From: an uncultured Spirochaetota bacterium
GTDB lineage: Bacteria; Spirochaetota; Spirochaetia; SZUA-6; Fen-1364
NCBI GenBank assembly: GCA_963781885.1
Contig: CAWAHW010000002.1
Coordinates: 1,184,001-1,248,000 of the forward strand
Reading direction: 5' to 3'
Length of the DNA: 64,000 nucleotides
Shown: positions 1-64,000 of the stretch, piece after piece
Layout: each line of letters opens with the position of its first letter
Numbering within the stretch: the stretch's first letter is position 1
Program-made: the position numbers and the translations under genes
The notes under the pieces: generated by a model
Database searches by the model: none
Told to the model about the DNA's origin: nothing
The model's input: the letters and a program-made list of their open reading frames with translations, nothing else

Positions 1-429
1 TTACCGCCAGGACTCCAGCGCCGAGAGAAATCGGGCAAAGGCTTCGGGGGGAAATGCATCCTCGGGGATGCGCACCCTTTTGCCGTCGCGCAGGCGGACG
101 ACGGCCGATCTTCTGCCGATCGTGCGCCGCACGGAGATGCGCGCCACCTCTTTTTGCTCGACGCGCCGCTGTCGGAGGGTGCGGCCGCTGCAGAGCGTGA
201 GCGTCTCCCCGTCCAGCGACACCGTCCTGATGCCGCGACGGAACCAGCGCGCGACGTCGATGCCGAAACCGATGCCGACGCAGAGTGTGAGGAGCAGGAA
301 GGCGAGAAGCGACAGAAGCGTCGGGACGAGGAAGAGCGCGAGCAGGACGAGCGCCACCAGCAGGAACGCAATGACATCGGTGGCGATGAGGTAGCGGGGC
401 TGGGCGCTGAGCGTGACGTGTGTCTTCAT
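1..429 (-). CDS. Hypothetical membrane protein (2 TM helices plus a PH-like beta tail)
   Basis: ORF 1..648 trimmed to the ATG at 429 (MKTHVTL...). Two hydrophobic helices, then a beta-rich tail. Divergent from carA. Confidence 0.6.
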   Translation of the reverse strand: MKTHVTLSAQPRYLIATDVIAFLLVALVLLALFLVPTLLSLLAFLLLTLCVGIGFGIDVARWFRRGIRTVSLDGETLTLCSGRTLRQRRVEQKEVARISVRRTIGRRSAVVRLRDGKRVRIPEDAFPPEAFARFLSALESWR

Positions 430-468
430 GGACGGCCGGGTTTTCACAGTAGCGCATATCCACTTGTC

Positions 469-497
469 TTGACAGAGGGGTCCCGCGTCGCTACCGT
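469..497 (+). promoter_or_regulatory. Sigma70-type promoter of carAB
   Basis: TTGACA (469-474), 17 bp, TACCGT (492-497). Confidence 0.7.
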
Positions 498-512
498 GGG
501 GCAGCAATTTGG

Positions 513-526
513 TGCATAAGTATGCA
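513..526. promoter_or_regulatory. ARG-box-like operator
   Basis: Dyad TGCAT-AAGT-ATGCA between the promoter and the carA start; matches the ArgR TGMAT-N4-ATKCA pattern. Confidence 0.65.
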
Positions 527-553
527 TGCCGGCTTTCCGGCGCATGGGGAGAC

Positions 554-1659
554 GTGGGAAAAGCAGTCCTGCTTCTTGAAGACGGTTTCGTTCTGGAAGG
601 CGACGCATTCGGCGCTCGCGGCGAGGCGTTCGGAGAGGTCGTTTTCAATACGTCGATGTCCGGCTACCAGGAAGTACTTACCGACCCGTCCTATCGGGGC
701 CAGATCGTCACCATGACCTACCCGCTCATCGGCAACTACGGCATCGTGCCCGAAGACGGCGAATCGGGCGGTACGTGGCTGTCCGGCTTCGTCGTGCGCG
801 AGGTGAGCGCGATGCGGTCCAACTGGCGCAGCACCGTGGATCTGCCGACGTGGCTGGAAGCGCAGGGAGTCGTCGGCATCCAGGGCGTGGATACGCGCGC
901 CCTGACGCGCCATTTGCGGACTCACGGCGCGAAACATGGCGTCATCTCGAGCGGGGACCTGGCGATGCGGTCACTCGCGGCGAAGCTCGAGAAGGCGCCA
1001 AGGATCGTCGGCATCGATCTCGTCCGGGAGGTCTCCTGCAAGACTCCGTACGAATGGAACGAGGGGCTCCCCGGCGCGAAGCCCACCGAGGCGCGACGGC
1101 ACGTCGCGGTCATCGACTGCGGCGTGAAGCGCAACATCCTTCGCTGGCTGGTGTCCTCCGGCTGCCGGGTCACGGTCGTACCCGCGCGCACCACCGCCGC
1201 GGAGATTATTTCGCTGGAGCCCGACGGCATCGTGCTCTCAAACGGTCCCGGCGACCCCGAGCCCGTGACGTACGTCATCGAGACAGTCAAAGGTCTCGTG
1301 GGCAGGACGCCCCTTTTCGGTATTTGCCTCGGCCAGCAGATGCTGGGCATCGCCCTGGGCGGAAGGACCTACAAGCTGAAATTCGGCCACCACGGGGCAA
1401 ATCACCCCGTCCAGGACCTCGAAACGGGGCGCATTGCCATGACCTCCCAGAACCACGGCTTCAATGTCGACATGGATTCACTCACCGATCCCGGCACGCG
1501 CATGACACACAAGAACCTCTACGACGGCACGGCCGAGGGCCTGGAGAACAGGGAGCTGCGCCTCTTCAGCGTGCAGTACCACCCCGAGGCGAGCCCGGGT
1601 CCGCATGAATCAGGGTACCTGTTTGCACGCTTTGCCGCGCTGATGGACGGCGCACGCTG

Positions 1660-1660
<1 letters not shown>
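554..1660 (+). CDS. carA: Carbamoyl-phosphate synthase small subunit
   Basis: [26 protein letters not shown] (catalytic Cys), [13 protein letters not shown] start after GGGGAG. Confidence 0.97.
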
Positions 1661-4887
<3,227 letters not shown>

Positions 4888-5976
4888 TGCGATCGAGCAT
4901 CGTCCCGACCTCCGTGAGCGGCTCCACATCCCTGTTGAGGATCCGATAGACGCCGCTGATGATGGGAAGCGCGAGCTTCCGCTGGCTGGCAAGCGCATGC
5001 ACCCACTTCGCCGTCATGATCCCTTCCGCGATGTAGCCGAAGCGCGGCAGGCTTTTGATCACGTCGTCGATCGACGAGCAGCCCTCGATCAGCTTCTTCA
5101 GCACGATCTCCCGGCCGAAACGCCTGTTGCGGCCGTGCAGGCTGCGGCACGTGACGTCGAGGTCCCCCACGCCCGCGATGGACGTGAAGGTCTCGGGGTG
5201 CGTGGCGCCCATCGCGCGGCCCAGCACCTGGATCTCGTTCAGCCCTGCCGCGAGGAGGAGCGATTCTGTGTTGTCGCCGAACTGCGGCGAGTTCTCTTTC
5301 AGAGCGTCCAGGATGCCAAACGCGATGGCGACGACGTTCTTCAGCGCGGCGCTGATCTGCACGCCGCGGACGTCGAGGGACGAGAAGACGACGAGACTGC
5401 CGCCGGCCATGAGCTCGCGCACGCGGATGGAGTTGCGCCCGCTGCGCGACGCGCTGATGAGACCGGTGATTTTTCCCTGCGCCACCTCGATGGCATGGCT
5501 GGGACCCGAAATGTAGACGAGCTTGCCGCGGTACATGCCGGGCAGGTAGTCCTCCATCGCCTCGGTGATGAGGCGTATGCCTGATGGCGTCTCGATGAAT
5601 CCCTTTGTCAGGATGGAGATGATCGTGCGGCCTTCGCGGATGCTGAGACAGGAGAGAATCTGCTTGAAGCTCGACAAGAGATAGAGCGAGGGGAGGGCGA
5701 TGAACAGGTGCCCGCAGCCTTCCGCAACCGCGGCCATGTCGGTCGAGGCGTGGAGCTGCGCGGGCAGCCTCATGCCGGGGAGGAAGCGCTCGTTCGTGTG
5801 GGAGGCGTTGATCTCCGCGGCGACGCCCGGCTCGTAACACCAAATGTCCACCGGGCGGCCCTTCTCAGCGATTACTTTGCCGATTGCGGTACCCCAGGCA
5901 CCTGCACCGATTATGCCGATCCTGGCGGCCACATCTTCGGACATGGTGAGTTGCATACAACGCGCCGGAGCCGCTG

Positions 5977-7356
5977 TCAAGGACAGGCCCCGCGTTGCAT
6001 TTGGCCGCAAATACCGTGGCCGCAAATGCCACGGAATACCGGGGCCGCAAATGCCACGATATGACGTACGGATTTCTTTATCAGGTCAAGGTCCTGCTGG
6101 AGCATGTGGCTGTCGGGGTAGATGGCGAGCCCCTGCTCCGCGACGGCGCGCGCTTCGGAGAGCTTGCGGGCGTTGAAGAGAAATGCCACGGAGTTGTGCA
6201 CGTAGACCTCGTACGAGCGCAGGAGGGCGTCGGGCTTGCCAAGCTTTTTCAGGCCATCCGCGACCGTTGCCGCCGCCGACGTATAGTCGCCCGCGTTGGC
6301 TTGCGACTGGGCCCGGAGCTGGAAGACGTCCACGGACAGCGCCGTCCAGTCGGCGTCCTGCAGGGTGGTCCGCACCCCGGGCTGCGTGAGCAGGGCATCC
6401 GCGTCCGTGTAGTCATTTGCGTTGAGGAGGCTCACGGTCCAGTTATGGTAGATGTCCCGCCGCGACTGATCGATATCGACGATTCCGCCAAAGGACGCTT
6501 TCACCGAATCGATGAACTGCACCGCCTGGCTGAACTGCTGGCGAATGCCCAGCCAGGAGATGTAATTGGTGAACGCGCCGGTCAGTATCTTGCGGCTGTC
6601 GTCGGTGCCCATCAGCGTGAATGCGCTCACGGCCGGCTGAAGGGCTTCCTTGTAGGCGCGCACGTCCCAGCTTTCTGACACCCGATTGTCGAGGATCAGG
6701 CTGAGGAGCTCCTTTTCACCGATGGTCTGCCGGTCCGCGTAGTCCCCCGGCGGCACATAGGCGAAGCCGGTGACCTTGCCGAATGAGTCGGTGAACTCCT
6801 TTTTCGCCCCGGGATTGAAGCCCAGGGGGTTCGTGGTCTCCACGTCGACGGGCTGGCCGTTCACGAGCACCGTGCAGAATGCATGATCCGTCGTCCGCAC
6901 CCCCCCGACGGAGAGCCCCACGGACCGGGCCACGATCATGTAGAGGACCGCCGAGGAGACACAGTTGTAGATGCCCGTGTCCAGGGCCGTGTCCACCCGC
7001 GTCTGGAGAGTGGAGTAGCCCGAAAAGAGGTTCTTGTGCAGGAAGGTGAGAGCCCGTTCGCCCAGCTCCGCCTGGCTCGTGACATCGGCGACCTCGGCGC
7101 TGAACTTGCGCACGAGGCCCTCCAGCTTGTCTTTCGCCGCGGCAGCGTCGGCATCTGATGCGCCGGAAAACTGGAGGGCTGCATCGACGATGGTGTCCAC
7201 GGGCAGCGGCTCCCGGACGGCAGAAAGCTGCTGGCTGAGGGGCAGCGGGGAGAGATCGGGCATCGGCGTGGGCGGCGCCTTTGCCTGTGCCCACAGGGCA
7301 TGTATAAAAATGATCTGCGCGAATGCAATTGCAGCGCGCGCCGTCCGCGTCCTCAT
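5977..7356 (-). CDS. Secreted transglutaminase-like (SirB1-like) plus TPR protein
   Basis: Signal-peptide-like N-terminus; YNCVSSAVLY...TDHAF...VDVETT motifs; helical TPR-like C-terminal half. Confidence 0.7.
   Translation of the reverse strand: MRTRTARAAIAFAQIIFIHALWAQAKAPPTPMPDLSPLPLSQQLSAVREPLPVDTIVDAALQFSGASDADAAAAKDKLEGLVRKFSAEVADVTSQAELGERALTFLHKNLFSGYSTLQTRVDTALDTGIYNCVSSAVLYMIVARSVGLSVGGVRTTDHAFCTVLVNGQPVDVETTNPLGFNPGAKKEFTDSFGKVTGFAYVPPGDYADRQTIGEKELLSLILDNRVSESWDVRAYKEALQPAVSAFTLMGTDDSRKILTGAFTNYISWLGIRQQFSQAVQFIDSVKASFGGIVDIDQSRRDIYHNWTVSLLNANDYTDADALLTQPGVRTTLQDADWTALSVDVFQLRAQSQANAGDYTSAAATVADGLKKLGKPDALLRSYEVYVHNSVAFLFNARKLSEARAVAEQGLAIYPDSHMLQQDLDLIKKSVRHIVAFAAPVFRGICGHGICGQMQRGACP
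6003..6059. repeat. Tandem 25-bp hairpin repeat (REP-like)
   Basis: AATACCGTGGCCGCAAATGCCACGG (6010-6034) and AATACCGGGGCCGCAAATGCCACGA (6035-6059), plus a partial third copy. A related hairpin sits at 8578-8613. Confidence 0.7.
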
Positions 7357-7436
7357 CGTTTTCCTTGAAACAAGATCAGCATTCCTATGGATTCACGTCA
7401 AGGCATGGGATAGAGTGAAGAGGCACAGGAGGCTGT

Positions 7437-8543
7437 ATGAGGATCGGAGTTCCCCGGGAAATCAAAACGCATGAGTATCGGGTCGGGATGACGCCCCATT
7501 CCGCCAAGGCGTACGCGAAGAGCGGCCATTCCGTGATGATCGAGAAAGGGGCAGGCATCGGGTCTGGCTACGAGGACGCGGAGTACCTCGCCGCCGGGGC
7601 GCGCCTGGTCGCCGACAAGACGGAGCTGTTCCGCGAATCGGAGATGATCGTGAAGGTGAAGGAGCCGCTCGCGGAAGAGTTCCCGCTCTTCCACGAGGGA
7701 CAGATCCTTTTCACGTATCTCCACCTTGCCGCCAGCAAGGACCTGGCGGACGAGCTGATCAAGCGGAAGGTGACCGGTGTCGCCTACGAAACGATCGAGC
7801 TCGCCGACCGATCGCTGCCCTGCCTCACGCCGATGAGCGAGATCGCCGGGCGTCTTTCGGTGCAGGAAGGCGCAAAGTACCTGGAAAAGGAGTTCGGCGG
7901 CCGCGGCATCCTTCTGGGCGGCGTGCCCGGCGTCCAGCGTGGGAAGGTTTCCATACTCGGCGGCGGCATCGTCGGCACCAACGCATGCAAGATCGCGGTG
8001 GGCATCGGCGCGAACGTGACCGTGCTCGACATCAACGCAAAGAGGCTGGCCTATCTCGACGACATCTTCGGCAGCTCCATCACGACGCTCTACGCCACGG
8101 AGGCGAATATTGAGCTGGTCCTGCGCGAATCGGACATCGTCATTGGCGCCGTCCTTGTTGCCGGCGAGACCGCGCCGCGTCTGATCACGCGCCAGCACCT
8201 TTCCATCATGCAGCACGGCGCAGTGATCGTCGACGTGGCCATCGACCAGGGCGGGTGCGCGGAAACCTCCCGACCCACCACGCACGACAACCCCATCTAC
8301 ATCGTGGACAATGTGGTGCATTACTGCGTGGCAAATATGCCGGGCGCCGTTGCCCGCTCTTCTACCATCGCCCTGACGAGCGTCACGTTGCCCTATGGGC
8401 TCCTCATTGCCAACCAGGGGCTCGCGGCCGCCTCCAGGGCCAACGAGGCGCTCAAGAAGGGCGTCAACACGATAGACGGGAAGTGCGTGCACCCGGGGGT
8501 GGCCAAGAGCTGCGGCCTGCCCTACACGGCCTATACGGGCTGA
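7437..8543 (+). CDS. ald: Alanine dehydrogenase
   Basis: MRIGVPREIK, VKVKEP, FTYLHLAA, PMSEIAGR, DVAIDQGGC, YCVANMPGAV. SD AGGAGG. Confidence 0.97.
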   Translation: MRIGVPREIKTHEYRVGMTPHSAKAYAKSGHSVMIEKGAGIGSGYEDAEYLAAGARLVADKTELFRESEMIVKVKEPLAEEFPLFHEGQILFTYLHLAASKDLADELIKRKVTGVAYETIELADRSLPCLTPMSEIAGRLSVQEGAKYLEKEFGGRGILLGGVPGVQRGKVSILGGGIVGTNACKIAVGIGANVTVLDINAKRLAYLDDIFGSSITTLYATEANIELVLRESDIVIGAVLVAGETAPRLITRQHLSIMQHGAVIVDVAIDQGGCAETSRPTTHDNPIYIVDNVVHYCVANMPGAVARSSTIALTSVTLPYGLLIANQGLAAASRANEALKKGVNTIDGKCVHPGVAKSCGLPYTAYTG

Positions 8544-8614
8544 CGCGACAAGCCCTCGGCGCCGCAGGCGCGGCGGAGGGCGGCATTTGCGGCCGCTCCT
8601 GGCGGCATTTGCGC

Positions 8615-8660
8615 TTGTCATTTCCACCCATATACTATACACTTGTATAGTATATGGGTG
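8615..8660 (+). promoter_or_regulatory. dnaE promoter overlapped by a perfect 16-bp inverted repeat (candidate operator)
   Basis: TTGTCA (8615-8620)-17-TACACT (8638-8643); CACCCATATACTATAC-ACTT-GTATAGTATATGGGTG (8625-8660). Confidence 0.8.
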
Positions 8661-11600
8661 TCAGTTACCTCCACTTCAGGTCCCACTATTCACTCCTCCG
8701 CGGTTGTCGATCACCAGAGGAGATTTGCCGTTTCGCCCGGGAGCGAAGCATTTCCGCCGTAGGAATGGCGGACATCAACAATTTCTACGGACTGATCTCC
8801 TTCCTGCTTGCCGCGCAGAGGGAGGGGGTGCGACCCGTGGTCGGAGTTGTCGTTCGGAAGGACCGTAAGGACCTGTTTACCGCGTACGTGATGAGCAGGC
8901 AGGGCTTCGGCTGTATCTGCCGGTTGCTCACGGAGCTGCTCACGGACAAGACGGGCGGCTATGACCCGGTGGCCGCCCTTCAGGAGCGAGGGTGGGAGGG
9001 GCTCTCTCTTCTGAGCCCCCATCCTGAGGTCGTCGACCGGTTGGCGGCGCGGGACCGGGCGGGCCTGTACGTTCAGCTCAGCTACGGAAGGCCGTTCTCC
9101 TTCCTTGCGGGCTTCGCACGGGACAGGGGTCTTCTCGCCGCCGCTGTTCAGGACACGACATTTCTCGACGAGTCGGACGAGCGGTTGTATCCGCTTCTGC
9201 GTGCCATCGACCTGAACGTCACCCTGGAGAGCGTGCCGTCGGAGGAGCGACTGGACGACAGCCACAGATTCGCGGAGCCCGCGGCAATGCAGGGCTTCTT
9301 TTCCGCCGTGCCCGACGCCCTGGCGGCCACGGAGCGCATAGCCGGGGAGGCAGACGCCTCCGGCATCATCAGCCCGCAGTACGTCTTTCCGTCATTCGAG
9401 GGCATGGCGGAGGAAGAGACGTTCCGCGCGCTCGTGCATCACTGCGAGGCAGGTGTTTGGCGACGCTACGGCGCCATGCGGCCGGACGTCCGCGAACGGC
9501 TCGACTACGAGCTTTCGATCATTCGTGAGAAGGGCTTCGCGTCCTACTTCCTGGTGGTGCGCGACATCGTGCAGCAGTGTCCCCGGACCTGCGGTCGGGG
9601 CAGCGCTGCTTCAAGCATCGTGTCGTATCTCCTGGGCATCACGCACGTGGATCCCCTGCGGTACGCGCTTTTCTTCGAGCGCTTCCTCAACCGGGGCAGG
9701 AAGGACCCGCCCGACATCGACGTGGACTTCCCCTGGGACGAACGGGAGAAGACGCTCGCCTACGTGTTCCAGAAGTACGCGGGCCGGGCCGCCATGGTGG
9801 CCAACCACGTCACATTCGGACCGCGCTCCGCCATCCGTGACCCGGCAAAAGCGCTGGGACTGCCGGAGGAGGAAACGGCGGAGATGGTGCGCGCCTTCCG
9901 CCAGGGCAGATTCGACGACATCCCCGCCTACATCCGGGAAAGCGCCGCGCGCATCCGCGGCTTTCCCCGCAACCTCGGCACGCACTGCGGCGGCGTGGTC
10001 ATCACCCCCGGCCCGATCACGGACTACACGCACGTGCAGACGTCGCCGCTGGGCTACCCCGTGATTGCCTGGGAAAAGGACGGCGCGGAGGAGGCGGGCC
10101 TCGTGAAGATCGACCTGCTGGGCAACAGGTCCCTTGCCGTGCTGCGCGACACGCTGTCCCTCGTGGAAGGCACGCACGGCGTCCGCCTGGAATGGGAGAG
10201 CTTCGATCCCCTGGAGGATGCCGACACGCGGGACCTGATCGCCGGAGGCAGGACCCTGGGTGTCTTCTACGTGGAGTCTCCCGCCACCCGGCAGCTCCTC
10301 ACCAAGATGGAGCGGGGGGATTACGAAAACCTGGTGATCGCGAGCTCCATCATTCGTCCCGCGGCCAACCGGTACATCCAGACATTCGTGAAGCGCCTTC
10401 ACGGCGCTCCCTACCGGCCCCTGCATCCCCTCATCGAGCAGACCCTGGCGGAGACGTACGGGGTGATGGTCTACCAGGAGGACGTCTCCCGGGTGGCCAT
10501 CGACCTTGCGGGGTTTCCGATCGAGGAGGCCGACCGGTTGCGCAAGATCCTCTCCAAGAAGGACCGCGACCTGAAGCTGCCCGACATGCGGGAGCGCTTC
10601 TTCCGCGGCGCCCGCGGGAACGGCGTGCCGGAGGAGACCGTGGTGAAGGTCTGGGACATGATCCTCTCCTTCGACGGCTACTCTTTCTGCAAGCCCCACA
10701 GCGCCTCCTACGCGCAGGTCTCCTACCGGGTGGCGTACCTCAAACGGTTCTACCCGCTTGAGTTCATGGCCTCGGTGATCAACAACGACGGCGGCTTCTA
10801 CGGCCGGCAGACCTACGTGGACGAGTGCCGGCGCATGGGCTTTCCCATCCTGCCGCCGGACGTGAACAGGAGCCGCTGGGAGTACACGGTGGAGGGGCTT
10901 GCGGCGGCCCGTCCGGCTGCAACGTCGGTCGCGGCGGACGGCGGGCTCCCGACGTCCAACTCCGCGGAGTACCGCGGAAGGTTTCGCCCGCCCCTGGCCG
11001 CGCCCGACGCGCTTGCGCGTCATTTGGCGCGGCAGCCCTCCAACGTCGCCGGGAGCGACAGGGCTGAGGGCGCCCTGCGCGTCGGGCTCGGCCAGATCAA
11101 GGAGGCGCGTCGGGACCTCGTGCAGGCCATTGTGGAGGAGCGTGACGCGCACGGCCCCTTCGCGGGCTTCCACGACTTCATCACCCGCACCCCCTGCCGG
11201 TTTGAGGACGTGCGCGTGCTCATCCGGGCGGGCGCACTGGATTCCGTCTCGGACGGCTGCACCCGGCCGCAGCTCTTCTTCCGCTGGCTCTCCATCGAAC
11301 GGGATAAAGGGCTGGGCTTCCTGCCGCCCGCCCCGCCGCCTCTGGAGGACTACCCGGCCCGGGTGAAGCTCGCCGACGAGGTGCGGACGCTCGGCATCGT
11401 GGTGTCGAGCCATCCCCTGACGCTTTTCCGTCCCCGGATCGAGCGCTTCATGCAGCGGCGGGGCCTGGGTCCGCTGGTCTCTTCTCCCGACATCCCCCGG
11501 CACAAGGGCCAGGCCGTGTGGATGGCGGGCATCCTCGTGACGGGAAAGGAGGTGGCCACAAAGAAGCGCGAGCCGATGATTTTCGTGAGCTTCGAGGATG

Positions 11601-11914
11601 AACAGTCCGTCTTCGAAACGGTGCTCTTTCCCTCCGCGTTCGACCGCTACTACCCGCTCCTGGACGATGGGTGGGCTTTCCTCATTCATGGGAGGGTCCA
11701 GGACGACCAGGGCGCTCTGGCAATCAGCGTGGACCGGCTCGTGAGGGTGTCCCGGAGGGAGGGGGAGGGCGATGACGCCGTGGCGCCGGACGCCAGGTCC
11801 CAAGCCGGGGAGGGGCGGCGTGAGCTCGTTGCGGCGGGCATGGCGGTGGCGCCCGACAGGCCGCCCCTTTTCATGTGGGGACGGGAAGGTCATCGGGCGC
11901 TCCAGTCGGGCTGA
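8654..11914 (+). CDS. dnaE: DNA polymerase III alpha subunit, probably the error-prone DnaE2 type
   Basis: PHP start HFRSHYS, CGRGSAASS, PPDIDVDF, KIDLLG, YSFCKPHS, C-terminal OB fold. 1086 aa. The DnaE2 assignment is inference. Confidence 0.92.
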   Translation: MGVSYLHFRSHYSLLRGCRSPEEICRFARERSISAVGMADINNFYGLISFLLAAQREGVRPVVGVVVRKDRKDLFTAYVMSRQGFGCICRLLTELLTDKTGGYDPVAALQERGWEGLSLLSPHPEVVDRLAARDRAGLYVQLSYGRPFSFLAGFARDRGLLAAAVQDTTFLDESDERLYPLLRAIDLNVTLESVPSEERLDDSHRFAEPAAMQGFFSAVPDALAATERIAGEADASGIISPQYVFPSFEGMAEEETFRALVHHCEAGVWRRYGAMRPDVRERLDYELSIIREKGFASYFLVVRDIVQQCPRTCGRGSAASSIVSYLLGITHVDPLRYALFFERFLNRGRKDPPDIDVDFPWDEREKTLAYVFQKYAGRAAMVANHVTFGPRSAIRDPAKALGLPEEETAEMVRAFRQGRFDDIPAYIRESAARIRGFPRNLGTHCGGVVITPGPITDYTHVQTSPLGYPVIAWEKDGAEEAGLVKIDLLGNRSLAVLRDTLSLVEGTHGVRLEWESFDPLEDADTRDLIAGGRTLGVFYVESPATRQLLTKMERGDYENLVIASSIIRPAANRYIQTFVKRLHGAPYRPLHPLIEQTLAETYGVMVYQEDVSRVAIDLAGFPIEEADRLRKILSKKDRDLKLPDMRERFFRGARGNGVPEETVVKVWDMILSFDGYSFCKPHSASYAQVSYRVAYLKRFYPLEFMASVINNDGGFYGRQTYVDECRRMGFPILPPDVNRSRWEYTVEGLAAARPAATSVAADGGLPTSNSAEYRGRFRPPLAAPDALARHLARQPSNVAGSDRAEGALRVGLGQIKEARRDLVQAIVEERDAHGPFAGFHDFITRTPCRFEDVRVLIRAGALDSVSDGCTRPQLFFRWLSIERDKGLGFLPPAPPPLEDYPARVKLADEVRTLGIVVSSHPLTLFRPRIERFMQRRGLGPLVSSPDIPRHKGQAVWMAGILVTGKEVATKKREPMIFVSFEDEQSVFETVLFPSAFDRYYPLLDDGWAFLIHGRVQDDQGALAISVDRLVRVSRREGEGDDAVAPDARSQAGEGRRELVAAGMAVAPDRPPLFMWGREGHRALQSG

Positions 11915-11950
11915 CTGTGAAATATCGCTCTCCATGGTATCCTGTCGCCC

Positions 11951-12913
11951 ATGTCGATCTGGTTCGCGCTTGTCCTGATCGTGTGCTGTGCGATTCTCTG
12001 GGACGTGGGCATCGTTCTGCAGAAGCTTGCTGTTGACGAGATCCCGCAGATCAAGCTCAACCGGTCCCTGGTGTCGCTCCTGAAATCGCGGCGCTGGATG
12101 GGCGGTCTCATAGCCTCTGCGCTCGGGTGGGGATTCTTTGTTTTCGCCCTCACCTTCACTCCCGTGTCGGTGGCGCGGGCAATACAGGGCTCGGGCTTCG
12201 TCGTCCTTGCGGTCTTTTCGCTGCTCTTTTTGCGGCACAGGCTCACCGTGCGGGAATGGATCGGCGTCGTCCTTGTGACCGCGGGAATCGTTGCGCTGGG
12301 AATCGCGGATTCCACGCAATCCAGCGCCCGGATCGAGCTTTCTCTCGGGCGCCTTCTGCCGGCGCTCGCGGTGTGTCTGGTCATCTGCGCGGTCGCCCTC
12401 CTGCTTCCAAGGATCCGGAGGATCGGCGTGCCGCGCGTGATTGCGTTCTCCATTTTTGCCGGCACATTCCTGGGCCTCGGCGACGTCTCGACAAAAATAC
12501 TGACTGAGGTCCTGGGCCGGAGCGGTTTCGGTCTCGGGGCAGTGGGTGCCGCGGTTGCGCTTGTCATTTTCTATGCGTCCGGGTTCGTCGTGCTCTCCCG
12601 CGCGTACCAGCATGGTCGCGCCGTCCTGGTCACCGCGGTGTCGGACTTGTGCTCGCGCCTGGTCGCGATCCTGGTCGGCATCGCCGCCCTTGGGGAGGCG
12701 CTGGCAGGAGACCCGCGGCTGCGGCTGCTGGCGCTTCTGGGCTACGCGACGATCATCGTTGGCGCGATCTTTCTGTCGAGATTCTCCGGTTCGGAGCTTG
12801 CAGAGGGGCTGCACAAGACGCCAAGCATAGCCGCCGACGCGGGCTCAGAGGGCCTTCGCCATCCTGATGAAGGAAAACACGCCGAGGGATCCAAGGCCGA
12901 TGCGCACCGCTGA
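11951..12913 (+). CDS. DMT-superfamily membrane protein (NIPA/EamA-like)
   Basis: About 9 TM helices; LQK...RWMGG...PVSVA pattern. Confidence 0.75.
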   Translation: MSIWFALVLIVCCAILWDVGIVLQKLAVDEIPQIKLNRSLVSLLKSRRWMGGLIASALGWGFFVFALTFTPVSVARAIQGSGFVVLAVFSLLFLRHRLTVREWIGVVLVTAGIVALGIADSTQSSARIELSLGRLLPALAVCLVICAVALLLPRIRRIGVPRVIAFSIFAGTFLGLGDVSTKILTEVLGRSGFGLGAVGAAVALVIFYASGFVVLSRAYQHGRAVLVTAVSDLCSRLVAILVGIAALGEALAGDPRLRLLALLGYATIIVGAIFLSRFSGSELAEGLHKTPSIAADAGSEGLRHPDEGKHAEGSKADAHR

Positions 12914-13450
12914 AACGGGGTGGTAGCCGAAGCGGTCGTAGAACGCACGGGCGTGCTCGTTGTGCTCCTCGACGTCAAGCGTCATTTTGTGAGCGCCCGC
13001 GGCCGCGGCCCATTTTTCGCCGGCAAGGAGAAGCTCTTTCCCTGCTCCACGCCCGCGCATCTCTGGCACAATTGCAATGTGTGAAAGATAGAAATCGCCC
13101 GGCCCCAGATCGGCCATGGCCTTCCCCGCGCGGGCCAGATTTAGAAGGCGCGCCATGAATCCGAGCCCGTACCACTTCATAAGCAGTACCGCCGTGTGGA
13201 GCTGCGCCGCGCGCGTGGCGCGTGCGAAAGATCCGACAAACGAGCCGACGATGGCGCCAGGAAAGTTCTGATCAAGGATCACCAGGGTGTTCTCGTGCGA
13301 ATAGGGATTCGCCTTTGCAGTCTGGAGATGGGCAAGAAGAGCCCTTGCGTTGTCACCGAACAAAGCAGGCACCAGGCCGCAGTCCGACTGGAGAACGAGC
13401 TCTGCGACAGCTTCGCTTTCCGATGATTCGGGGCGACGGACAGTGAACAT
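12845..13450 (-). CDS. GNAT family N-acetyltransferase
   Basis: FYLSHIAIVPEMRGRGAGKELL and NEHARAFYDRFGY. ATG at 13450. Confidence 0.88.
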   Translation of the reverse strand: MFTVRRPESSESEAVAELVLQSDCGLVPALFGDNARALLAHLQTAKANPYSHENTLVILDQNFPGAIVGSFVGSFARATRAAQLHTAVLLMKWYGLGFMARLLNLARAGKAMADLGPGDFYLSHIAIVPEMRGRGAGKELLLAGEKWAAAAGAHKMTLDVEEHNEHARAFYDRFGYHPVSAVRIGLGSLGVFSFIRMAKAL

Positions 13451-13525
13451 CGCGGCACCAGTCTGTGGCCCGTACGTTGCGAAGTCAAGCGCCGTGGTTT
13501 CGCGATTGTCCGCGACCCGCGCGCG

Positions 13526-13554
13526 TTGACAGCCCATTCTGCACCGTCTATCCT
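13526..13554 (+). promoter_or_regulatory. tRNA promoter
   Basis: TTGACA (13526-13531)-17-TATCCT (13549-13554). Confidence 0.7.
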
Positions 13555-13572
13555 GACGACCGTTCCCCACAC

Positions 13573-13646
13573 GGGCGGCTAGCTCAGCTGGTTAGAGCGA
13601 TTGGTTTACACCCAATAGGTCGGGGGTCCGAATCCCTCGCCGCCCA
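13573..13646 (+). tRNA. tRNA-Val(TAC), CCA not encoded
   Basis: GGGCGGC/GCCGCCC acceptor stem; D arm AGCTCAGCTGGTTAGAGC; anticodon arm ATTGG-TTTACAC-CCAAT; T arm GGGGG-TCCGAAT-CCCTC. Confidence 0.95.
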
Positions 13647-13747
13647 TCGATAAGGCTTTTCGCATGAATGGATTATCGTTAGGGCCTCGTCCTGCCGGGA
13701 CGCCGCAGCCTATATTGGCAATTCGATTGTACCCCTGCCGCTTCGGG

Positions 13748-14581
13748 TTATTTTGATATTCCGGCCGTCACTCCTCTGACAAGATGTTTCTGGAACAAGA
13801 GAAAGAAGACAATCGTTGGAAGGCTGCTGAAAAGCAGTGCCGCGAAGAGGACGGGATAGTTCGTCAGCCGATGGCTCGTGAGCAGGGCCACGCCAACGGT
13901 GACCGTCCTCTTCAAGGGGTCCTGGAGGAAGATGAGAGAAATCAGGAATTCGGTCCAAATGTTCACGAACTCCAGCACGGCAAGAGAGGCAATCGCTGGG
14001 CGGGCAGTGGCGATCATCAATCGCCAGAACACCTGGTTGTACGTGAGCCCGTCGATCATTCCCGCCTCGATCAACTCGTCCGAGATTTTCGAGAAGTACG
14101 CACGCATGAGATAGACCCCGAAAGGCGCAAAGACCGCAGAATAGATCAGGATGATCAGCCAGTAGGAGTTGACAAGCCGCAGACCCGCCATCTGGACGTA
14201 GAGCGGGACCACAATAACCTGCACGGGAACCATTTGAAAGCTGATAACACCGACGAAGGCGGCCGAACGGCCTGGAAAACGGAGTTTTGCGAAGGAGAAC
14301 CCGGCGAGGAGAGAGACGACGATGATGAGGGCAACGGCGCCGACTGTGACGATCACCGAGTTGGCGAATCCTCGGAAAATGTCTGTCACGGCGAACATCG
14401 TTCGGATGCTATCCATTGTCCACGCGGTGGGTAGACCGTTCGGATTGGTGTAGTAGCCCGCCATCGTCTTGAAGGAGTTCATGGCGAAGTAGAGGAACGG
14501 ATACACGCAGGTGATCGAAAGGATCAGGAGAACGCCGTAGACAAGGATTGATTCCAGCAGCCCTTTTCGTCGCACCTCCAT
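13748..14581 (-). CDS. Carbohydrate ABC transporter permease (MalG-like)
   Basis: EAA loop ELIEAGMIDG; 6 TM; ends VRGVTAGISK. Confidence 0.93.
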   Translation of the reverse strand: MEVRRKGLLESILVYGVLLILSITCVYPFLYFAMNSFKTMAGYYTNPNGLPTAWTMDSIRTMFAVTDIFRGFANSVIVTVGAVALIIVVSLLAGFSFAKLRFPGRSAAFVGVISFQMVPVQVIVVPLYVQMAGLRLVNSYWLIILIYSAVFAPFGVYLMRAYFSKISDELIEAGMIDGLTYNQVFWRLMIATARPAIASLAVLEFVNIWTEFLISLIFLQDPLKRTVTVGVALLTSHRLTNYPVLFAALLFSSLPTIVFFLLFQKHLVRGVTAGISK

Positions 14582-14606
14582 CTGCCGCCACTCCCCCCTT
14601 CTGCTG

Positions 14607-15500
14607 CTATAGCGGTCGCAGGAACTTGATCTGAACCACAGAGATCAGGAAGGTCACGAGGAAAAGGATCACTCCGATCGCCGAGGCGTGCCCGTATTGC
14701 TGGTTGTTGAAGGCGTCTTGGTAGATGTAATACTCCATCGTTGTCGTGGAGAATCCCGGGCCCCCGCCGGTCATCACGTAGATGAGACTGAACATCTGCG
14801 TGAACGCGGCAATGACGCACAGCACCATGAATAGCCCGATGTACGTGCGCATCTGGGGGACCACGATTCGCCAGAACGTGGTCCACGTGCTCGCGCCATC
14901 GATGTGCGCGGCCTCGGTCACCTCGTCCTGCAGCGTTGCGAGACCCGCCAAGTAGATGATCATCCCGACACCGATGTAGGCCCAGATGAGCGTGACAATG
15001 ACCGCGGTGAACGCAGTCGGTCCCGACTGCCACCAGTCGACCTTCGGCAATCCCACCAGGTGGAACAATTCGTTCAACGGGCCGTTGAACGAAAAAATGA
15101 ACTGCCATGTGATGCCGATCACGGGCCATGACAGGGCCACGGGCGCGTAGAGGATCATCCGAAAGGCTCGCCAACCCCGGATCTGGCCATGCAGGAAGAA
15201 CGCGATCAGTAATGGAAGAATCACCCAGATTGGAATCGTCGCGAGGAGGATGACATTGTTCAGCGCGATTCGCCGGAATATGGAGCTCGTGAACAGCTTC
15301 AGGAAGTTCTCAAGACCGACAAAGCGCGCAGTGATGCCATTCCAGTCGAAGAAGCTGTAGTAGAAAGTCTGACAGATCGGATACAGGAGGAAGCACGCAA
15401 GGACGATGAGGGCGGGAAGCGCGTAGAGCACGCCCGTCGCGGCCGCTTGGCTCCGCAGCGATCGGGTGCGCCCGCCCGCGGCTGACATGGGTCGTTTCAC
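14607..15500 (-). CDS. Carbohydrate ABC transporter permease (MalF-like)
   Basis: FVGLENF, EAAHIDGA, MTGGGPG. Confidence 0.93.
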   Translation of the reverse strand: MKRPMSAAGGRTRSLRSQAAATGVLYALPALIVLACFLLYPICQTFYYSFFDWNGITARFVGLENFLKLFTSSIFRRIALNNVILLATIPIWVILPLLIAFFLHGQIRGWRAFRMILYAPVALSWPVIGITWQFIFSFNGPLNELFHLVGLPKVDWWQSGPTAFTAVIVTLIWAYIGVGMIIYLAGLATLQDEVTEAAHIDGASTWTTFWRIVVPQMRTYIGLFMVLCVIAAFTQMFSLIYVMTGGGPGFSTTTMEYYIYQDAFNNQQYGHASAIGVILFLVTFLISVVQIKFLRPL

Positions 15501-15567
15501 CGGGTCTCCAAGATCTCCGGGCGAACCGGGCGCCCCGTTCGGGTGCCGCCCGGTTCCGCGCCCGCTT

Positions 15568-16899
15568 TCATTCCGTCTTGTCGCTGTCTGACAATCCGTC
15601 CCACGCCTGTTGCACCACTGTCAGCGCATCGGCTGCCGAAACCTTTTGCGTGAGCGCCAGCTGGAACTCTTTGTTCAATGCGTCCATCACGCTCGGCTGG
15701 ATGAGATTGTCGAACATCGGCCATAGCTTGTTTTTCGGTGCGAGGGTCATGATTTGTTCGTACATGGCCTTCTGTACCGTGTTGACAAAATCCGTTGTCG
15801 ATGCGTCGCTGTTCGTCCCGGGAAGGAGGCCGGCCTTGACGGCGGCGGCCCGCACGGGTGGGGTCAGCGCTGCCTTTAGGAACGCCACGCCGAGCCCCGG
15901 ATACTTGCTGTAGTTCGTGACGGAGGTCATGACCCCGGGGTAGGCGACCAAGTCTCCTTCAGACGCCGCCCCCGGATCCTGTGGTATCACGATGTATCCG
16001 AGGTTCTCGATTCCGGGCGACGGGGCGAAGACCGGCAGGTCGTAACTACCGCTTCCCAGATACATCGCGGTCTTTCCAGTCGCGAAGAGTTCCTGGGGAT
16101 TCTTGTTCGACAGGAGGTCCTGGTTGCTGTTTCCGCTTGTGTAGAGGCTCACCATGCGGGTCATCGCGGCGACGATCCGGGGATCCGTCCATTTGATCTT
16201 GCCGGTCCGCAGATCGTTGATCTGTTCGGCCGTGATGAAATTCATGAGATAGTAGGTGAACTCGTTTTGGGATTGGTAGCCGCCCTGGAAGTTCTGGCCG
16301 GATGCCAGCGGCACGATGCCCGCGTTCTTGAGACGGGAGATGTCATCGAGAAACTCGGCATAGGTGGCCGGCAGCTTGGTGATCCCGGCCTTCGCGAAAA
16401 GTTCTTTGTTGTACCATCCTGAGTAGGTTTGCAGCTCCTCGAAGACGACGCCATAGATGGTTCCCGTGCGGCTGAATCCATCCGCTGCGTATTGCAGCCC
16501 TATCATCGAGTTTTTCTCCGCGTCAGTGAGCTCTTTGTTCAGGGGCAGCAGGAATTGCTTGTAGCGCAGGCCGTACAAGCCTGACCAGAGGTCGACGATG
16601 TCGGGACCGGTTTTTGCAACCGATGACGATTGGAACAAGGCGAAGAACTGCTCGTTGGTCGGCTGATGCACGATCTCGACGTGGTTGCCTGGACTCGCTC
16701 TCTCGAACTCCTTCACGGCTGCTTCGATGACCGCCGTCTCAGGGTCCGTGGGAGCAAACTGGGTCCAGTACTTCAGAGTTGTGCCAGCGGGCGCGGCGCC
16801 CGTCGGTTCCTTTGCCCCGCCTGCAAATGCCAAGACGGGCAAGACCACGAGAAGGCCCAGGACCGCCAACATATGCTTGGCACGCGGATACAGTTTCAT
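15568..16899 (-). CDS. Carbohydrate ABC substrate-binding protein
   Basis: Signal ...FAGGAKE, GPDIV, WYNKELFAKAGI, FATGKTAM. Confidence 0.92.
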   Translation of the reverse strand: MKLYPRAKHMLAVLGLLVVLPVLAFAGGAKEPTGAAPAGTTLKYWTQFAPTDPETAVIEAAVKEFERASPGNHVEIVHQPTNEQFFALFQSSSVAKTGPDIVDLWSGLYGLRYKQFLLPLNKELTDAEKNSMIGLQYAADGFSRTGTIYGVVFEELQTYSGWYNKELFAKAGITKLPATYAEFLDDISRLKNAGIVPLASGQNFQGGYQSQNEFTYYLMNFITAEQINDLRTGKIKWTDPRIVAAMTRMVSLYTSGNSNQDLLSNKNPQELFATGKTAMYLGSGSYDLPVFAPSPGIENLGYIVIPQDPGAASEGDLVAYPGVMTSVTNYSKYPGLGVAFLKAALTPPVRAAAVKAGLLPGTNSDASTTDFVNTVQKAMYEQIMTLAPKNKLWPMFDNLIQPSVMDALNKEFQLALTQKVSAADALTVVQQAWDGLSDSDKTE

Positions 16900-16927
16900 C
16901 GATCCCTCCTTGACCGAACTTCGGTCA

Positions 16928-16941
16928 GTTTGACGTCAAAC
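16928..16941. promoter_or_regulatory. LacI-type operator, copy 1
   Basis: Palindrome GTTTGACGTCAAAC with a central CG, just downstream of the minus-strand TTGACA-17-TATATG promoter; identical copy at 18578. Confidence 0.8.
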
Positions 16942-16986
16942 CTGCATATAGCACAGTCACACTGTGCTGTCAACGGGCTTTTTGCC

Positions 16987-17382
16987 TCAGGTCTGCAACG
17001 CGAGCCCCATCATGCCAATGTAGGCGAGATTCGCCTGCGTGACATCCATCCTGCCGTACTGGATGACCACATCGATGTCGCTCTGGAACCGAAGCGCGTA
17101 CTGCGTCCGACGGGGGATCTGGATGCCGCCGATCTCGGCGGGATGGTCCATCCTCAAGCAGGTGATCCGTCTGGCTGCGACGGTGAGAGGGACGCCGGTT
17201 TGCGGCTCCCTGTCCTGGAAATACACGTCCATAAGAACGTTGGCCGGCCGGTCGTGACAGTTGAGAATCATGATCGCCTCGTGTCCTTCATAGCCCGAGT
17301 CGAGCTCCGGGTTTTGAGTCGGCATCCAGCCGTCGGCGACAAACCATGTCTTCGCGCCGTTCCGTTGTTCAGCGGTCATCAC
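16987..17382 (-). CDS. Sensory rhodopsin transducer (ASRT) family protein
   Basis: KTWFVADGWMP, HEAIMILN, VYFQDREP, VAARR, VVIQYGRMD. Confidence 0.85.
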   Translation of the reverse strand: MMTAEQRNGAKTWFVADGWMPTQNPELDSGYEGHEAIMILNCHDRPANVLMDVYFQDREPQTGVPLTVAARRITCLRMDHPAEIGGIQIPRRTQYALRFQSDIDVVIQYGRMDVTQANLAYIGMMGLALQT

Positions 17383-17395
17383 GACCTCCTTCGGC

Positions 17396-18565
17396 TCATT
17401 TTTTCGAGTGATTTGCGCACAACTGGCGGATCAACGGCGTGAGGGATTCAGGCCCTGACTCGGTGATGACAAAGCCTTCCTCGATCCGGTTTGACCCGCA
17501 CGGGTGGCCGAAAAGGGAGATGTCGGAATTGACGCACATGTTGGCGAGCAGGTCGTAAGCGGAGCTCGCGTCCGGGTACGGTGACTCTGCCTCGGCCAGC
17601 CCGATTCCGTGCATGGGAGGATACACGTCGTAGCGTTCGTAGCCGTGCCTCTTGAATACCTGCCGTACTGCCTCCACCATGCCGGCGGCCCGGGTTCCTC
17701 CCTTCAGATACCCCAGTTGGACGTTCGCTGCCTCGAACAAAACGTCGAGCATCTCGCGTTGCTCGGCCGACGCCGTGCCGGCGACAAATGGGTACTCGAC
17801 GGTCGCGGTGTAGCCTTCGTATTGCACCGCGAGAGCGGACATGATCATATCGCCGTCCTTGATGATCCGCGACGTCGGACGGCCGATAATGGTGTTGGTC
17901 CGCGGTCCGCTCCCGAACACATGGAAGGTGATCGCCTCTGCGCCCTCACGTCGCGCAGCGCCCTCGGCCGAGCCCGCGGCAAAGAGTTCGGTATTTCCTG
18001 GGACGGCGGTTTCGAGCAGCTTGGAATAGCCCGCGCAGGCGATCCGCCCGGCCTCCCGCAGACAACTGATCTCGGCCGGGCTCTTGATTACACGCATCTT
18101 CTGTATGAGCTCGTCCGCCGGGACGATCTGCAGATCCTTTCGGGAGGCCGTGAGGCGTTCGCGGATGACGGCGGGAACGTCGAACGTACCGACGAGCCCA
18201 ATGGTGCGGCCGCTCCCCAAGACCTCGTCCACGATCTCCGCGAAGCTCGAAAAGACCGCGAGAGGATAGTCGATCTCCTCCGGCACCGACACGCATGCGA
18301 AGTCCTTTACATTTCGGACGTCGGACCACACCGATTGCTCGCGAGCATAACGCTCGCCTTCGGGAGCACCCGCGAGGATGGGCGAGCCGTACCTGCCAAT
18401 GAAGCACATCCCGCGCTCGAATATGGGCCAGAAGTTGCTTACGTAGCGCAAGTTTTCCTTTCGATACTCGTCACCGTAGACCGCGAGGGCGTCGATTCTT
18501 CTCTTCGCCATCTCAACGCGGATACGATCGATCCGCTGCTCAAACTCTTCTCTCTGTATCCTCAC
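17396..18565 (-). CDS. M24 (creatinase/Xaa-Pro peptidase fold) hydrolase with atypical metal ligands
   Basis: Creatinase-N domain (ENLRYVSNF), RVIKSPAEI, HGIGLAEAESP, RIEE. GTG start after AGGAG. Confidence 0.85.
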   Translation of the reverse strand: MRIQREEFEQRIDRIRVEMAKRRIDALAVYGDEYRKENLRYVSNFWPIFERGMCFIGRYGSPILAGAPEGERYAREQSVWSDVRNVKDFACVSVPEEIDYPLAVFSSFAEIVDEVLGSGRTIGLVGTFDVPAVIRERLTASRKDLQIVPADELIQKMRVIKSPAEISCLREAGRIACAGYSKLLETAVPGNTELFAAGSAEGAARREGAEAITFHVFGSGPRTNTIIGRPTSRIIKDGDMIMSALAVQYEGYTATVEYPFVAGTASAEQREMLDVLFEAANVQLGYLKGGTRAAGMVEAVRQVFKRHGYERYDVYPPMHGIGLAEAESPYPDASSAYDLLANMCVNSDISLFGHPCGSNRIEEGFVITESGPESLTPLIRQLCANHSKK

Positions 18566-18577
18566 GCGGTGCTCCTG

Positions 18578-18591
18578 GTTTGACGTCAAAC
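18578..18591. promoter_or_regulatory. LacI-type operator, copy 2
   Basis: GTTTGACGTCAAAC downstream of the minus-strand TTGACA-18-TATGAT promoter. Confidence 0.8.
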
Positions 18592-18672
18592 TGATTTCAT
18601 CATATTCTCGTGGATCAGTAGTTGTCAAGAAGAAAAAGACCGAGTAAAGCTTCAGGCAGACAGGACAGAGGA

Positions 18673-19740
18673 GTGAAGAAAGCAAGGCGGCCAGGGCGAA
18701 AGAAACCGACGATCAGGGACATCGCCACGAAAGCGGGGGTGTCGGAGACTACCGTCTCCCTCGCCTTCCAAGCGGGCTCGCGGATAAGCCGGACGACCCG
18801 GGATCGACTGCTAAGAATCGCGCGCGAGCTGAACTACGTGCCGCATACGGCGGCCCGCGAGCTTCGGCGAGGCAGAACGGGAACGGTTGGAATAATCGTG
18901 AACGACATCACCAACCCCTTCTATGGCTGGATGATTCGTCTTGCGGCACACGTCGTCAACGAACGCGGCTTCCAGCTCGTCTTTGGCGAGCTGGAGTGGG
19001 ACCCGCGGAAGGAGGAGGCGGTCCTCACCAACATGATTCAGGGTCGTGTCGAGGGTTTGATCCTGTGTTCCACCGAGAAGCTTCCGGCGGCCTCCAGGAC
19101 ACTGAAAGGTCTGGAGCTCCCCTACATCATGGTCGACACCTGCCCTGAGGATTACAATGGCCCGTACGTCATCAATGACGCCTTCGCGTCTGGATACAAG
19201 GCAACGCAGCACCTCGTCGAGATGGGGTGCACGCGTATTGCGATGTTCGACGCTGACAGGGACATGGTCGATTTCAGTTCCTTCCGTCTGATGAGAAAGG
19301 GCTTCGAGGAGGCCACTCGGCAATCACATACCTCAATATCTGAACACTTTCGAGTCCTTTCGGGATTGAGCATAGAGGCCGGCCGCCGGGCATTCCGGCG
19401 CCTTCTCGATCAGGGGACGCAGCCGGACGGCATCTTTGCGCTGAATGACCTATGCTGCTTTGGCATCATGGACGCCGCCGACGAAGCCGGTATTTGTCCG
19501 GGCAAAGACCTTGCTCTTGTCGGCGTGGACAACACGGAGATCTCTTCGATGAGACGAATCTCGCTGACGTCGATCTCAATCGACTACCCCACGATGCTCG
19601 AGCAGGCAGCCAACTTGCTCATGGACGCGGTAGAACAGGGGAGAAAACCCAAAGTCCGGCAGGTGATAGCTCCTGAGCTGATTGCGAGATCGAGCACGCT
19701 GGCTTTCACGCCTCGTGGGGGCAGTCGTCGGTCAAAATAG
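18673..19740 (+). CDS. LacI family transcriptional regulator
   Basis: TIRDIATKAGVSETTVS HTH, DITNPFY, GIFALND, PELIARSST. The start could instead be the TTG at 18622. Confidence 0.95.
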   Translation: MKKARRPGRKKPTIRDIATKAGVSETTVSLAFQAGSRISRTTRDRLLRIARELNYVPHTAARELRRGRTGTVGIIVNDITNPFYGWMIRLAAHVVNERGFQLVFGELEWDPRKEEAVLTNMIQGRVEGLILCSTEKLPAASRTLKGLELPYIMVDTCPEDYNGPYVINDAFASGYKATQHLVEMGCTRIAMFDADRDMVDFSSFRLMRKGFEEATRQSHTSISEHFRVLSGLSIEAGRRAFRRLLDQGTQPDGIFALNDLCCFGIMDAADEAGICPGKDLALVGVDNTEISSMRRISLTSISIDYPTMLEQAANLLMDAVEQGRKPKVRQVIAPELIARSSTLAFTPRGGSRRSK

Positions 19741-19831
19741 TTCGCGACTGCGCGCGGTGGCTTTGCTGCGCGAGGCGTCGGGCGGAGGGGTCCGCTTGCC
19801 GCCGATGATTCCCGGTCATATAGTCGCCTTC

Positions 19832-21824
19832 ATGAGCGGACAATCGGGCACTTCCCCTGGAGAGGCGGCTCCGTGGTTTGAGACGCCTCCGAAGGGAGTG
19901 GAAATCGAGGACGCGTACTGGTCGCCGCGGCTCGAGCTGAATCGGAAGCGCGCGATCCTCTACCAATGGGAGCAATACCAGCGTTACGGGACCATCGACA
20001 ATTTCCGCATACTTGCGGGCACGAAGAAAGGCGAGCGGCGCGGATTTTTCTACGCCGACTCCGACCTCCATAAATGGGCCGACGCTGCCAGCCGCATCCT
20101 GCGCGCAGGGCCAGACACGTCCATCGAAGGCCTTCTCCGAGAATATGTGACGCTCATGGCCAGTTGCCAGGAGCCCGACGGGTACCTCTTCACGTACAAC
20201 CAGCTCCACTTCCCCGGCACACGATGGAAGAATCTCCAGATCGAGCACGAGCTCTATTGCCACGGCCATTTCATCGAGGCGGGAGTTTCGCACTTCGAAG
20301 CGACGGGCCGGCGCGATCTCATCGACCTGGCCGAGAAATCGGCCCGGCTCATCGTGCGCGAGTTCAAGGACGCCGGGCCGGAGAGAACGAGCGGTCATGA
20401 AGAGGTCGAGATTGCGCTGCTTCGACTCTACGGGATCGCGGGCGACGTCGAGTACCTGGAAACGGCGCGGAACCTGCTTGAGCGGCGGGGCAGGATCAAG
20501 GGATTCGGCGCGAAGCTCCTGCGGCAGGTGCTCTCCCAGGTGGCGCGATCCAAAGCCGCCGACCGGCAGAAGTCGGAGAAGGGCCAGCTCGGCTTCGAAA
20601 TGGGAGAGAACCTCACGAAGCGCGAGCCTCCCTTCCTTCTGCTGAGAGCCCTGCCATGCTTCCTGAGCGGCGCTTACCAGCAACAGGATCGACCGATGAG
20701 GAAGCAGATCGAGCCAAAAGGCCATGCGGTCCGCTGGACCTATCTGATGGCCGCTGCCGCCAGGCTCCACCGCGAAAGTCCCGACGCGAGCCTCCTCCAC
20801 TGGATGCGTTCGGCCTGGGATCGTCTGGTCGAGGAAAAGATGTACGTCACGGGCGGCATCGGCTCGCTTCCAATCCTGGAGGGTTTCGGCCGTCCCTTCG
20901 AGCTCGACAACCGCTACTCGTATTCAGAGACATGCGCCGCGATCGGGAGCATCCTGTGGAATCGGGAGCTTTCCCTTGCGACCGGCGAGGCGCGCTATGC
21001 CGACCTCATTGAGTGGCAGCTGCAAAATGCGGCCTCCGTCGGCATCGCGCTTTCCGGCGATCGCTATTTCTATCGCAATCCACTCTCCGCCGATGGAGAG
21101 CTCGAGCGGCGCCCCTGGTACGCGACCGCCTGCTGCCCCTCGAATATCTCCCGGCTCTGGGCAGAGGTGCCGCGTCTCATCTTTGCGCGCAGTGAGGGCC
21201 TGATCCGCATCGATCAATACATCGGCTCCAGCGCGCGCTTCGATGCCGATGTCTCGGTCCGCATGAAGTCAGCGCTGCCCTGGGAGGGACTCGTCAGGAT
21301 CGAGGTTGAAAGCGCATCGCCGATCACCGTTCTCCTCCGCATGCCCTGCTGGGCCGGCAAGGCCAAAATGACGCTGAGAGGTACCTCACCGCGAACAATC
21401 GAGCGTCTGGTCGAGCAGCGCTTTGGCAAGGCACGTTTTGATCGCGCTGAATACCTGGCCTGTGAGCTCGGATCAGGGAAAAGCGAAATCTCGCTCGATT
21501 TCTCCATGGAGATCTCTCTGCTGAGGGCGCATCCTCTGGTGCGAGCCGATGTCGGCCGGGTTGTAGTCACGCGCGGCCCTCTGGTCTACTGCGCGGAAAC
21601 GGTTGACAACCCGGGGCTGGACCTCGACGCGGTCTCGCTCGACGCCGCATCACTACATTACAGATGGGCCGAGGGACTCTTCGGCGTCGGCTGTGGGACG
21701 ATATCGGGCAGTACCAGTGAAGGCCTTCCCCTCAGCGTTCATCCCGTACGCTTTTTGGGGAAATCGGGGGCCCGGTTCGATGCGAGTTTGGATTCGACGC
21801 TCAACTAAAATGGTCCGAACTTGA
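19832..21824 (+). CDS. GH127 beta-L-arabinofuranosidase-like glycoside hydrolase (C-terminal frameshift near 21735)
   Basis: HELYCHGH, GHEEVEIAL, GHAVR, YSETCA, CCPSN. The conserved tail IPYAFWGNRGPGSMRVWI lies in another frame (ORF 21603..21824). Confidence 0.88.
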
Positions 21825-23280
21825 CCGCCACCGCCAGCGCCATGAAGGCGAAGCAGATGAGGACCGTGATCGCCTGGAGGGGCAGGGTCCAGCGCACCCA
21901 CTTCGGGTAGCTCACGATGGTGAGGCCAAGGCAGATCATGAGGAACGGATTCGTCGGATAGAGGATGTTGGCGAAGCCGTCGCCGTTGTCGAAAGCGAAG
22001 ACGACCGTCTGACGCGTGAGACCGACCAGGTCGGCAAGGGGCGCGAGGATCGGGATGATGAGAAAGGCCTTTGCCGACGCCGACGGAATGAAGAACTCGA
22101 ACACAAGCGTGATCAGGTAGACGAAGGCGACGGCGGCGTATGGGCCGACGCCGCTTATCTTGCTTGCCGCCGCAAAGAGAATCGTGTCGAGGATGCCGCC
22201 CTTCGTGATGATGAGCTTCACGCTCATGGCCATGAGGATCATGACGATGGCCGGGAGGATGGACCGCATGCCGATCAGGAAGCAGCGGCCAAGGGCTTTG
22301 CCCTTTTCCCCGGCGACAAGCGCCGCTCCGTTGCACGCGATGACGAAAAAAAGGCCCATGATCGGAAAGGCGAAAGACGAGATTGCCGTGATGCGGGTCG
22401 CGGCAAGGATGAAGAGGATCGCCGCGAGGAACCAGAGGCCGAGCCATCTGACCGCGGCGCGCATCCGGGGCTGGGACGCCATCTCGTCGCTGGCAACCGC
22501 ACCGGAGACGTCGATGGAGGCGCGCAGACGAAGGTCCTCCTCCCGGACGATGGAACGGGACGGATCGCGCTCCACCTTGCGGGCATGACGGCGGACAAAG
22601 AGAAACACCAGGGCGAACATGGTGATGAAGAAAATCGCCCGCAGCCACAGGCCCGAATAGAGCGGAAGACCGGACAGCGATTGCGCGATGGTCACCATGA
22701 AGGGGTCCATCGTCGCCGCGGCGAAGCCGAATCCGAGAGAGAGCAGGCTCATGCCGAGCCCGGTGAGGCTGTCCCATCCAAGATAGAGCGCAAGCGGCAC
22801 GATGAAGACGACCAGCGGGGCCGCCTCCTCGTAGATGCCCAGGACGGAGGAGGCGATCATGAAGAAGAAGATGATCGCCGCCATGAGCACGTACTTGTTC
22901 TTCCGGAAGCGCGCCACGATCATGGAAAGGGCGACCTTCAGGATGCCGCCCTTGTCCAGGACGGTGAATGAGCCGCCGATGAGGACGAGCAGGATGATGA
23001 TCGTGATGACCTGTACGTTGCCCGGGAGACCACAGGACCTCCACGGGCGCGGTGAGCCACCGCCAGGGGGGATAGCTCGGTCGGGCGCCGTAGGCGAAGG
23101 TGCCGGGCACGACCCTGTCGACGCCGGCCTGCCACCGTATGGGTGTAGCTGCCCGGACGGAATCACGTAGGTGAGGATGCCCGAGCCGATCATCAGGGCG
23201 AGTATGATCGCGATCGTGGTGATGAAGGCACGCGCGCTGATCTGGATTGCTGCGCCGCTCCGCTTTGCCTGGTCGCTCAT
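21805..23280 (-). CDS. YfcC/DcuC-like membrane transporter (two compensating frameshifts near 23140 and 23025)
   Basis: About 12 TM; LTYVIPSG, IGGSF, DPFMVTIAQ, FFIPSASAKA, GDGFANILYPTN. Confidence 0.85.
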   Translation of the reverse strand: MSDQAKRSGAAIQISARAFITTIAIILALMIGSGILTYVIPSGQLHPYGGRPASTGSCPAPSPTAPDRAIPPGGGSPRPWRSCGLPGNVQVITIIILLVLIGGSFTVLDKGGILKVALSMIVARFRKNKYVLMAAIIFFFMIASSVLGIYEEAAPLVVFIVPLALYLGWDSLTGLGMSLLSLGFGFAAATMDPFMVTIAQSLSGLPLYSGLWLRAIFFITMFALVFLFVRRHARKVERDPSRSIVREEDLRLRASIDVSGAVASDEMASQPRMRAAVRWLGLWFLAAILFILAATRITAISSFAFPIMGLFFVIACNGAALVAGEKGKALGRCFLIGMRSILPAIVMILMAMSVKLIITKGGILDTILFAAASKISGVGPYAAVAFVYLITLVFEFFIPSASAKAFLIIPILAPLADLVGLTRQTVVFAFDNGDGFANILYPTNPFLMICLGLTIVSYPKWVRWTLPLQAITVLICFAFMALAVAVKFGPF

Positions 23281-24500
23281 CTACCGGTACTCCTTCCACG
23301 CGTCCACAAAGTGCCGCACATTGCCCCGGACACGATCCGATGCGTCGTAGATGCCGTCCACCGGTGAGAGAATGAAGCCGTTGTCGGGTGCAAGCATCTC
23401 CATCGTGCTCTTCACCGTTCCGCGGATGAGCTCCGGCGTCCCCGCCTCCACGGTCATCGATCCGTTCACGCCGCCCCACAGGCACAGGCGGCCTTTTGCT
23501 TTCGCCTTCGTCGCGCGAAGATCGTAGCCTCCCTGGACCGGATCCACGCCGATCAGCGCGTCCACGCCCGCCTCGATTATCATGTCGAGCAGGGGCATTG
23601 CGCCCGCGGTCATGATGTAGCCGAACTTGACGCTGCGTGCGTGCGCGGCTTCCACCTCGCGCTTCAGGTGTGGAAGGATGAAGCGGCGATACAATGCGGG
23701 CGACCAGAAATCGCATCCCTCGTACCAGCCGCGGCGTATCCAAAGATCGATGCCTTCATCCAGCACGACCTTCATCCGGGCCAGATTCCAGTCCGCGATC
23801 ATGTGAAAGAGCTCTTCCACGAATGCGGGCCGATCGGCGGTGAGGAAGACGAGCTCCTGGAGACCGCAGAGCCATGCCGCCATGTCGGCCAGGACGCCCC
23901 ACTGGTAGACGCGCAGGAGGTCCTTTTCCCGGGCGATGCCCTGATTGGTTTCCGACGATAAGCGAAAATGCGCGACCGTCTCGGCATCCGGCGGCTGGAG
24001 GAGGTAGGCGAGCGCCTTCATGTCCGAAGGCTGGGTGACCAGCATTTTCGTGGCGCGCGCAATAATGAAGTCATCGACGAAAAGAAGGTGATCGCCGTAA
24101 GGCCAATCCTCCGTCTGGTTGGCGGAAACAGTGAGCGGCCCTCGCAGGAGTCAGGTATTCACGATGGAGAACGGGATACCTCGCGCCCGGGGCGCTCTCA
24201 CGCCATTCGCGGAGCGGTGACGTCGGGGTGGGCGTGCACCGGCATGCCGCGGAGGGTGACATTGACCTTGCCAGGATAGTCGAGCTGGTAGCCGCGCAGG
24301 TCACGGGGATCTCCCGGCCGGCTCACCGACCAGGAGGGAATGTCGACCAGAGGGTCGAGACCCATATCGGCCTGGGCGGAGACAAGGTTTGTCTCACCCG
24401 GATGCCACTCGTCGAGACCGTGCAGCAGCATGAAGCAGCAGGGCGCATAGTCCACCGGCTCGCAGGATAGGGCGTGCAGCATGCGCGCGCGTGATGACAT
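23281..24500 (-). CDS. Uroporphyrinogen-decarboxylase/methyltransferase-family protein, split over three frames
   Basis: N-terminus MSSRARMLHAL..EPVDYAP; C-terminus WSPALYRRFILP, LCLWGGVNG, GFILSPVD. Frameshifts near 24215 and 24140. Confidence 0.75.
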
Positions 24501-24574
24501 GGACACTCGCCGTCTCCTCTCGTGTGAGGGGAGGGTATCGTCGAACAGGTGGAGAAGCAAGTGCCGGCGCGCGA

Positions 24575-25390
24575 TCAGATGCCCGGGACGTAGCCCTTTC
24601 CGAATCGCGCGGATCCCTCGTCGAGATAGCTGTCGCAGAGGGAGAACCAGGCGGTCGTGCCGCCGTCCACAACGATTGTCTGGCCGACGATGTACCGGGC
24701 GGCATCTGATGCCAGGAAGACGGCGGTCTTTGCGATATCGGCCGGCTGCCCGATAAACCCGGCGGGGATTTTCGCGCCCGCGGCCTTGCCGTCGAAATCG
24801 GGGATGAGCTTGTGGTAGTTTTCGACCTCCGTCGCACCGGGCGCGATGGCATTCACGCGGATGCCGCGCGGCGCAAGCTCGATGGCGAGCTCGCGCGTGA
24901 AGGAGACTATCGCGCCGCGCGTCCCCGCGTAGACGGAATGCTCGCGCCTGCCGCCGAAAGCGTGGATGGAGCTGATGTTGATGATGGAGGCGCCGCGCGC
25001 TTCCGTGAGCGCCGGCAGCAGCTCCTGCGTGAGAAAGAACGGCGCCCGCACATTCACCGCGTAGAGTGTTTCAAACTGCTCCGGTGTCACGAGCTCGAAG
25101 AGCCGGTTCATGGTGATGCCGGCATTGTTCACCAGGATGTCGATGCCGCCCAGGAAGGCAAGCGCCTCACGCGCCAGGCCGCGCACCTCATCCAGGCGCG
25201 TGAAGTCCGCGCGGAATGCCGCCGCGCGCCCGCCTTCCGCGGCGATCTCGGCCGCCGCTTCATCCGCACCTTCAGCGCTGTGGGAGTAGTGCAGGGCCAC
25301 GGCGGCTCCCGCGCGAGCGAACTCCCGGGCGATTCCCTTTCCGATGCCGGTGCCGGACCCCGTGACGAGCACGCGTTTGCCATTCATCAC
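24575..25390 (-). CDS. SDR family oxidoreductase
   Basis: TGSGTGIG, NNAG, YAGTR (YxxxK with K replaced by R), IRVNAIAPG. Confidence 0.93.
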   Translation of the reverse strand: MMNGKRVLVTGSGTGIGKGIAREFARAGAAVALHYSHSAEGADEAAAEIAAEGGRAAAFRADFTRLDEVRGLAREALAFLGGIDILVNNAGITMNRLFELVTPEQFETLYAVNVRAPFFLTQELLPALTEARGASIINISSIHAFGGRREHSVYAGTRGAIVSFTRELAIELAPRGIRVNAIAPGATEVENYHKLIPDFDGKAAGAKIPAGFIGQPADIAKTAVFLASDAARYIVGQTIVVDGGTTAWFSLCDSYLDEGSARFGKGYVPGI

Positions 25391-25822
25391 GTGAACCTCC
25401 TGATGGACCCCGATTGATTATCGGATTTTTCGCTCAGAGGTGCTCACCTTCGACGAGTTGTATCACCGTGAGCGGCGTTCCGATGATGCCGCGGACGCAT
25501 TCGGACCGCAGGAATGTTCCGTCGCCCGTCCGATACCAGCACACGGAGCGCCAGAGGAACGATACGAGCCCGGTGAGGCTCACGTCCAGTTTCTCCGCCT
25601 CATGGGTCCCGCACAAAGATACCGCGAAGCCCGGGCGTCGGACAGGAAAACCCAAGGGTGGGCGCGGCCCGCATATTCCGCGCGCCGCCAGGGGGGAAAT
25701 GCACTGACCTCACTGAAAATTAACGGACTCTTTATAGAGTGCTAACACTCGACCCGCACCGTCATACACGAGAGTCGTTAGGCTCTCTCCATTCATTTCG
25801 CGTGAAGAGATAGGAGGAATTG

Positions 25823-26869
25823 ATGAAGCGCTTCATAACCCTCGCGGTTGCGCTGGCGATTATGGTCGCGGCGGCCGCGTCCGTTGCTGCCCAGTCCACG
25901 CTCGAGATCGGCGGCTGGGGCTATTACACCGACGTGACGGGTGCCTACGCAAATGGTCTGCTCGATACTGCGGGCAACTCGGTCTTCAACGAAACGAAGG
26001 CGGGCGGGACCCAAACCGACAAGTACGCACCGACCGTCCAGCCCTATGCGAGCTACGTCTTCACCCAGAAGCTGGATACCATCAGCCTGAAGTACGGTCT
26101 GTACGCCGAAGACTGGCTTGGCCTCTACTCCGGCACGCTTGCTCCGTACGAGTTCCAGATGGCCGGCAAGGTGGAGCCGTCCGCCGAGCTTCTGATGGGC
26201 GGTCTCGATCTCAAGGCGAGCTTCCCGCTCGTGTTCTTCTCTCCACAGGATGCCAGCGGCATCAACGAGCTGAAGTACGCCTACAAGCCTTACAGCTACG
26301 GATACTTCAACGACTCGACGACACCCGACTACACGCAGAGTTTCTGGGTCGCCAACTATCTGAAGGCCACCTACAAGATCTCTTTCGACAAGACCACCGC
26401 GCTCGTTCTTGGCGCTGAGGGAGACATCGGCTTCACCCCCGTGTTCACCCTTTTCGACGTGAAGCCTCAGTTCAGCTTCATCCTCGGGCCCGCTCAGCTC
26501 GATGCGAAAGCGGCAATGTACTTCAACGACAACGCGGCCAACGGCGGCGCCAACGGCGCAAACGATCTCTATCTGTACATCGAGCCCAAGCTGACCGTTG
26601 ATTTCGGAAGCCTTGGCCTGAACGGCTTCAAGGCCTTCGTGGCAGGCCGCATTGCGACGTACACGACCGCAACCAAGTACACCGCCGCGGCGCCCTGGCA
26701 CGACACGTGGCTCAACCCCGGCGTGAGCTACAAGATCGGCGGGCTCTATTTCGAAGGCGACTTCAAGTGGAACAAGATCGGCTCCGACGCGGCAAGCGAC
26801 ACGAACGACAAGGGAGTCGTTCCCTACTTCGAACCCCAGCTGAAGGTCTCCTATACCCTGTCCTTCTAG
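25823..26869 (+). CDS. Outer-membrane beta-barrel protein of unknown function
   Basis: SD AGGAGG, signal peptide, alternating aromatic beta-strands, terminal LKVSYTLSF; strongly biased codon usage. Confidence 0.75.
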   Translation: MKRFITLAVALAIMVAAAASVAAQSTLEIGGWGYYTDVTGAYANGLLDTAGNSVFNETKAGGTQTDKYAPTVQPYASYVFTQKLDTISLKYGLYAEDWLGLYSGTLAPYEFQMAGKVEPSAELLMGGLDLKASFPLVFFSPQDASGINELKYAYKPYSYGYFNDSTTPDYTQSFWVANYLKATYKISFDKTTALVLGAEGDIGFTPVFTLFDVKPQFSFILGPAQLDAKAAMYFNDNAANGGANGANDLYLYIEPKLTVDFGSLGLNGFKAFVAGRIATYTTATKYTAAAPWHDTWLNPGVSYKIGGLYFEGDFKWNKIGSDAASDTNDKGVVPYFEPQLKVSYTLSF

Positions 26870-26882
26870 TTCCCCACAAAGG

Positions 26883-26912
26883 AAGGCGCCCTGCGAAAGC
26901 AGGGCGCCTTTT
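26883..26912 (+). terminator. Intrinsic terminator
   Basis: AAGGCGCCCTGC-GAAA-GCAGGGCGCCTT followed by TT. Confidence 0.9.
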
Positions 26913-27012
26913 GCGTATGGCGTGCGCCGTCCGGTTGAATGGATGTTTTGGCGGTCGACGGAATCGCCTCCGCGCTTCCCGTTTAAGCTCTGAGCCGGCG
27001 GCGCCCTTTCGG

Positions 27013-27978
27013 TCAGGCAGCCGGCTTTTTCAAGGGTCCTTTCTCCTGCCGCTCGTACCAGTCGCGCCAGATGATCCGGTAGATCGGGATCCATCGAGGC
27101 AGGTGTTTCAGTACGGGAATAAAAGGCGCGAATAAGAGAAGGAGGAAGAAGACGATCATCAGCGACCCGACTATCACGTCGGCGTTGGGAGCGGTCGTGA
27201 GAGGGGGGATCTGGTACCAGATCGCATACGGCCAGAGCCACCAGGGTCCCGGCAGGTTGCCCACCTCATGCGTGATGCCCCACTGCGTCCCCAGCATGTC
27301 GAAACCGTCGGCGACGTTCTGGTCGACGTCCTCCTGGAAGAAAAGCATCGCCTTTGTATTGTCCAGCGTGTACGGGAGCCTGTCATTGCTGGTGAGGGCG
27401 CCTTCCAGAAGCCCCGCGCGGCCCAGCGCGAGCATGCCCAGCATCATGACGGGCACGGGTCCATATTCTCCCGTTGGAACCTTGACCTGGCCGTTCGACT
27501 CCTCCGCCTTGTCCAGCGCGTCGCTGTACGCCTTGGCCCACGCCTTCTGCTGGTCCTCTTTCGCCGCGCCCCACACCTTCAGGGCTGCATCGACGTCCTT
27601 GTTGAGCATCGCCACCTTCTGCAACGGCGCAATGACGAGGTCCTGCTCCGCATCGAGCGGCATTGTAACGCCCAGCACGGTCGCAGGCCCCGGGCCCAGG
27701 ATGCGCTGGATGTTGTCGGTGTCCTTCGTGTAGGGGGGACCGTAGGTCTGCAGAGCACTCTCACCGGAAAGGAAGTCAGTGGCCGTTTTCAGGAAATCGA
27801 GCGGATGATTCGTCGCCACGTCTTCGCCGCGAACCGTTGGGGCGTCCGGTGATTTGAGGACAATGGCGAGCGCGACGACGACGACCGCCACGATTCCCAA
27901 AGCAATGAGGCCTTCCCGCACCAGGTCATACGGCTTCATCGGGACCCCGCTCAGGTATGCATCCGACCTGCGGCTCAT
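27013..27978 (-). CDS. Membrane protein paired with cytochrome b (TM, large extracytoplasmic domain, TM)
   Basis: PYDLVRE N-terminus, YGPPY, PGPWWLWPY, PFIPVLKHLPRW tail. ATGA overlap with the cytochrome b gene. Confidence 0.7.
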   Translation of the reverse strand: MSRRSDAYLSGVPMKPYDLVREGLIALGIVAVVVVALAIVLKSPDAPTVRGEDVATNHPLDFLKTATDFLSGESALQTYGPPYTKDTDNIQRILGPGPATVLGVTMPLDAEQDLVIAPLQKVAMLNKDVDAALKVWGAAKEDQQKAWAKAYSDALDKAEESNGQVKVPTGEYGPVPVMMLGMLALGRAGLLEGALTSNDRLPYTLDNTKAMLFFQEDVDQNVADGFDMLGTQWGITHEVGNLPGPWWLWPYAIWYQIPPLTTAPNADVIVGSLMIVFFLLLLFAPFIPVLKHLPRWIPIYRIIWRDWYERQEKGPLKKPAA

Positions 27979-28580
27979 TTTTTCACCTCCCCGCGGGCAG
28001 GGTAGGGTTTCACCGGCCCTTCATGCCGGATGAAAAGGATGTGGACCGCGACAAGGATGATGACGACAGCCGGGAAGACCGCCACGTGGAGAGTGAGGAC
28101 CTGGCCGTAGTTGGTGGTTGCGAAGAATCCCCCGACGCCCATGGCATTCATCGCATCCTTTGCCTCAACGGCGTGCCACTGGGAGGACCAGTTCGACGCC
28201 GACAGATAGCCGGTGAATCCGCTGAATATCGCCGCGCCAAGCGTGAGCACGCCGACCATCCAGGTCTTCCACCTGCCGTCGCGGAATGCGCCCAGGAAAT
28301 ACTTCGTCGCCAGGTGGAGCACCATGAAGCCGAAGAAGAGCTGGACGGACCAGAAGTGAAAGGAATTGAAGAGCTTGCCGGTGGCGCGGATGTGGTACCA
28401 CCCCGGGCCAAATATCGCCATGATCAGCCCGGTGAGAACGATCATGACCAGGGAGCAGAGGGTGAAGACGCCGAAAAGGTATGCGAGCGAATTGACGTAG
28501 ACGGGAAGCTTCGTCGGGAGGGCGTCGTCGAGCGTGAGCTTATCCTTCACGAAGCCCTGCATTCTCTCCGTGATGCTCAT
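27975..28580 (-). CDS. Cytochrome b N-terminal (b6-like, 4 TM) protein
   Basis: His pairs SFH-x13-H and TLH-x14-H; TWMVGV, GFTGY. Confidence 0.85.
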   Translation of the reverse strand: MSITERMQGFVKDKLTLDDALPTKLPVYVNSLAYLFGVFTLCSLVMIVLTGLIMAIFGPGWYHIRATGKLFNSFHFWSVQLFFGFMVLHLATKYFLGAFRDGRWKTWMVGVLTLGAAIFSGFTGYLSASNWSSQWHAVEAKDAMNAMGVGGFFATTNYGQVLTLHVAVFPAVVIILVAVHILFIRHEGPVKPYPARGEVKK

Positions 28581-28762
28581 TTCTTCCTCCCTTTCTGGCT
28601 CTCGCGGCCGCGCTCGATCCATTTCGGAAGGCGCGCCCACGCAGCGAGGAAAAAGACGGCGATCAGTATCGCCCCGATGATGACGTTCGGAATGGACCAA
28701 TCGAAGATGAGAAACCTGATGTGATGCACGGCAGGCACGAGCTGCGAACCGACTCCTTCCAT
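28577..28762 (-). CDS. Small single-TM protein heading the cytochrome b operon
   Basis: SD AGGAGG, one TM helix, ATGA overlap with the cytochrome b gene. Confidence 0.7.
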   Translation of the reverse strand: MEGVGSQLVPAVHHIRFLIFDWSIPNVIIGAILIAVFFLAAWARLPKWIERGRESQKGRKK

Positions 28763-28769
28763 CGATCAC

Positions 28770-28868
28770 CTCCTGATCAGGATAAGGATTCGGATCCGTC
28801 TTGCGTCGCTCGAGCACGTCTCCGTGCGCCCGTGGGGAATCAGGCGGCTTCCACAGACCGCGGATCGC
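28770..28868 (-). ncRNA. Candidate structured 5' leader (riboswitch-like, family not recognised)
   Basis: Closing stem GATCCG/CGGATC encloses a GTGG/CCAC stem and a GCACG-GAGA-CGTGC GNRA hairpin, immediately after a TTGCTC-18-TATGTT promoter. Confidence 0.4.
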
Positions 28869-29000
28869 TCTCCAAACATAACGACGGCGGGCACGCCAGA
28901 GCAATGAAAATTCCTCCCCTGGCGCGAAAATTCTTGCTTCAACACGCCGCCGCTCTTATCTTCCAGTGAACCGGCCGTAGGCCGGGCAAGGAGGAGAGAG

Positions 29001-29363
29001 ATGCCGCGGACCATTCACTTCGAGATTCCCAGCGCCAATCCGGCGCGTGCAGTCGAGTTCTACAAGAAGGCGTTCGGCTGGAAGATCAAGCAGTGGGGCA
29101 AGGAGCCGTACTGGATGATCACGACCGGCAAGGCGCCGGAGCCGGGCATCGATGGCGCCATCATGCCGAAGAAAGACCTGAAGACAACCGTGAATACCGT
29201 CGGCGTGCCATCGGTGGACAAGGCGCTGAAGAAGATACTGGCGATCGGTGGGAAGGTGGTTCGGCCGAAGATCGCCATCCCCATGATGGGCTGGATCGCC
29301 TATTGCGCGGACCCGGACGGGAATGTGTTCGGCATCATCGAGATGGATGAGGCAGCGGGATAG
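29001..29363 (+). CDS. VOC/glyoxalase family protein
   Basis: IHFEIP, FYKKAFGW, GGKVVRPK, DPDGNVFGIIE. Confidence 0.92.
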   Translation: MPRTIHFEIPSANPARAVEFYKKAFGWKIKQWGKEPYWMITTGKAPEPGIDGAIMPKKDLKTTVNTVGVPSVDKALKKILAIGGKVVRPKIAIPMMGWIAYCADPDGNVFGIIEMDEAAG

Positions 29364-29423
29364 GCCGCAGGGCACGCGGCGGCGGGGGCGGACGCCCGCG
29401 TCCGCCCCGTACCGCGAGTCGGT

Positions 29424-29816
29424 TCAGCCCAGGATGCCTTCACCGTGCGTCAGGCGGTATCTCCCCGCGCCGATGAAGAACACGACGAGCGCAGCGAGAA
29501 AGTAGAAGGCCTCGACCTCGAGACCCCAGGCGCCCGAGCGCTGGAGGACGAAAGCGTTGCGGTGGGCAACCAGAAGCACCGCCATGATCATATTGAAAGC
29601 GACAACGAGCGACGCCAGACGCGACCAGAGCCCAAATATCAGGAAGACTGGTGCGACGACCTCACCGATGTAGACCCCATAGGCGACGAATCCCGGAAGA
29701 TGATAAGCCGCCAAAGCAGGGCCGAACGGAACCCCGTGGATGATCTTGGAGATTCCATGAAAAAGCAGAAGCCCGCCTATCATCAGGCGGAGCAATAACT
29801 TGCCGACGTCTTCCAT
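29424..29816 (-). CDS. DoxX family membrane protein
   Basis: LLLRL..G.LLLFHG..K, GEVVAP, GAGRY. SD AGGAGG. Confidence 0.9.
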   Translation of the reverse strand: MEDVGKLLLRLMIGGLLLFHGISKIIHGVPFGPALAAYHLPGFVAYGVYIGEVVAPVFLIFGLWSRLASLVVAFNMIMAVLLVAHRNAFVLQRSGAWGLEVEAFYFLAALVVFFIGAGRYRLTHGEGILG

Positions 29817-29957
29817 GCGTATTCCTCCTTGCATCTACCGCAAAGCTATGAGGCGGCCTTTCGAGCGTCAAGGTTTCGCGGAAATGATCTTTCAAGACGC
29901 GAAAGGGAAAAATCCGCGGTGGTGCGCCGCTGCCGCCCGGGCGCCAGGTCGTTGTTG

Positions 29958-31218
29958 CTACCTTGCCCTCTCCAACACGGTGACGCAGTTCGTCACGCCG
30001 GAGCCGCCCACGTTGAATGTCACGCCGAGCCGCGGCGCTTTCTTCGCGGGCGCCGCCCCAATGGGCTTGCCGACGAGCTGCTTGTACAGCATCGCGTGCA
30101 TCGAAACCCCCGTCGCGCCGACGGGATGGCCTTTTGCCTTGAGCCCGCCCGAGAGGTTGACGCAGCAGGCGGGGTCGTCGCGGCCGAATCTGCCGTCAAG
30201 ATAGTCGTAGCCCGCACGGCCGTCCGCCGAAAGGCCAAGGGCCTCGGTCGTCAGGAGCTGATTGATGGTGAAGCAGTCGTGCACTTCCGCAAGATCGATG
30301 TCCGCGACGGACACCCCCGCCTCGGCGAATGCGCGGCGGACGGCCTCCTTGCCGGCAGCGAGCTCGTGCATGTTGCCGTGGCCCGCGAGGGGAAGGCGCT
30401 CGTTCGCGTGCCCGATGCCGGCGATTCTCACCGCCGCACCGTGTTTCACGGCGTCCTCTGCGCGCATGATGACCACCGCGGCCGCGCCGTCGCTCACGAG
30501 CGAGCAGTCGTGCAGGCGCAGCGGCTCCGCGATCATCGGATTTCTCTCCGGGGGCAGGGCGAGTATCGCGTCAGCCGTGAAGAGGCCGAGCCTGTCCGCA
30601 GGCCCGCCCTTGCCGAAATGCGCCAGAGGGTTGTCGACGCCGTTGCGGTAGCACAAAGCCGAGACAGTCGCAAGCATGCGCGCCAGAGTTTCGGCCGGGA
30701 GCGCGTAGCGGGCCGCATAGCCTTTGGCATATTCCGCGAACAGACAGGGGAACGTGATGTCCTTCAATCCCTCGTCGGGCCAGTAGGACGCCGTGGCAAG
30801 GGCGTGCGTGGCGCCCTTCGTGTCGAGCAGGTTCATCTTCTCGACGCCCATGACCAGGGCGACGCGGGCGCGTCCCGCCTCGATTGCGTTGACCGCGTCA
30901 TAGATCGCGACGGAGCCCGACGCGCAGGCAGCCTCGCAGCGGGTGATGGGCTTGAAGCGCAGCCCCTGCGGGTCGATCTCGGCGGCAAATGCCGCCAGAT
31001 GCTCCTGGTTGGCGAACTGACCGGGCGCAAATGTTCCCACCCAGAACGCCGTCCACGTCCCTCCCCTCGATGCCCGCGTCAGCCAGGGCGCCGCGCCCGG
31101 CTTCAAGCATGAGATCGTAGATGCTTCTCAGATCCGTGACGGCGCCCGTCTGCTTGTCCCTGCGGACGAAGCTTCCGAACGCGGTGTTGTAGGCGCCGAC
31201 GATGCTGGTGCGGCTCAT
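29958..31218 (-). CDS. SCP2-type thiolase / acetyl-CoA acyltransferase (frameshift near 31050)
   Basis: EAACASG, GVEKM, DCSLVSDGAAA, EVHDCF, KGHPVGATG. N-terminus MSRTSIVGAYNT lies in another frame. Confidence 0.88.
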
Positions 31219-32005
31219 GGCTGCAGCCTCCCGGTGATGAACTCTCTGAGAAGGCTGATGAAAAGCGGGGGGTCCTCCACGATGACCGAATGGCCCACGT
31301 GCTCGACGATTGAAAGCCGGGCGTCCGGGAACGCGGACGTTGTTTCCCGCGCCATCGCCTCGGTGATGATGGTGTCCCGGCGGCCCCAGATGACGAGCAC
31401 GGGGCCTGAAAATGCGGCGCAGAGTGTTGTGTAGTTGATGCGGCCGAGGGCTTCGGGATTGCCTACCCACACGGGGGCGGCCGCCTTCATCGCGTCATCG
31501 ACCAGCAAACTGAGAAATCTTTCGTCCGTCAGCGTCGGAGCGATGGCGCGGAGGGCCGGGCAAGAATTTCCCTGTGAGTGCGCATCATCTCTTTCAGCGG
31601 ATGGCTTTCGGGAGAATCTGCAAGTCCGCAAGGCGCGGCCGAATCAACGAGCACCATTCCGCTGACACGGTTCGGGAAGCGCACGCCAAGCGACATGGCC
31701 ACGGATCCGCCGAACGAGTGACCCACGACGACCGGTCTTTCCAGGCCGCGCTTCTCTATGAATGAGAGAACCGCATCCGCATAGCGGTCGATTTCGGGAA
31801 CCCCGGCCAGTGGAGTCGACCTGCCGAAGCTCGGCATGTCGAGTGCCACGGTCTTGGCTCCCGGGACGTCCATGACCCGTTCGTACCAGCGATGTGACCC
31901 TATCTGCCCATGGAGATAGACGATGGGCGCTCCCTGGCCCTGCTCGACAAAACAGAGTCGGCCGCCTTCGATATCGATGAAAGTTTCCGCCGTGCCGCCG
32001 TTCAT
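31215..32005 (-). CDS. Alpha/beta hydrolase (frameshift near 31555)
   Basis: YLHG, DMPSFGRS and GHSFGG nucleophile in one frame; WGRRD and GHSVIVEDP in the downstream frame. Confidence 0.85.
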
Positions 32006-32091
32006 TTGTTCCTCCTTTCGAGGAAGGCTTCGGCACCCGTGCCGCGAAGCTCGTAGCCGATCTGCGCACCATGAATCTTCGTTTGCGGCAT
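32002..32091 (-). pseudogene. Internally deleted alpha/beta hydrolase remnant (29 aa)
   Basis: MPQTKIHGAQIGYELRGTGAE joined directly to AFLERRNK*; keeps operon spacing at both ends. Confidence 0.55.
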
Positions 32092-32092
32092 T

Positions 32093-32794
32093 TCAAATCC
32101 CCAGGTATGAGCTGATCACGTGAGGGTTGTGCAGGAGGCCCTCCGCGGTGTCTTCCAGGACGACGCGCCCGTTTTCCAGCACGTATCCGCGGTCGATGGC
32201 TTTCAAGCTTTCCCGCACGTTCTGCTCGGTGACGAGTATCGACATGGAGGTCTTGAGCTGTGCGAGCTTTTCGAATACCTCCGCAACGATGGAGGGCTGA
32301 AGCCCGAGCGACGGCTCGTCCAGGATGAGGAGCTTCGGGTTGGCCATCAGGGCGCGGCCTATCGCCACCATGCGCTGCTGGCCGCCCGACATGGTCCCCG
32401 CGAGCTGGCGATAGCGCTCCTTGAGAACCGGGAAAAGCCCCAGGACCGATTCCAGCCGCTCTTCCATTGCATTGCGTGCGTGCGGTATGTAGGCAGCGCC
32501 CAGCTCCAGGTTGTCCGCTACGGACATCGCCGGAAAAAGCTCGCGCTCCTGCGGCACGAGGGCGATGCCGGCGCGCGCAATCTCATGCGTGCTGAGCGCC
32601 AGGAGATTCCTTCCGTCCAGCTCCAGCCTGTCCGCGGTGGGGCGCACCATGCCCATGAGCGCGCTGATGAGCGTGGTTTTTCCCGCGCCATTGGGTCCGA
32701 ACAAACCGACGGATTCCGCCCCGACGTCGAAGGAAACATTCCGCAAGACCGGGAGCTTGCCGTAGCCGCAGGAAAGATTCCTGATCGTGAGCAT
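32093..32794 (-). CDS. livF: Branched-chain-type ABC ATPase
   Basis: GPNGAGKTT, MSGGQQRM, LDEPSLGL. Confidence 0.92.
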   Translation of the reverse strand: MLTIRNLSCGYGKLPVLRNVSFDVGAESVGLFGPNGAGKTTLISALMGMVRPTADRLELDGRNLLALSTHEIARAGIALVPQERELFPAMSVADNLELGAAYIPHARNAMEERLESVLGLFPVLKERYRQLAGTMSGGQQRMVAIGRALMANPKLLILDEPSLGLQPSIVAEVFEKLAQLKTSMSILVTEQNVRESLKAIDRGYVLENGRVVLEDTAEGLLHNPHVISSYLGI

Positions 32795-33516
32795 CAGGCC
32801 GCTCCGCCCAGGTACGCCGCAATGACGCGCGGGTTGCGGGAGACTTCCTCGTACGGGCCCGCCGCGATGATCTCGCCGTTTTCCAGCACGATCACGCGGT
32901 GGGTGAGGTCACGAATGACGCTCATGACGTGCTCCACGACGCCGACGCCGATGTTGTGCTGCCGGCTCACGGTCTGCACGAGCCCGACCATCTCCCGGGT
33001 CTCATCGACGTTGAGACCGGCCATGACCTCGTCCAGGAAGAGAATTTCGGGATTGTTCGCCAGCGCGCGGGCGATCTCCATCTTCTTCGTCTCCAACATC
33101 GTGATCTCCGCGACGTCGCGGTCCAGTCGATCCAGGCCGAGCGCGCGGCAGAGCGCATCCGCCTCGGCGCGTGCCTGCCGAAGGCGCATGCCCCTGCTGA
33201 AGAGGAAACCGAGCATGACGTTTTCCCGCACGGTCAGGCTCTGAAGCGGGTGGATGAGCTGGAAGGTCCTTGCGATTCCCATGCGCGCCCGCTTGTGCGG
33301 GGCATCGCCGGTGATGTCGCGGCCTTTGAAGCTGATGCTGCCGCTGCTGGGAAGGTAAACGCCCGACACGAGGTTGATGAACGTCGTCTTGCCCGAGCCA
33401 TTCGGCCCGATGACGCCCAGTATTTCGCCCCGGTCGAGATTGAAGGTCACATTATTCACCGCGACAAGGCCGCCGAAACGTTTCGTGAGTCCGCGGGTCT
33501 CCAGCGTTGCCATCAT
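32794..33516 (-). CDS. livG: Branched-chain-type ABC ATPase
   Basis: FGGLVAV, GPNGSGKTT, IARTFQ, VIAAYLG. Confidence 0.92.
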   Translation of the reverse strand: MMATLETRGLTKRFGGLVAVNNVTFNLDRGEILGVIGPNGSGKTTFINLVSGVYLPSSGSISFKGRDITGDAPHKRARMGIARTFQLIHPLQSLTVRENVMLGFLFSRGMRLRQARAEADALCRALGLDRLDRDVAEITMLETKKMEIARALANNPEILFLDEVMAGLNVDETREMVGLVQTVSRQHNIGVGVVEHVMSVIRDLTHRVIVLENGEIIAAGPYEEVSRNPRVIAAYLGGAA

Positions 33517-34478
33517 TTCCCTTCGGTGCCCGGGTCGGCACCTTTGTTCGCCGCGGGTGCCGCGGTGCGCCGACGGCCGCGAAGCAGCCCGTACAGGCCC
33601 TGCGGCATGAAGAGGATCACGAGGACGATGATGATGCCGTAGACGACCAGATGACCGTACGGGATGTGGAGCTTCAGGAATTCCGCGGCGACACCGAGCA
33701 GCAGCGCGCCGATCACGGGGCCAGGGGTGCCGTGTATGCCTCCCAGGAGCGCCATGGCGAGCGGGAGGAGCGTGTAGTTGGCATCGAAGACCGCGTCGGG
33801 CGATGCGAACCCATAGCCCTGGAGCTGGATGCCGCCCACAATGCCCTGGATGAACGAGCTCACGACGAATGCCACCAGCAGGTACTTGAAGATGCCGACG
33901 CCGCTCGCCGCCGCGCTTAGCTCGTTGTTGCGGATGGCGCTCAGCGCCAGCCGAACACGCGACTTCTCGAACAATGTGGATGCCCCGTAGGCCAGAACCA
34001 CCGCCGCGAGCACCAGCCAGTACAGAGACTTTGATTCCCCGTTGAAGATGAGCTGCGGCAGGACCAGGCCTTCGGGTCCGCCGGTGAAATTGGACCAGTT
34101 CTGGATGATGACGCGGAATATCTCGGCCAGGGCAAGCGTCGTGATGCTGAAGTACACGGCGCGCAGCCGCAGGATGACCAGCCCGAGCAGCAGCGCCACG
34201 ACTGCCGCGAAAACCCCGGCGAAAAGAATGGAAAGAATCGGTGACATGCCGCCGCGAAGCACGGAAAGGGCCGCCGCGTACGCCCCGAGCCCGAAGAAGC
34301 CCGCGATGCCGAACGAGATCTGCCCCGAGCGGAGGAGCATGTCCCAGCTTATCGCCAGGGCCATGTAGGTGAGCACGCTGCGGGCAACAGCAAGCGGGTA
34401 GGGGCCTGATACCAGCGGCAGCAGGGCGGCGGCGGCAAGCGCGAGCAGCGGGATAAGGAACGAAAGCGGTCGTCTCAT
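33513..34478 (-). CDS. livM: Branched-chain-type ABC permease
   Basis: GQISFG, YFSITTLA, TGGPEG, GPVIGA. Confidence 0.9.
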   Translation of the reverse strand: MRRPLSFLIPLLALAAAALLPLVSGPYPLAVARSVLTYMALAISWDMLLRSGQISFGIAGFFGLGAYAAALSVLRGGMSPILSILFAGVFAAVVALLLGLVILRLRAVYFSITTLALAEIFRVIIQNWSNFTGGPEGLVLPQLIFNGESKSLYWLVLAAVVLAYGASTLFEKSRVRLALSAIRNNELSAAASGVGIFKYLLVAFVVSSFIQGIVGGIQLQGYGFASPDAVFDANYTLLPLAMALLGGIHGTPGPVIGALLLGVAAEFLKLHIPYGHLVVYGIIIVLVILFMPQGLYGLLRGRRRTAAPAANKGADPGTEGK

Positions 34479-35401
34479 CTCTTTCGCTCCCGGTAGGAAC
34501 GCACGAGGATCGTGGCGATGATGATCGCGAAGAAGACGATATTCGACCAGCCCGCGTACCCGCGGATGCCGTTGATCACGGCCTCCGACAGACCCAGCGC
34601 GAGGCTGCAATACAGGACGCCCACGATATTGCCGACACCGGCCATGGCGACGAGACAGAACGATTTCATGGTGTAGGGCGCGCCGACGTCGGGGAAAATG
34701 GCCTGCTTCGTGAGAAACAGCGAGCCGACGATTCCCATCAGTCCCACTGCAATCGCAAAGATGATGCCGTACGTGCGATCCACGTCGATGCCGACGATGG
34801 CCGCCCCGCGCGGGTTCTGGCCCACGGCGAGCGCTGCCTTGCCCATGCGCGTGCGCTGGAGGAAAAGACGAAGGCCGACGGCGAGCAGGATGGCAACCCC
34901 GACAAAGACGAAATCGAAAACCCCGAAGCTCACGTCACCAATCGTGGCCGAGGCGGTGACGTAGGAGAGGGAGAGCTTGTAGGACTGGGACGTGAAAGCG
35001 AGGTTCACGATCTGGCTGAATGCGATGGCAAGACCGAAGGTGAGGATGAGCTGGTTGAGCTCGGGCGCCTTGAGGGCATGCTTGATCGTCGCCTTGTAGA
35101 TCAGCCAACCGACGAGCGCCATGACGAGGGCAACGGGCACCATCGCCGCAAAGGGATCGAGACCGAGCAACCGGTTGGCGACGAAATAGGCAAGATAGGC
35201 GGCCACCATCATGAGCTCGCCATGGGCGAGATTCACGATGTGGACGATGCCCAGCACGAGCGCCATGGGGATGGCCACGGCGGCGTAGAGGCCGGCCCTC
35301 TGCACGCCGTACACCAGCACCGTGGGTTTCCAGATGAGGATCGCCGCGACCGCTGCCACGACGACAGCCGTCCACAGGATCGTCGACCTTTTCACCGCCA
35401 T
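34475..35401 (-). CDS. livH: Branched-chain-type ABC permease
   Basis: VNLAHGEL, RTRMGKA, GQNPRGA. Confidence 0.9.
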   Translation of the reverse strand: MAVKRSTILWTAVVVAAVAAILIWKPTVLVYGVQRAGLYAAVAIPMALVLGIVHIVNLAHGELMMVAAYLAYFVANRLLGLDPFAAMVPVALVMALVGWLIYKATIKHALKAPELNQLILTFGLAIAFSQIVNLAFTSQSYKLSLSYVTASATIGDVSFGVFDFVFVGVAILLAVGLRLFLQRTRMGKAALAVGQNPRGAAIVGIDVDRTYGIIFAIAVGLMGIVGSLFLTKQAIFPDVGAPYTMKSFCLVAMAGVGNIVGVLYCSLALGLSEAVINGIRGYAGWSNIVFFAIIIATILVRSYRERKR

Positions 35402-35441
35402 CCCGGGATGCCCCCCTGCCGCGTGCGCGCGGCGTCAACGG

Positions 35442-35470
35442 GCGGTCCGGCCGCGCCGCGGCCGGACCGC
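35442..35470. other. Intercistronic GC stem-loop after the binding-protein gene
   Basis: GCGGTCCGGCCGCG-C-CGCGGCCGGACCGC with no U-tract; typical position of an mRNA stabiliser. A similar structure lies near 15518-15565. Confidence 0.65.
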
Positions 35471-35486
35471 GAATGCCGATCCTCTG

Positions 35487-36701
35487 CTACCAGGCAGGGA
35501 ACGGGAAGACGATTGGCTTCGACTGGACCTCGAAGGGCCAGATGACCTCCTGCCGGCCGTTCTGCCATTGGAGGATCTTCTGGTTGCGGATGCCCTGGTG
35601 CTTGATGATGTTGGAAGGGCTGAAGGTGATGGTCTCACCGAGCGGGGAGGCGTATTTTGTCGCCTCCAGCGCGGCGATCAGCTTCGCCTTGTCCGTGCCG
35701 CCGGCCCTCTTGATGCCGTCTGCCACGATGTAGACCGCGCTGTAGGAGAGCGCGGCGAAATAGCTCGTCGGTGCCGTGCCCACGGTCTTCACATAGGCAT
35801 CGTAGAACTTCTTGCTCGCCGGGCTGATGTCATTGATCGACTGCGCCCACATGCCGTAGAGCATGACGTTTTCCGCCAGGGGCGATTTGTTCATATCCGC
35901 AGGCCACGCCGGAGGCGCCCCGAGGTAGATGGGCGGGGAGAACTTCATCGCCTTCGACTGCTCCAGCAGGGGCAGGGCGTCCTGCGCATAGCCGGCCCAG
36001 AGGAAGAGATCGGGCTTGAATTCCTTTGCCGCTTCAAGTACCGCGGAATAATCGCTGCCGCCCAGCAGTGCACTCTTGAAAGAGGCGCCGTCGAACTGGT
36101 AGCGCGTGCCGAAGATGGCCTTTGACGCATCGAAGGATGACTTGCCGAATGCCCCTTCCTCATACGCGAGGAAGATGCGGTTGATCTTGATGGCCGGATA
36201 TTTCTTCTGGATGGCATCCCAGCCGTCCGCGTAGCTCTGCCCCTGGTTGTAGTCCCACGGGTGGAGGTGGAAATACCAGTCGGAGTCGGGGCTCGGTCCG
36301 AGCGCCTTCTCCACGGTCGTGCTCGCCGCGGCGCCCGTTGCAACGGTGACGATCTGGTACTTCTTCATGGTCGGCACCTGCGCGAGTGCGACGCCCGAGG
36401 CGATGCCGCCGATCAGCACGTCGACCTTGTCCACGGTGGCGAGCTTCTCGATCGCCGCCACGCCCACGTCGCCCTTGCCTTCATCGTCGACGACGATGAG
36501 CTGGAGCTGCTTTCCCAGGACGCCGCCGGCCTTGTTGATCTCGTCAACGGCGAGCTGCGCCGCCTTGGAGCATTCCAGGCCGCTCACGTCGGCCAGGGGC
36601 CAGTTGGCGCCGATCTTGATGACGCCCTGCCCGAAGGACGTTGCCGCGCAAAGCGTCACCGCGAGGGCGACGAAGACGACGACCGCCAGTCTTTTTCTCA
36701 T
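35487..36701 (-). CDS. LivK-like ABC substrate-binding protein
   Basis: Signal peptide, IKIG, AVDEINKAGGVLGK. Confidence 0.9.
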   Translation of the reverse strand: MRKRLAVVVFVALAVTLCAATSFGQGVIKIGANWPLADVSGLECSKAAQLAVDEINKAGGVLGKQLQLIVVDDEGKGDVGVAAIEKLATVDKVDVLIGGIASGVALAQVPTMKKYQIVTVATGAAASTTVEKALGPSPDSDWYFHLHPWDYNQGQSYADGWDAIQKKYPAIKINRIFLAYEEGAFGKSSFDASKAIFGTRYQFDGASFKSALLGGSDYSAVLEAAKEFKPDLFLWAGYAQDALPLLEQSKAMKFSPPIYLGAPPAWPADMNKSPLAENVMLYGMWAQSINDISPASKKFYDAYVKTVGTAPTSYFAALSYSAVYIVADGIKRAGGTDKAKLIAALEATKYASPLGETITFSPSNIIKHQGIRNQKILQWQNGRQEVIWPFEVQSKPIVFPFPAW

Positions 36702-36804
36702 TGTCCTGCCTCCTTGGGGCGCGTTCCGCGCACCCCCGTATCACCCGTGCGGTGCGGTCATGCGACCCGCAGGCCGCGGCCGTCCGCCATTTGCACCCTG
36801 CGAC

Positions 36805-37542
36805 CTAGAGAACCAGGCCTCCGTCCACCCGGAGCACCTGGCCGGTGATGAAGACCGACTCGTCCGAGCACAGGAAAAGCACGGCGTTTGCGATGTCCGC
36901 GATCTCGGCAAGCCTTCCCAGCGGCGTGCGCGCGATGATGGGCTCCAGCACTTTCGCCGGCACGGATGCGATCATCGGTGTCCGGGTGTACCCGGGCGAA
37001 ACGGCATTCACGCGTATCTTCGCGCCCTTGCGCGCGAGCTCCCGGGCCCAGCCCTTTGTCATCGCGACGATGCCGCCCTTGCTCGCCGCGTAGTTCGTCT
37101 GTCCGATATTGCCGTCCAGGCCGACGATGGAGCTGATGCTCACGACAACCCCGGACCCGGCTTCCATCATGTGCGGGGCCACCGCGCGCGTCATGACAAA
37201 AACGCCTTTCAGGTTCACGCCGATCACCGAGTCCCATTCGTCATCCGTCATCTTTCCCAGCAACGCGTCGTGCGTGATGCCGGCATTGTTGACCAGCACG
37301 TCGATTGCCCCGGATTCCGCGACGATGCGCTCGACAACGGCATTCACCGCGGAGGAATCCGTGACGTTGACGACCACGCCGCGAGCCGCGGGACAGGCTT
37401 TCTCCAGGGACGCGAACTCCCTGTCGTTGATGTCCAGCGCCCAGATGCGGCGGGTCCCTTCACGGCCGAATGTCTCCACGATCCCCCTGCCGATGCCCTG
37501 CGCCCCGCCCGTCACGACGCACACCTTGTCTTTCAGTCGCAT
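36805..37542 (-). CDS. FabG/PhaB-like 3-oxoacyl reductase
   Basis: TGGAQGIG, NNAGITHD, GNIGQTNYAASKGG. Confidence 0.92.
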   Translation of the reverse strand: MRLKDKVCVVTGGAQGIGRGIVETFGREGTRRIWALDINDREFASLEKACPAARGVVVNVTDSSAVNAVVERIVAESGAIDVLVNNAGITHDALLGKMTDDEWDSVIGVNLKGVFVMTRAVAPHMMEAGSGVVVSISSIVGLDGNIGQTNYAASKGGIVAMTKGWARELARKGAKIRVNAVSPGYTRTPMIASVPAKVLEPIIARTPLGRLAEIADIANAVLFLCSDESVFITGQVLRVDGGLVL

Positions 37543-37551
37543 GACAACTCC

Positions 37552-38595
37552 TTACCCGTCGCACTTCCCCCAGCGGATCACGGTGGCGGCCCAGACGAAC
37601 CCCAGGCCGGCACCCACGAAAACGATCGTCGCGCCATCCCGCACCTTGCCCGCCGCGAGGCCCAGTTCCAGGGAAAGAACCTGGTCGTTCTGGCCGAGAT
37701 GGCCATAGCCGTCGAGATAGGTCGTGCGCTCGGGAGAGAGGCCGAGCTCCGCAAGCACGGCGTCGTGCGCGCTGCGCTTGAAGTGGAGCAGCGCGAGATA
37801 GTCGATGGCGCGGTCGGGCTTTCCCGTCATCGGGTCATCGGGCATCCCCGAGGCGCGCAACGCCTGGCGAATCACCGCGAAGAAATTGGGCAGGGTCGCA
37901 TCGTTGAGCTTTTTCTTGAATGCCTCTTCGTCGGGAACGATGAAGTGCGCGCGCGCGGTATCTTCCGGTCGGGGAGGCCAGGCGCGTGCGCCCAGGGTGG
38001 GAACGACGCACATCTCCGAAAAGGAGCCGTCGCCGCGGAATGCGGAAGAGAGCACGGCATTACGGCCGGCATTCTTTCGGAGCACCATGGCCGAGGCTCC
38101 CGATCCGATGTCGAGCATGAAGCGCGTCGACGGCTCGGCAAGGTCGATCAGGTCATTGTTGCGGTAGCCGGAGACCAGCAGAACGGTGGTGAGATCGCCG
38201 CGCGCGATGATGAGGGATTTTGCCACGTCGAGCGCCGCCATCATCGAGCCGCACATGGCCTCCATGTCGAAGCTCCAGGCATTTTTCGCGCCGATCTTGT
38301 CGGCGACGGAGAGCCCGGCCAGCCAGCAAGGGTAGTCCTTGTGCTGCGCGCCGCACCATATCACCAGGTCCACCTCCGCGCCCGTCACGCCCGCGTTTTC
38401 CAGCGCACGGCGCGCCGCTTCCAGGCCCATTGACGCCGTGCTCTCCTCGGGGCCCGCCACCGGTTTGCTGCGAACGCCGTATTTAAGCGCCACCACCTGC
38501 TCGGGAATGCCGGTTGCTTTGGCGATATCCGCCGCGCTGAGCGAGTTTGACGGGATCCATGTTCCGATGCCTATTACCCCGACATGCATGCTCAA
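37552..38595 (-). CDS. KAS III (FabH)-fold acyltransferase 1
   Basis: EAMCGS (catalytic Cys), GSGASA, LLHFK, YGHLGQND, GAGLGFVW. Confidence 0.88.
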   Translation of the reverse strand: MSMHVGVIGIGTWIPSNSLSAADIAKATGIPEQVVALKYGVRSKPVAGPEESTASMGLEAARRALENAGVTGAEVDLVIWCGAQHKDYPCWLAGLSVADKIGAKNAWSFDMEAMCGSMMAALDVAKSLIIARGDLTTVLLVSGYRNNDLIDLAEPSTRFMLDIGSGASAMVLRKNAGRNAVLSSAFRGDGSFSEMCVVPTLGARAWPPRPEDTARAHFIVPDEEAFKKKLNDATLPNFFAVIRQALRASGMPDDPMTGKPDRAIDYLALLHFKRSAHDAVLAELGLSPERTTYLDGYGHLGQNDQVLSLELGLAAGKVRDGATIVFVGAGLGFVWAATVIRWGKCDG

Positions 38596-38608
38596 AGCTC
38601 CATTAAAG

Positions 38609-38751
38609 GTGAATCAGCTCTCACTCTTTATACCAGATGAAATTGAATTGTCAAGAAAAATATTGCCTGAATGCCGATATATTTTAACAAATTGCTTGCG
38701 CTTAATGACTACTGGGCCTATAATGCCACTGTTTAGTGAATCATGTCTCAT
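38609..38751. promoter_or_regulatory. Divergent promoters with a duplicated operator
   Basis: GTGAATCAGCTCTCAC (38609-38624) and GTGAATCATGTCTCAT (38736-38751). Plus strand TTGCGC-17-TATAAT; minus strand TTGACA-16-TATAAA. Confidence 0.65.
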
Positions 38752-38772
38752 GAAGTGGAGCATATTCGACTG

Positions 38773-39903
38773 ATGACGGAAACCGAGGAACGTCTGGAAG
38801 AGGCAGCAGTCGCGCTATTCGCGAAGAAATGGTACGGGACCGTTTCAGTTGCGGAAATCTGCCGGGCCGCGGGACTTTCCAACGGTGTCTTTTACAGGTA
38901 CTACAAAAAAAAAGAGACGCTTTTCCGCGGCATTTTGTCGAAGGTCCTTGAAATGATACGGGTTGCCATTGAGGTTCCGCAGAATGGGGGACCGTGCGAA
39001 CAGCTTCGCGCCTTTGTGAACGCCATCATCGATTTTTCGTGGGATCATGCCGATCTCGTCTCGGTATTCCGCGAGGGGCAATACAGGTTTTTCGAATACG
39101 AGCGCCGCCTGGTGGCGATCTACCTCCGCGGGCTCAGCACGGCGCTCGCCCGCGAAGTGCGCCTTCCTGAATATCTCTTCGCCCTGGGTGGAGTCAGATT
39201 CTGCGCCGTGCGCCGCGCTCTCCAAGGCGTGCGGATAGAAGTCGACGACGTGCATGGAATACTCCGCGCGGGCCTTTTTCGCGGCATGTCATTCGATGCC
39301 GGACGGGTGTTCGGCGGCTCCGCCACCCCCCTGCCGGTCGCCCTGGAGGAAGGGGCGCGCGACAGGCTCCTGCGGTCGGGGAAGAGGCTTTTTGGGGAAA
39401 AGGGCTTTTTCGAGACCAATATTCATGAGATCACTGACGGTGCCGGCCTCTCCGTGGGCGCATTCTATACGTATTTTGAATCAAAAGAGGCATTCTACGC
39501 ACAGCTCATCCGACAGGTCGGCCACGAGGTGCGCTCTTTTATCGCGCGCAATTTGGCTGCGAGCGCGCCTTCCCTCAACCGTCTCGAGCGCGAGCTGCGG
39601 GGCCTCTGGCTCTGGCTGGTATACCTGTCGATAGACAGGAACTGCTACGCCATCGTGCGCGAGGCAGAGTTCGTCCTGCCCGCGGCGGTGAAGGACTACT
39701 ACGGCGCTTTCGTGGAGGGTTACAGGAAGAACCCCGAGGGCAATGGCGATGTCGACCAGGGAACGGCAATCGAATTTCTCCTCGGCATCGCGCATTACTT
39801 CGGCATCGAGATGGCATTCGACGAATCGCCGGCGAATGCGCGGGCGGCCATCGAGGCGATCGGCGGATATTTGTCGCGCGGATTGGTCGGTGAGGGAGGG
39901 TGA
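38773..39903 (+). CDS. Tandem (double) TetR-family regulator
   Basis: Two HTHs: SVAEICRAAGLSNGVFYRYY and NIHEITDGAGLSVGAFYTYF. Confidence 0.9.
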   Translation: MTETEERLEEAAVALFAKKWYGTVSVAEICRAAGLSNGVFYRYYKKKETLFRGILSKVLEMIRVAIEVPQNGGPCEQLRAFVNAIIDFSWDHADLVSVFREGQYRFFEYERRLVAIYLRGLSTALAREVRLPEYLFALGGVRFCAVRRALQGVRIEVDDVHGILRAGLFRGMSFDAGRVFGGSATPLPVALEEGARDRLLRSGKRLFGEKGFFETNIHEITDGAGLSVGAFYTYFESKEAFYAQLIRQVGHEVRSFIARNLAASAPSLNRLERELRGLWLWLVYLSIDRNCYAIVREAEFVLPAAVKDYYGAFVEGYRKNPEGNGDVDQGTAIEFLLGIAHYFGIEMAFDESPANARAAIEAIGGYLSRGLVGEGG

Positions 39904-40912
39904 ATGGCAACGGTGAGAGTACTTTCCACGGGATTGTACGCGCCCGGGCAGCCAATCGACAACGAAGAGCTGAAGACGCTTGCGGGCATCGATTTCGACG
40001 CGGCGCGGCTGGAATCGAAGATCGGCATCCGTACCCGGCATATTGCGCGCCTGCGCGGCATCCGGGAGACGACGGCAGATTTCGCGGAGAAGGCGGCGCG
40101 CGCGGCCCTGGCCCGGGCCGGCGTGGATGCGCAGGAGGTCGGTCTCTTCGTGGTGGCAACCGACACCCCCGAATACATCTCGCCGGCAACCGCCATCCTC
40201 CTCCAGGGCAGGCTCCAGGGCGGCGAGCGGGACGCCGGTGCATTCGACGTCGGCGCCTCCTGCGCGAGCTTTGTCACCGCGCTCGACGTCGTGGCGCGCA
40301 TGATGGCCACCGACGCGACTCTCCGCTACGCGCTGGTGGTCGGCGTCTACAACATGCCCGCCTACCTGCGGCCGGGCGACGTCTTTGGGTGGACCATGTT
40401 TGCCGACGGGGCAGGGGCCGTACTCCTGGAGCGCGCGGAGGAATCCGAGCGCGGCTACCACGAGGGCGTCCTGCGGGCCGACGGCACGCAATGGAATTTC
40501 GTGGGAGTCTATGCCGGGGGAACGAAGCTGCCCGTGACCCGGGAAAAGCTGGAAGAGGGAACCTGGGGTCTGGAATTGCTGCAAAAGCTCCCCGGGGACC
40601 GCAACGTGAAGCTATGGCCGCCGCTCGTGCATCGTCTGCTGGAAAAGGCGGGTCGCAGGCATCGCATCCATCGACCATTTCCTCTTCACGCAGATAAACC
40701 GGTCCGTCATCGCCGAGGTGATGGCGGCACTCGGCCAGCCGATGGAAAAGACGACGTGCATCATGGACCGCTATGGATACACCGGCTCCGCCTGCATCCC
40801 CATGGCCCTGGCGACAGCCGTGGAGGCCGGCACAGTGAAGAAGGGCGACGCGCTGATCTTCGTGGCCTCCGGCGCAGGGCTCGCCGTGGGGGCCAATCTC
40901 GTCGTGCTCTAA
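39904..40912 (+). CDS. KAS III (FabH)-fold acyltransferase 2 (frameshift near 40660)
   Basis: DVGASCASF, FADGAGA. C-terminus (FTQINR, YGYTGSACIP, SGAGL) continues in the frame of ORF 40718..40912. Confidence 0.85.
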
Positions 40913-40957
40913 GCCCCGATGCGTTCGCGCGATGCCGTATTCTGAAAGGAGCCTTGC

Positions 40958-42265
40958 ATGGAATGGCGGGACCAGTACAAGAGCAAGCTGACCGACATCG
41001 ACAGCGCCGTTGCGCGCATTGAGAGCGGCAATGACGTCATCGTGGCCCAGTGCGCCTCCGAACCGCAGGGCTGCATGTCGCGCTTTCACATCATTGCCGA
41101 CCAGGTGCGCGACGTGCGTGTCTTTTCCGTCCTCACGCTGAAGCCCTACGACTTCTACATGAAGCCGGAGATGAAGGGGCGCTTCGAGCTCGCTTCCTGG
41201 TTCCATGCGCCCGGATCGCGTGAGGCGCTGAAGGCGGGAACGGGAACCGTGACGTACGTCCCCAATATGCTTCACCGCGCCGCCACGGACCGCATCCAGG
41301 CGCGTCGCCCCGACATCTTCTTCGGCACGTGCACGCCGCCCGACCGGCACGGCTTCGTCTCCCTGTCGCTGGGCATCACCTATGAGAAGGATATCCTCGA
41401 GGCGGCAAAGACGGTCATCCTGGAGGTGAACCCGCGCCTTCCGCGCACGCTCGGGGACACGCACGTGCACGTCTCCGAGGTCGACCTTTTTGCCATGAAC
41501 GACCAGGAAGTCCCCACGCTCCCGTCGCCGTCTCCCTCCCCGACGGACCTCGCCATCGGCGGCCATATCGGCGAGCTGGTGGAGGACGGCGCGACGATCC
41601 AGCTCGGCATCGGCGGCATCCCCAACGCCGCGGCGCTTGCCCTCCGCGACAAGCATGACCTCGGCGTGCACACCGAGATGATGGTGGACTCGGTCATGGA
41701 GCTCTACGAGATGGGCGTCGTGACGAATGCCTGCAAGGGCTTCATGAAGGGCAAGATCATCTGCACGTTCGCAATGGGATCGCGCAAGCTCTACGACTGG
41801 CTGGACGACAACGTGGAGGTGCAGTTCGAGCGCGGCAAGTGGGTGAACGATCCCGCAGTCATCCGGCAGAACACCCGCATGGTGTCGATCAATACCTGCA
41901 TGATGGTGGACTTCACGGGGCAAGTGGCAAGCGAGGCAATCGGCACGGCGCAGTACTCCGGCACGGGAGGACAGGCGGACACGGCGGTGGGCGCCGTGGA
42001 AGGCTTCGACGGGCGGGGGAAGTCGGTGATCGCCTGCTACAGCACCGCCAAGGGCGGCAAGATATCGACGATCGTCCCCGTGCTCCCGGAAGGCACGGCT
42101 GTCTCCCTCCATCGCTCGAACGTGGACAATGTCGTCACCGAATACGGCATCGCGCGACTCCGCGGCAGAACGGTGCGCGAGCGGACGCGCGAGCTGATCG
42201 CGGTGGCGCACCCCGACTTCCGCGCCGAGCTGACCGCAGCCGCGAAAAGGCTGGGATACCTGTAG
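40958..42265 (+). CDS. Acetyl-CoA hydrolase/CoA-transferase (4-hydroxybutyrate CoA-transferase-like)
   Basis: DGATIQLGIGGIP, LGVHTEM, GTGGQAD, VTEYGIA, AHPDFR. Confidence 0.93.
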   Translation: MEWRDQYKSKLTDIDSAVARIESGNDVIVAQCASEPQGCMSRFHIIADQVRDVRVFSVLTLKPYDFYMKPEMKGRFELASWFHAPGSREALKAGTGTVTYVPNMLHRAATDRIQARRPDIFFGTCTPPDRHGFVSLSLGITYEKDILEAAKTVILEVNPRLPRTLGDTHVHVSEVDLFAMNDQEVPTLPSPSPSPTDLAIGGHIGELVEDGATIQLGIGGIPNAAALALRDKHDLGVHTEMMVDSVMELYEMGVVTNACKGFMKGKIICTFAMGSRKLYDWLDDNVEVQFERGKWVNDPAVIRQNTRMVSINTCMMVDFTGQVASEAIGTAQYSGTGGQADTAVGAVEGFDGRGKSVIACYSTAKGGKISTIVPVLPEGTAVSLHRSNVDNVVTEYGIARLRGRTVRERTRELIAVAHPDFRAELTAAAKRLGYL

Positions 42266-42324
42266 CGCGCCCGGAGATACGGCGCGATTGACTTTCGGCG
42301 CGCCAGGGACTATAGGTGGGGAGC

Positions 42325-42591
42325 ATGAGCGGTCCTGAGGATCAGATCGAAGAGAAAACCAGCGGCGGGCGCCGGCACTCGCGCGGCCTCTTCTTCCACT
42401 GGCTCATCGGTCTGTTTGGCCTGGGAACGGGAATGCTCGCGTTCCTCCTGCTTTCGACCGGTGACGTGGGATGGACGACGCCGCTCGTGATCCTGCTGTT
42501 GCTCTTCTTCGTGGCCGGCGTCGGGGCGCTCATCGCGGCGCTCGTCATCTCCGTGACAAGGAAGCCCGGCCGAAAGAGCACGCGGCCGTGA
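42325..42591 (+). CDS. Small 2-TM membrane protein
   Basis: Two hydrophobic helices; ATG 8 nt after TTGACT-17-TATAGG. Confidence 0.6.
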   Translation: MSGPEDQIEEKTSGGRRHSRGLFFHWLIGLFGLGTGMLAFLLLSTGDVGWTTPLVILLLLFFVAGVGALIAALVISVTRKPGRKSTRP

Positions 42592-42863
42592 CGTCCACCG
42601 GCATCTTCGATCGGCTGGCTGCCGCCTTTTCATCGTGGATCGGTTACGGCTGGCTCACGGCCTTTCTCATCTGGGCCGCGGGCACGATAGTCATCCTCCG
42701 CGTCGTCTACCGCTATTTCCTGGAAAGAATTGGCACCCGCATCCCGACCATTGTCATCTTTGCTCTGTGGACCATCATCGTCATGGGCATTGCCGGCCAC
42801 TATCTCGGCTACGGCCAGCCGGGGGAAAATAGGGCTACGCCGATGCCGGGCGAACACGCGTGA
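42588..42863 (+). CDS. Small 2-TM membrane protein
   Basis: GTGA overlap with the previous gene; two TM helices. Confidence 0.55.
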   Translation: MTSTGIFDRLAAAFSSWIGYGWLTAFLIWAAGTIVILRVVYRYFLERIGTRIPTIVIFALWTIIVMGIAGHYLGYGQPGENRATPMPGEHA

Positions 42864-43614
42864 CCGGGTCCTGCCGGTAGAAGGCGGACAGGAGCGCGTA
42901 GACGTCGGGGTATTCCCCCCGCAGCAGGGTCGGCCTTTCGAAAAAGTATTCCGTGCAGACCGCGAAGAACTCCGCGTCATCTTCCACGGCATAGGGATCG
43001 ATCTTCACGCGACGCTTCTTGCGGCCCGTCTTCTTCTTGAGATCCGCGAATGCACCGGCAAAAACCGCGCTCCAGCGTGCAGGGTCCATGCCGTCGTGCA
43101 GCGCCGGCCTTCCGTTCACTTCGCCATCCAGCATGTCCAGGCGGTGGGCGGCTTCGTGAATGATCACGTTGTAGCCGTCACCCCAGCCCGATGCCTCGAC
43201 GTCCTTCCACGAGAGCACGACGGGGCCCGTGTCCCAGGATTCGCCGCTGTTGTCCTCGTCCCATTCGTGCACGACGCCCGCCTGGTCGTATCCGGTGTGC
43301 TCCTCGATGAAGACGTCCGGCACGACGACAACCGTCTCCCAGTTCTCGAAGCTTTCAAGGCCGAGGTTGAGGATGGGAAGGCATGCCTGCACCGCGATCA
43401 CCTCGCACATCGACGCGGTGAGCTCCAGACCGTCGGCGCCCTCGAATGTCTTTTCGTGCAGGAAGAGCGTGGAGAGAGCGCGCAAACGGCCGAGGTCCGC
43501 CTCCGACAGCCCCGCGAGGATGGGATGCTCCTCCACGAGCCACGTCCACGTGTCTGCGGGGAGAAGGGACTCCTTCAGTATGTGCTGTCGGCGCAGGCTT
43601 CGATAAAGGCCCAT
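42835..43614 (-). CDS. MtfA-like (M90) zinc peptidase
   Basis: IAVQACLP, GESW..GPVVLSW, NVIIHEAAHRLD, AEFFAV.TEYFFE. Confidence 0.9.
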   Translation of the reverse strand: MGLYRSLRRQHILKESLLPADTWTWLVEEHPILAGLSEADLGRLRALSTLFLHEKTFEGADGLELTASMCEVIAVQACLPILNLGLESFENWETVVVVPDVFIEEHTGYDQAGVVHEWDEDNSGESWDTGPVVLSWKDVEASGWGDGYNVIIHEAAHRLDMLDGEVNGRPALHDGMDPARWSAVFAGAFADLKKKTGRKKRRVKIDPYAVEDDAEFFAVCTEYFFERPTLLRGEYPDVYALLSAFYRQDPVTRVRPASA

Positions 43615-43758
43615 TCTTTGCTCAAGGAAGCGCGGGAGCCAATCGGCGGCATCTCCGCGCATGCACAAGGTGCGCGCATTTTCTGCCACGGTCAAGCTCT
43701 TCCGTCGCTCGGCCTTTCCGCAGGCGGTCACATCAGCCCGTCAATGCGGGCTATTGGG

Positions 43759-44878
43759 TCACGAATGTGCCGATTCGGCGTCGAGGTACCTCTGCGCGAC
43801 TTCGCGGATCGACTCCGCGGTCGCCAGGAAAGCGTCCACGATGTCCGGATCGAAGTGACTTCCCGAGCTTTCCCGGATGATTGAGACGGCCATTTCGTGA
43901 GGGAACGCCGCCTTGTACACGCGTTTGCTCACCAGCGCATCGTAGACATCCACGACCGCCATGAGCCTTCCGGGAACGGCGATGGCCACTCCCGCCAGAC
44001 CCCGCGGGTATCCCATGCCGTCCCACCTCTCGTGATGCGACCAGGCGACTTCGCGCGCGAGGTGCAGGAATGAGGTCGGCGATTCAATGAGCTTCTCCGC
44101 CGCCATGATGGAGTTTCGACCGAGCGTGGTATGCGTTTTCATGATTTCGAACTCCTCCGCCGTCAGCTTCCCGGGCTTGAGGAGTATGCGGTCGGGAATC
44201 CCTACCTTGCCGATGCCATGGAGCGGGGCCGATTTGTAGAGGAGCTCGATGGTGTCGGGCGTGAGAAAGGACGAGAACCGTGGGTGGCCTTTCAGCCTGA
44301 GCGCGAGCATCTTCACGTAATGCTGGGTCCGGCGGATGTGATTGCCCGTTTCGTTGTCCCGTGTTTCCGCGAGCGACCCCATGGCCACCATTGTCACGTC
44401 CTGGATGGTGCTGATTTCCTGTGTCCTCCTCCCGACCTCCTGCTCGAGATACTCGCTCTTGTCACGCAGAAAGTCTCGCGCGCCCTTCAGTTGCAGGTGG
44501 GTCCGCACCCGCGCGGTCACGATAGCGGGACTGATCGGTTTCACAATGTAGTCGACTGCTCCGAGCTCGAGACCTTTCTGTTCGTCGGCGGCATCCGACT
44601 TTGCTGTAAGGAAGATGACCGGTATGTCGGTTGTGGTTGGATCGTCCCTCAGGCGCTGGCACACTTCGTACCCGTCCATTCCGGGCATCATGACGTCGAG
44701 GAGAATCAGGTCGGGAGGATGTGTCATGAGACGCGACCTCCAGGGCCTTCGCGCCGCCCGTGGCAACCTTCACCCGGTAGGTGGTGTTGAGAAGCGAGCT
44801 CATGAGCGCAAGGTTTTCGGGCGCGTCATCGACGATCAAGATGGTCTGCGTCCTGGCGTTTCTGGGCGTCTCTGACAT
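43759..44878 (-). CDS. REC plus HD-GYP response regulator (frameshift near 44735; HD motif reads HG)
   Basis: ILIVDD, LLDVMMP, ETGNHIRR, LHGIGK, HHERWDGMGYP. Confidence 0.85.
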
Positions 44879-44893
44879 GGTGACACCCTGCGT

Positions 44894-46430
44894 CTATACG
44901 ATCCCGTTGTCGAGTCGCTGCAAGGCGTCCCAGGCGGCGGAGAAATCGTATGCGATGAGCTTTTCTCGCAGCAATTCCACCTTGTTCTCCGCATACGACG
45001 AGGCAAGTCTTCCCGAAACGCTCTCGAGATAGTCGAGGGCGTCGCTGTCACTTTCCTTGATGAGTGTCGTGAGTCGCGCGATGATGATTGTCCGTTCCGC
45101 GGCGTCCAGCTGTGAGCCTGCCCGCTGCACGGGGGCCCGGGACGGAAGGGTTTCCAGAATGCCTGCCGTGGCCTTCTGGAGAGCCGCCGCAAGACGGCGC
45201 AGATTCTCCTCAACGGCGGTCGGTGTGTCTTTTGTCTGGATCCGCCGCTCCAGTTCGCCGGAGAGCTCCTGCACCTCGACCACGCCAAGATTGCCCGCTA
45301 TTCCCTTGACGGTGTGTGCGAGATGCTCAGCCGTCGGACGGTCCCCTTTTTCGAGGGCTTCCGCAATCCTGGCGGGGGTCTCATGGTGCCCCTCTGCAAA
45401 TCGGCGCAAAAGAACCGCATAGAGCGAGGCATTTCCCGCCACTCGCTTCAATCCTGCGACCACGTCGACTCCCACGATCGGGGCAAGGGAAAACTTCTCC
45501 CCAACGTGAGGAGTCTCTTCCGGAATCTGCCCTTTCAGTGTCGGGCCGCGGTAGTACTTGCGGATAGTCTGGACCATGGCGTCGGGGTCGATAGGCTTGC
45601 TTATGTGATCATTCATGCCCGCTTCCAGTGCTTTCTCCCGCTCTTCGCTCAGGGCATGAGCGGTCATCGCAATGACGGGAATGCTCGTTCCCCACTCGGC
45701 GGCCCTGATGCGCCGGGTGGCTTCGTACCCGTCCATTTCTGGCATCTGGACATCCATCAGGACCAGGTCAATACGTGCGGCGTGATCCATCAGCCTCGCA
45801 ATGGACTCCTTTCCGTTGTTTGCGATTTCCACCCCCGCGCCAGCTGCCTGGAGCAGCTCCACGGCGATCTCCTGGTTGATCTCGTTGTCCTCGACCAGCA
45901 GGATGCGCGCGCCGCTGAGCATCCCGGCCTGGTCGTTGCCGGGCATCGATTCACGAAGCGCGGGCCGAATATCGGGGGCAAACACCTTCAGAATGGCATC
46001 CAGAAGGCTGGAGGGGGTCAGTGGCTTCAACAGGAAGTCGGCCGCACCCGCGTTCAGCGCGTTCTGGCGTTCCCCTTCTGCTCCCTCCGACGCGCTGAGC
46101 ATGATGGCGACGGGCGGCCGCGCGGCCTTCACGCCGGCGAGGATTCGCCGCGTGGCTTCAATACCGTCTATGCCCGGCATCCTCCAGTCCATGAGCATGA
46201 GGCCGAATGGATCACTCTCTTCAGCGTTCCTGACCGCCTCTATCGCGTCGCCTCCAGAGGCGACCGTCTTCACCCGGAAATGAAGAGAAAGAAGGGTGCG
46301 CTCGAGGATTTTTCGCGCCTCCTCGTTGTCATCGGCCACGAGGACCCGCATCCCATTCAGATCCACAGGGACTGCAGGGGGTATGTCGAGACTCTGGCGG
46401 GACCGAAGCTGCCCCACTTCATCCAGGGCC
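44894..46430 (-). pseudogene. 5'-truncated hybrid sensor kinase remnant (REC-REC-HPt)
   Basis: Two receiver domains (LMDWRMP, LMDVQMP) and HPt AHTVKGIAGNLG. No HisKA or HATPase; the frame ends at the island edge. Confidence 0.75.
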
Positions 46431-46641
46431 CTTTCAAATCAACCCAGTTCAGGTCGTGCGTTCTTCAGCTGTCTCGACGCACCCAGACTACGCATCTCGT
46501 CCTGATTAATATATTGCAGAGTGATAGGTATATCAAAGAAAAAAACGATTTCTATTCCGATCAGGAAGCCTTCCAGCTGGATTCAGATCTGCATCGGCAG
46601 TTGCGAATCGACCTCACCCAAATTCTAGCTGAATAGAGCAC

Positions 46642-46955
46642 GATGCCTCACGGAAAAAACTAGCCCAGAATATCCGGGCTTCAAGACGATTTCTGTCGCC
46701 TTGGCACGGAGGTGGGCTGAGATGGAGGTATCGATGACCGACAGGCGCACCATCATCAGGCGTAGCTTTCACCGCTACCAAGAGGCTGATCGGAAGACCA
46801 AAACACGAATCTTGAACCAGGTCATGGAGCAGACGATGTACCGCAGTCGCGCCTACCTGGCTTTGATCCTGCGCCAGTGGGGCAGGACCAACTGGCATTC
46901 GGGTCCGCGCGGACCCCTGCACAAATGGGCGAAGGGGACGTCCGCATCCCCGTAG
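46642..46955 (+). mobile_element. IS remnant: left end and N-terminus of an integrase-core (ISNCY-like) transposase
   Basis: MTDRRTIIRRSFHRYQEADRKTKTRILNQV...YRSRAY resembles the RY..A.K..K..ILDE N-terminus of this family; possible end GATGCCTCACGG. Confidence 0.6.
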
Positions 46956-47068
46956 GTTCTGCTAAGGACTGTAAGCCCTCTTGCAGTGCATCATGCGGTC
47001 CGCCGGTCTCTCTGAAATAGCTCGCCGTGGACGGGCGAAAGCTGCTCGCAGGCCGTTGGATTATAATA

Positions 47069-47100
47069 TTGACAGTTGCACTGCCACTGTATATTATGCT
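47069..47100 (+). promoter_or_regulatory. merR-vwa promoter with a spacer dyad
   Basis: TTGACA (47069-47074); dyad ACAGTTGCA-C-TGCCACTGT (47072-47090); -10 TATTAT (17 bp) or TATGCT (20 bp). Confidence 0.65.
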
Positions 47101-47103
47101 GTC

Positions 47104-47652
47104 GTGAGTCAAAGTGAGCGCGTCATGAACATGCAGGCGCTGAGCGACCGGTCCGGAACGCCTGTTCGCACAATACGGTTCTACATCAGTCAGCGGCTGC
47201 TGGCGGGGCCGCAAGGTCGGGGTACTTCCAGCTCCTATGCGGAGGATCACCTGCGGCGCCTTCTTCTGATCAAACAGTTGACCCGCCGTCACGTGCCTTT
47301 GACAGAGATCCGTGACCATCTGGATGGGGTCTCCCCGGAGGCACTCGCGCAGGTCCTCGAGTTGGCGCAGAAGCAAAACGCCGCGGAGGCAAAGGTGCAG
47401 AAGAACTCGCCCCGGCAATATCTGTCAGAGCTATTGCGGGACGTTCATCTCCATCGAATGGGAAGCGAGCTCGGGAAGCCGTATGTGCCACAGCGGGAGG
47501 ACCGCGACGTATGGCGGAGGGTGAAGGTCGCCTCGGGTATAGAGCTCCACTACACTCTTGAGTCTGAGGAGAGGAACGCTGAGCTCGTGGCTGAGTTGAT
47601 CGATAGTACGCGACAGGTTGCGCAGAGAGCAAGCACGAGGAGGGGAACGTGA
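47104..47652 (+). CDS. MerR-type HTH regulator
   Basis: LSDRSGTPVRTIRFYISQRLL.GP, YAEDHLRRLLLIK, C-terminal WRRVKVASGIELH. Confidence 0.88.
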   Translation: MSQSERVMNMQALSDRSGTPVRTIRFYISQRLLAGPQGRGTSSSYAEDHLRRLLLIKQLTRRHVPLTEIRDHLDGVSPEALAQVLELAQKQNAAEAKVQKNSPRQYLSELLRDVHLHRMGSELGKPYVPQREDRDVWRRVKVASGIELHYTLESEERNAELVAELIDSTRQVAQRASTRRGT

Positions 47653-49187
47653 TGGAAAATGGACATCCGGCAGAGGGAACGAACGGCCAGGAGGGCATGT
47701 TTCTTGGAGTTGGCGTAGAGAGACGACTGCTCAGGACCGTGAAGAGCGTGAGCCATATCGACCTGACAGTTCGTGCGCCGGTTGCGCATGGAGAAACCGG
47801 GCGGCCGCCGCTTGCTCTTTCCCTGGTGATCGACAGATCGGGCTCAATGCAGGGGAACAAGCTCATCACTGCCAAGCGCGCCGCACTCGCCGTCTTGGAC
47901 CGGCTGAGTGGTGAGGATATCGCGGCCGTCGTGGTCTTCGACAACATCATCGATCTGGTCCTTCCCGAAGGGCCGATAAATGATGAGAGAAAGGCACAGG
48001 CACGGGCCGCCCTCTCTCTCATAGAGGCGAGGTCCCAAACCGCGCTCCACGAGGGCGGGCTGACGGGATGTCGGTCCATTGCCGCGGATGTCATACAGGG
48101 CAGGAAACCCGAAAGGCTTTCCCGGTGCTTTCTGCTCACGGACGGGCTTGCAAACGTGGGCATGACCGACCCTGAGCAGATCGCGGCCCAGACGGCGGAT
48201 GTGCGGCAAAACACTGGGATATGCACAAGCACTTTCGGGATTGGGGATGACTATGATGAAAGGCTCCTTGCCCCTATGGCGGTTGCAGGCAGTGGCCAAT
48301 TCCACCACTTGCGGGATGAAGCGGACATTGCCGCCACCTTCGCGGGCGAACTCTCTGAGATGTTTGAGGTGACCGCGCGAAGCGTGAGCATTGAGATCCA
48401 GGCGGACCCCTCGGTGCATCCTGAGCTGGTCAGCCTGTACTGGGGGGCGAACGGCGCCGGCCCTGGCGTCCTCCGCGTCGATCTGGGTGACATGATCGGC
48501 GGTGAGGAACGGCACGTGGTGGCGCGGCTCGTCTTCGGCTGGGTTCCTGTTGGCGCGCGCATTCCTATGCGTGCCCGCGCGATCTGGCGCGATGGTCAGT
48601 ATCTCAGGGACGGGCCATGGCAGGAGCTCACTTTTGTGGGAGCCGATGACGCAGCCTGCTCCAGGGAAGCGCGGGACATGGCCGTGATGCACTGGGTGGG
48701 GTGTCATCACGCTGACAAGGCCAAGGCAGAGGCCCTGGCGCTCCACCGGCAAGGAGATACGGAGGAGGCCATCCACGTCCTGGAGGGCGTGATGCGGAAG
48801 ATGGGTGAATATGCCGCCGCGGACCCTGACCTGGTACGGGCCTTGAAAGAGCTTGGCGATCTCCGCGAGAAGCTCCTTATGGACCGCGTTTCTTCATCGA
48901 TGGCCAAAGAAATGAGCTATACCTCACACCTGAACTCACGAATGCAGCGGGACATGCGCCACGTCCTGACCGCTGGAAACGGTTCCTTTCGCCTCGTTAC
49001 ATCGCAAGAGTGTGGTCTTTGGGACGCCCTCCACTATGGGACTTATTCAGCCGGTCGCAGCCACCGCCGGAGTTACACTACGCCCGGCGCCAGCCTGCTT
49101 CTCAGTAGTCTCGCTAGGTTTTCTGACGCCAGGAAACGCCTGGCCTATGCTCCGGTGGAGGCCGACCATGGAAAAATACCAGCCTAA
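47649..49187 (+). CDS. VWA (MIDAS) domain protein with Ig-like and helical C-terminal regions
   Basis: LVIDRSGSM, LLTDGLAN, STFGIGDDYDE. The last ~70 codons look like read-through; the true stop may be near 48970. Confidence 0.88.
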   Translation: MMENGHPAEGTNGQEGMFLGVGVERRLLRTVKSVSHIDLTVRAPVAHGETGRPPLALSLVIDRSGSMQGNKLITAKRAALAVLDRLSGEDIAAVVVFDNIIDLVLPEGPINDERKAQARAALSLIEARSQTALHEGGLTGCRSIAADVIQGRKPERLSRCFLLTDGLANVGMTDPEQIAAQTADVRQNTGICTSTFGIGDDYDERLLAPMAVAGSGQFHHLRDEADIAATFAGELSEMFEVTARSVSIEIQADPSVHPELVSLYWGANGAGPGVLRVDLGDMIGGEERHVVARLVFGWVPVGARIPMRARAIWRDGQYLRDGPWQELTFVGADDAACSREARDMAVMHWVGCHHADKAKAEALALHRQGDTEEAIHVLEGVMRKMGEYAAADPDLVRALKELGDLREKLLMDRVSSSMAKEMSYTSHLNSRMQRDMRHVLTAGNGSFRLVTSQECGLWDALHYGTYSAGRSHRRSYTTPGASLLLSSLARFSDARKRLAYAPVEADHGKIPA

Positions 49188-51483
49188 ACCGATTGACACT
49201 TCACACATTACGCTCCCAAAAGGCATTTTGAAGCTCAAGGAAAAGCTCGCGGAGAACGTGCACGATGTCTGGGCTCAGCAACGGATCAAGGACGGGTGGA
49301 CGTATGGGAAAAGGCGTAGCGACAGGACCAAGCGTCACCCCTGCCTTGTGCCGTACAGGGAGCTTCCGGTTTCAGAGAAAAGGTATGACCGCAGCACCAT
49401 GGAGGAGACCATCAAATGCATACTTGCTCTCGGGTATACCCTGGATTCTGCAAAACATGATGCTGAAGAGGACGATCCTGCCTTGCGTGAGCTCGAGTTG
49501 CTGCTCAAGAGCCCCAAGCCCGATTTCCTGGAGATGTTTCGGCTGTGGCAAAACAGGAATCCACTCGCCAGGCCCGAGACTCCGCGTCTGCACGAATTGT
49601 TCGCGAATCGCCTGATCAAGATGGAGGAATCTATCGTTGCATATGACGTCATCGCGCACGGTTTATCAATCTGGCCGAGCGATAAGAGCATGCTGCATAA
49701 AAAGGGCCTGGTGCTCGCGCGAACCGGCGCCACGGAAGAGGCCCTCTCCATAGCATCCGGCCTTGAACGGGTGACGGGGAAAAAGGATCCGCTCCATGAT
49801 GAAATCCTGGGGCTTCTGGGACGCTGCTACAAGGACCTTTGGGAGTATGAGCATGATTCAACGAGAAAGCGGGAACACCTCGAGCGCGCCTTCGAATTTT
49901 ATCAACGCGCGTTTCAGAGCCTGCGGGGAACCTATTATACGGGCATAAACGCGGCGCACATGGCGCTGCTCAAGGGGGACAGGGAAGAGGCGCTCAGGTT
50001 GGCGGAGATGGTGATAAGCTGCTGCGCATCCGAGCGGCGAAAAGGCGAGGATTCCTACTGGCTGTACGCAACCATGGGCCACGCTCTTCTGATAAAGGCG
50101 TTTCAGGAGCCGCGATTCATGGATGAGGCGGAGCACTGGCTCAGGAGCGCAGCGACCGCGGGCGCGGGCAACTACGGCGATCTCAATGCAACCAAGCGAA
50201 GCATCAGGCAGATCCGTGAAAATATCACGCTGCCACGGGAATTCGAGGAACGCGTGGAGAGTCTGCTCGCCCTATTCCAGTGCCCTTGCGTGGCCGTCTT
50301 CTCCGGGCACATGATCGACCAGCCGGGAAGGCCGGAACCTCGCTTCCCCCAGGGCATTGCTGCAAGGGTCAAGCGTGAGATCAAGCAAAAGCTCATGGAT
50401 CTGAATGTTCGCATTGGATTCGCCTCCGGCGCATGCGGCGCGGACATCCTGTTCCATGAGACACTTCTCGAACTCGGTGGCGAAACGCACGTGGTGCTGC
50501 CATTCAATCGCGATGAGTTCATGAAAACGACCGTTGGGGTCGGGGAGAACGCGGATTTTTGGAAGGGAAAGCTCAGGGCGATCCTGAAGAAGGCCAAGAG
50601 CGTCATCACCGTGTCAAGGCAGCAGACTGATTTCGGGTCGGTTTATTACGATTACGCGAATATCGTGCTGAACGGGCTCTCCCGGAACCAGGCCATGCAC
50701 CTGGACACGGACCTGGTGGCGCTCACGGTCTGGAACGGGAAGGCGGGGGATGGGCCGGGCGGTACCGCAAGCATGTATGGCTATTGGAAGGATGTGATGG
50801 GCCTTCCCAATATCCAGGTCATCAATCCACGGCAATTCTTGCCGGAGGGAGAGGTTGGGAACCTTACAGGCGCGGACATATCACCGGATGATATGACTAT
50901 CGAGCCGGCGAACGCCCAATCGCCGGTTGCATCACCGGTCGCGGCTGAGAGCATCAAGGCCATGCTGTTCGCAGATGTGGTGAAATTCAGTAGCCTCAAG
51001 GCGGGCCAGATCCCTGCTTTTGTCAAGAGTTTTATGGGCGCCATCGCTGGATTGATCGAAAAGACAGAATACAAGCCGGAAACCAGAAACACGTGGGGCG
51101 ACGGTCTCTATTTCGTTTTCGACAAAGTTGAGCACGCGGGTCTGTTCGCGCTCGATTTGTGCGATCTGGTCTTGGGCACGAACTGGATGGAGAAGGGCTT
51201 GAACGATAATACGAGCATCCGAATTGCGCTGCACGCAGGCCCTGTTTTCTGCTGCGTGGATCCTATTCTCGGGGTGAAAAACTACACGGGCTATCATGTG
51301 AATACAGCCGCGCGTCTCGAGCCCATAACGCCCCCCGGCAATGTCTACGCCACCCAGCAATTTGCCGCGCTCGCGTCATTCCACGGGATTACGGGTTTTG
51401 CGTGCGACTATGTGGGTCAAATCCCCTTTCCCAAGGGCTTTGGCGCTTACCCGATCTACCATGTGAGGAGAGCACAGGGGTGA
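49168..51483 (+). CDS. RyR domain, TPR (TPR-S/TRAF-binding-like), SLOG-like, class III nucleotide cyclase fusion
   Basis: RyR: LAENVHDVWAQQR..GWTYG...HPCLVPYRELP.SEKRYD. TPR: LLGRCYKD, YYTGINAA. SLOG: FSGHMID, SGACGADILF, HVVLPF. Cyclase: LFADVVKFS, TWGDG, RIALHAGPV, VNTAARLE. SD GGAGG. Confidence 0.85.
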   Translation: MEKYQPKPIDTSHITLPKGILKLKEKLAENVHDVWAQQRIKDGWTYGKRRSDRTKRHPCLVPYRELPVSEKRYDRSTMEETIKCILALGYTLDSAKHDAEEDDPALRELELLLKSPKPDFLEMFRLWQNRNPLARPETPRLHELFANRLIKMEESIVAYDVIAHGLSIWPSDKSMLHKKGLVLARTGATEEALSIASGLERVTGKKDPLHDEILGLLGRCYKDLWEYEHDSTRKREHLERAFEFYQRAFQSLRGTYYTGINAAHMALLKGDREEALRLAEMVISCCASERRKGEDSYWLYATMGHALLIKAFQEPRFMDEAEHWLRSAATAGAGNYGDLNATKRSIRQIRENITLPREFEERVESLLALFQCPCVAVFSGHMIDQPGRPEPRFPQGIAARVKREIKQKLMDLNVRIGFASGACGADILFHETLLELGGETHVVLPFNRDEFMKTTVGVGENADFWKGKLRAILKKAKSVITVSRQQTDFGSVYYDYANIVLNGLSRNQAMHLDTDLVALTVWNGKAGDGPGGTASMYGYWKDVMGLPNIQVINPRQFLPEGEVGNLTGADISPDDMTIEPANAQSPVASPVAAESIKAMLFADVVKFSSLKAGQIPAFVKSFMGAIAGLIEKTEYKPETRNTWGDGLYFVFDKVEHAGLFALDLCDLVLGTNWMEKGLNDNTSIRIALHAGPVFCCVDPILGVKNYTGYHVNTAARLEPITPPGNVYATQQFAALASFHGITGFACDYVGQIPFPKGFGAYPIYHVRRAQG

Positions 51484-51622
51484 TCAGGAATTGCCGACGA
51501 TAGACAGCGAAAGTGCATTTCTGTACGCTCAGCCTGCAAAATAAACCATTTCCCAACACAGCACTGCAGCCGAGTGCCTGGAACTCAAGCCGTTTTTTTT
51601 TGCTTGGCTGCCGGAGATCTGC

Positions 51623-53037
51623 ATGAAAAGGGTGTTCATTTCATACCGATACAAGGATCATCCTCGGTTTGAACTTGTCAGAGAGATCTCGGCACGCCTC
51701 CGCTTCTTCTCGATAGAGGTGATCCTGGATCAACGCAGTTTGCTTTTTGGAGAGGACATCAAGGCTTTTATGGAGGAGATGATACAGACAGCAGACGCGA
51801 TCGTGATCCTTCTAAGTGAAGACTATAATCAGGCTCTCCGCCAGGAGGTCGGCCCGGGAGCCGGCGTCCGCTTTGAAGTAAGTCTCGCTCTGCAAGAACG
51901 AAAGCGAAGGCCTGCTTTTCGAAATTCTCCCGATCCTTCTCGACTCAAGTCTTCCTGTCCCCCCATTTGACCGTTTGAAGTGCGCTAGACCGAACGATAT
52001 CGATCAAATCGTCACAGAACTGGGGTTGGTTGAGCATCTGAGTGAGTCGCGTGTTCTGGCCGACCGCTACCGTCTGGATCAATTCGTTGAAACTCGTGGA
52101 CTGGCTCGCGTGTTCAAGTCCCATGATCTGGTTTTGGATACCCCTGTGGAAGTCTATATGGTTCCCGCGACAGGGGAGACTGGCCTTCAGGGCGAGAGGT
52201 TCCGGATTTTCGAAAGGGTCCTAAAAGGACGATCTCAGGCATTTAGTCCATTTCTCCTAAACATTCGCGATTCTTACGTAGATTCTGATGGTGCGTATTA
52301 TCTCGTCACCGAAGAGTTTGCCGGTACCGACCTGAGCGTGCCTCTCAACAGAGGGTTTACGACACACCCTTTTGGCGCACTCTGCATCGCCTACCAGGTT
52401 GCCCTTGGTCTCTACGAGCTTCACCAGAGTGGAGTTCTCCATGCTGGCCTGGCTCCGCGCGCCATCCGGCACAACAAAGAAAGAACTCTCTGCAAGATCG
52501 TTGACTTTGAATTCGCAAGACCCGCTATCGGCGTTCGTCAGCTGCCACTGGACGGATACCCTATCATTTCGCCCCCGGAGCGTTTTGCTGGCAAACCGCC
52601 CTCCATTTGTCAGGATGTCTACCAACTCGCGAATCTTGTATTTTGGCTTATTTGTGGTTTTCCGGTAGTGTCGCGCTCTGTCTATAGGCTCATGCCTTCA
52701 GCCTTAACTCTTTCCACTGTGGTTTGTGAGGATTCTGGCCTCCAAGAATCTCATTGCATCTACGCTATCCGATTTTTCCTCTCGGAAAATAGCAACGGCG
52801 GATCGGAATCCAGACTTAACCGAGGCTATCGCCAGATCGCAATCGACCGACTTCATAAGAAATGTATTAAGCCCGTTTCTTGCTTCCTGTCTTCATCCTG
52901 ATCCTCGATTGAGGCCGAGAAATATCGGTGAAGTGCTGGGCTTTCTATCGACACTGGAGATTCCGCCAGCGGGCAGACTGCTCGATCGTGGGGGCGCCGA
53001 AGTGTCGGGTGCTCTTTTTCCAGAATATGAAACGTAG
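51623..53037 (+). CDS. TIR domain fused to a Ser/Thr-kinase-fold pseudokinase (two frameshifts, near 51922 and 52715)
   Basis: VFISY, LLSEDY, GVRFE. Removing one A gives ILPILLD, which runs into DRYRL, LVTEE, LHAGLAPRAI, IVDFE, PPE, DVYQL and CLHPDPRLRP. Confidence 0.75.
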
Positions 53038-53127
53038 GTGGAAGGCCACATTGAATTGCAGCCAGGACGCAGCAGGGCACTTGAGCTTCACCGTCCTGGA
53101 TTGAGAATGCGCGGCCACGTCCCTTTT

Positions 53128-53393
53128 TTATAAAGCGATTCTTTGCAGCAGATCGGTTGGAATCGAGCTGAAATGGCTGTCCTTGTGAACGAGTATTGCG
53201 TTATTGAGAGAAGCGCATGCGGCAATCAAGGCATCAAAAAGGGGGAGGCGCGCCTGGCTCAGAGAAGACAGTTCAAAGGCTCTCACTGCGACTGCTGTAT
53301 CAATCGCCATGACGCGCTCAGCCAGCGAGGCATAGGAAAGACTCATAGAGCGCGCTTGATCCACTGTATGTCCGAGTCCAACTGAGCGGGAGC
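53128..53393 (-). pseudogene. PIN/VapC ribonuclease remnant (C-terminal half)
   Basis: LPLFDALIAACA...LVHKDSHF; the 5' part is replaced by the IS21-like end. Confidence 0.75.
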
Positions 53394-53653
53394 TGGGGTC
53401 AGGTCAATTCCCCACCCTCAGGGCTGGTAGGGTCATGTAGATTCCCCGGGTTTCGCGGTTTCGCTCCGTCAGGGTCATTACAATTCCCCACCCCGACGAT
53501 CCCCGGTAGGGTGTCTCCAGAGGGGGACATCAAGGATGGGCTATCGAAGGATGAAGAAGCGCGACCTGTGGGAGACTACCGCCGATGGCAGGCCGGGCGG
53601 TCGCTCTCGCATATTGCCGCTAAAGAGCGGCGCGATCGACGATCAACTCTGAA
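53394..53653 (+). mobile_element. IS21-family left-end remnant and istA N-terminus
   Basis: Starts with TG; three copies of GGGTCA-N5/6-ATTCCCC (near 53396, 53430, 53472); then MGYRRMKKRDLWE/YRRWQAGRSLSHIA.KERRDR HTH. Confidence 0.65.
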
Positions 53654-53858
53654 GGTGAAAAACTGCACGGGCTATCACGTGAATATGGCCGCGCGGCTTG
53701 AGAGCATCACGCCCCCGGGCAGCGTCTACGCCACCCAGCAATTCGCCGCTCTCGCGTCATTCCAGGGCAACGCAAGCTTTGCATGCGACTATGTGGGCCA
53801 GATCCCCTTTCCTGAAGGATTTGGCTCATACCCGATCTACCTCGTGAGGAGGGAGTAG
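53654..53858 (+). pseudogene. Remnant of a second cyclase paralogue (C-terminal ~67 codons)
   Basis: Gap-free 198-nt match of 53654-53851 to 51273-51470, with many third-position differences. Confidence 0.9.
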
Positions 53859-53893
53859 CGCGTTCACCACAAACGGACGTACACGTGTTTGAC

Positions 53894-54586
53894 TCACTCC
53901 TGCCGATCGACCGAAGACGGGGATATTCCCAGGCGGGAAAGCGACCGCGCGGCTTCATCTCGAACTCTCTCGTCCCAATCCTTCAAGCATTCCTGGAGAG
54001 CTCCCACCGCCCGAGAATCCTCGATCTGGCCCAATGAATGAATAACGGCAATCCGTGTATGGACGTCGTACATTCCATTCCCGTGCGTCTTCAAGCTCTT
54101 TACGAGAGGCTCGACCGCATGCGGTTCGCGCAATAGTCCCAATGCGCGCGCGGCTTCGGTGCGGCGCCTGACGCCCAAGTCCCACACATGCTGGTCGGAA
54201 ATCCCCCGGCTCTCCTCCCGAGCCCACGACCTGTTGAACTCATCGTCATCGCCCTCATAATGAATCCTTCTTCGTGATGAGGTCATGCCTTCAGGATGCA
54301 GCTCGGTGATCCACAGCTCGAGCAATCGCGCCTTCAGGTCGGCATCCCGAACGCGTGCCGCCATCGTAACCAGGGCATCCACGGCGGCATGTGCTTCCGT
54401 GTCATCCTCAGCTCCGCGAGCGACAAGCAAGGGCTCCACGGCGCTGTCATCCCCGACCTCGCCCAACGCGGCTGCCGCCTTTGTCACGCTCATACGATCC
54501 TTGGAAGAGCGAAGGACTTTGATCAAGTTTTTCACGTCCGAGCGGGCCTTCATGCGATCGACGTTTGGCGGACCGAATATGCTCAT
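53894..54586 (-). CDS. HEAT/PBS-lyase repeat protein
   Basis: FGPPNVDRMKARSDVKNLIKVL; repeats AA.ALG..GD..AVEPL. SD GGGGAGG. Confidence 0.85.
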   Translation of the reverse strand: MSIFGPPNVDRMKARSDVKNLIKVLRSSKDRMSVTKAAAALGEVGDDSAVEPLLVARGAEDDTEAHAAVDALVTMAARVRDADLKARLLELWITELHPEGMTSSRRRIHYEGDDDEFNRSWAREESRGISDQHVWDLGVRRRTEAARALGLLREPHAVEPLVKSLKTHGNGMYDVHTRIAVIHSLGQIEDSRAVGALQECLKDWDERVRDEAARSLSRLGISPSSVDRQE

Positions 54587-54669
54587 CCTGCGACCTCCCC
54601 ATGCTTATGAATTATTCCGATTCCTCTCATCAACTTCACCTGCAGCGGACCTTCCCCGCCTTGGTGTGC

Positions 54670-54884
54670 AGCCGCCGTTTTCAATGTCTTTTCCACCATC
54701 TCCCGCAGCACCTCGCTGAGCTGGTCCTTCACCAACGCCTCGTCGATGCGTATAATCCTTTGCTGTGAACCTTCGTAGTTCATGACGCCCTCCTGAATCA
54801 GTCTGGTCCAGCAACTCAACTGAAGCAGAAGAAGGCGCCCTATTTCGAAGGACTCCAAATGTGCGAAAGATAGTATACGTAATC
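54670..54884 (-). mobile_element. IS256-family left-end remnant
   Basis: End GATTACGTATACTATCTTTCGCACATTT (54884-54857); SD AGGAGG; MNYEGSQQRIIRIDEALVKDQLSEVLREMVEKTL, then the frame breaks off. Confidence 0.65.
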
Positions 54885-55038
54885 CTGCCGGAGGCCGTAA
54901 AGTTGTGGGACCGCGCCACGGCGAGCAAGATCCCGGAAATTCCTGGCACAAATGGGATTGGCGGTCAAACGCCAGGGCGTGGCTGGGCCGCGTTCAAGCG
55001 TTATTATGAGTCCGTGAATATGGCAGAGGAGCTATGCG

Positions 55039-58000
55039 ATGACCAAAGCCAATGACCGCTACCATTCGCTACGTGGGCTTAGTCTCCCTCACGATGCCTT
55101 TGAGAAGCTGCCGAACATCGAGCGCTACCTCGACGCGGCAGTCGAGAAAGCGTGCGGCGAAATCGTTGCGAGCGGGCCGTTGCCTTGCATCGATGCGCGC
55201 TATGCATTTGCGTTCAACAAGATGGCGCGTGACAGCTATGAGGCGGGGCGAATTGGTGAGGCGGTGGGGCACTATACCCATGGGATCAAGCTGCTCGCCC
55301 TGCTGCTGAAGTCACCCCATGTGCTTGGCGCGTCCCGGTCGACGATCCCAGAGTTTCTCTCCGGCGTCTATTCCGACCGCGCGAGTGCCTGCTCTGATGT
55401 GAATGACTTCACAAACGCGCTCGCCGACTACGCTTGCGCGCTGCGTTTCGACAATCCACAACGCTGGGTCATACTCCTAAATCGGGCAGGAACATTTGAG
55501 CGAATCGGCGAGTTCCAGAGTGCGGAAAGGGATCTGCTGGAGGCGCAACGAATCGCCCCGAAGGCTGGTACGCCGCATGCAAACACGCATGGCACGGAAG
55601 CCCTCGACCGGATCGAGGAGTCCCTTGGACGCGTTCGTCTCGCGGCAGTCGGTCGCGGGGGGGGGTCGGAGGAGCCGCCGTCGCCTCCAACGCCAGAGGC
55701 AAGTGAGAGCGGGACCTCGCTCTACGGGGTTGGCTCGCCCAAGGTCGGCCTTGACGCCGCTCGGGCCGAGATCGCAGAGGGGGAGCCGCGCGTCATCCGC
55801 GTCTTCATTTCGTCAACCTTTCAGGACATGCAGGCCGATCGCGACGAACTGGTGAAGCGGACGTTTCCTGCGCTGCGCAAGCTCTGTGAATCACGTGGCG
55901 TTACCTGGGGAGAGGTCGATCTGCGCTGGGGCGTGACCGACGAACAACGCGCGGAGGGGAAAGTGCTGCCCCTCTGCCTCGAAGAGATCCGGCGCTGCCG
56001 GCCTTACTTCATTGGGCTGCTGGGGGAGCGATACGGTTGGGTGCCCGACGAGATTCCCAGGGAGCTGACCACGCGGGAAGAATGGCTGACGGAGCACCGC
56101 GGCGTTTCGGTTACCGAGCTGGAGATCCTGCATGGCGTGCTGAATGATCCCCAAATGGCCGACCGCGCCCTGTTCTACTTCCGTGACCCTGCTTACAGCG
56201 AGGGGAGGCCGGATGGCGAGCGAGCGCCGTATCTCGAGGCTCCGAACGCGGACGAGACTGCGCGCTTTGGACGAGAAGAGGCTGCGCGTAGGGCTGAGGA
56301 GCGCAGGCAGAAGCTGAAAGCCTTGAAAGGGCGCATTCGGGATAGCGGCCTTCCTCTTCGCGAGAACTACAGAGATCCACGCGAGCTTGGCGAGCTCATC
56401 TTGTCCGATATGACCTCGATTATCGATCGGCTCTTCCCGGAAGGCTCCGCGCTGGACATCCTCGATCGGGAGGCACGTGATCACGCTTTCTTCGCGCGCA
56501 GCCGCGCAAATGTCTACATTCGGCGACCTGCGTACTTCGAGCGTCTCGATCGTCATGTGGGGAGCGACGATCCGCCCCTGGTCTTGATCGGCGAATCGGG
56601 CTCTGGGAAGTCCGCGCTTGTCGCAAATTGGTCGTTGGAATATAGAAAGAAGCACCCGCGCGATTTCCTTTTGCTTCACTTCATTGGTGCCACACCCGAC
56701 AGCGCGCATTGGGCACCTATGTTGCTTCGGATTATGGGCGAATTCCATCGCCAGCTGGGCATTGTTGGCGAAGTCGGCGAGAATCCGCAGACACTGCGCG
56801 CGTCGTTTGCCCGATGGCTGAATATCGCCGCGGAGAAAGCGCGTATTACACTGATCCTCGATGGGCTGAACCAACTCGAGGACACCGATCAGGCTCTTGA
56901 CTTGAGCTGGCTGCCAGAAACAATCCCGAATAACATTCGGCTGATCCTAACCACTCAGCCGGGCCACACCTTGGATGTGCTGCGCGCGCGCGAATGGCCC
57001 ACCGCACTGGTGGAGCCTTGCACGGAAATGGAACGCGAGAAACTGATCGAACAGTATTTGCTGCAGTATGGAAAGGCGCTCAGCCCAAAGCAGATGAAGA
57101 CGATCGTTTCCGCGACGCAGGCCGGGAACCCTCTTTACACAAGAGCGTTGTTGGAGGAACTGCGAATGTTTGGGGTCCATGAGCAACTCGACCAGTGTTT
57201 CCAAAGCTATCTGCAAGCCGCGACGATCGATCAGCTCTTCGAGAGGATCCTTGCCCGTTGGGAGCACGACTATGAGGACCACCAAGCGCCCCAGCTTGTG
57301 GGCAGGGCAATGACGCTGCTATGGGCCGCGCGAAGAGGTTTGTCGGAAGCAGAGCTGTTGGAACTGCTCGGGACAGAGAAAGCGCCACTACCGCACGCCC
57401 TCTGGTCGCCGCTGCACCGGGCGCTTGACTCGCATATAGTCGACCGGATGGGTCAACTGGCTTTCTCGCATGAATACATGCGTCAGGCAGTACACCAGCG
57501 CTATCTGGCAAATGAGGAAGCAGCACGGGACGCGCATCGCAAGCTCGCAGATTACTTTGCGGGACGAGGTCTTACTCAGCGAAAGATCGAGGAAGAGCCG
57601 TGGCAAATGGATCGTGCTGGCGATTTCAAGTCTCTCGCGCGCCTGCTGTCTGATCCCTCGTTTTTCATTGCCGCGTGGCAGTCGAACCAGTATGAACTGA
57701 AGGCTTACTGGACACATATCGAGAAGCAGTCGGACGTGAGGTTAGCCACAGCATATCACGCCGTACTGGAGTCGCCTGAGAAGGTGGATCATGAGGCAGT
57801 ATGGAACATCGCGATGTTGCTCAACGACACCGGATCTCTTCCAGAAGCACTGCAGCTTCGACGTTACCTGGTCCGCTACTACCGGACGTCAGACGATCGG
57901 AAAAGGCTGGCGGGCGCGCTGGGTAACGAGGCCGCTTCGCTCATGGCTGTCGGGGACATGGCCGGCGCCATGCCCCTGGTTCGAGAACAAGAGCAGCTTG

Positions 58001-59274
58001 CCCGCGATCTGGACGACAAATATGAGCTTGCGAGATCGCTTGGTAATCAAGCGATCATCCAGCGGCACCTCGGCAATCTTGAGGAAGCGAGCAGATTACG
58101 TAAAGAGTGCGCGCTCGTGGCGAAGGAAATGGGCAACGACCTGCTGATGGCCGAGTCGCTTGCGGATCAGGCGTTAATCCTTGCCAAGACGGGCAACCTG
58201 CCCGAGGCGCTGGAAGTAGTCGAAGTGGCGGAGCGTGTTTTTTATGGATTGGGCGAAAAGCGGTCGTTGGCCATCGCTCTGCTCAATCACGCTTCGATGT
58301 TGAAACAGCAGGGCAATCTCCGAGGTGCCCTTGCACTCCACGAGAAGGCTGAGTGCTTGCATCGCGAGATGGGGGACAGGGAATTGGTCGCGAAATCGCG
58401 CGAGCTAGAGGGCGAAATCTTCGTCGCGCTGAAAGATCTTCGCGCAGCGTTGCAGTGTTTCCAGGAGCAAGAACGCCTGGCACGCGAACTGAGCAACATG
58501 CGAATATTGGCCTCATCCGTCGGGCGCCAAGGGCAAGTGTCCGCCCTGCAAGGCGAGCTCGATCAAGCCTTGCGACAGTTCCAAGAGTCCGAGCGATTAA
58601 GCCGTGAGTCGAGTGACCTGGTTCCAGTCGCCTGGTCGCTGATTCAGCAGGCGATTGTGCTGGCAGCCGAGAACGATCTCGATGGCGCGCTGAATCGGGG
58701 CAAGGAAGCCGAGAGCTTGTGTCGCAAGCTTGGGAACAAGCCACTACTGGCAGAGGCGCTCGACCGTCAGTCTCGAGCCTATGCTGCGCGCGGTGAAGGA
58801 AAGGTATGCCAACCGCTGCTAAAGGAACTAGAGCGCCTGTACCGCGAGCTTGGCGACAAGCCGCATCTGCAATCAACACTTGGCTCCCTGGCTGCCCTTC
58901 ATTACTCGGACGGCGACTTCGCTGCCACAATAACGCTGTTGAAAGAACAGGAAGCCCTCGCGCGTGAGCTCAATGATCTGGCGAGCGTGCAGCTTGCGAT
59001 TGGACACCGTGCGGAGATCTTGTTCCGAACCAACAACGTTCCGGCCGCGCTTGACGCGCTGGAAGAGAACGTTCGGCTGTGCCGTGAATCGGGCGATAAG
59101 GCCGGGCTGGTAAGAGTGCTCGGCAACCAGGCTGAGCTCCTGCACCGCAGCGGACAGTATCAACACGCACTGAGACTGGTCGATGAGGCGGCCGCTGTCG
59201 CTCAAGAAGCGCGTGATCTTCAATCGGCCTTGCGGATTGAAGACTTGCGCCATCGGATCCAGACACGTCGGTAG
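55039..59274 (+). CDS. NLR-like STAND NTPase: TPR, DUF4062, NACHT/AAA, TPR array (NPHP3/TEP1-like)
   Basis: IRVFISSTFQDM..DR, VDLRWGV, CLEEI..CRPYFIGLLGERYG, SVTELEI; Walker A GESGSGKS; Walker B LILDGLNQLE; GNPLY; many ~40-aa TPRs. Confidence 0.9.
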   Translation: MTKANDRYHSLRGLSLPHDAFEKLPNIERYLDAAVEKACGEIVASGPLPCIDARYAFAFNKMARDSYEAGRIGEAVGHYTHGIKLLALLLKSPHVLGASRSTIPEFLSGVYSDRASACSDVNDFTNALADYACALRFDNPQRWVILLNRAGTFERIGEFQSAERDLLEAQRIAPKAGTPHANTHGTEALDRIEESLGRVRLAAVGRGGGSEEPPSPPTPEASESGTSLYGVGSPKVGLDAARAEIAEGEPRVIRVFISSTFQDMQADRDELVKRTFPALRKLCESRGVTWGEVDLRWGVTDEQRAEGKVLPLCLEEIRRCRPYFIGLLGERYGWVPDEIPRELTTREEWLTEHRGVSVTELEILHGVLNDPQMADRALFYFRDPAYSEGRPDGERAPYLEAPNADETARFGREEAARRAEERRQKLKALKGRIRDSGLPLRENYRDPRELGELILSDMTSIIDRLFPEGSALDILDREARDHAFFARSRANVYIRRPAYFERLDRHVGSDDPPLVLIGESGSGKSALVANWSLEYRKKHPRDFLLLHFIGATPDSAHWAPMLLRIMGEFHRQLGIVGEVGENPQTLRASFARWLNIAAEKARITLILDGLNQLEDTDQALDLSWLPETIPNNIRLILTTQPGHTLDVLRAREWPTALVEPCTEMEREKLIEQYLLQYGKALSPKQMKTIVSATQAGNPLYTRALLEELRMFGVHEQLDQCFQSYLQAATIDQLFERILARWEHDYEDHQAPQLVGRAMTLLWAARRGLSEAELLELLGTEKAPLPHALWSPLHRALDSHIVDRMGQLAFSHEYMRQAVHQRYLANEEAARDAHRKLADYFAGRGLTQRKIEEEPWQMDRAGDFKSLARLLSDPSFFIAAWQSNQYELKAYWTHIEKQSDVRLATAYHAVLESPEKVDHEAVWNIAMLLNDTGSLPEALQLRRYLVRYYRTSDDRKRLAGALGNEAASLMAVGDMAGAMPLVREQEQLARDLDDKYELARSLGNQAIIQRHLGNLEEASRLRKECALVAKEMGNDLLMAESLADQALILAKTGNLPEALEVVEVAERVFYGLGEKRSLAIALLNHASMLKQQGNLRGALALHEKAECLHREMGDRELVAKSRELEGEIFVALKDLRAALQCFQEQERLARELSNMRILASSVGRQGQVSALQGELDQALRQFQESERLSRESSDLVPVAWSLIQQAIVLAAENDLDGALNRGKEAESLCRKLGNKPLLAEALDRQSRAYAARGEGKVCQPLLKELERLYRELGDKPHLQSTLGSLAALHYSDGDFAATITLLKEQEALARELNDLASVQLAIGHRAEILFRTNNVPAALDALEENVRLCRESGDKAGLVRVLGNQAELLHRSGQYQHALRLVDEAAAVAQEARDLQSALRIEDLRHRIQTRR

Positions 59275-59989
59275 CTCTCCCCACGCGTGATCGCGCTCAG
59301 AGGCCGATCCTTGAAAGTGGGCAGAATGAGACGCTTGAGTTGGGAAGAGCGCAGCACCGCACATGACCGCGAGAAGTGTCCGGAGTGACCTATGTTACGG
59401 GCTGTGCAGGGTGCCGAGGGGCTTGTGTGGGCGAAACCATTCCAGGGCAAGCCGATGCATGGCTCCCGAGGCAGAGGTCTCCCCCGGCTGTGCGAGCGGC
59501 ATCCGTTGTGGGGGCTCTGTCAGGCGGCGGGTTTCACAAGACTACGCATGCGCTCCTGTTGCTCAGCTCTGATCCGTCCCATCGCGATCCGGAGGAGGGC
59601 TATGGTGGGCGCTTGGGGGGGAGCAAATCGCACTTTAATCCATTATTTTAGCTGATCATAGATCCCAAAAACATTTGAACATAAGGGCGCAACAATTTGC
59701 ACCGAAGCGCGAACCGGCGCTGCCTTTGAGCAGAGTTTCGGGGATGTGTCGTGCAATACGGTCGAGGTTGGGCGCGTTTGTCCTATGGTCGCCATGGATG
59801 TCGCACTGGCTGTTCAAGATATACTTGCATCCAAATAGCCGCTTGGTCTTGAAGGAAAGAAAAGAGGGGGCGGAGAGCTGTTGCGGAACGCGCGATGCGT
59901 AAATAGCCTTGTGGGTGATTGTCACCTAAAGCCGAGCCTTCAATCATTTCTATTTTCTCCTGAGAAGCAGGATGGATTCTCCGTAAGCG

Positions 59990-60285
59990 AGTATCGCCGG
60001 CGATACTTCGACCAAGCGCAGCTCCAACCTGAGCGAGAGCATCAAAAAAGCGACTTGTGAAGTAGTGGACAAGAAGAAAGTCAGAGTTAACAGCTAATAT
60101 ATTACATAGCAAATAGTTAGAAGATTTATGTAAACAGGAATGAAGTTGTAAACGGCATAATTCCTTGATGCGAAACGAATTGAGAAAAGGCGTTTACATC
60201 CTTTATCTTGTCCTATGCATTTTGTCCTATGCACTTTATCATTCCATCTTGATATCGAAGTATCGCCGGCGATACTTCGAATATC
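59990..60285. repeat. Pair of palindromes bracketing an AT-rich, internally repeated segment
   Basis: AGTATCGCCGGCGATACTTCGA at 59990-60011 and 60259-60280; the second is part of the perfect 26-bp palindrome at 60255-60280. Confidence 0.85.
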
Positions 60286-60455
60286 TATGCAATGGACTGG
60301 GTTTTATGCTGCCGGCATGCTTGATGGATTACTTTCATCGTCCCCCCTGCGAGGCGGCAAAATCGGAAGACCCTTGAAGTGCAAGGACATATATAGCCGA
60401 GATTCCGCGTACCGCAATGTGGTGGTGATATAATGCCACAACTGAGGAGGCATCC

Positions 60456-60653
60456 ATGGATTTCAGGCGGTTTCGAGTGTACGTGGACGAGGTGGAAGAA
60501 GGGAAAGGTTTCGAGACGGATGAAGCTTTTCCCGTTCTATCCATGAGGGATGGGCAAGGAGGAGTAACGGAACTTCTTGTCCCGGATATCAAGAAAAAAC
60601 TCACTTGGGTGAAGATGAAAAACACAAAGTTCATGGGCTTGAGCAGAGTGTAG
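60456..60653 (+). CDS. Small hypothetical protein (65 aa)
   Basis: Extended -10 TGATATAAT (60425-60433), SD GAGGAGG, beta-rich composition. Confidence 0.65.
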   Translation: MDFRRFRVYVDEVEEGKGFETDEAFPVLSMRDGQGGVTELLVPDIKKKLTWVKMKNTKFMGLSRV

Positions 60654-60868
60654 GGAAACCGCGGCAGGCCCCTAAGAGATCGCACTTTGCACTGCCAGTA
60701 AGAAAGATTCGAGCCGTGAGCCTCCGAGAAGCCCCCCGGACGAACTTTTACTGACAGACACCCTCAGGGGGGGGGGCGCAGACCCTGCAATGGCCCGCTA
60801 ATAGCAGGCTATGTCATGACTGCATCGTAGCCCCTATGTTTGAAAGCACTGCGCCGCCAAAGGACTGA

Positions 60869-62137
60869 CTACCCGAGCAATCTCGCGAGATAGCGTGATT
60901 TCATCTGCTTACTTGCCAACGCCTGCTTCAAGAGAGGAAGCTTCAGAATAACGCCGAGCACAGCGGCCATGGCTCTGTGGCTGACATGAGCCTGGTTGTC
61001 GAAGATGAGGTGGGCAAGCGTGCCACGCTCAATGGCCATCACGACGGCCCGATGAGTTGAGTTGATGGGGCTGATGATTCGCTCACCCCGGCGTACGAGT
61101 GCCAGTGCATTCGTGCGGCAGGCGCGGACGCATACCCCGCATCCGAGGCACCGTTCGACGTCCACCCGTGCCTTCTTCGCTTTCGGCGCTCGCGCGTCGT
61201 TGGCGGAGACGAGGCCCATTGCCTCCACGGGACAGGCGGCAACGCACAGGCCACACCCGGTGCACATGGCGGCAGCGACCTCGGGGAGGTACGCGGTCGT
61301 CTGGATGGGGTGGAGGGTCCCGAATCGGCGTTGGGCGATCATCGCTTCGCAACAGCATCCGCAGCAATTGCAGATGAAGCTCACACCATTCTGGACGTTC
61401 TCGCCGAACTGGACGAGTCCGCAGTCCTGCGCCTGCTGCAGCAGTGCGAGGCCTTCCGCAACGTCTATCGCGCGAGCGTAATCGTGCTTTGCAAGCGAGG
61501 CCGCGGCGTCACCGAATGTCATGCAGATGTCTTTCGGAGCGTCGCAATCCCTGCCGATGTGCTGCATCTTGTGCCGGCAGTAACACACCCCCACTGCCCG
61601 GTGGGTGGCGCTGCGCACCACCTCGCTCGCCCGCTCCCAGTCGAGGACTCGCAGGTTCTCCTCCGGCGCAAGGACGGCTTCCTGTACGAAGGTGCGTCCC
61701 GGCTTGGTCTCGCCCGTAAAAAGCGCGCGGATGAACTCTTCCTCGACGTTCAAATACTGATGGAAAAGCTCCGCGAGCATCTTCTGGTCGATATCCCCCC
61801 GAATGCGCATCATCGAGAATTCGAAAGAGCCGGCCATGGGAGGGGGAAGGAAATAGGTCTGGTTGCCCTTGGGGTCCTCGGCATCGATAAGGATTGCGCG
61901 GTCCGCGAGCGCGTCGAGAGTCTTCTGCGCCGCGGCGATTGACGTGCGCCAGGCGCTTGCCGCCACCGCGGTCGTAAACGGCTTGATGGGGAGCTGGGCC
62001 ACGAGGGCAGCCTCGCGGTCGCTGAAAAGCATAGCGAGGATCTTGAAAAGAACCTCCGATGGCGGCGCCCCTTGCGGGAAGCGATTCAAACGCTCCACCA
62101 GAGAGCTATAGCCGGACTTCAACGTGTGGTGGGACAT
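60869..62137 (-). CDS. 4Fe-4S dicluster (ferredoxin) domain protein
   Basis: [37 protein letters not shown]. Confidence 0.9.
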
Positions 62138-62263
62138 GATTTGTTTGATGGTATTACTTCGTCATCCCGTTGTACAAGCGCGGATGGTCAGCAGCGCGGA
62201 CAGCCAAGAAAGAGACATAAAGGTGATTGCAACTCGGCTTCAAATATCGCATCGTCCGCTGAT

Positions 62264-63976
62264 ATGCAGCAAAACCGCTACAAATGGATAGCGCTTTCCA
62301 ACACGACGCTTGGTGTTCTCATGGCTTCCATCAACTCCTCGATCGTTCTTATCTCCCTGCCGGCCATCTTCCGCGGCATTAACATCGACCCGCTCATTCC
62401 AGAGAATGTCAGCTATCTGCTCTGGATGCTCATGGGCTACATGCTGGTGACCGCAGTACTCGTGGTGAGCCTTGGTCGAGTCGGTGATATGTACGGCCGG
62501 GTGAGAATGTACAATCTCGGTTTTGCAATTTTCACAGTGGCGTCGCTCTGCCTGTCGTTTGTATTCTGGCAGGGACCGTCGGCCGCCATGACCTTGATCG
62601 GACTTCGCATTGTCCAAGGCGTCGGGGGAGCCTTTCTCATGGCGAACTCGGCTGCGATCCTCACCGACGCCTTTCCGCTGGATCAGAGAGGAATGGCCCT
62701 TGGCATCAATTCGGTGGCGGGGATCTCGGGTTCTTTTATCGGCCTCGTTGTCGGAGGGCTGCTTTCCATCGGCAACTGGCATCTGATTTTCCTGGTGACC
62801 GTGCCTATTGGAATTGCGGGTACGATATGGGCCTATCTGAGCTTACGGGAAATCGGGGTCATGCGGCGGGCACGCATCGACTGGTGGGGAAACCTCACCT
62901 TCGGTCTTGGCCTTGTTGCGCTTCTGGTCGGCATCACCTACGGCATTCAACCCTACGGGACGCGGAGCATGGGCTGGCTCAACCCCATGGTTCTCGCAGC
63001 GATGCTGGGAGGCGTCATTCTGCTGGTCGTTTTCTGTTTCATCGAAACGCGCGTGGCCGAGCCGATGTTTCGAATGGGGCTCTTCCGGGTGCCTGCATTC
63101 AGCGCCGGCAATCTGGCCGGCCTCCTGGCTTCCATCGGCCGAGGCGGATTAATGTTCATGTTGATCATCTGGCTCCAGGGGATCTGGCTTCCCTATCACG
63201 GATACAGCTTCGAATCCACCCCGCTCTGGGCGGCGATCTACATGCTCCCGATGACCGCTGGTTTCCTCATTGCCGGACCGCTTTCAGGCTATCTTTCTGA
63301 TCGCTTTGGCGCACGACCTTTCGCCACCGGTGGCATGCTTCTTGCGGCGGTCACTTTTGCGCTCATGATGCTTTTGCCGCCCAACTTCAGTTACGCGCCA
63401 TTTGGCCTGCTTCTGCTGGCGAACGGCCTCGCCATGGGACTCTTCACCTCTCCGAACACGGCAGGGATCATGAACTCGGTGCCGCCGGGAGAGCGGGGAG
63501 TTGCATCGGGGATGCGGGCAACTTTTCAAAACGCCGCTATGAGTCTCTCGATTGGGCTTTTTTTCTCCCTGATGATCGCTGGTTTGAGCGCTTCGTTCCC
63601 CGCAACACTCCTTCGCGGACTCACAGCTCAAGGAGTGCCGGACTCGGTGGCCAACAGGGTCGCCCACCTCCCTCCGGTGGGAAGCCTCTTTGCGGCCTTT
63701 CTGGGATATAACCCGATGCAATCGCTCCTGGGTTCAACGCTCGAGCACCTTTCGCCGGAACGTGCCGCATTTCTCACGGGCAAGACTTTTTTCCCTGACC
63801 TCATCTCGGGGCCCTTCATGCAAGGGATGCATATCACCTTTCTCTTTTCGCTTGTAATGATGCTTGTGGCGGCGGGAGCCTCGTGGCTGAGAGGGAAGCG
63901 ATACGTCTACGATGAGGTGGGGCCGACTGCGGCGCACGAACAGACACTGAACCCCGCAGGGCCAGGGAAACAATAG
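62264..63976 (+). CDS. MFS transporter, DHA2 (14-TM) type
   Basis: [41 protein letters not shown] at 62264. Confidence 0.92.
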
Positions 63977-64000
63977 AAGATCAGGGTAATGCCGGCGCTG

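Follow-up and report, generated by a model that had tools for sequence, protein, structure and literature searches.

The window, that is, the whole stretch of DNA analysed here, covers 64,000 nucleotides from an uncultured Spirochaetota bacterium (GCA_963781885.1, CAWAHW010000002.1:1184001-1248000). An earlier note on this DNA, made from the sequence alone, proposed an immune island at 46.6-59.3 kb in which two messengers are relayed, and all the genes that it named are present there: a MerR gene, a VWA gene, a RyR-TPR-SLOG-cyclase gene, a TIR-pseudokinase gene, a HEAT gene and a TPR-DUF4062-NACHT-TPR gene, recognized by Pfam except for the SLOG domain, which is recognized by its fold. The features are as follows:

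46981..47652, + strand, MerR-family regulator (Pfam MerR_1, E 5e-12)
47649..49187, + strand, VWA protein, 512 aa (Pfam VWA, E 8e-8)
49168..51483, + strand, RyR / TPR-S / SLOG / class III cyclase protein, 771 aa (Pfam and fold)
about 49177-49446, + strand, RyR domain of this protein (Pfam RyR, E 4e-36)
about 49651-49962, + strand, TPR-S domain of this protein (Pfam TPR-S, E 3.8e-19)
about 50248-50832, + strand, SLOG-fold domain of this protein (predicted structure, Foldseek)
about 50959-51426, + strand, class III cyclase domain of this protein (Pfam Guanylate_cyc, E 6.6e-8)
51623..53037, + strand, TIR-pseudokinase with a SEFIR-like TIR (Pfam TIR_2 and Pkinase)
53128..53403, - strand, C-terminal piece left of a PIN-domain gene (profile positions 68-117 of 120 in Pfam PIN, E 1.9e-6)
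53378..53638, no strand given, end fragment of an IS21-type insertion sequence (88% identity to the element end in a congener)
53654..53858, + strand, last ~68 codons of a second, diverged RyR-type cyclase, truncated upstream (by comparison with the intact gene)
53894..54586, - strand, HEAT-repeat protein, 230 aa (Pfam HEAT_2, 1e-16)
55039..59274, + strand, TPR / DUF4062 / NACHT / TPR STAND NTPase, 1411 aa (Pfam DUF4062, 3e-13; NACHT, 8e-9)

The island is less GC-rich than its surroundings, as had been noticed, with a GC content of 0.52-0.62 at 46-59 kb against 0.63-0.665 at 40-43 kb, and it has no DNA match in 18 congeners save short stretches, chiefly within the cyclase gene. Neither an empty-site junction in relatives nor a tRNA or Rfam feature marking the island was found, and shuffled sequence has terminator-like sites at least as often. 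The PIN, insertion-sequence and second-cyclase pieces are debris. The PIN remnant and the second cyclase remnant of the earlier description are real, the former by its Pfam match and the latter by its identity to the intact gene (53654-53851 against 51273-51470, at 83% for the DNA and at 82% for 68 aa); to the genus-type cyclases described below, the second remnant is only about 50% identical. As for the insertion-sequence scars that had been claimed, one is verified, the IS21-type end at 53378-53638: in a congener, an IS21-type element with an istA-like ORF and IstB_IS21 (2e-57) lies beside the matching end, and copies at about 89-90% identity occur in several congeners, often at contig ends. 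The other scraps have no Pfam match; an IS256-like scrap at 54583-54993 was dropped, and an IS21-HTH reading of ORF scraps was likewise given up, so that the IS21 end alone was retained.

The presumed receiver protein and its TIR partner

The same architecture as that of the 771-aa protein occurs in 152 database proteins, one scan confirmed 587 relatives of the cyclase, and the SLOG domain has 4724 database representatives. The cyclase family is common in Acidobacteriota, Cyanobacteria, Planctomycetota and deltaproteobacterial lineages. It is modular, since GAF stands in place of RyR in one homologue (P0378) and a STAND NTPase is fused to TPR-S-SLOG in two others (P0327 and P0324).

The N-terminal RyR domain and the first RyR2 repeat of animals share about 50% identity. 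Its residues H32, W35, H57 and D74 have a spacing identical to that of the ligand residues H75, W78, H100 and D117 of the phage protein RyDEP, and they are kept in 24, 22, 19 and 21 of 24 relatives, respectively. The domain also matches 235 phage records, and in two unverified phage contigs (H1 and H2) the match is confined to the RyR part. On the TPR stretch that follows, the Pfam family MAP3K_TRAF_bd (4.7e-10) falls on the same residues as TPR-S. The SLOG domain that had been claimed for the middle of the protein has no Pfam support (no Pfam SLOG model at E<=10), and a profile of the domain gave chance matches only against PDB sequences, but the predicted structure bears the claim out: for the AF2 model (pLDDT 87.8), the top Foldseek match is YpsA (2nx2, E 1.2e-6), followed by DprA, ShosA and LOG, which confirms a SLOG fold at the level of the model.

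In the C-terminal cyclase domain, the metal aspartates D603 and D645 and also R716 are invariant in 24 of 24 relatives. At K640, the residue is Lys in 21 of the 24, shifted by one position, and Arg in the window protein; the usual Asn position holds Ser in 17 and Asn in seven, and the specificity position holds Asn, Ser or Thr. These positions (D603, D645, R716 and the Lys, Asn and specificity positions) we take to be the catalytic set, following the motifs of class III cyclases. Compared with the PDB, the domain gives one weak match (5oyh, E 0.0076), which spans the Arg region only. No hydrolase domain was found in the 771-aa protein, whose output domain is Guanylate_cyc, and neither SIR2 in the Pfam search nor the ThsA model in the PADLOC search gave a match.

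The TIR-pseudokinase gene follows on the same strand after a gap of 139 bp, with TIR_2 in 51623-51970 (5e-12) and Pkinase in 51975-52901 (2e-8). In the assembly it is divided over the reading frames 51623-51970, 51882-52901 and 52708-53037, with shifts near 51922-51924 and 52747, and alignment with homologues, of which 20 are intact with 448-508 aa, gives one protein spread across the three frames. At both frameshift sites the extra base is missing from read-derived contigs (3-4x depth, one contig per site, one study), so the earlier idea of a "repaired 47.0-53.1 kb" for cloning needs revision; if both single-base differences are real, the gene is intact and encodes about 470 aa. The kinase domain had rightly been called a pseudokinase, as HRD is replaced by HAG or HGG and DFG by DFE, both in the window protein and in all 11 intact homologues that were aligned. 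In the TIR domain, a Glu at the usual position after strand C ("VRFEV") is conserved throughout the TIR-pseudokinase family and is presumably the catalytic residue, judging from TIR motifs; all five families of partner TIRs retain Glu at this usual catalytic position. The PADLOC model for bSEFIR, a single-gene defence, is matched by the TIR part alone and not over its full length (of 412 profile positions, 39-119 in the window protein and 39-140 in the intact homologue P0124). Elsewhere, a metagenome scan gave only two further contexts of this TIR-pseudokinase subfamily (L157 and L158). No cyclase lies beside them in the available flank, that is, 1.1-3.1 kb upstream plus 2.2 kb downstream at L157, the contig of L158 ending inside the TIR-pseudokinase gene, and the ORFs of these flanks have no Pfam match. 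Planctomycete genomes gave no homologue (0/4 and 0/401).

The association of the two genes extends to the relatives of the cyclase. Among the 80 best of the 587 confirmed relatives, TIR or DUF4062 genes are the sole recurrent neighbours: one lies within 4.5 kb of the cyclase in 46 loci, as the immediate neighbour in 40, and where both flanks are complete the count is 30 of 45. The remaining 34 of the 80, including 15 of the 45 with complete flanks, have none within 4.5 kb. The median distance of the partner families from the cyclase is 83-331 bp, and the C-terminal parts of the partners are variable, being WD40, TPR, Sel1, CHASE2, BioY or kinase; one partner is even a kinase-TIR-kinase (L070). 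Moreover, 16 of 20 congeners carry a genus-type cyclase without RyR, and in all 13 loci fetched from the host's own family a TIR gene in the same orientation comes after this form. For the large unannotated parts of the partner TIR637 and of the genus-type TIR partner, the ESM Atlas gave nothing useful.

A search for co-occurrence around cyclase homologues had been proposed in the earlier note, and its outcome at the same 80 loci divides the island: TIR/DUF4062 genes recur as described above, but by tblastn MerR, VWA and HEAT genes are found at 0/80 each and the NACHT gene at 1/80. The proposed relay of two messengers thus keeps its footing in the cyclase-TIR pair, with its frequency in the relatives, its constancy in the host's own family and the families of the receiver domains, and loses it as a system of the whole island. 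The pair of genes at 49168-51483 and 51623-53037 is the supported unit, and the region is not one system.

Genes around the pair

The earlier note had allowed that the genes may be separate arrivals, and those around the pair read as such. MerR and VWA form a separate operon, unrelated to the TIR-cyclase module. The true start of the MerR gene is probably further downstream than 46981, and a promoter-like site lies inside its ORF at 47069-47097. Of 301 genomes in the class, 37 encode a VWA homologue. The two close homologues (428-430 aa, identity 42-44%) each have a MerR homologue (32-35% identity) directly upstream and no cyclase, TIR or NACHT gene nearby, and MerR-VWA pairs elsewhere adjoin sugar kinase, aldolase and transporter genes. 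The MoxR-type ATPase of the vWA-MoxR (VMAP) ternary systems (Kaur 2020) is absent among the ORFs scanned at 46.7-59.3 kb.

On the other side of the pair, the HEAT protein may be accessory to the NACHT gene. P0144, the closest homologue of the NACHT protein, carries a fused HEAT piece at its N-terminus, with which the N-terminus of the HEAT protein shares 37% identity (E 1e-11), and HEAT_2 occurs in one of the 120 NACHT homologues listed. The NACHT family itself is very large, with 4545 matches at E<=1e-10 and a core about 60% identical. The gene may belong with the Avs/bNACHT antiviral STAND NTPases, which have a repeat sensor and an N-terminal effector: NACHT and TPR are present, and its PADLOC matches are weak, no NLR model being matched and only TPR (1.6e-5) and mad8 (2e-4) appearing. 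Its links to the cyclase family are loose ones and consist of the single locus L057, where a 35%-identical DUF4062-NACHT(-WD40) gene starts 195 bp downstream of the cyclase, of 19 loci with a TIR-DUF4062 gene beside the cyclase and, in at least 15 of them, an adjacent nSTAND1-WD40 gene, and of the STAND-TPR-S-SLOG fusions mentioned above.

These links raise the question of whether the second cyclase had its dedicated partner in the DUF4062-NACHT-TPR protein, the island having once held two parallel modules. To this we give about one chance in four. The NACHT gene begins 1.2 kb downstream of the cyclase remnant at 53654-53858 and shares its strand, and L057, a DUF4062-TPR partner at another locus (L076) and the 19 TIR-DUF4062 loci offer parallels, the 19 not being independent because nearly all are from Acidobacteriota. 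However, the exact pairing of cyclase and NACHT occurs in only one of the 80 loci, and the HEAT gene lies on the opposite strand between the remnant and the NACHT gene. Furthermore, the likeness of DUF4062 to TIR is uncertain: with a model of pLDDT 69.8, Foldseek gives no match at E<=1e-3 and TIR domains only at E 0.03-0.12, and in VIA the best Z is 6.0 for an Argonaute MID domain, followed by nucleoside deoxyribosyltransferase (4.7) and YpsA (4.6). Most likely, the DUF4062-NACHT-TPR protein, perhaps together with HEAT, acts as a STAND sensor in its own right, and it may once have served the second, destroyed cyclase.

Proposed signal flow in the pair and its relation to known systems

The pair itself is probably, by a modest margin of confidence, a Thoeris-like TIR-cyclase signalling module with a candidate immune role. 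TIR/TPR-S systems are said to have been treated by Burroughs and Aravind in 2020. The claim that the genes match no named system holds for PADLOC 2.0, in which no model, Pycsar or other, matches the window cyclase or its homologue P0005, but a TIR with a TPR-S effector is now type VIII Thoeris in a 2025 preprint (10.64898/2025.12.03.692087). In that system, which consists of the TIR protein ThsB and of ThsI, infection leads the TIR to make canonical cADPR, which triggers the effector; the TPR domain in ThsI had been predicted for TIR signalling by Aravind and colleagues, according to the same preprint, and the sensing of cADPR by TPR-S is there a presumption and not a result. The window protein is alike in matching Pfam TPR-S and in having a TIR partner. 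It differs in its output, which is a class III cyclase whereas that of ThsI is CMP-hydrolase-like, and in its SLOG and N-terminal RyR domains. The main text of the preprint contains no mention of nucleotide cyclase, adenylate, guanylate or cAMP.

In type I Thoeris (ThsB with the SIR2-SLOG protein ThsA), the SLOG domain of ThsA reads the TIR signal and switches on the fused enzyme (10.64898/2025.12.03.692087). The middle domain of the window protein shares the SLOG fold, but it lacks a Pfam SLOG match, and the protein has no SIR2 and would make a nucleotide instead of destroying NAD+. Phage RyDEP and RyR-domain proteins bind or cleave 2'/3'cADPR (PMC13232231), and the window RyR belongs to the same Pfam family (PF02026) with the four ligand residues in identical spacing; RyDEP, however, is a small phage counter-defence protein, whereas the window RyR belongs to a host protein, in which it is joined with TPR-S, SLOG and cyclase. 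The words "cyclase", "TPR", "SLOG" and "fused" are absent from the text of PMC13232231. In addition, the MAP3K_TRAF_bd match recalls animal ASK1 (MAP3K5), and components of the ASK signalosome originate in bacterial conflict systems (Kaur et al. 2021), but the window protein has no kinase output. A Thoeris-like module with a cyclase output would appear to be new.

From these likenesses a flow of signal may be proposed. The TIR-pseudokinase would be the sensor and signal generator, its dead kinase domain serving as a variable, bait-like input, and its TIR would convert NAD+ to an ADP-ribose-derived messenger such as a cADPR isomer. The RyR, TPR-S and SLOG domains of the 771-aa receiver would bind this messenger, and binding would turn on the C-terminal class III cyclase to make a cyclic mononucleotide. 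Since both dyad residues, H32 and D74, are kept, RyR may also cleave the first messenger and would then be a built-in off-switch. The second messenger may act on receptors encoded elsewhere, or the cyclase may drain the NTP pool. That a host RyR of the R12 type, together with TPR-S and SLOG, reads a cADPR isomer made by a TIR and turns it into a cyclic mononucleotide, a cascade of nucleotide messengers in two tiers that would be the first of its kind in prokaryotic immunity, is a tentative proposal, and we put its chance at somewhat under one in three.

Such receptors were sought near the pair. The earlier observation that no cNMP-binding effector is visible stands, as PF00027 (cNMP_binding) has no match in the window; it has 22 elsewhere in the genome, the nearest 125 kb away. 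No cNMP receptor conserved beside the pair was found among the relatives, where Crp-type cNMP-binding genes form one cluster of three loci and GAF-domain genes are neighbours at at least four loci.

The same 22 matches are at home in a different explanation, to which we give about one chance in five, namely that the pair serves physiological signalling and not immunity, coupling NAD+/ADP-ribose metabolism, or a developmental or stress cue that the repeats of the TIR partner would read, to cAMP or cGMP by way of the host's many cNMP-binding proteins. The genus-type pair of the 16 congeners stands in partly syntenic, housekeeping-looking surroundings (GGDEF, OsmC, Rieske-FAD reductase, aminotransferase and transketolase genes), which fits physiology and defence equally; housekeeping genes (such as IspD, EngA, TGT and ResB) also adjoin the cyclase at many of the 80 loci, and PADLOC has no models for the proteins of the pair. 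On the other hand, the window pair lies on the lower-GC stretch with the IS21 fragment and gene remnants and, apart from short stretches, without a DNA match in congeners, the repeat or decoy domains of the partner TIRs are hypervariable, as is typical of conflict systems, and SLOG-SLATT, DNA methylase, NB-ARC or integrase genes are found near some of the 80 loci. Moreover, RyR, SLOG and TPR-S have so far been tied experimentally to Thoeris signalling, although the sensing of cADPR by TPR-S is presumed.

The flow might also run the other way. In Pycsar systems, a cyclase is paired with TIR or membrane effectors, and the window resembles them in its class III-type cyclase, its probable conflict context and its TIR protein next door. 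On this precedent the cyclase would sense infection, and its cyclic mononucleotide would activate the TIR as an NAD+-depleting effector; the 2025 preprint warns that the TIR may be the effector in unverified TIR operons (10.64898/2025.12.03.692087). But the window cyclase has neither a PADLOC Pycsar match nor an adjacent cNMP-binding effector, and Pfam cNMP_binding is absent from the representatives of the partners, namely TIR637, TIR-DUF4062, TIR-TPR, TIR-Sel1, two of the genus type and the window TIR-pseudokinase, large parts of TIR637 and of the genus-type partner bearing no annotation. Three domains in the cyclase protein come from families with a link to ADPR-type signals, and input domains of this type indicate a flow opposite to that of Pycsar, so we consider the reverse flow improbable, at about one chance in ten.

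Least probable of all is a single multi-gene immune system that spans 46.6-59.3 kb and takes in MerR, VWA, cyclase, TIR-pseudokinase, HEAT and NACHT, a reading largely refuted for MerR and VWA: it can appeal to the shared orientation and tight overlaps of the genes (4 nt for VWA with the MerR stop and 20 nt for VWA with the cyclase start), to the links between STAND proteins and the cyclase family (the 19 loci, which form cluster 2, L057 and the fusions P0327 and P0324) and to the HEAT-NACHT fusion in P0144, but against it stand the counts at the 80 cyclase loci, the pairing of MerR with VWA elsewhere without the remaining island genes, the great size of the NACHT family and the gene debris and IS21 fragment between the NACHT gene and the intact cyclase.

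If the TIR-cyclase pair works as a Thoeris-like module, its output would be of an unusual kind. As far as the main text of the preprint describes them, Thoeris effectors act by destroying or depleting something. A cyclase would pass one nucleotide messenger on as another, and such a relay would allow the signal to be amplified, subjected to a threshold and brought into cross-talk with the cNMP network of the cell itself. The lineages rich in this cyclase family are poorly covered by defence screens. Furthermore, the pair places an RyR (R12) domain in a host protein beside a TIR enzyme, at a time when the work on phage RyR domains and cADPR is only months old (PMC13232231), and if the proposal is true, such host proteins may be the cellular source of the phage RyR-domain sponges and glycosidases. 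The pair, being bacterial, small and soluble, would allow a direct test of the long-debated connection between cADPR and RyR and, again if the proposal is true, it would be a bacterial model for the action of cADPR on the R12 domain of animal ryanodine receptors.

The accessory region and its genes

Every gene which the earlier note had assigned to one candidate immune island was present when the ORFs were listed and annotated with Pfam.

46981-47652, MerR protein
47649-49187, VWA protein
49168-51483, RyR / TPR-S / MAP3K_TRAF_bd / Guanylate_cyc protein (the receiver protein)
51623-51970, TIR piece
51975-52901, kinase piece
53894-54586, opposite strand, HEAT protein
55039-59274, TPR / DUF4062 / NACHT / TPR protein of 1411 aa

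The start of the receiver gene was placed at 49168 (MEKY) because its database form, P0001, is 771 aa long. The remnants claimed among these genes were found as debris together with one IS scar: of a PIN gene the C-terminal half is left, of a second cyclase the final ~68 codons (82% protein identity to the intact one), and an IS21-type element is represented by its end, which is 88% identical to a congener element with IstB. The DNA is also less GC-rich, as had been noticed, with a GC content of 0.52-0.62 across the region versus 0.63-0.665 a few kb upstream. In a DNA search of 30 relatives, the flanks at 43.0-46.4 kb on the left and 60.4-62.5 kb on the right are matched in congeners, and the core is unmatched except for short stretches, chiefly of the cyclase, and the IS end; the region thus represents an accessory stretch with an IS21 fragment and gene remnants. 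An empty-site junction was not found in the relatives examined, nor was any tRNA or Rfam feature marking the region ends.

On the left, a response-regulator-HD-GYP protein and a double-receiver-Hpt protein are encoded at 43759-46417. Since this stretch has paralogous copies (65-74% DNA identity) both at other sites of its contig and in congeners, it is a conserved signalling neighbourhood with no relation to the island. On the right, 59276-59382, immediately after the NACHT stop codon, and 60426-60655, 1.1 kb further, have 78-92% identical copies in several congeners and may be repeat elements at the edge of the accessory region. In addition, a ~290-bp element at 59990-60280, within a 49% GC stretch just past the NACHT gene, carries perfect 22-nt inverted repeats (AGTATCGCCGGCGATACTTCGA) at both ends, has a 74% identical copy on a different contig of this genome and looks like a MITE.

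The receiver protein and the TIR-pseudokinase

The RyR domain of the receiver (Pfam, E 4e-36) shares ~50% identity with the first of the RyR repeats in animal RyR2 (per-domain E 8e-22). According to the text of a 2026 preprint (PMC13232231), the phage RyR-domain protein RyDEP cleaves 2'/3'cADPR and contacts its ligand through H75, W78, H100 and D117, and 6 of 8 phage homologues assayed bound 2'/3'cADPR signals. H32, W35, H57 and D74 of the window's domain, paired with these residues by spacing and not by alignment, have exactly the same spacing and are kept in 24, 22, 19 and 21 of 24 relatives, respectively. The window's domain also finds RyR-domain ORFs in 235 records of a phage collection, with Salmonella, Pseudomonas, Arthrobacter, Aeromonas and Gordonia among the hosts, as would fit a RyR domain common to host receivers and phage counter-defence proteins.

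No Pfam family matches the segment that separates TPR-S from the cyclase. Its AlphaFold model, built from 49 sequences (pLDDT 87.8), best matches YpsA (E 1.2e-6, TM 0.67 on the target), followed by DprA, ShosA, the Moco carrier protein and LOG, all of which we take to be members of the SLOG superfamily, and the model supports a SLOG fold for this middle domain. The two metal aspartates and the arginine of the cyclase domain are the same in all 24 relatives, the lysine stands one residue early and is R in the window, and the asparagine position is serine in 17 of the 24; these residues presumably form the catalytic set of class III cyclases. The domain looks like a selected enzyme, probably active and of unusual specificity.

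The TIR-pseudokinase has 20 intact homologues (448-508 aa, 51-74% identity), and their alignment joins the window's pieces into one protein across three frames, with shifts near 51922-51924 and near 52747. Throughout the family, HGG or HAG stands in the kinase catalytic loop in place of HRD, DFE replaces DFG and the VAIK lysine is absent; the protein is thus a conserved pseudokinase. The earlier note proposed cloning a repaired 47.0-53.1 kb, and the frameshifts do stand in the assembly; they are absent from contigs derived from public short reads (two runs of one study, depth 3-4, one contig per site). One such contig is identical to the window up to 51923 and lacks an A thereafter, the second lacks one base at 52747, and both differences restore the frame of the intact homologues. 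Therefore the frameshifts most likely reflect errors in the assembly's consensus, or else a strain variant, and on this thin evidence the gene is probably unbroken. Further single-base indel errors are possible elsewhere in the assembly, so that apparent pseudogenes are to be read with caution.

Genes that accompany the cyclase family

The RyR / TPR-S / SLOG / cyclase architecture gave 152 matches in a word-indexed search, relatives of the cyclase were confirmed 587 times in species-representative genomes, and the SLOG domain alone has 4724 representatives. When all ORFs around the best 80 of the 587 loci were clustered and annotated, the only recurrent neighbours were TIR proteins.

Partners at the best 80 cyclase loci
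TIR-DUF4062, 505 aa: 19 loci, with a WD40-cluster gene beside it in 15 of 19 (locus listing)
TIR, ~637 aa: 15 loci, same strand, median gap 83 bp
TIR-TPR: 6 loci, within 4.5 kb
TIR-Sel1: 4 loci, within 4.5 kb
Singletons: TIR-BioY, TIRx3-CHASE2, TIRx3-WD40, kinase-TIR-kinase, DUF4062-NACHT, DUF4062-TPR

All three WD40-cluster genes whose N-terminus was scanned are nSTAND1 NTPases, and all five partner TIR families keep a putative catalytic Glu at the usual position. A TIR/DUF4062-type gene lies within 4.5 kb at 46 of the 80 loci and is the immediate neighbour at 40, counts which are lower bounds, as contig ends truncate several of the neighbours. Where both flanks are complete it is found at 30 of 45 loci; by architecture, it is found at 41 of 64 RyR-bearing and 4 of 11 RyR-less loci. 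A RyR-less TPR-S-SLOG-cyclase occurs in 16 of 20 genomes of the host genus (35-40% identity), and in all 13 loci fetched from host genus and family (L107-L119) a ~350-aa protein with a C-terminal TIR follows next on the same strand. This genus-type pair often stands beside a GGDEF gene, with gene order partly conserved, and its cyclase is absent from the window's own genome, which is 92.6% complete.

Architectural variants support a modular sensor: P0378 has GAF in the RyR position ahead of TPR-S-SLOG-cyclase, and P0327 and P0324 are STAND NTPases fused directly to TPR-S-SLOG (nSTAND1 NTPase-TPR-S-SLOG and cyclase-AAA_16-TPR-S-SLOG). LSDAT-type SLOG genes directly adjoin the cyclase at two loci (L007:9542-11305, there fused to SLATT_1, and L060:9078-9836), resembling the rare two-effector operons of the cADPR-driven Thoeris types VII and VIII.

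The other genes fared differently when the window's proteins were compared with the 80 loci by tblastn: MerR, VWA, HEAT, PIN and TIR gave no match, and kinase and NACHT one each. Both of the close VWA homologues (42-44% identity) follow directly on a MerR homologue, with the stop/start overlap seen in the window. Their surroundings are sugar kinase, aldolase, B12-binding, nucleoside hydrolase and transporter genes, with no cyclase, TIR or NACHT gene; MerR-VWA is a separate operon. A near-consensus sigma-70-like promoter (11/12 matches) lies at 47069-47097 within the listed MerR ORF, and MerR homologues align only from residue ~26-30 on; the gene probably starts later than 46981.

The DUF4062-NACHT-TPR family is very large (4545 matches, core ~60% identical across phyla). 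Its links to the cyclase are a NACHT homologue (35% identity) directly downstream at L057, the TIR-DUF4062 loci of Acidobacteriota, in most of which an nSTAND1-WD40 gene stands alongside, the STAND fusions to TPR-S-SLOG, and the position of the window's NACHT gene downstream of the second cyclase remnant. Fold comparison did not demonstrate a likeness of DUF4062 to TIR. P0144, the closest NACHT homologue, has two tandem DUF4062 domains. Because it also has at its N-terminus a HEAT piece that shares 37% identity with the first part of the window's HEAT gene, HEAT and NACHT may work together.

The interpretation in the earlier note is thus partly right. The pairing with a TIR/DUF4062 gene holds, at the 46 loci and the 13 of genus and family; MerR, VWA and HEAT accompany none of the 80 loci and NACHT one, and a single island-wide system is not borne out.

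A putative TIR-to-cyclase relay

In the relay that we infer, in all four of its steps, the variable domain of the TIR partner, here a dead kinase, would detect an invader or cue; its TIR domain would make a cADPR-type signal; RyR, TPR-S and SLOG of the neighbouring receiver would bind that signal; and the cyclase would be switched on to give a cNMP. No cNMP receptor is conserved beside the pair or encoded in the window, in line with what had been noticed there, although 22 cNMP_binding matches occur elsewhere in the host genome. The chief alternative, favoured by the housekeeping-like surroundings and partial synteny of the genus-type pair, is that an NAD/ADPR-to-cNMP pathway of ordinary physiology is at work instead of defence. 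Flow in the opposite, Pycsar-like direction is less likely, since Pfam shows a cNMP-binding domain in none of the partner representatives, although large parts of two partner families are unannotated.

The earlier note knew no matching named system, and indeed none of the PADLOC 2.0 models covers the cyclase family, and the partners are matched at the TIR-domain level only. The main text of a 2025 preprint that verifies Thoeris types V-XI, predicts 29 types in all and gives SLATT as the type VII effector names no nucleotide-cyclase effector (10.64898/2025.12.03.692087); likewise, the text of PMC13232231 lacks the words 'cyclase', 'TPR', 'SLOG' and 'fused'. The architecture could already be listed in Burroughs & Aravind 2020 or in the supplementary tables of these two papers. 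The parts of Kaur 2020 and Kaur 2021 drawn on here deal with vWA-MoxR ternary systems, in which inactive kinase and cyclase modules occur, and with a bacterial origin of ASK signalosome parts. The receiver and the TIR-pseudokinase would together make up a new form of Thoeris-like TIR signalling, in which the output is a cyclase and the RyR domain is encoded by the host.

Follow-up and report, generated by a model that had tools for sequence, protein, structure and literature searches.

A four-domain gene and its neighbours

The window analysed here is a 64,000-nt stretch of DNA, and all coordinates are positions in this window, not in the whole contig; every feature described lies on its plus strand. 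It carries an intact open reading frame for a 771-residue protein (49168..51483), with an ATG at 49168 and a stop codon at 51481-51483 on translation of the window, and with a Shine-Dalgarno-like GGAGG (49157..49161) read from the sequence 6 nt ahead of the ATG. A GTG at 49012 is unsupported as an alternative start, since relatives start within a few residues of Met1. Open reading frame, translation and Pfam together show that the gene encodes a RyR repeat, a TPR-S/ASK-like TPR region and a class III cyclase domain, and a predicted SLOG-like Rossmann domain lies between the latter two. The layout and boundaries given by an earlier sequence-only reading agree with ours (RyR 49177-49446, Rossmann 50287-50838, cyclase 50947-51471). 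The full-length AlphaFold (AF2) model has a pLDDT of 90.6 and a pTM of 0.83. The protein matches no NCBIfam model and no PADLOC model at E<=0.01, Pycsar cyclase models being among those searched.

Upstream, by open reading frame and Pfam, lie a MerR-like gene (46981..47652) and a vWA gene (47649..49187). These overlap at their ends, and the vWA stop codon overlaps the start of the 771-residue frame by 20 nt, so co-transcription of all three genes is likely. Directly downstream are a TIR-like ORF (51623..51970; Pfam TIR_2, E 5.1e-12), which PADLOC assigns to bSEFIR at E 2.2e-16 and to ThsB1 only at E 5.4e-4, and a kinase-like ORF (51975..52901; Pfam Pkinase, E 2e-8). Ahead of the kinase-like ORF its frame stays open from 51882, and this extra stretch resembles the remainder of a TIR domain; 51623..52901 is probably one TIR-kinase gene broken by a frameshift near 51885-51915. 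Farther on, tblastn finds at 53649..53852 a remnant of 68 aa that duplicates residues 701-768, the C-terminus of the cyclase, with 82% identity in protein and 83% identity across 198 nt of DNA. A 1411-aa DUF4062-NACHT-TPR STAND NTPase (55039..59274; Pfam) shares the lower-GC island of the 771-residue gene in the GC profile. Pfam finds no cNMP_binding domain in the window's neighbour genes.

Regulatory modules and the cyclase domain

The single RyR repeat is of R12 type (residues 4-93, 49177..49446; Pfam PF02026, E 3.5e-36) and in PDB comparison resembles the repeats of RyR1-3 and the bacterial RyR proteins 3nrt, 4n05 and 6uag, with E-values of 2.9e-66 against RyR2 and 4.7e-30 against 3nrt. Its residues H32, W35, H57 and D74 form a candidate pocket for ADP-ribose signals and are kept in 118, 112, 107 and 99 of 119 sequences, respectively. 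Their spacing (3, 25, 42) equals that of H75/W78/H100/D117 in RyDEP and of H129/W132/H154/D171 in RyR Tad, a correspondence drawn from spacing and the papers' statements. Passages of two 2026 preprints (PMC13232231; 10.64898/2026.06.04.730250) describe phage RyR-domain proteins that bind or cleave the TIR products 2'/3'cADPR: the equivalent His/Trp/His/Asp residues do so in RyDEP, which is a glycosidase acting through the equivalent His/Asp dyad, other homologues are sponges, and RyR Tad binds 1''-3' gcADPR with a KD of 43 nM. A nucleotide role for the RyR repeat, which had been put forward as conjecture, therefore has experimental precedent in phage proteins, with the four pocket residues kept here.

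The repeat is also predicted to form a homodimer. Its model has an ipSAE of 0.70, against 0.00 for the best of three controls. The mark set for this test is attained by 20 of the 30 solved homodimers and by 1 of the 23 monomers, and the pass here may reflect likeness to similar complexes already solved. At least 91% of contacts are common to the runs, partner pLDDT is at least 83, and the modelled interface consists of the first and last helices, as in the description of RyDEP. Since the repeat is absent from 19 of 57 relatives, it is not essential to the core of the protein.

The all-helical TPR-like region that follows (residues about 104-369, 49477..50274; helices H104-H369 in the AF2 model) matches Pfam TPR-S (PF20308; residues 162-265, E 3.2e-19) and the ASK1-like family MAP3K_TRAF_bd (PF13281; residues 199-303, E 4.3e-10). 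Beyond it, the predicted SLOG-like Rossmann domain (residues 374-557, 50287..50838) was delimited from the AF2 model and Foldseek. The model of this domain (pLDDT 89.5, pTM 0.86) has YpsA (2nx2) as its first match in the PDB (E 6.1e-7, TM 0.58/0.70), followed by ShosA, DprA, Moco-carrier (MCP) and LOG proteins, and the nearest named clusters in the ESM Atlas are likewise YpsA (score 0.82), a lead only. The domain has no Pfam match at E<=10 in the window protein, SLOG Pfam families including PF06908 match none of 58 aligned family members at E<=5, and a profile of the family's middle domain finds nothing among PDB sequences. Because Pfam is silent and the AF2 model finds YpsA, our assignment rests on predicted fold and not on sequence; the predicted structure supports the SLOG-type fold that the sequence-only reading had proposed. 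Three columns of the domain are near-invariant (G424 in 119, D426 in 118 and E431 in 118 of 119 sequences). G424-x-D426 and E431 look like the signature described for the YpsA clade, GxD/E with an acidic residue in the second helix, and may be equivalent to YpsA G53/E55.

The C-terminal class III cyclase homology domain (residues 594-768, 50947..51471) was identified by Pfam (Guanylate_cyc PF00211 over residues 598-753, with E 5.5e-8 and 33.1 bits where the cut-off is 21.9), by a 58-sequence family profile searched against the PDB (3et6, E 2.8e-9; 3mr7, E 3.4e-9) and by Foldseek, whose first 50 matches belong without exception to the class III cyclases, with TMt reaching 0.84, and whose best matches are ordinary adenylyl and guanylyl cyclases. 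The domain contains the motifs F601-A-D603, G644-D645-G646, N712-T-A-A-R716, R640-N641-T-W-G-D-G and K704-N705-Y-T-G. As had been read from the sequence, both metal Asp residues and the NxAAR motif are retained: D603 and D645 are each present in 119 of 119 sequences, as are the transition-state R716 and the phosphate Arg R685. The other transition-state position, 712, is Asn in the window protein, whereas of the 119 family sequences 97 have Ser there, 14 Asn and 6 Thr; the Ser found in those 97 relatives could point to reduced or changed activity across much of the family.

Both base-specifying positions are non-canonical, again as first read. Alignment to RhGC (5oyh) places N641 at the Lys/Glu position and N705 at the Asp/Cys position, the same placement follows from sGC beta (3et6) with the 58-sequence profile, and these two Asn residues stand where the canonical pair (Lys/Asp for ATP, Glu/Cys for GTP) would be. 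Among the 119 sequences position 641 is Asn in 113, position 705 varies (Asn 48, Thr 31, Ser 25, Asp 12), and the unusual residues W643 and H710 are kept in 119 and 117. The further suggestion that this odd pocket makes an unusual cyclic nucleotide is possible but unsupported: the variability of position 705, the silence of the PADLOC Pycsar cyclase models at E<=0.01 and the ordinary adenylyl and guanylyl cyclases among the nearest structures lend it no backing. Class III enzymes with non-canonical pairs, such as Rv1900c and Rv0386, are still adenylyl cyclases.

TIR and STAND genes around the cyclase family

The RyR-TPR-SLOG-cyclase architecture is widespread and not unique to this locus, a point that the sequence-only reading had not seen. 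Searches return 834 relatives at E<=1e-3, the best with 40-45% identity across 99-100% of the length, and more than 800 full-length relatives occur in Acidobacteriota, Cyanobacteriota, Verrucomicrobiota and other phyla, all of them uncharacterised and carrying only generic names. Nearly all of the 150 best representative clusters have the SLOG and cyclase domains together as a fixed pair. Among 13 relatives scanned for domain fusions, one is an nSTAND1-TPR-S-SLOG-cyclase protein (P0184), another a cyclase-NB-ARC-TPR-S-SLOG-cyclase protein (P0180), a third has a weak C-terminal TIR match (P0128; E 6e-4) and a fourth has a GAF domain in place of RyR (P0239).

Across the 57 related loci in which the gene is intact, we find that this cyclase family is associated with TIR and STAND genes. 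By Pfam, a TIR gene is the immediate neighbour in 21 of 57 loci (21-23 overall) and lies within two genes in 25. A custom TIR HMM, scored per ORF, declines steeply with distance: 23 of 113 ORFs at distance 1, 6 of 109 at 2, 4 of 103 at 3, 1 of 94 at 4 and 0 of 230 at 5 or more. Adjacent ORFs are thus TIR-positive in 23 of 113 cases against 5 of 427 for ORFs at least three genes off (Fisher p ~1e-12, with rows that are not independent). The TIR proteins near relatives have at least six different architectures across five phyla, their adjacency is scattered across the family, a quick tree of which requires at least 14 changes, and the catalytic-helix Glu is kept in 16 of 16 aligned TIRs. They carry WD40, Sel1, CHASE2 or kinase modules or accompany STAND NTPases; nSTAND1 itself occurs within two genes in 15 of 57 loci. 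At one locus (L020), the gene has an nSTAND1-WD40 gene on one side and, on the other, an LSDAT-SLOG-SLATT gene with a TIR gene after it. This association is new, and with it the idea of a nucleotide-gated cyclase, advanced from the one protein, gains support.

The association has its gaps: the custom HMM finds no TIR within four genes in 28 of 57 loci, and cyanobacterial rows have an adjacent TIR in only 3 of 16. Since only 2 of 57 loci (L039, L076) have a neighbour that binds cNMP, the cyclase output lacks an evident receiver. The other neighbours of relatives are heterogeneous, with IspD, methyltransferases and transporters among them.

A putative signal-gated cyclase and its relation to known systems

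We favour, with middling confidence, a model in which the cyclase is gated by TIR-made ADP-ribose signals, forming a Thoeris-like relay with cNMP output. The protein would be a dimeric class III cyclase under the control of three N-terminal modules, the RyR repeat, the TPR-S array and the YpsA-like SLOG domain. A neighbouring TIR protein, in many cases partnered or driven by a STAND NTPase, would turn NAD+ into an ADPR signal, either cyclic or linear; this signal would bind the dimeric RyR repeat, one of the SLOG and TPR-S modules, or both, and might also be hydrolysed by the RyR repeat; binding would alter the geometry of the C-terminal cyclase dimer, and the cyclase would then yield a 3',5'-cyclic mononucleotide for receptors encoded elsewhere. 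The analysis establishes which domains are present, that catalytic and pocket residues are conserved, that TIR and STAND genes accompany the family and that a RyR homodimer is predicted; we infer the ligand's identity, the direction of signalling, the cyclase's activity and product, and any role in phage defence. Besides these results, what recommends the model is that RyR and SLOG relatives bind TIR-made ADP-ribose-derived signals, and that the TPR of ThsI is presumed to do so, according to portions of three sources (PMC13232231; 10.64898/2026.06.04.730250; 10.64898/2025.12.03.692087). Against it count the TIR-free loci and the few cyanobacterial adjacencies, the absence of ThsA among the listed Foldseek matches of the middle domain, and the absence of the MerR-like/vWA pair beside relatives in all 57 loci. 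The apparently frameshifted TIR neighbour, the silence of PADLOC and NCBIfam, the relatives without a RyR repeat, the Ser that most relatives have at position 712 and the scarcity of cNMP-binding neighbours count against it too. If the model is true, the protein may translate one type of alarm signal into a different one.

An unlikely alternative is ordinary physiology: NAD+/ADPR-type metabolites or protein partners of the TPR would tune an adenylyl cyclase that has no conflict role, and its TIR adjacency would reflect shared residence in variable genomic islands. The half of loci without a nearby TIR, the heterogeneity of the remaining neighbours, the ordinary enzymes among the nearest structures and the replacement of RyR by GAF, a domain found in many housekeeping cyclases, all fit this account. 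So do the housekeeping members of the YpsA family noted in parts of PMC6459960. Shared islands fit poorly with a TIR frequency that drops from 20% in adjacent genes to zero at five or more, with STAND NTPases fused directly to relatives, and with the conserved RyR pocket.

Rather less likely still, the multidomain protein would be the upstream sensor and generator, as in Pycsar, with its cyclic nucleotide activating TIR as an NAD+-depleting effector and the infection cue perhaps sensed by TPR-S and SLOG. TIR adjacency fits either signalling order equally, class III-type cyclases are paired with TIR effectors in the sections of PMC11224242 on Pycsar, and part of a Thoeris survey warns that TIR may be the effector in unverified systems (10.64898/2025.12.03.692087). 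This order is opposed by the lack of a cNMP-binding domain in any of the adjacent TIR proteins (Pfam), by TIR modules and STAND partners that look like the sensing side, by PADLOC's silence, and by the reported binding of TIR products by RyR and SLOG relatives (presumed for the ThsI TPR). We consider it improbable that RyR (through the His32/Asp74 dyad) and/or SLOG act as a sink, sequestering or hydrolysing ADPR signals so that the cell's own TIR signalling is damped, with a degenerate cyclase-like domain serving only dimerisation or nucleotide binding: the RyDEP dyad and the sponges, the non-canonical base residues, Ser at position 712 in 97 of 119 relatives and the inactive cNMP cyclase domains of conflict systems noted in part of Kaur et al. 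2020 (PMC7159879) are offset by invariant metal Asp residues, R685 and R716 and a retained Asn712, unlikely in a dead domain, and by the fixed SLOG-cyclase pair.

Type I Thoeris (ThsB TIR with ThsA SIR2-SLOG) likewise has a TIR gene adjoining a SLOG-domain protein, and our locus has its TIR gene as a probably frameshifted ORF. In ThsA, the fused enzyme is switched on when the SLOG domain binds 3'cADPR, a TIR product, according to part of the Thoeris survey (10.64898/2025.12.03.692087). In our protein the output is a class III cyclase instead of a SIR2 NADase, RyR and TPR-S are added, and the predicted SLOG fold is nearest YpsA, with PADLOC's ThsA model silent. The same source describes type VIII ThsI as a CMP hydrolase with a TPR that is presumed to perceive canonical cADPR and was earlier predicted by Aravind's group to act in TIR signalling; by that description both proteins have a TPR and differ in output domain. 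RyDEP and RyR Tad (PF02026) are, like the repeat here, single RyR repeats with the same residue spacing, and they dimerise, as the model predicts for our repeat. Both, however, are small proteins with which phages counter defence by destroying or sponging the host's signals, whereas our gene is chromosomal and its repeat, being fused to an enzyme, would serve either as receptor or as an off-switch within the same protein.

PycC, as far as the sections of PMC11224242 on it go, shares the class III-type fold, the two metal Asp residues, non-canonical base residues and a TIR-linked defence context. It differs in its specificity residues (Y50/D94/R97, F100/R142/Q144 and F60/K104/F109, against Asn/Asn here), in lacking RyR, TPR-S and SLOG, and in a TIR partner with a cNMP-binding domain, absent near our gene; PADLOC's silence and the window neighbours without cNMP_binding speak against Pycsar membership. 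YpsA (B. subtilis, 2nx2), founder of its SLOG clade and the best structural match of the middle domain, is a stand-alone cell-division regulator, and our protein lacks a PF06908 match; the legend to Figure 1A of PMC6459960 names 'A/G_cyclase' among YpsA-family architectures. With the canonical class III cyclases (CyaB 3r5g, Rv1900c 1ybt, RhGC 5oyh, sGC 3et6) the protein has in common the fold, the metal Asp residues, the Arg/Asn transition-state pair and the phosphate Arg. It departs from them in Asn for Lys/Glu, in the Asn, Thr, Ser or Asp that its family has for Asp/Cys, and in regulatory modules that are new for class III cyclases.

Gene, domains and family

The window protein is encoded on the forward strand at window 49168-51483 by one unbroken open reading frame of 771 codons, with a GGAGG located 6 bases 5' of the ATG at 49168. 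An alternative, longer reading would begin at a GTG at 49012; since the N-termini of relatives fall within a few residues of Met1, we take 49168 as the start. Pfam places a RyR repeat at residues 4-93 (E 3.5e-36), TPR-S at residues 162-265 (E 3.2e-19), an ASK1-type TPR match, MAP3K_TRAF_bd, at residues 199-303 (E 4.3e-10), and Guanylate_cyc at residues 598-753 (E 5.5e-8, exceeding the curated cut-off). Every motif cited in the sequence-only reading is found in the translation where that reading had put it. A full-length structural model has pLDDT 90.6 and pTM 0.83, and a BFVD fold search with it returned cyclase, TPR and DprA-like matches and none to RyR, which makes that search uninformative.

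The middle domain (about residues 374-557), previously proposed to be SLOG-like, has no Pfam match at E<=10, nothing in NCBIfam or PADLOC, and no match to PDB sequences, whether searched as a single sequence with phmmer or as a profile of 58 aligned family members. None of these 58 members matches a SLOG Pfam family at E<=5. An AlphaFold2 model built from the same 58 sequences (pLDDT 89.5, pTM 0.86) places YpsA (2nx2) at the top of a PDB fold search (E 6.1e-7, TM 0.58/0.70), followed by ShosA, several DprA structures, a Moco carrier protein and LOG proteins; by a separate route, an ESM Atlas feature search puts YpsA clusters first, with a value of 0.82 that counts as a lead only on that tool's scale. 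The SLOG proposal thus holds for the predicted fold, with no counterpart in sequence matches: the predicted fold and a weak language-model lead are the two lines that indicate SLOG, and we regard the domain as a member of a SLOG subfamily that has no Pfam model. Among 119 aligned full-length sequences, G424 (119/119), D426 (118) and E431 (118) are near-invariant and bear a likeness to the GxD/E signature and the acidic residue in helix 2 described in the YpsA clade. A LOG-type hydrolase was considered and set aside, as the glycine-rich G-P-G-G-T at residues 529-533 is followed by no acidic residue; this amounts to no more than a lean towards a binding domain.

Relatives are numerous and carry no functional name beyond 'TRAFs-binding domain-containing protein', 'DUF4071 domain-containing protein', 'RyR domain-containing protein' or 'class 3 adenylate cyclase'. 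At E<=1e-3, a word-indexed search gave 834 proteins, with more than 800 full-length relatives, and the best 118 full-length proteins of the 834 share 40-46% identity over 98-100% of the query and an identical Pfam set; on a quick family tree, the window protein forms a long branch. In a scan of species-representative genomes, at least 585 of at least 600 matched stretches were confirmed, and at least 80 loci from that scan lie in Acidobacteriota, Cyanobacteriota, Verrucomicrobiota, Gemmatimonadota, Planctomycetota and Bipolaricaulota. Members also occur in cultured cyanobacteria, among them Nostoc, Calothrix and Tolypothrix. A profile of the SLOG domain reaches 4901 representative clusters at E<=1e-3, 1054 of them at E<=1e-30, and nearly all of the best 150 of the 4901 carry the roughly 200 cyclase residues C-terminal to it. 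The family core is TPR-S, SLOG and cyclase. The RyR repeat is aligned over in 37 of 57 loci with an intact gene and absent from 19, with one locus (L008) unclassified. Among 13 representatives scanned, other architectures include GAF-TPR-S-SLOG-cyclase (P0239), nSTAND1-TPR-S-SLOG-cyclase (P0184), cyclase-NB-ARC-TPR-S-SLOG-cyclase with an NB-ARC-type ATPase (P0180), and SLOG-cyclase ending in a weak match to TIR (P0128, E 6e-4).

In the literature searched, no paper joins TPR-S, SLOG and cyclase, or Thoeris, adenylate cyclase, SLOG, TIR and TPR, and we therefore rate the family as uncharacterised and widespread. Burroughs et al. 2015 and Burroughs & Aravind 2020 probably cover TPR-S and SLOG contexts, and may already list the architecture or TIR-cyclase pairs. 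Judging by a legend that defines 'A/G_cyclase', Figure 1A of one paper does at least depict a YpsA-cyclase architecture (PMC6459960). By their titles and abstract openings, papers combining 'RyR domain' and 'cyclase' concern eukaryotic channels or unrelated topics, and in the accessible text of a Thoeris survey 'cyclase' refers only to ADP-ribosyl cyclase and a CBASS reference (10.64898/2025.12.03.692087).

The RyR repeat and the cyclase pocket

In the mid-2026 preprints, the demonstrated microbial roles of RyR repeats are confined to phage proteins, which bind cADPR isomers or cleave them. In the phage protein RyDEP, catalysis relies on a dyad of H75 and D117, with W78 stacked against the adenine and H100 at the phosphates, and six of eight phage homologues are described as binding signals without cleavage (PMC13232231, searched text). 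RyR Tad, the gp68 protein of a Pectobacterium phage, has a KD of 43 nM for 1''-3' gcADPR, and mutants at H129/W132, H154/K147 and K170/D171 bind about 100-fold more weakly (10.64898/2026.06.04.730250, searched text). H32, W35, H57 and D74 of the window protein show the spacing of the phage proteins (3, 25 and 42), and are kept in 118, 112, 107 and 99 of the 119 relatives, respectively. A nucleotide-handling role for this domain, offered earlier as conjecture, thus gains precedent from two 2026 preprints and a conserved H/W/H/D spacing. The searched text of both preprints mentions no cellular fusion of RyR to cyclase or SLOG (PMC13232231, 10.64898/2026.06.04.730250).

Complex modelling supports a homodimer of the RyR repeat, with a score of 0.70 against 0.00 for the best of three controls; the score mark is one that 20 of 30 solved homodimers reached, as against 1 of 23 monomers. 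Runs agreed on at least 91% of contacts, with partner pLDDT of at least 83, and the modelled interface is formed by the first and last helices, those described for RyDEP. Since solved RyR repeats are similar, this pass may reflect recall rather than an independent test.

The C-terminal domain is a class III cyclase by both profile and fold. A profile of 58 family cyclase domains matches 37 PDB sequences at E<=0.1, including 3et6 (E 2.8e-9) and 3mr7 (3.4e-9), and the best 50 PDB matches listed for the full-length model are class III cyclases only, with target-side TM up to 0.84 for Ma1120 and Rv1900c. The metal-binding D603 and D645, phosphate-contacting R685 and transition-state R716 are invariant in the 119 full-length members; the transition-state Asn is kept in the window protein, but Ser predominates at this position in the family (97 of 119), followed by Asn (14) and Thr (6). 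The reading of Asn at both base-specifying positions is borne out by alignments to RhGC and sGC beta, which match N641 with the Lys/Glu position and N705 with that of Asp/Cys. Asn at 641 runs through the family (113/119), residue 705 differs between members (N 48, T 31, S 25, D 12), and W643 (119/119) and H710 (117/119) are further family-specific residues close to the pocket. Judged from these residues, the cyclase looks catalytically equipped, with a non-canonical base pocket.

Mycobacterial class III enzymes with non-canonical base-specifying pairs are still adenylyl cyclases. PADLOC, whose models include Pycsar cyclases, gives no match to the window protein at E<=0.01, and on this ground we reject Pycsar membership. 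The specificity residues of PycC, the Pycsar cyclases, as reported in the available text, differ from the positions considered here (PMC11224242). For these three reasons the pocket by itself is no predictor of product; that Asn reads uracil in PycTIR and some CD-NTases (same source and portion) may be taken, by analogy, as a hint rather than as evidence.

Genomic company of relatives and of the window gene

Context was compared in 65 of 80 listed loci, 15 being left out for short contigs or a match at a contig end; a single ORF spans the match in 57 of the 65, and neighbouring ORFs were chosen greedily by length, with approximate gene calls. By Pfam, a TIR domain is encoded by an immediate neighbour in 21 of the 57 loci and within two genes in 25, an nSTAND1 NTPase lies within two genes in 15, and a trio of nSTAND1, TIR-DUF4062 and cyclase recurs in 10. 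An HMM built from the neighbouring TIRs picks up 23 of the 113 adjacent ORFs, 6 of 109 two genes away, 4 of 103 three away, 1 of 94 four away and 0 of 230 farther out (adjacent versus at least three genes away, Fisher p ~1e-12, on rows that are related). At least six TIR partner architectures occur (TIR-DUF4062, ThsB_TIR-like, TIR-Sel1, kinase-TIR, multi-TIR-CHASE2 and multi-TIR-WD40), and all 16 aligned TIRs keep the catalytic-helix Glu. On the quick tree, loci with an adjacent TIR are scattered: well-supported branches force at least 14 changes, and clustering is no stronger than under shuffled labels (as low in 207 of 500 shuffles). The cyanobacterial clade shows adjacency less often (3 of 16 rows). 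Counting against the association, 28 of the 57 loci lack any TIR up to four genes away. Adjacency is seen in 19 of 38 RyR-bearing and 4 of 19 RyR-less loci (p 0.047), a weak link, since the rows are related and L008 was assumed to be RyR-bearing without a check. The remaining neighbours are heterogeneous, and a cNMP-binding protein is adjacent in only 2 of the 57 loci (L039 and L076).

Individual loci vary further. In a Bipolaricaulia locus (L020, 3012-12250), the relative is flanked by an nSTAND1-WD40 gene and a LSDAT_prok(SLOG)-SLATT gene, then a TIR gene, so that two different SLOG proteins surround one TIR. Two relatives (L017 and L018, about 5600-13350) have a degenerate RyR repeat that has lost the Trp, the second His and the Asp; in their loci, position +2 is taken by a ThsB_TIR-like gene and position -2 by a NUDIX gene.

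In the window, the target gene lies in a lower-GC stretch (about 50-56 kb, 0.545-0.60, versus 0.60-0.67 upstream). Downstream, a TIR-like ORF at 51623-51970 (TIR_2 E 5.1e-12, PADLOC bSEFIR E 2.2e-16) is followed after 5 bases, in another frame, by a kinase-like ORF ending at 52901. In the kinase frame no stop intervenes back to 51882, and the extension resembles the rest of a TIR domain; 51623-52901 looks like a single TIR-kinase gene broken near 51885-51915 by a frameshift or sequencing error. Blastx of this region against relatives' neighbours gave two weak kinase matches only; the window's TIR is no close relative of those beside other members. At 53649-53852 lies a 68-codon remnant of another copy of the cyclase C-terminus, 82% identical in protein and 83% in DNA to 51273-51470, within a 115-codon ORF with an unrelated N-terminus, which looks like a scar of duplication or recombination. 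Beyond it are a HEAT-repeat gene at 53894-54586 on the reverse strand, in the lower-GC stretch, and, by Pfam, an NPHP3-like DUF4062-NACHT-TPR STAND NTPase of 1411 aa at 55039-59274; with these two proteins, the stretch may be a small conflict-system island. From the apparently split TIR-kinase, the cyclase remnant and the STAND NTPase, we conclude that the window gene keeps the TIR, kinase and STAND company of its relatives, partly decayed.

Upstream, at 46981-49187, the end of a MerR-like gene (weak PADLOC mad1 match, E 1.1e-6) overlaps the start of a vWA gene of 512 aa, whose stop in turn overlaps the target start. This pair lies beside none of the 57 relatives, and we therefore reject it as a conserved partner and exclude it from the conserved system. 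Scanning 46500-53000 for promoters and terminators gave no excess over shuffles (3 vs 2.8 and 6 vs 5.9); an 11/12 promoter-like site at 47069-47097, ahead of the probable MerR start, carries no weight. Just upstream of the island, at 43762-46417 on the reverse strand, an HD-GYP-type HD response regulator and an adjoining double-receiver Hpt protein are an unrelated second-messenger and phosphorelay pair. Elsewhere the window is ordinary chromosome (CarAB, transporters), including a DnaE-type polymerase with PHP and OB domains (8654-11911, forward) and an Anabaena-sensory-rhodopsin-transducer (ASRT) family gene adjoining a sugar ABC transporter (16990-17382, reverse).

A possible receiver of TIR signals

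In the available text of the Thoeris survey, the SLOG domain of the effector ThsA is the 3'cADPR receptor and the TPR of ThsI, the type VIII effector, is the presumed cADPR sensor, a role in TIR signalling predicted earlier by Aravind's group (10.64898/2025.12.03.692087). Together with the binding of cADPR isomers by RyR repeats, these precedents make a receiver of TIR signalling the simplest reading of the window protein. Ligand on the N-terminal modules would set the geometry of the C-terminal cyclase dimer, which would release a cyclic mononucleotide; alternatively or additionally, the RyR dyad may hydrolyze the signal as a built-in off-switch. We tentatively propose a cellular receptor-converter in which a RyR dimer, SLOG and TPR-S read a TIR-made cyclic ADP-ribose isomer and the cyclase answers with a cyclic mononucleotide, perhaps a non-canonical one given the Asn/Asn pocket, and we regard this full reading as possible rather than probable. 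The same gene neighbourhoods could be read in reverse order, with the cyclase acting upstream of a TIR effector in the manner of Pycsar, and we rate that order lower. So too a purely metabolic role, for a family of which about half the loci have a TIR gene nearby and half do not. A degenerate cyclase, in a domain whose metal-binding Asp residues are invariant, is likewise rated lower.

If the receptor-converter reading holds, the family would form a two-tier second-messenger relay linking Thoeris-type with Pycsar/cAMP-type signalling. The ancestral cellular job of the RyR repeat would then be to sense or switch off cADPR-type signals, a job that phages would later have copied for anti-defence and that animal ryanodine receptors may still echo. 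The family gives the RyR repeat a cellular context, and it is large and easily testable. To our knowledge, known TIR (Thoeris) systems end in effectors that bring about cell death or arrest; were a receptor linked to TIR to give out a further diffusible messenger, it would add a signal-conversion layer to bacterial immune signalling, and class III cyclases would gain a new kind of input. We rate the TIR linkage and RyR pocket as a new form of TIR/Thoeris-type signalling, rather than as a new category.
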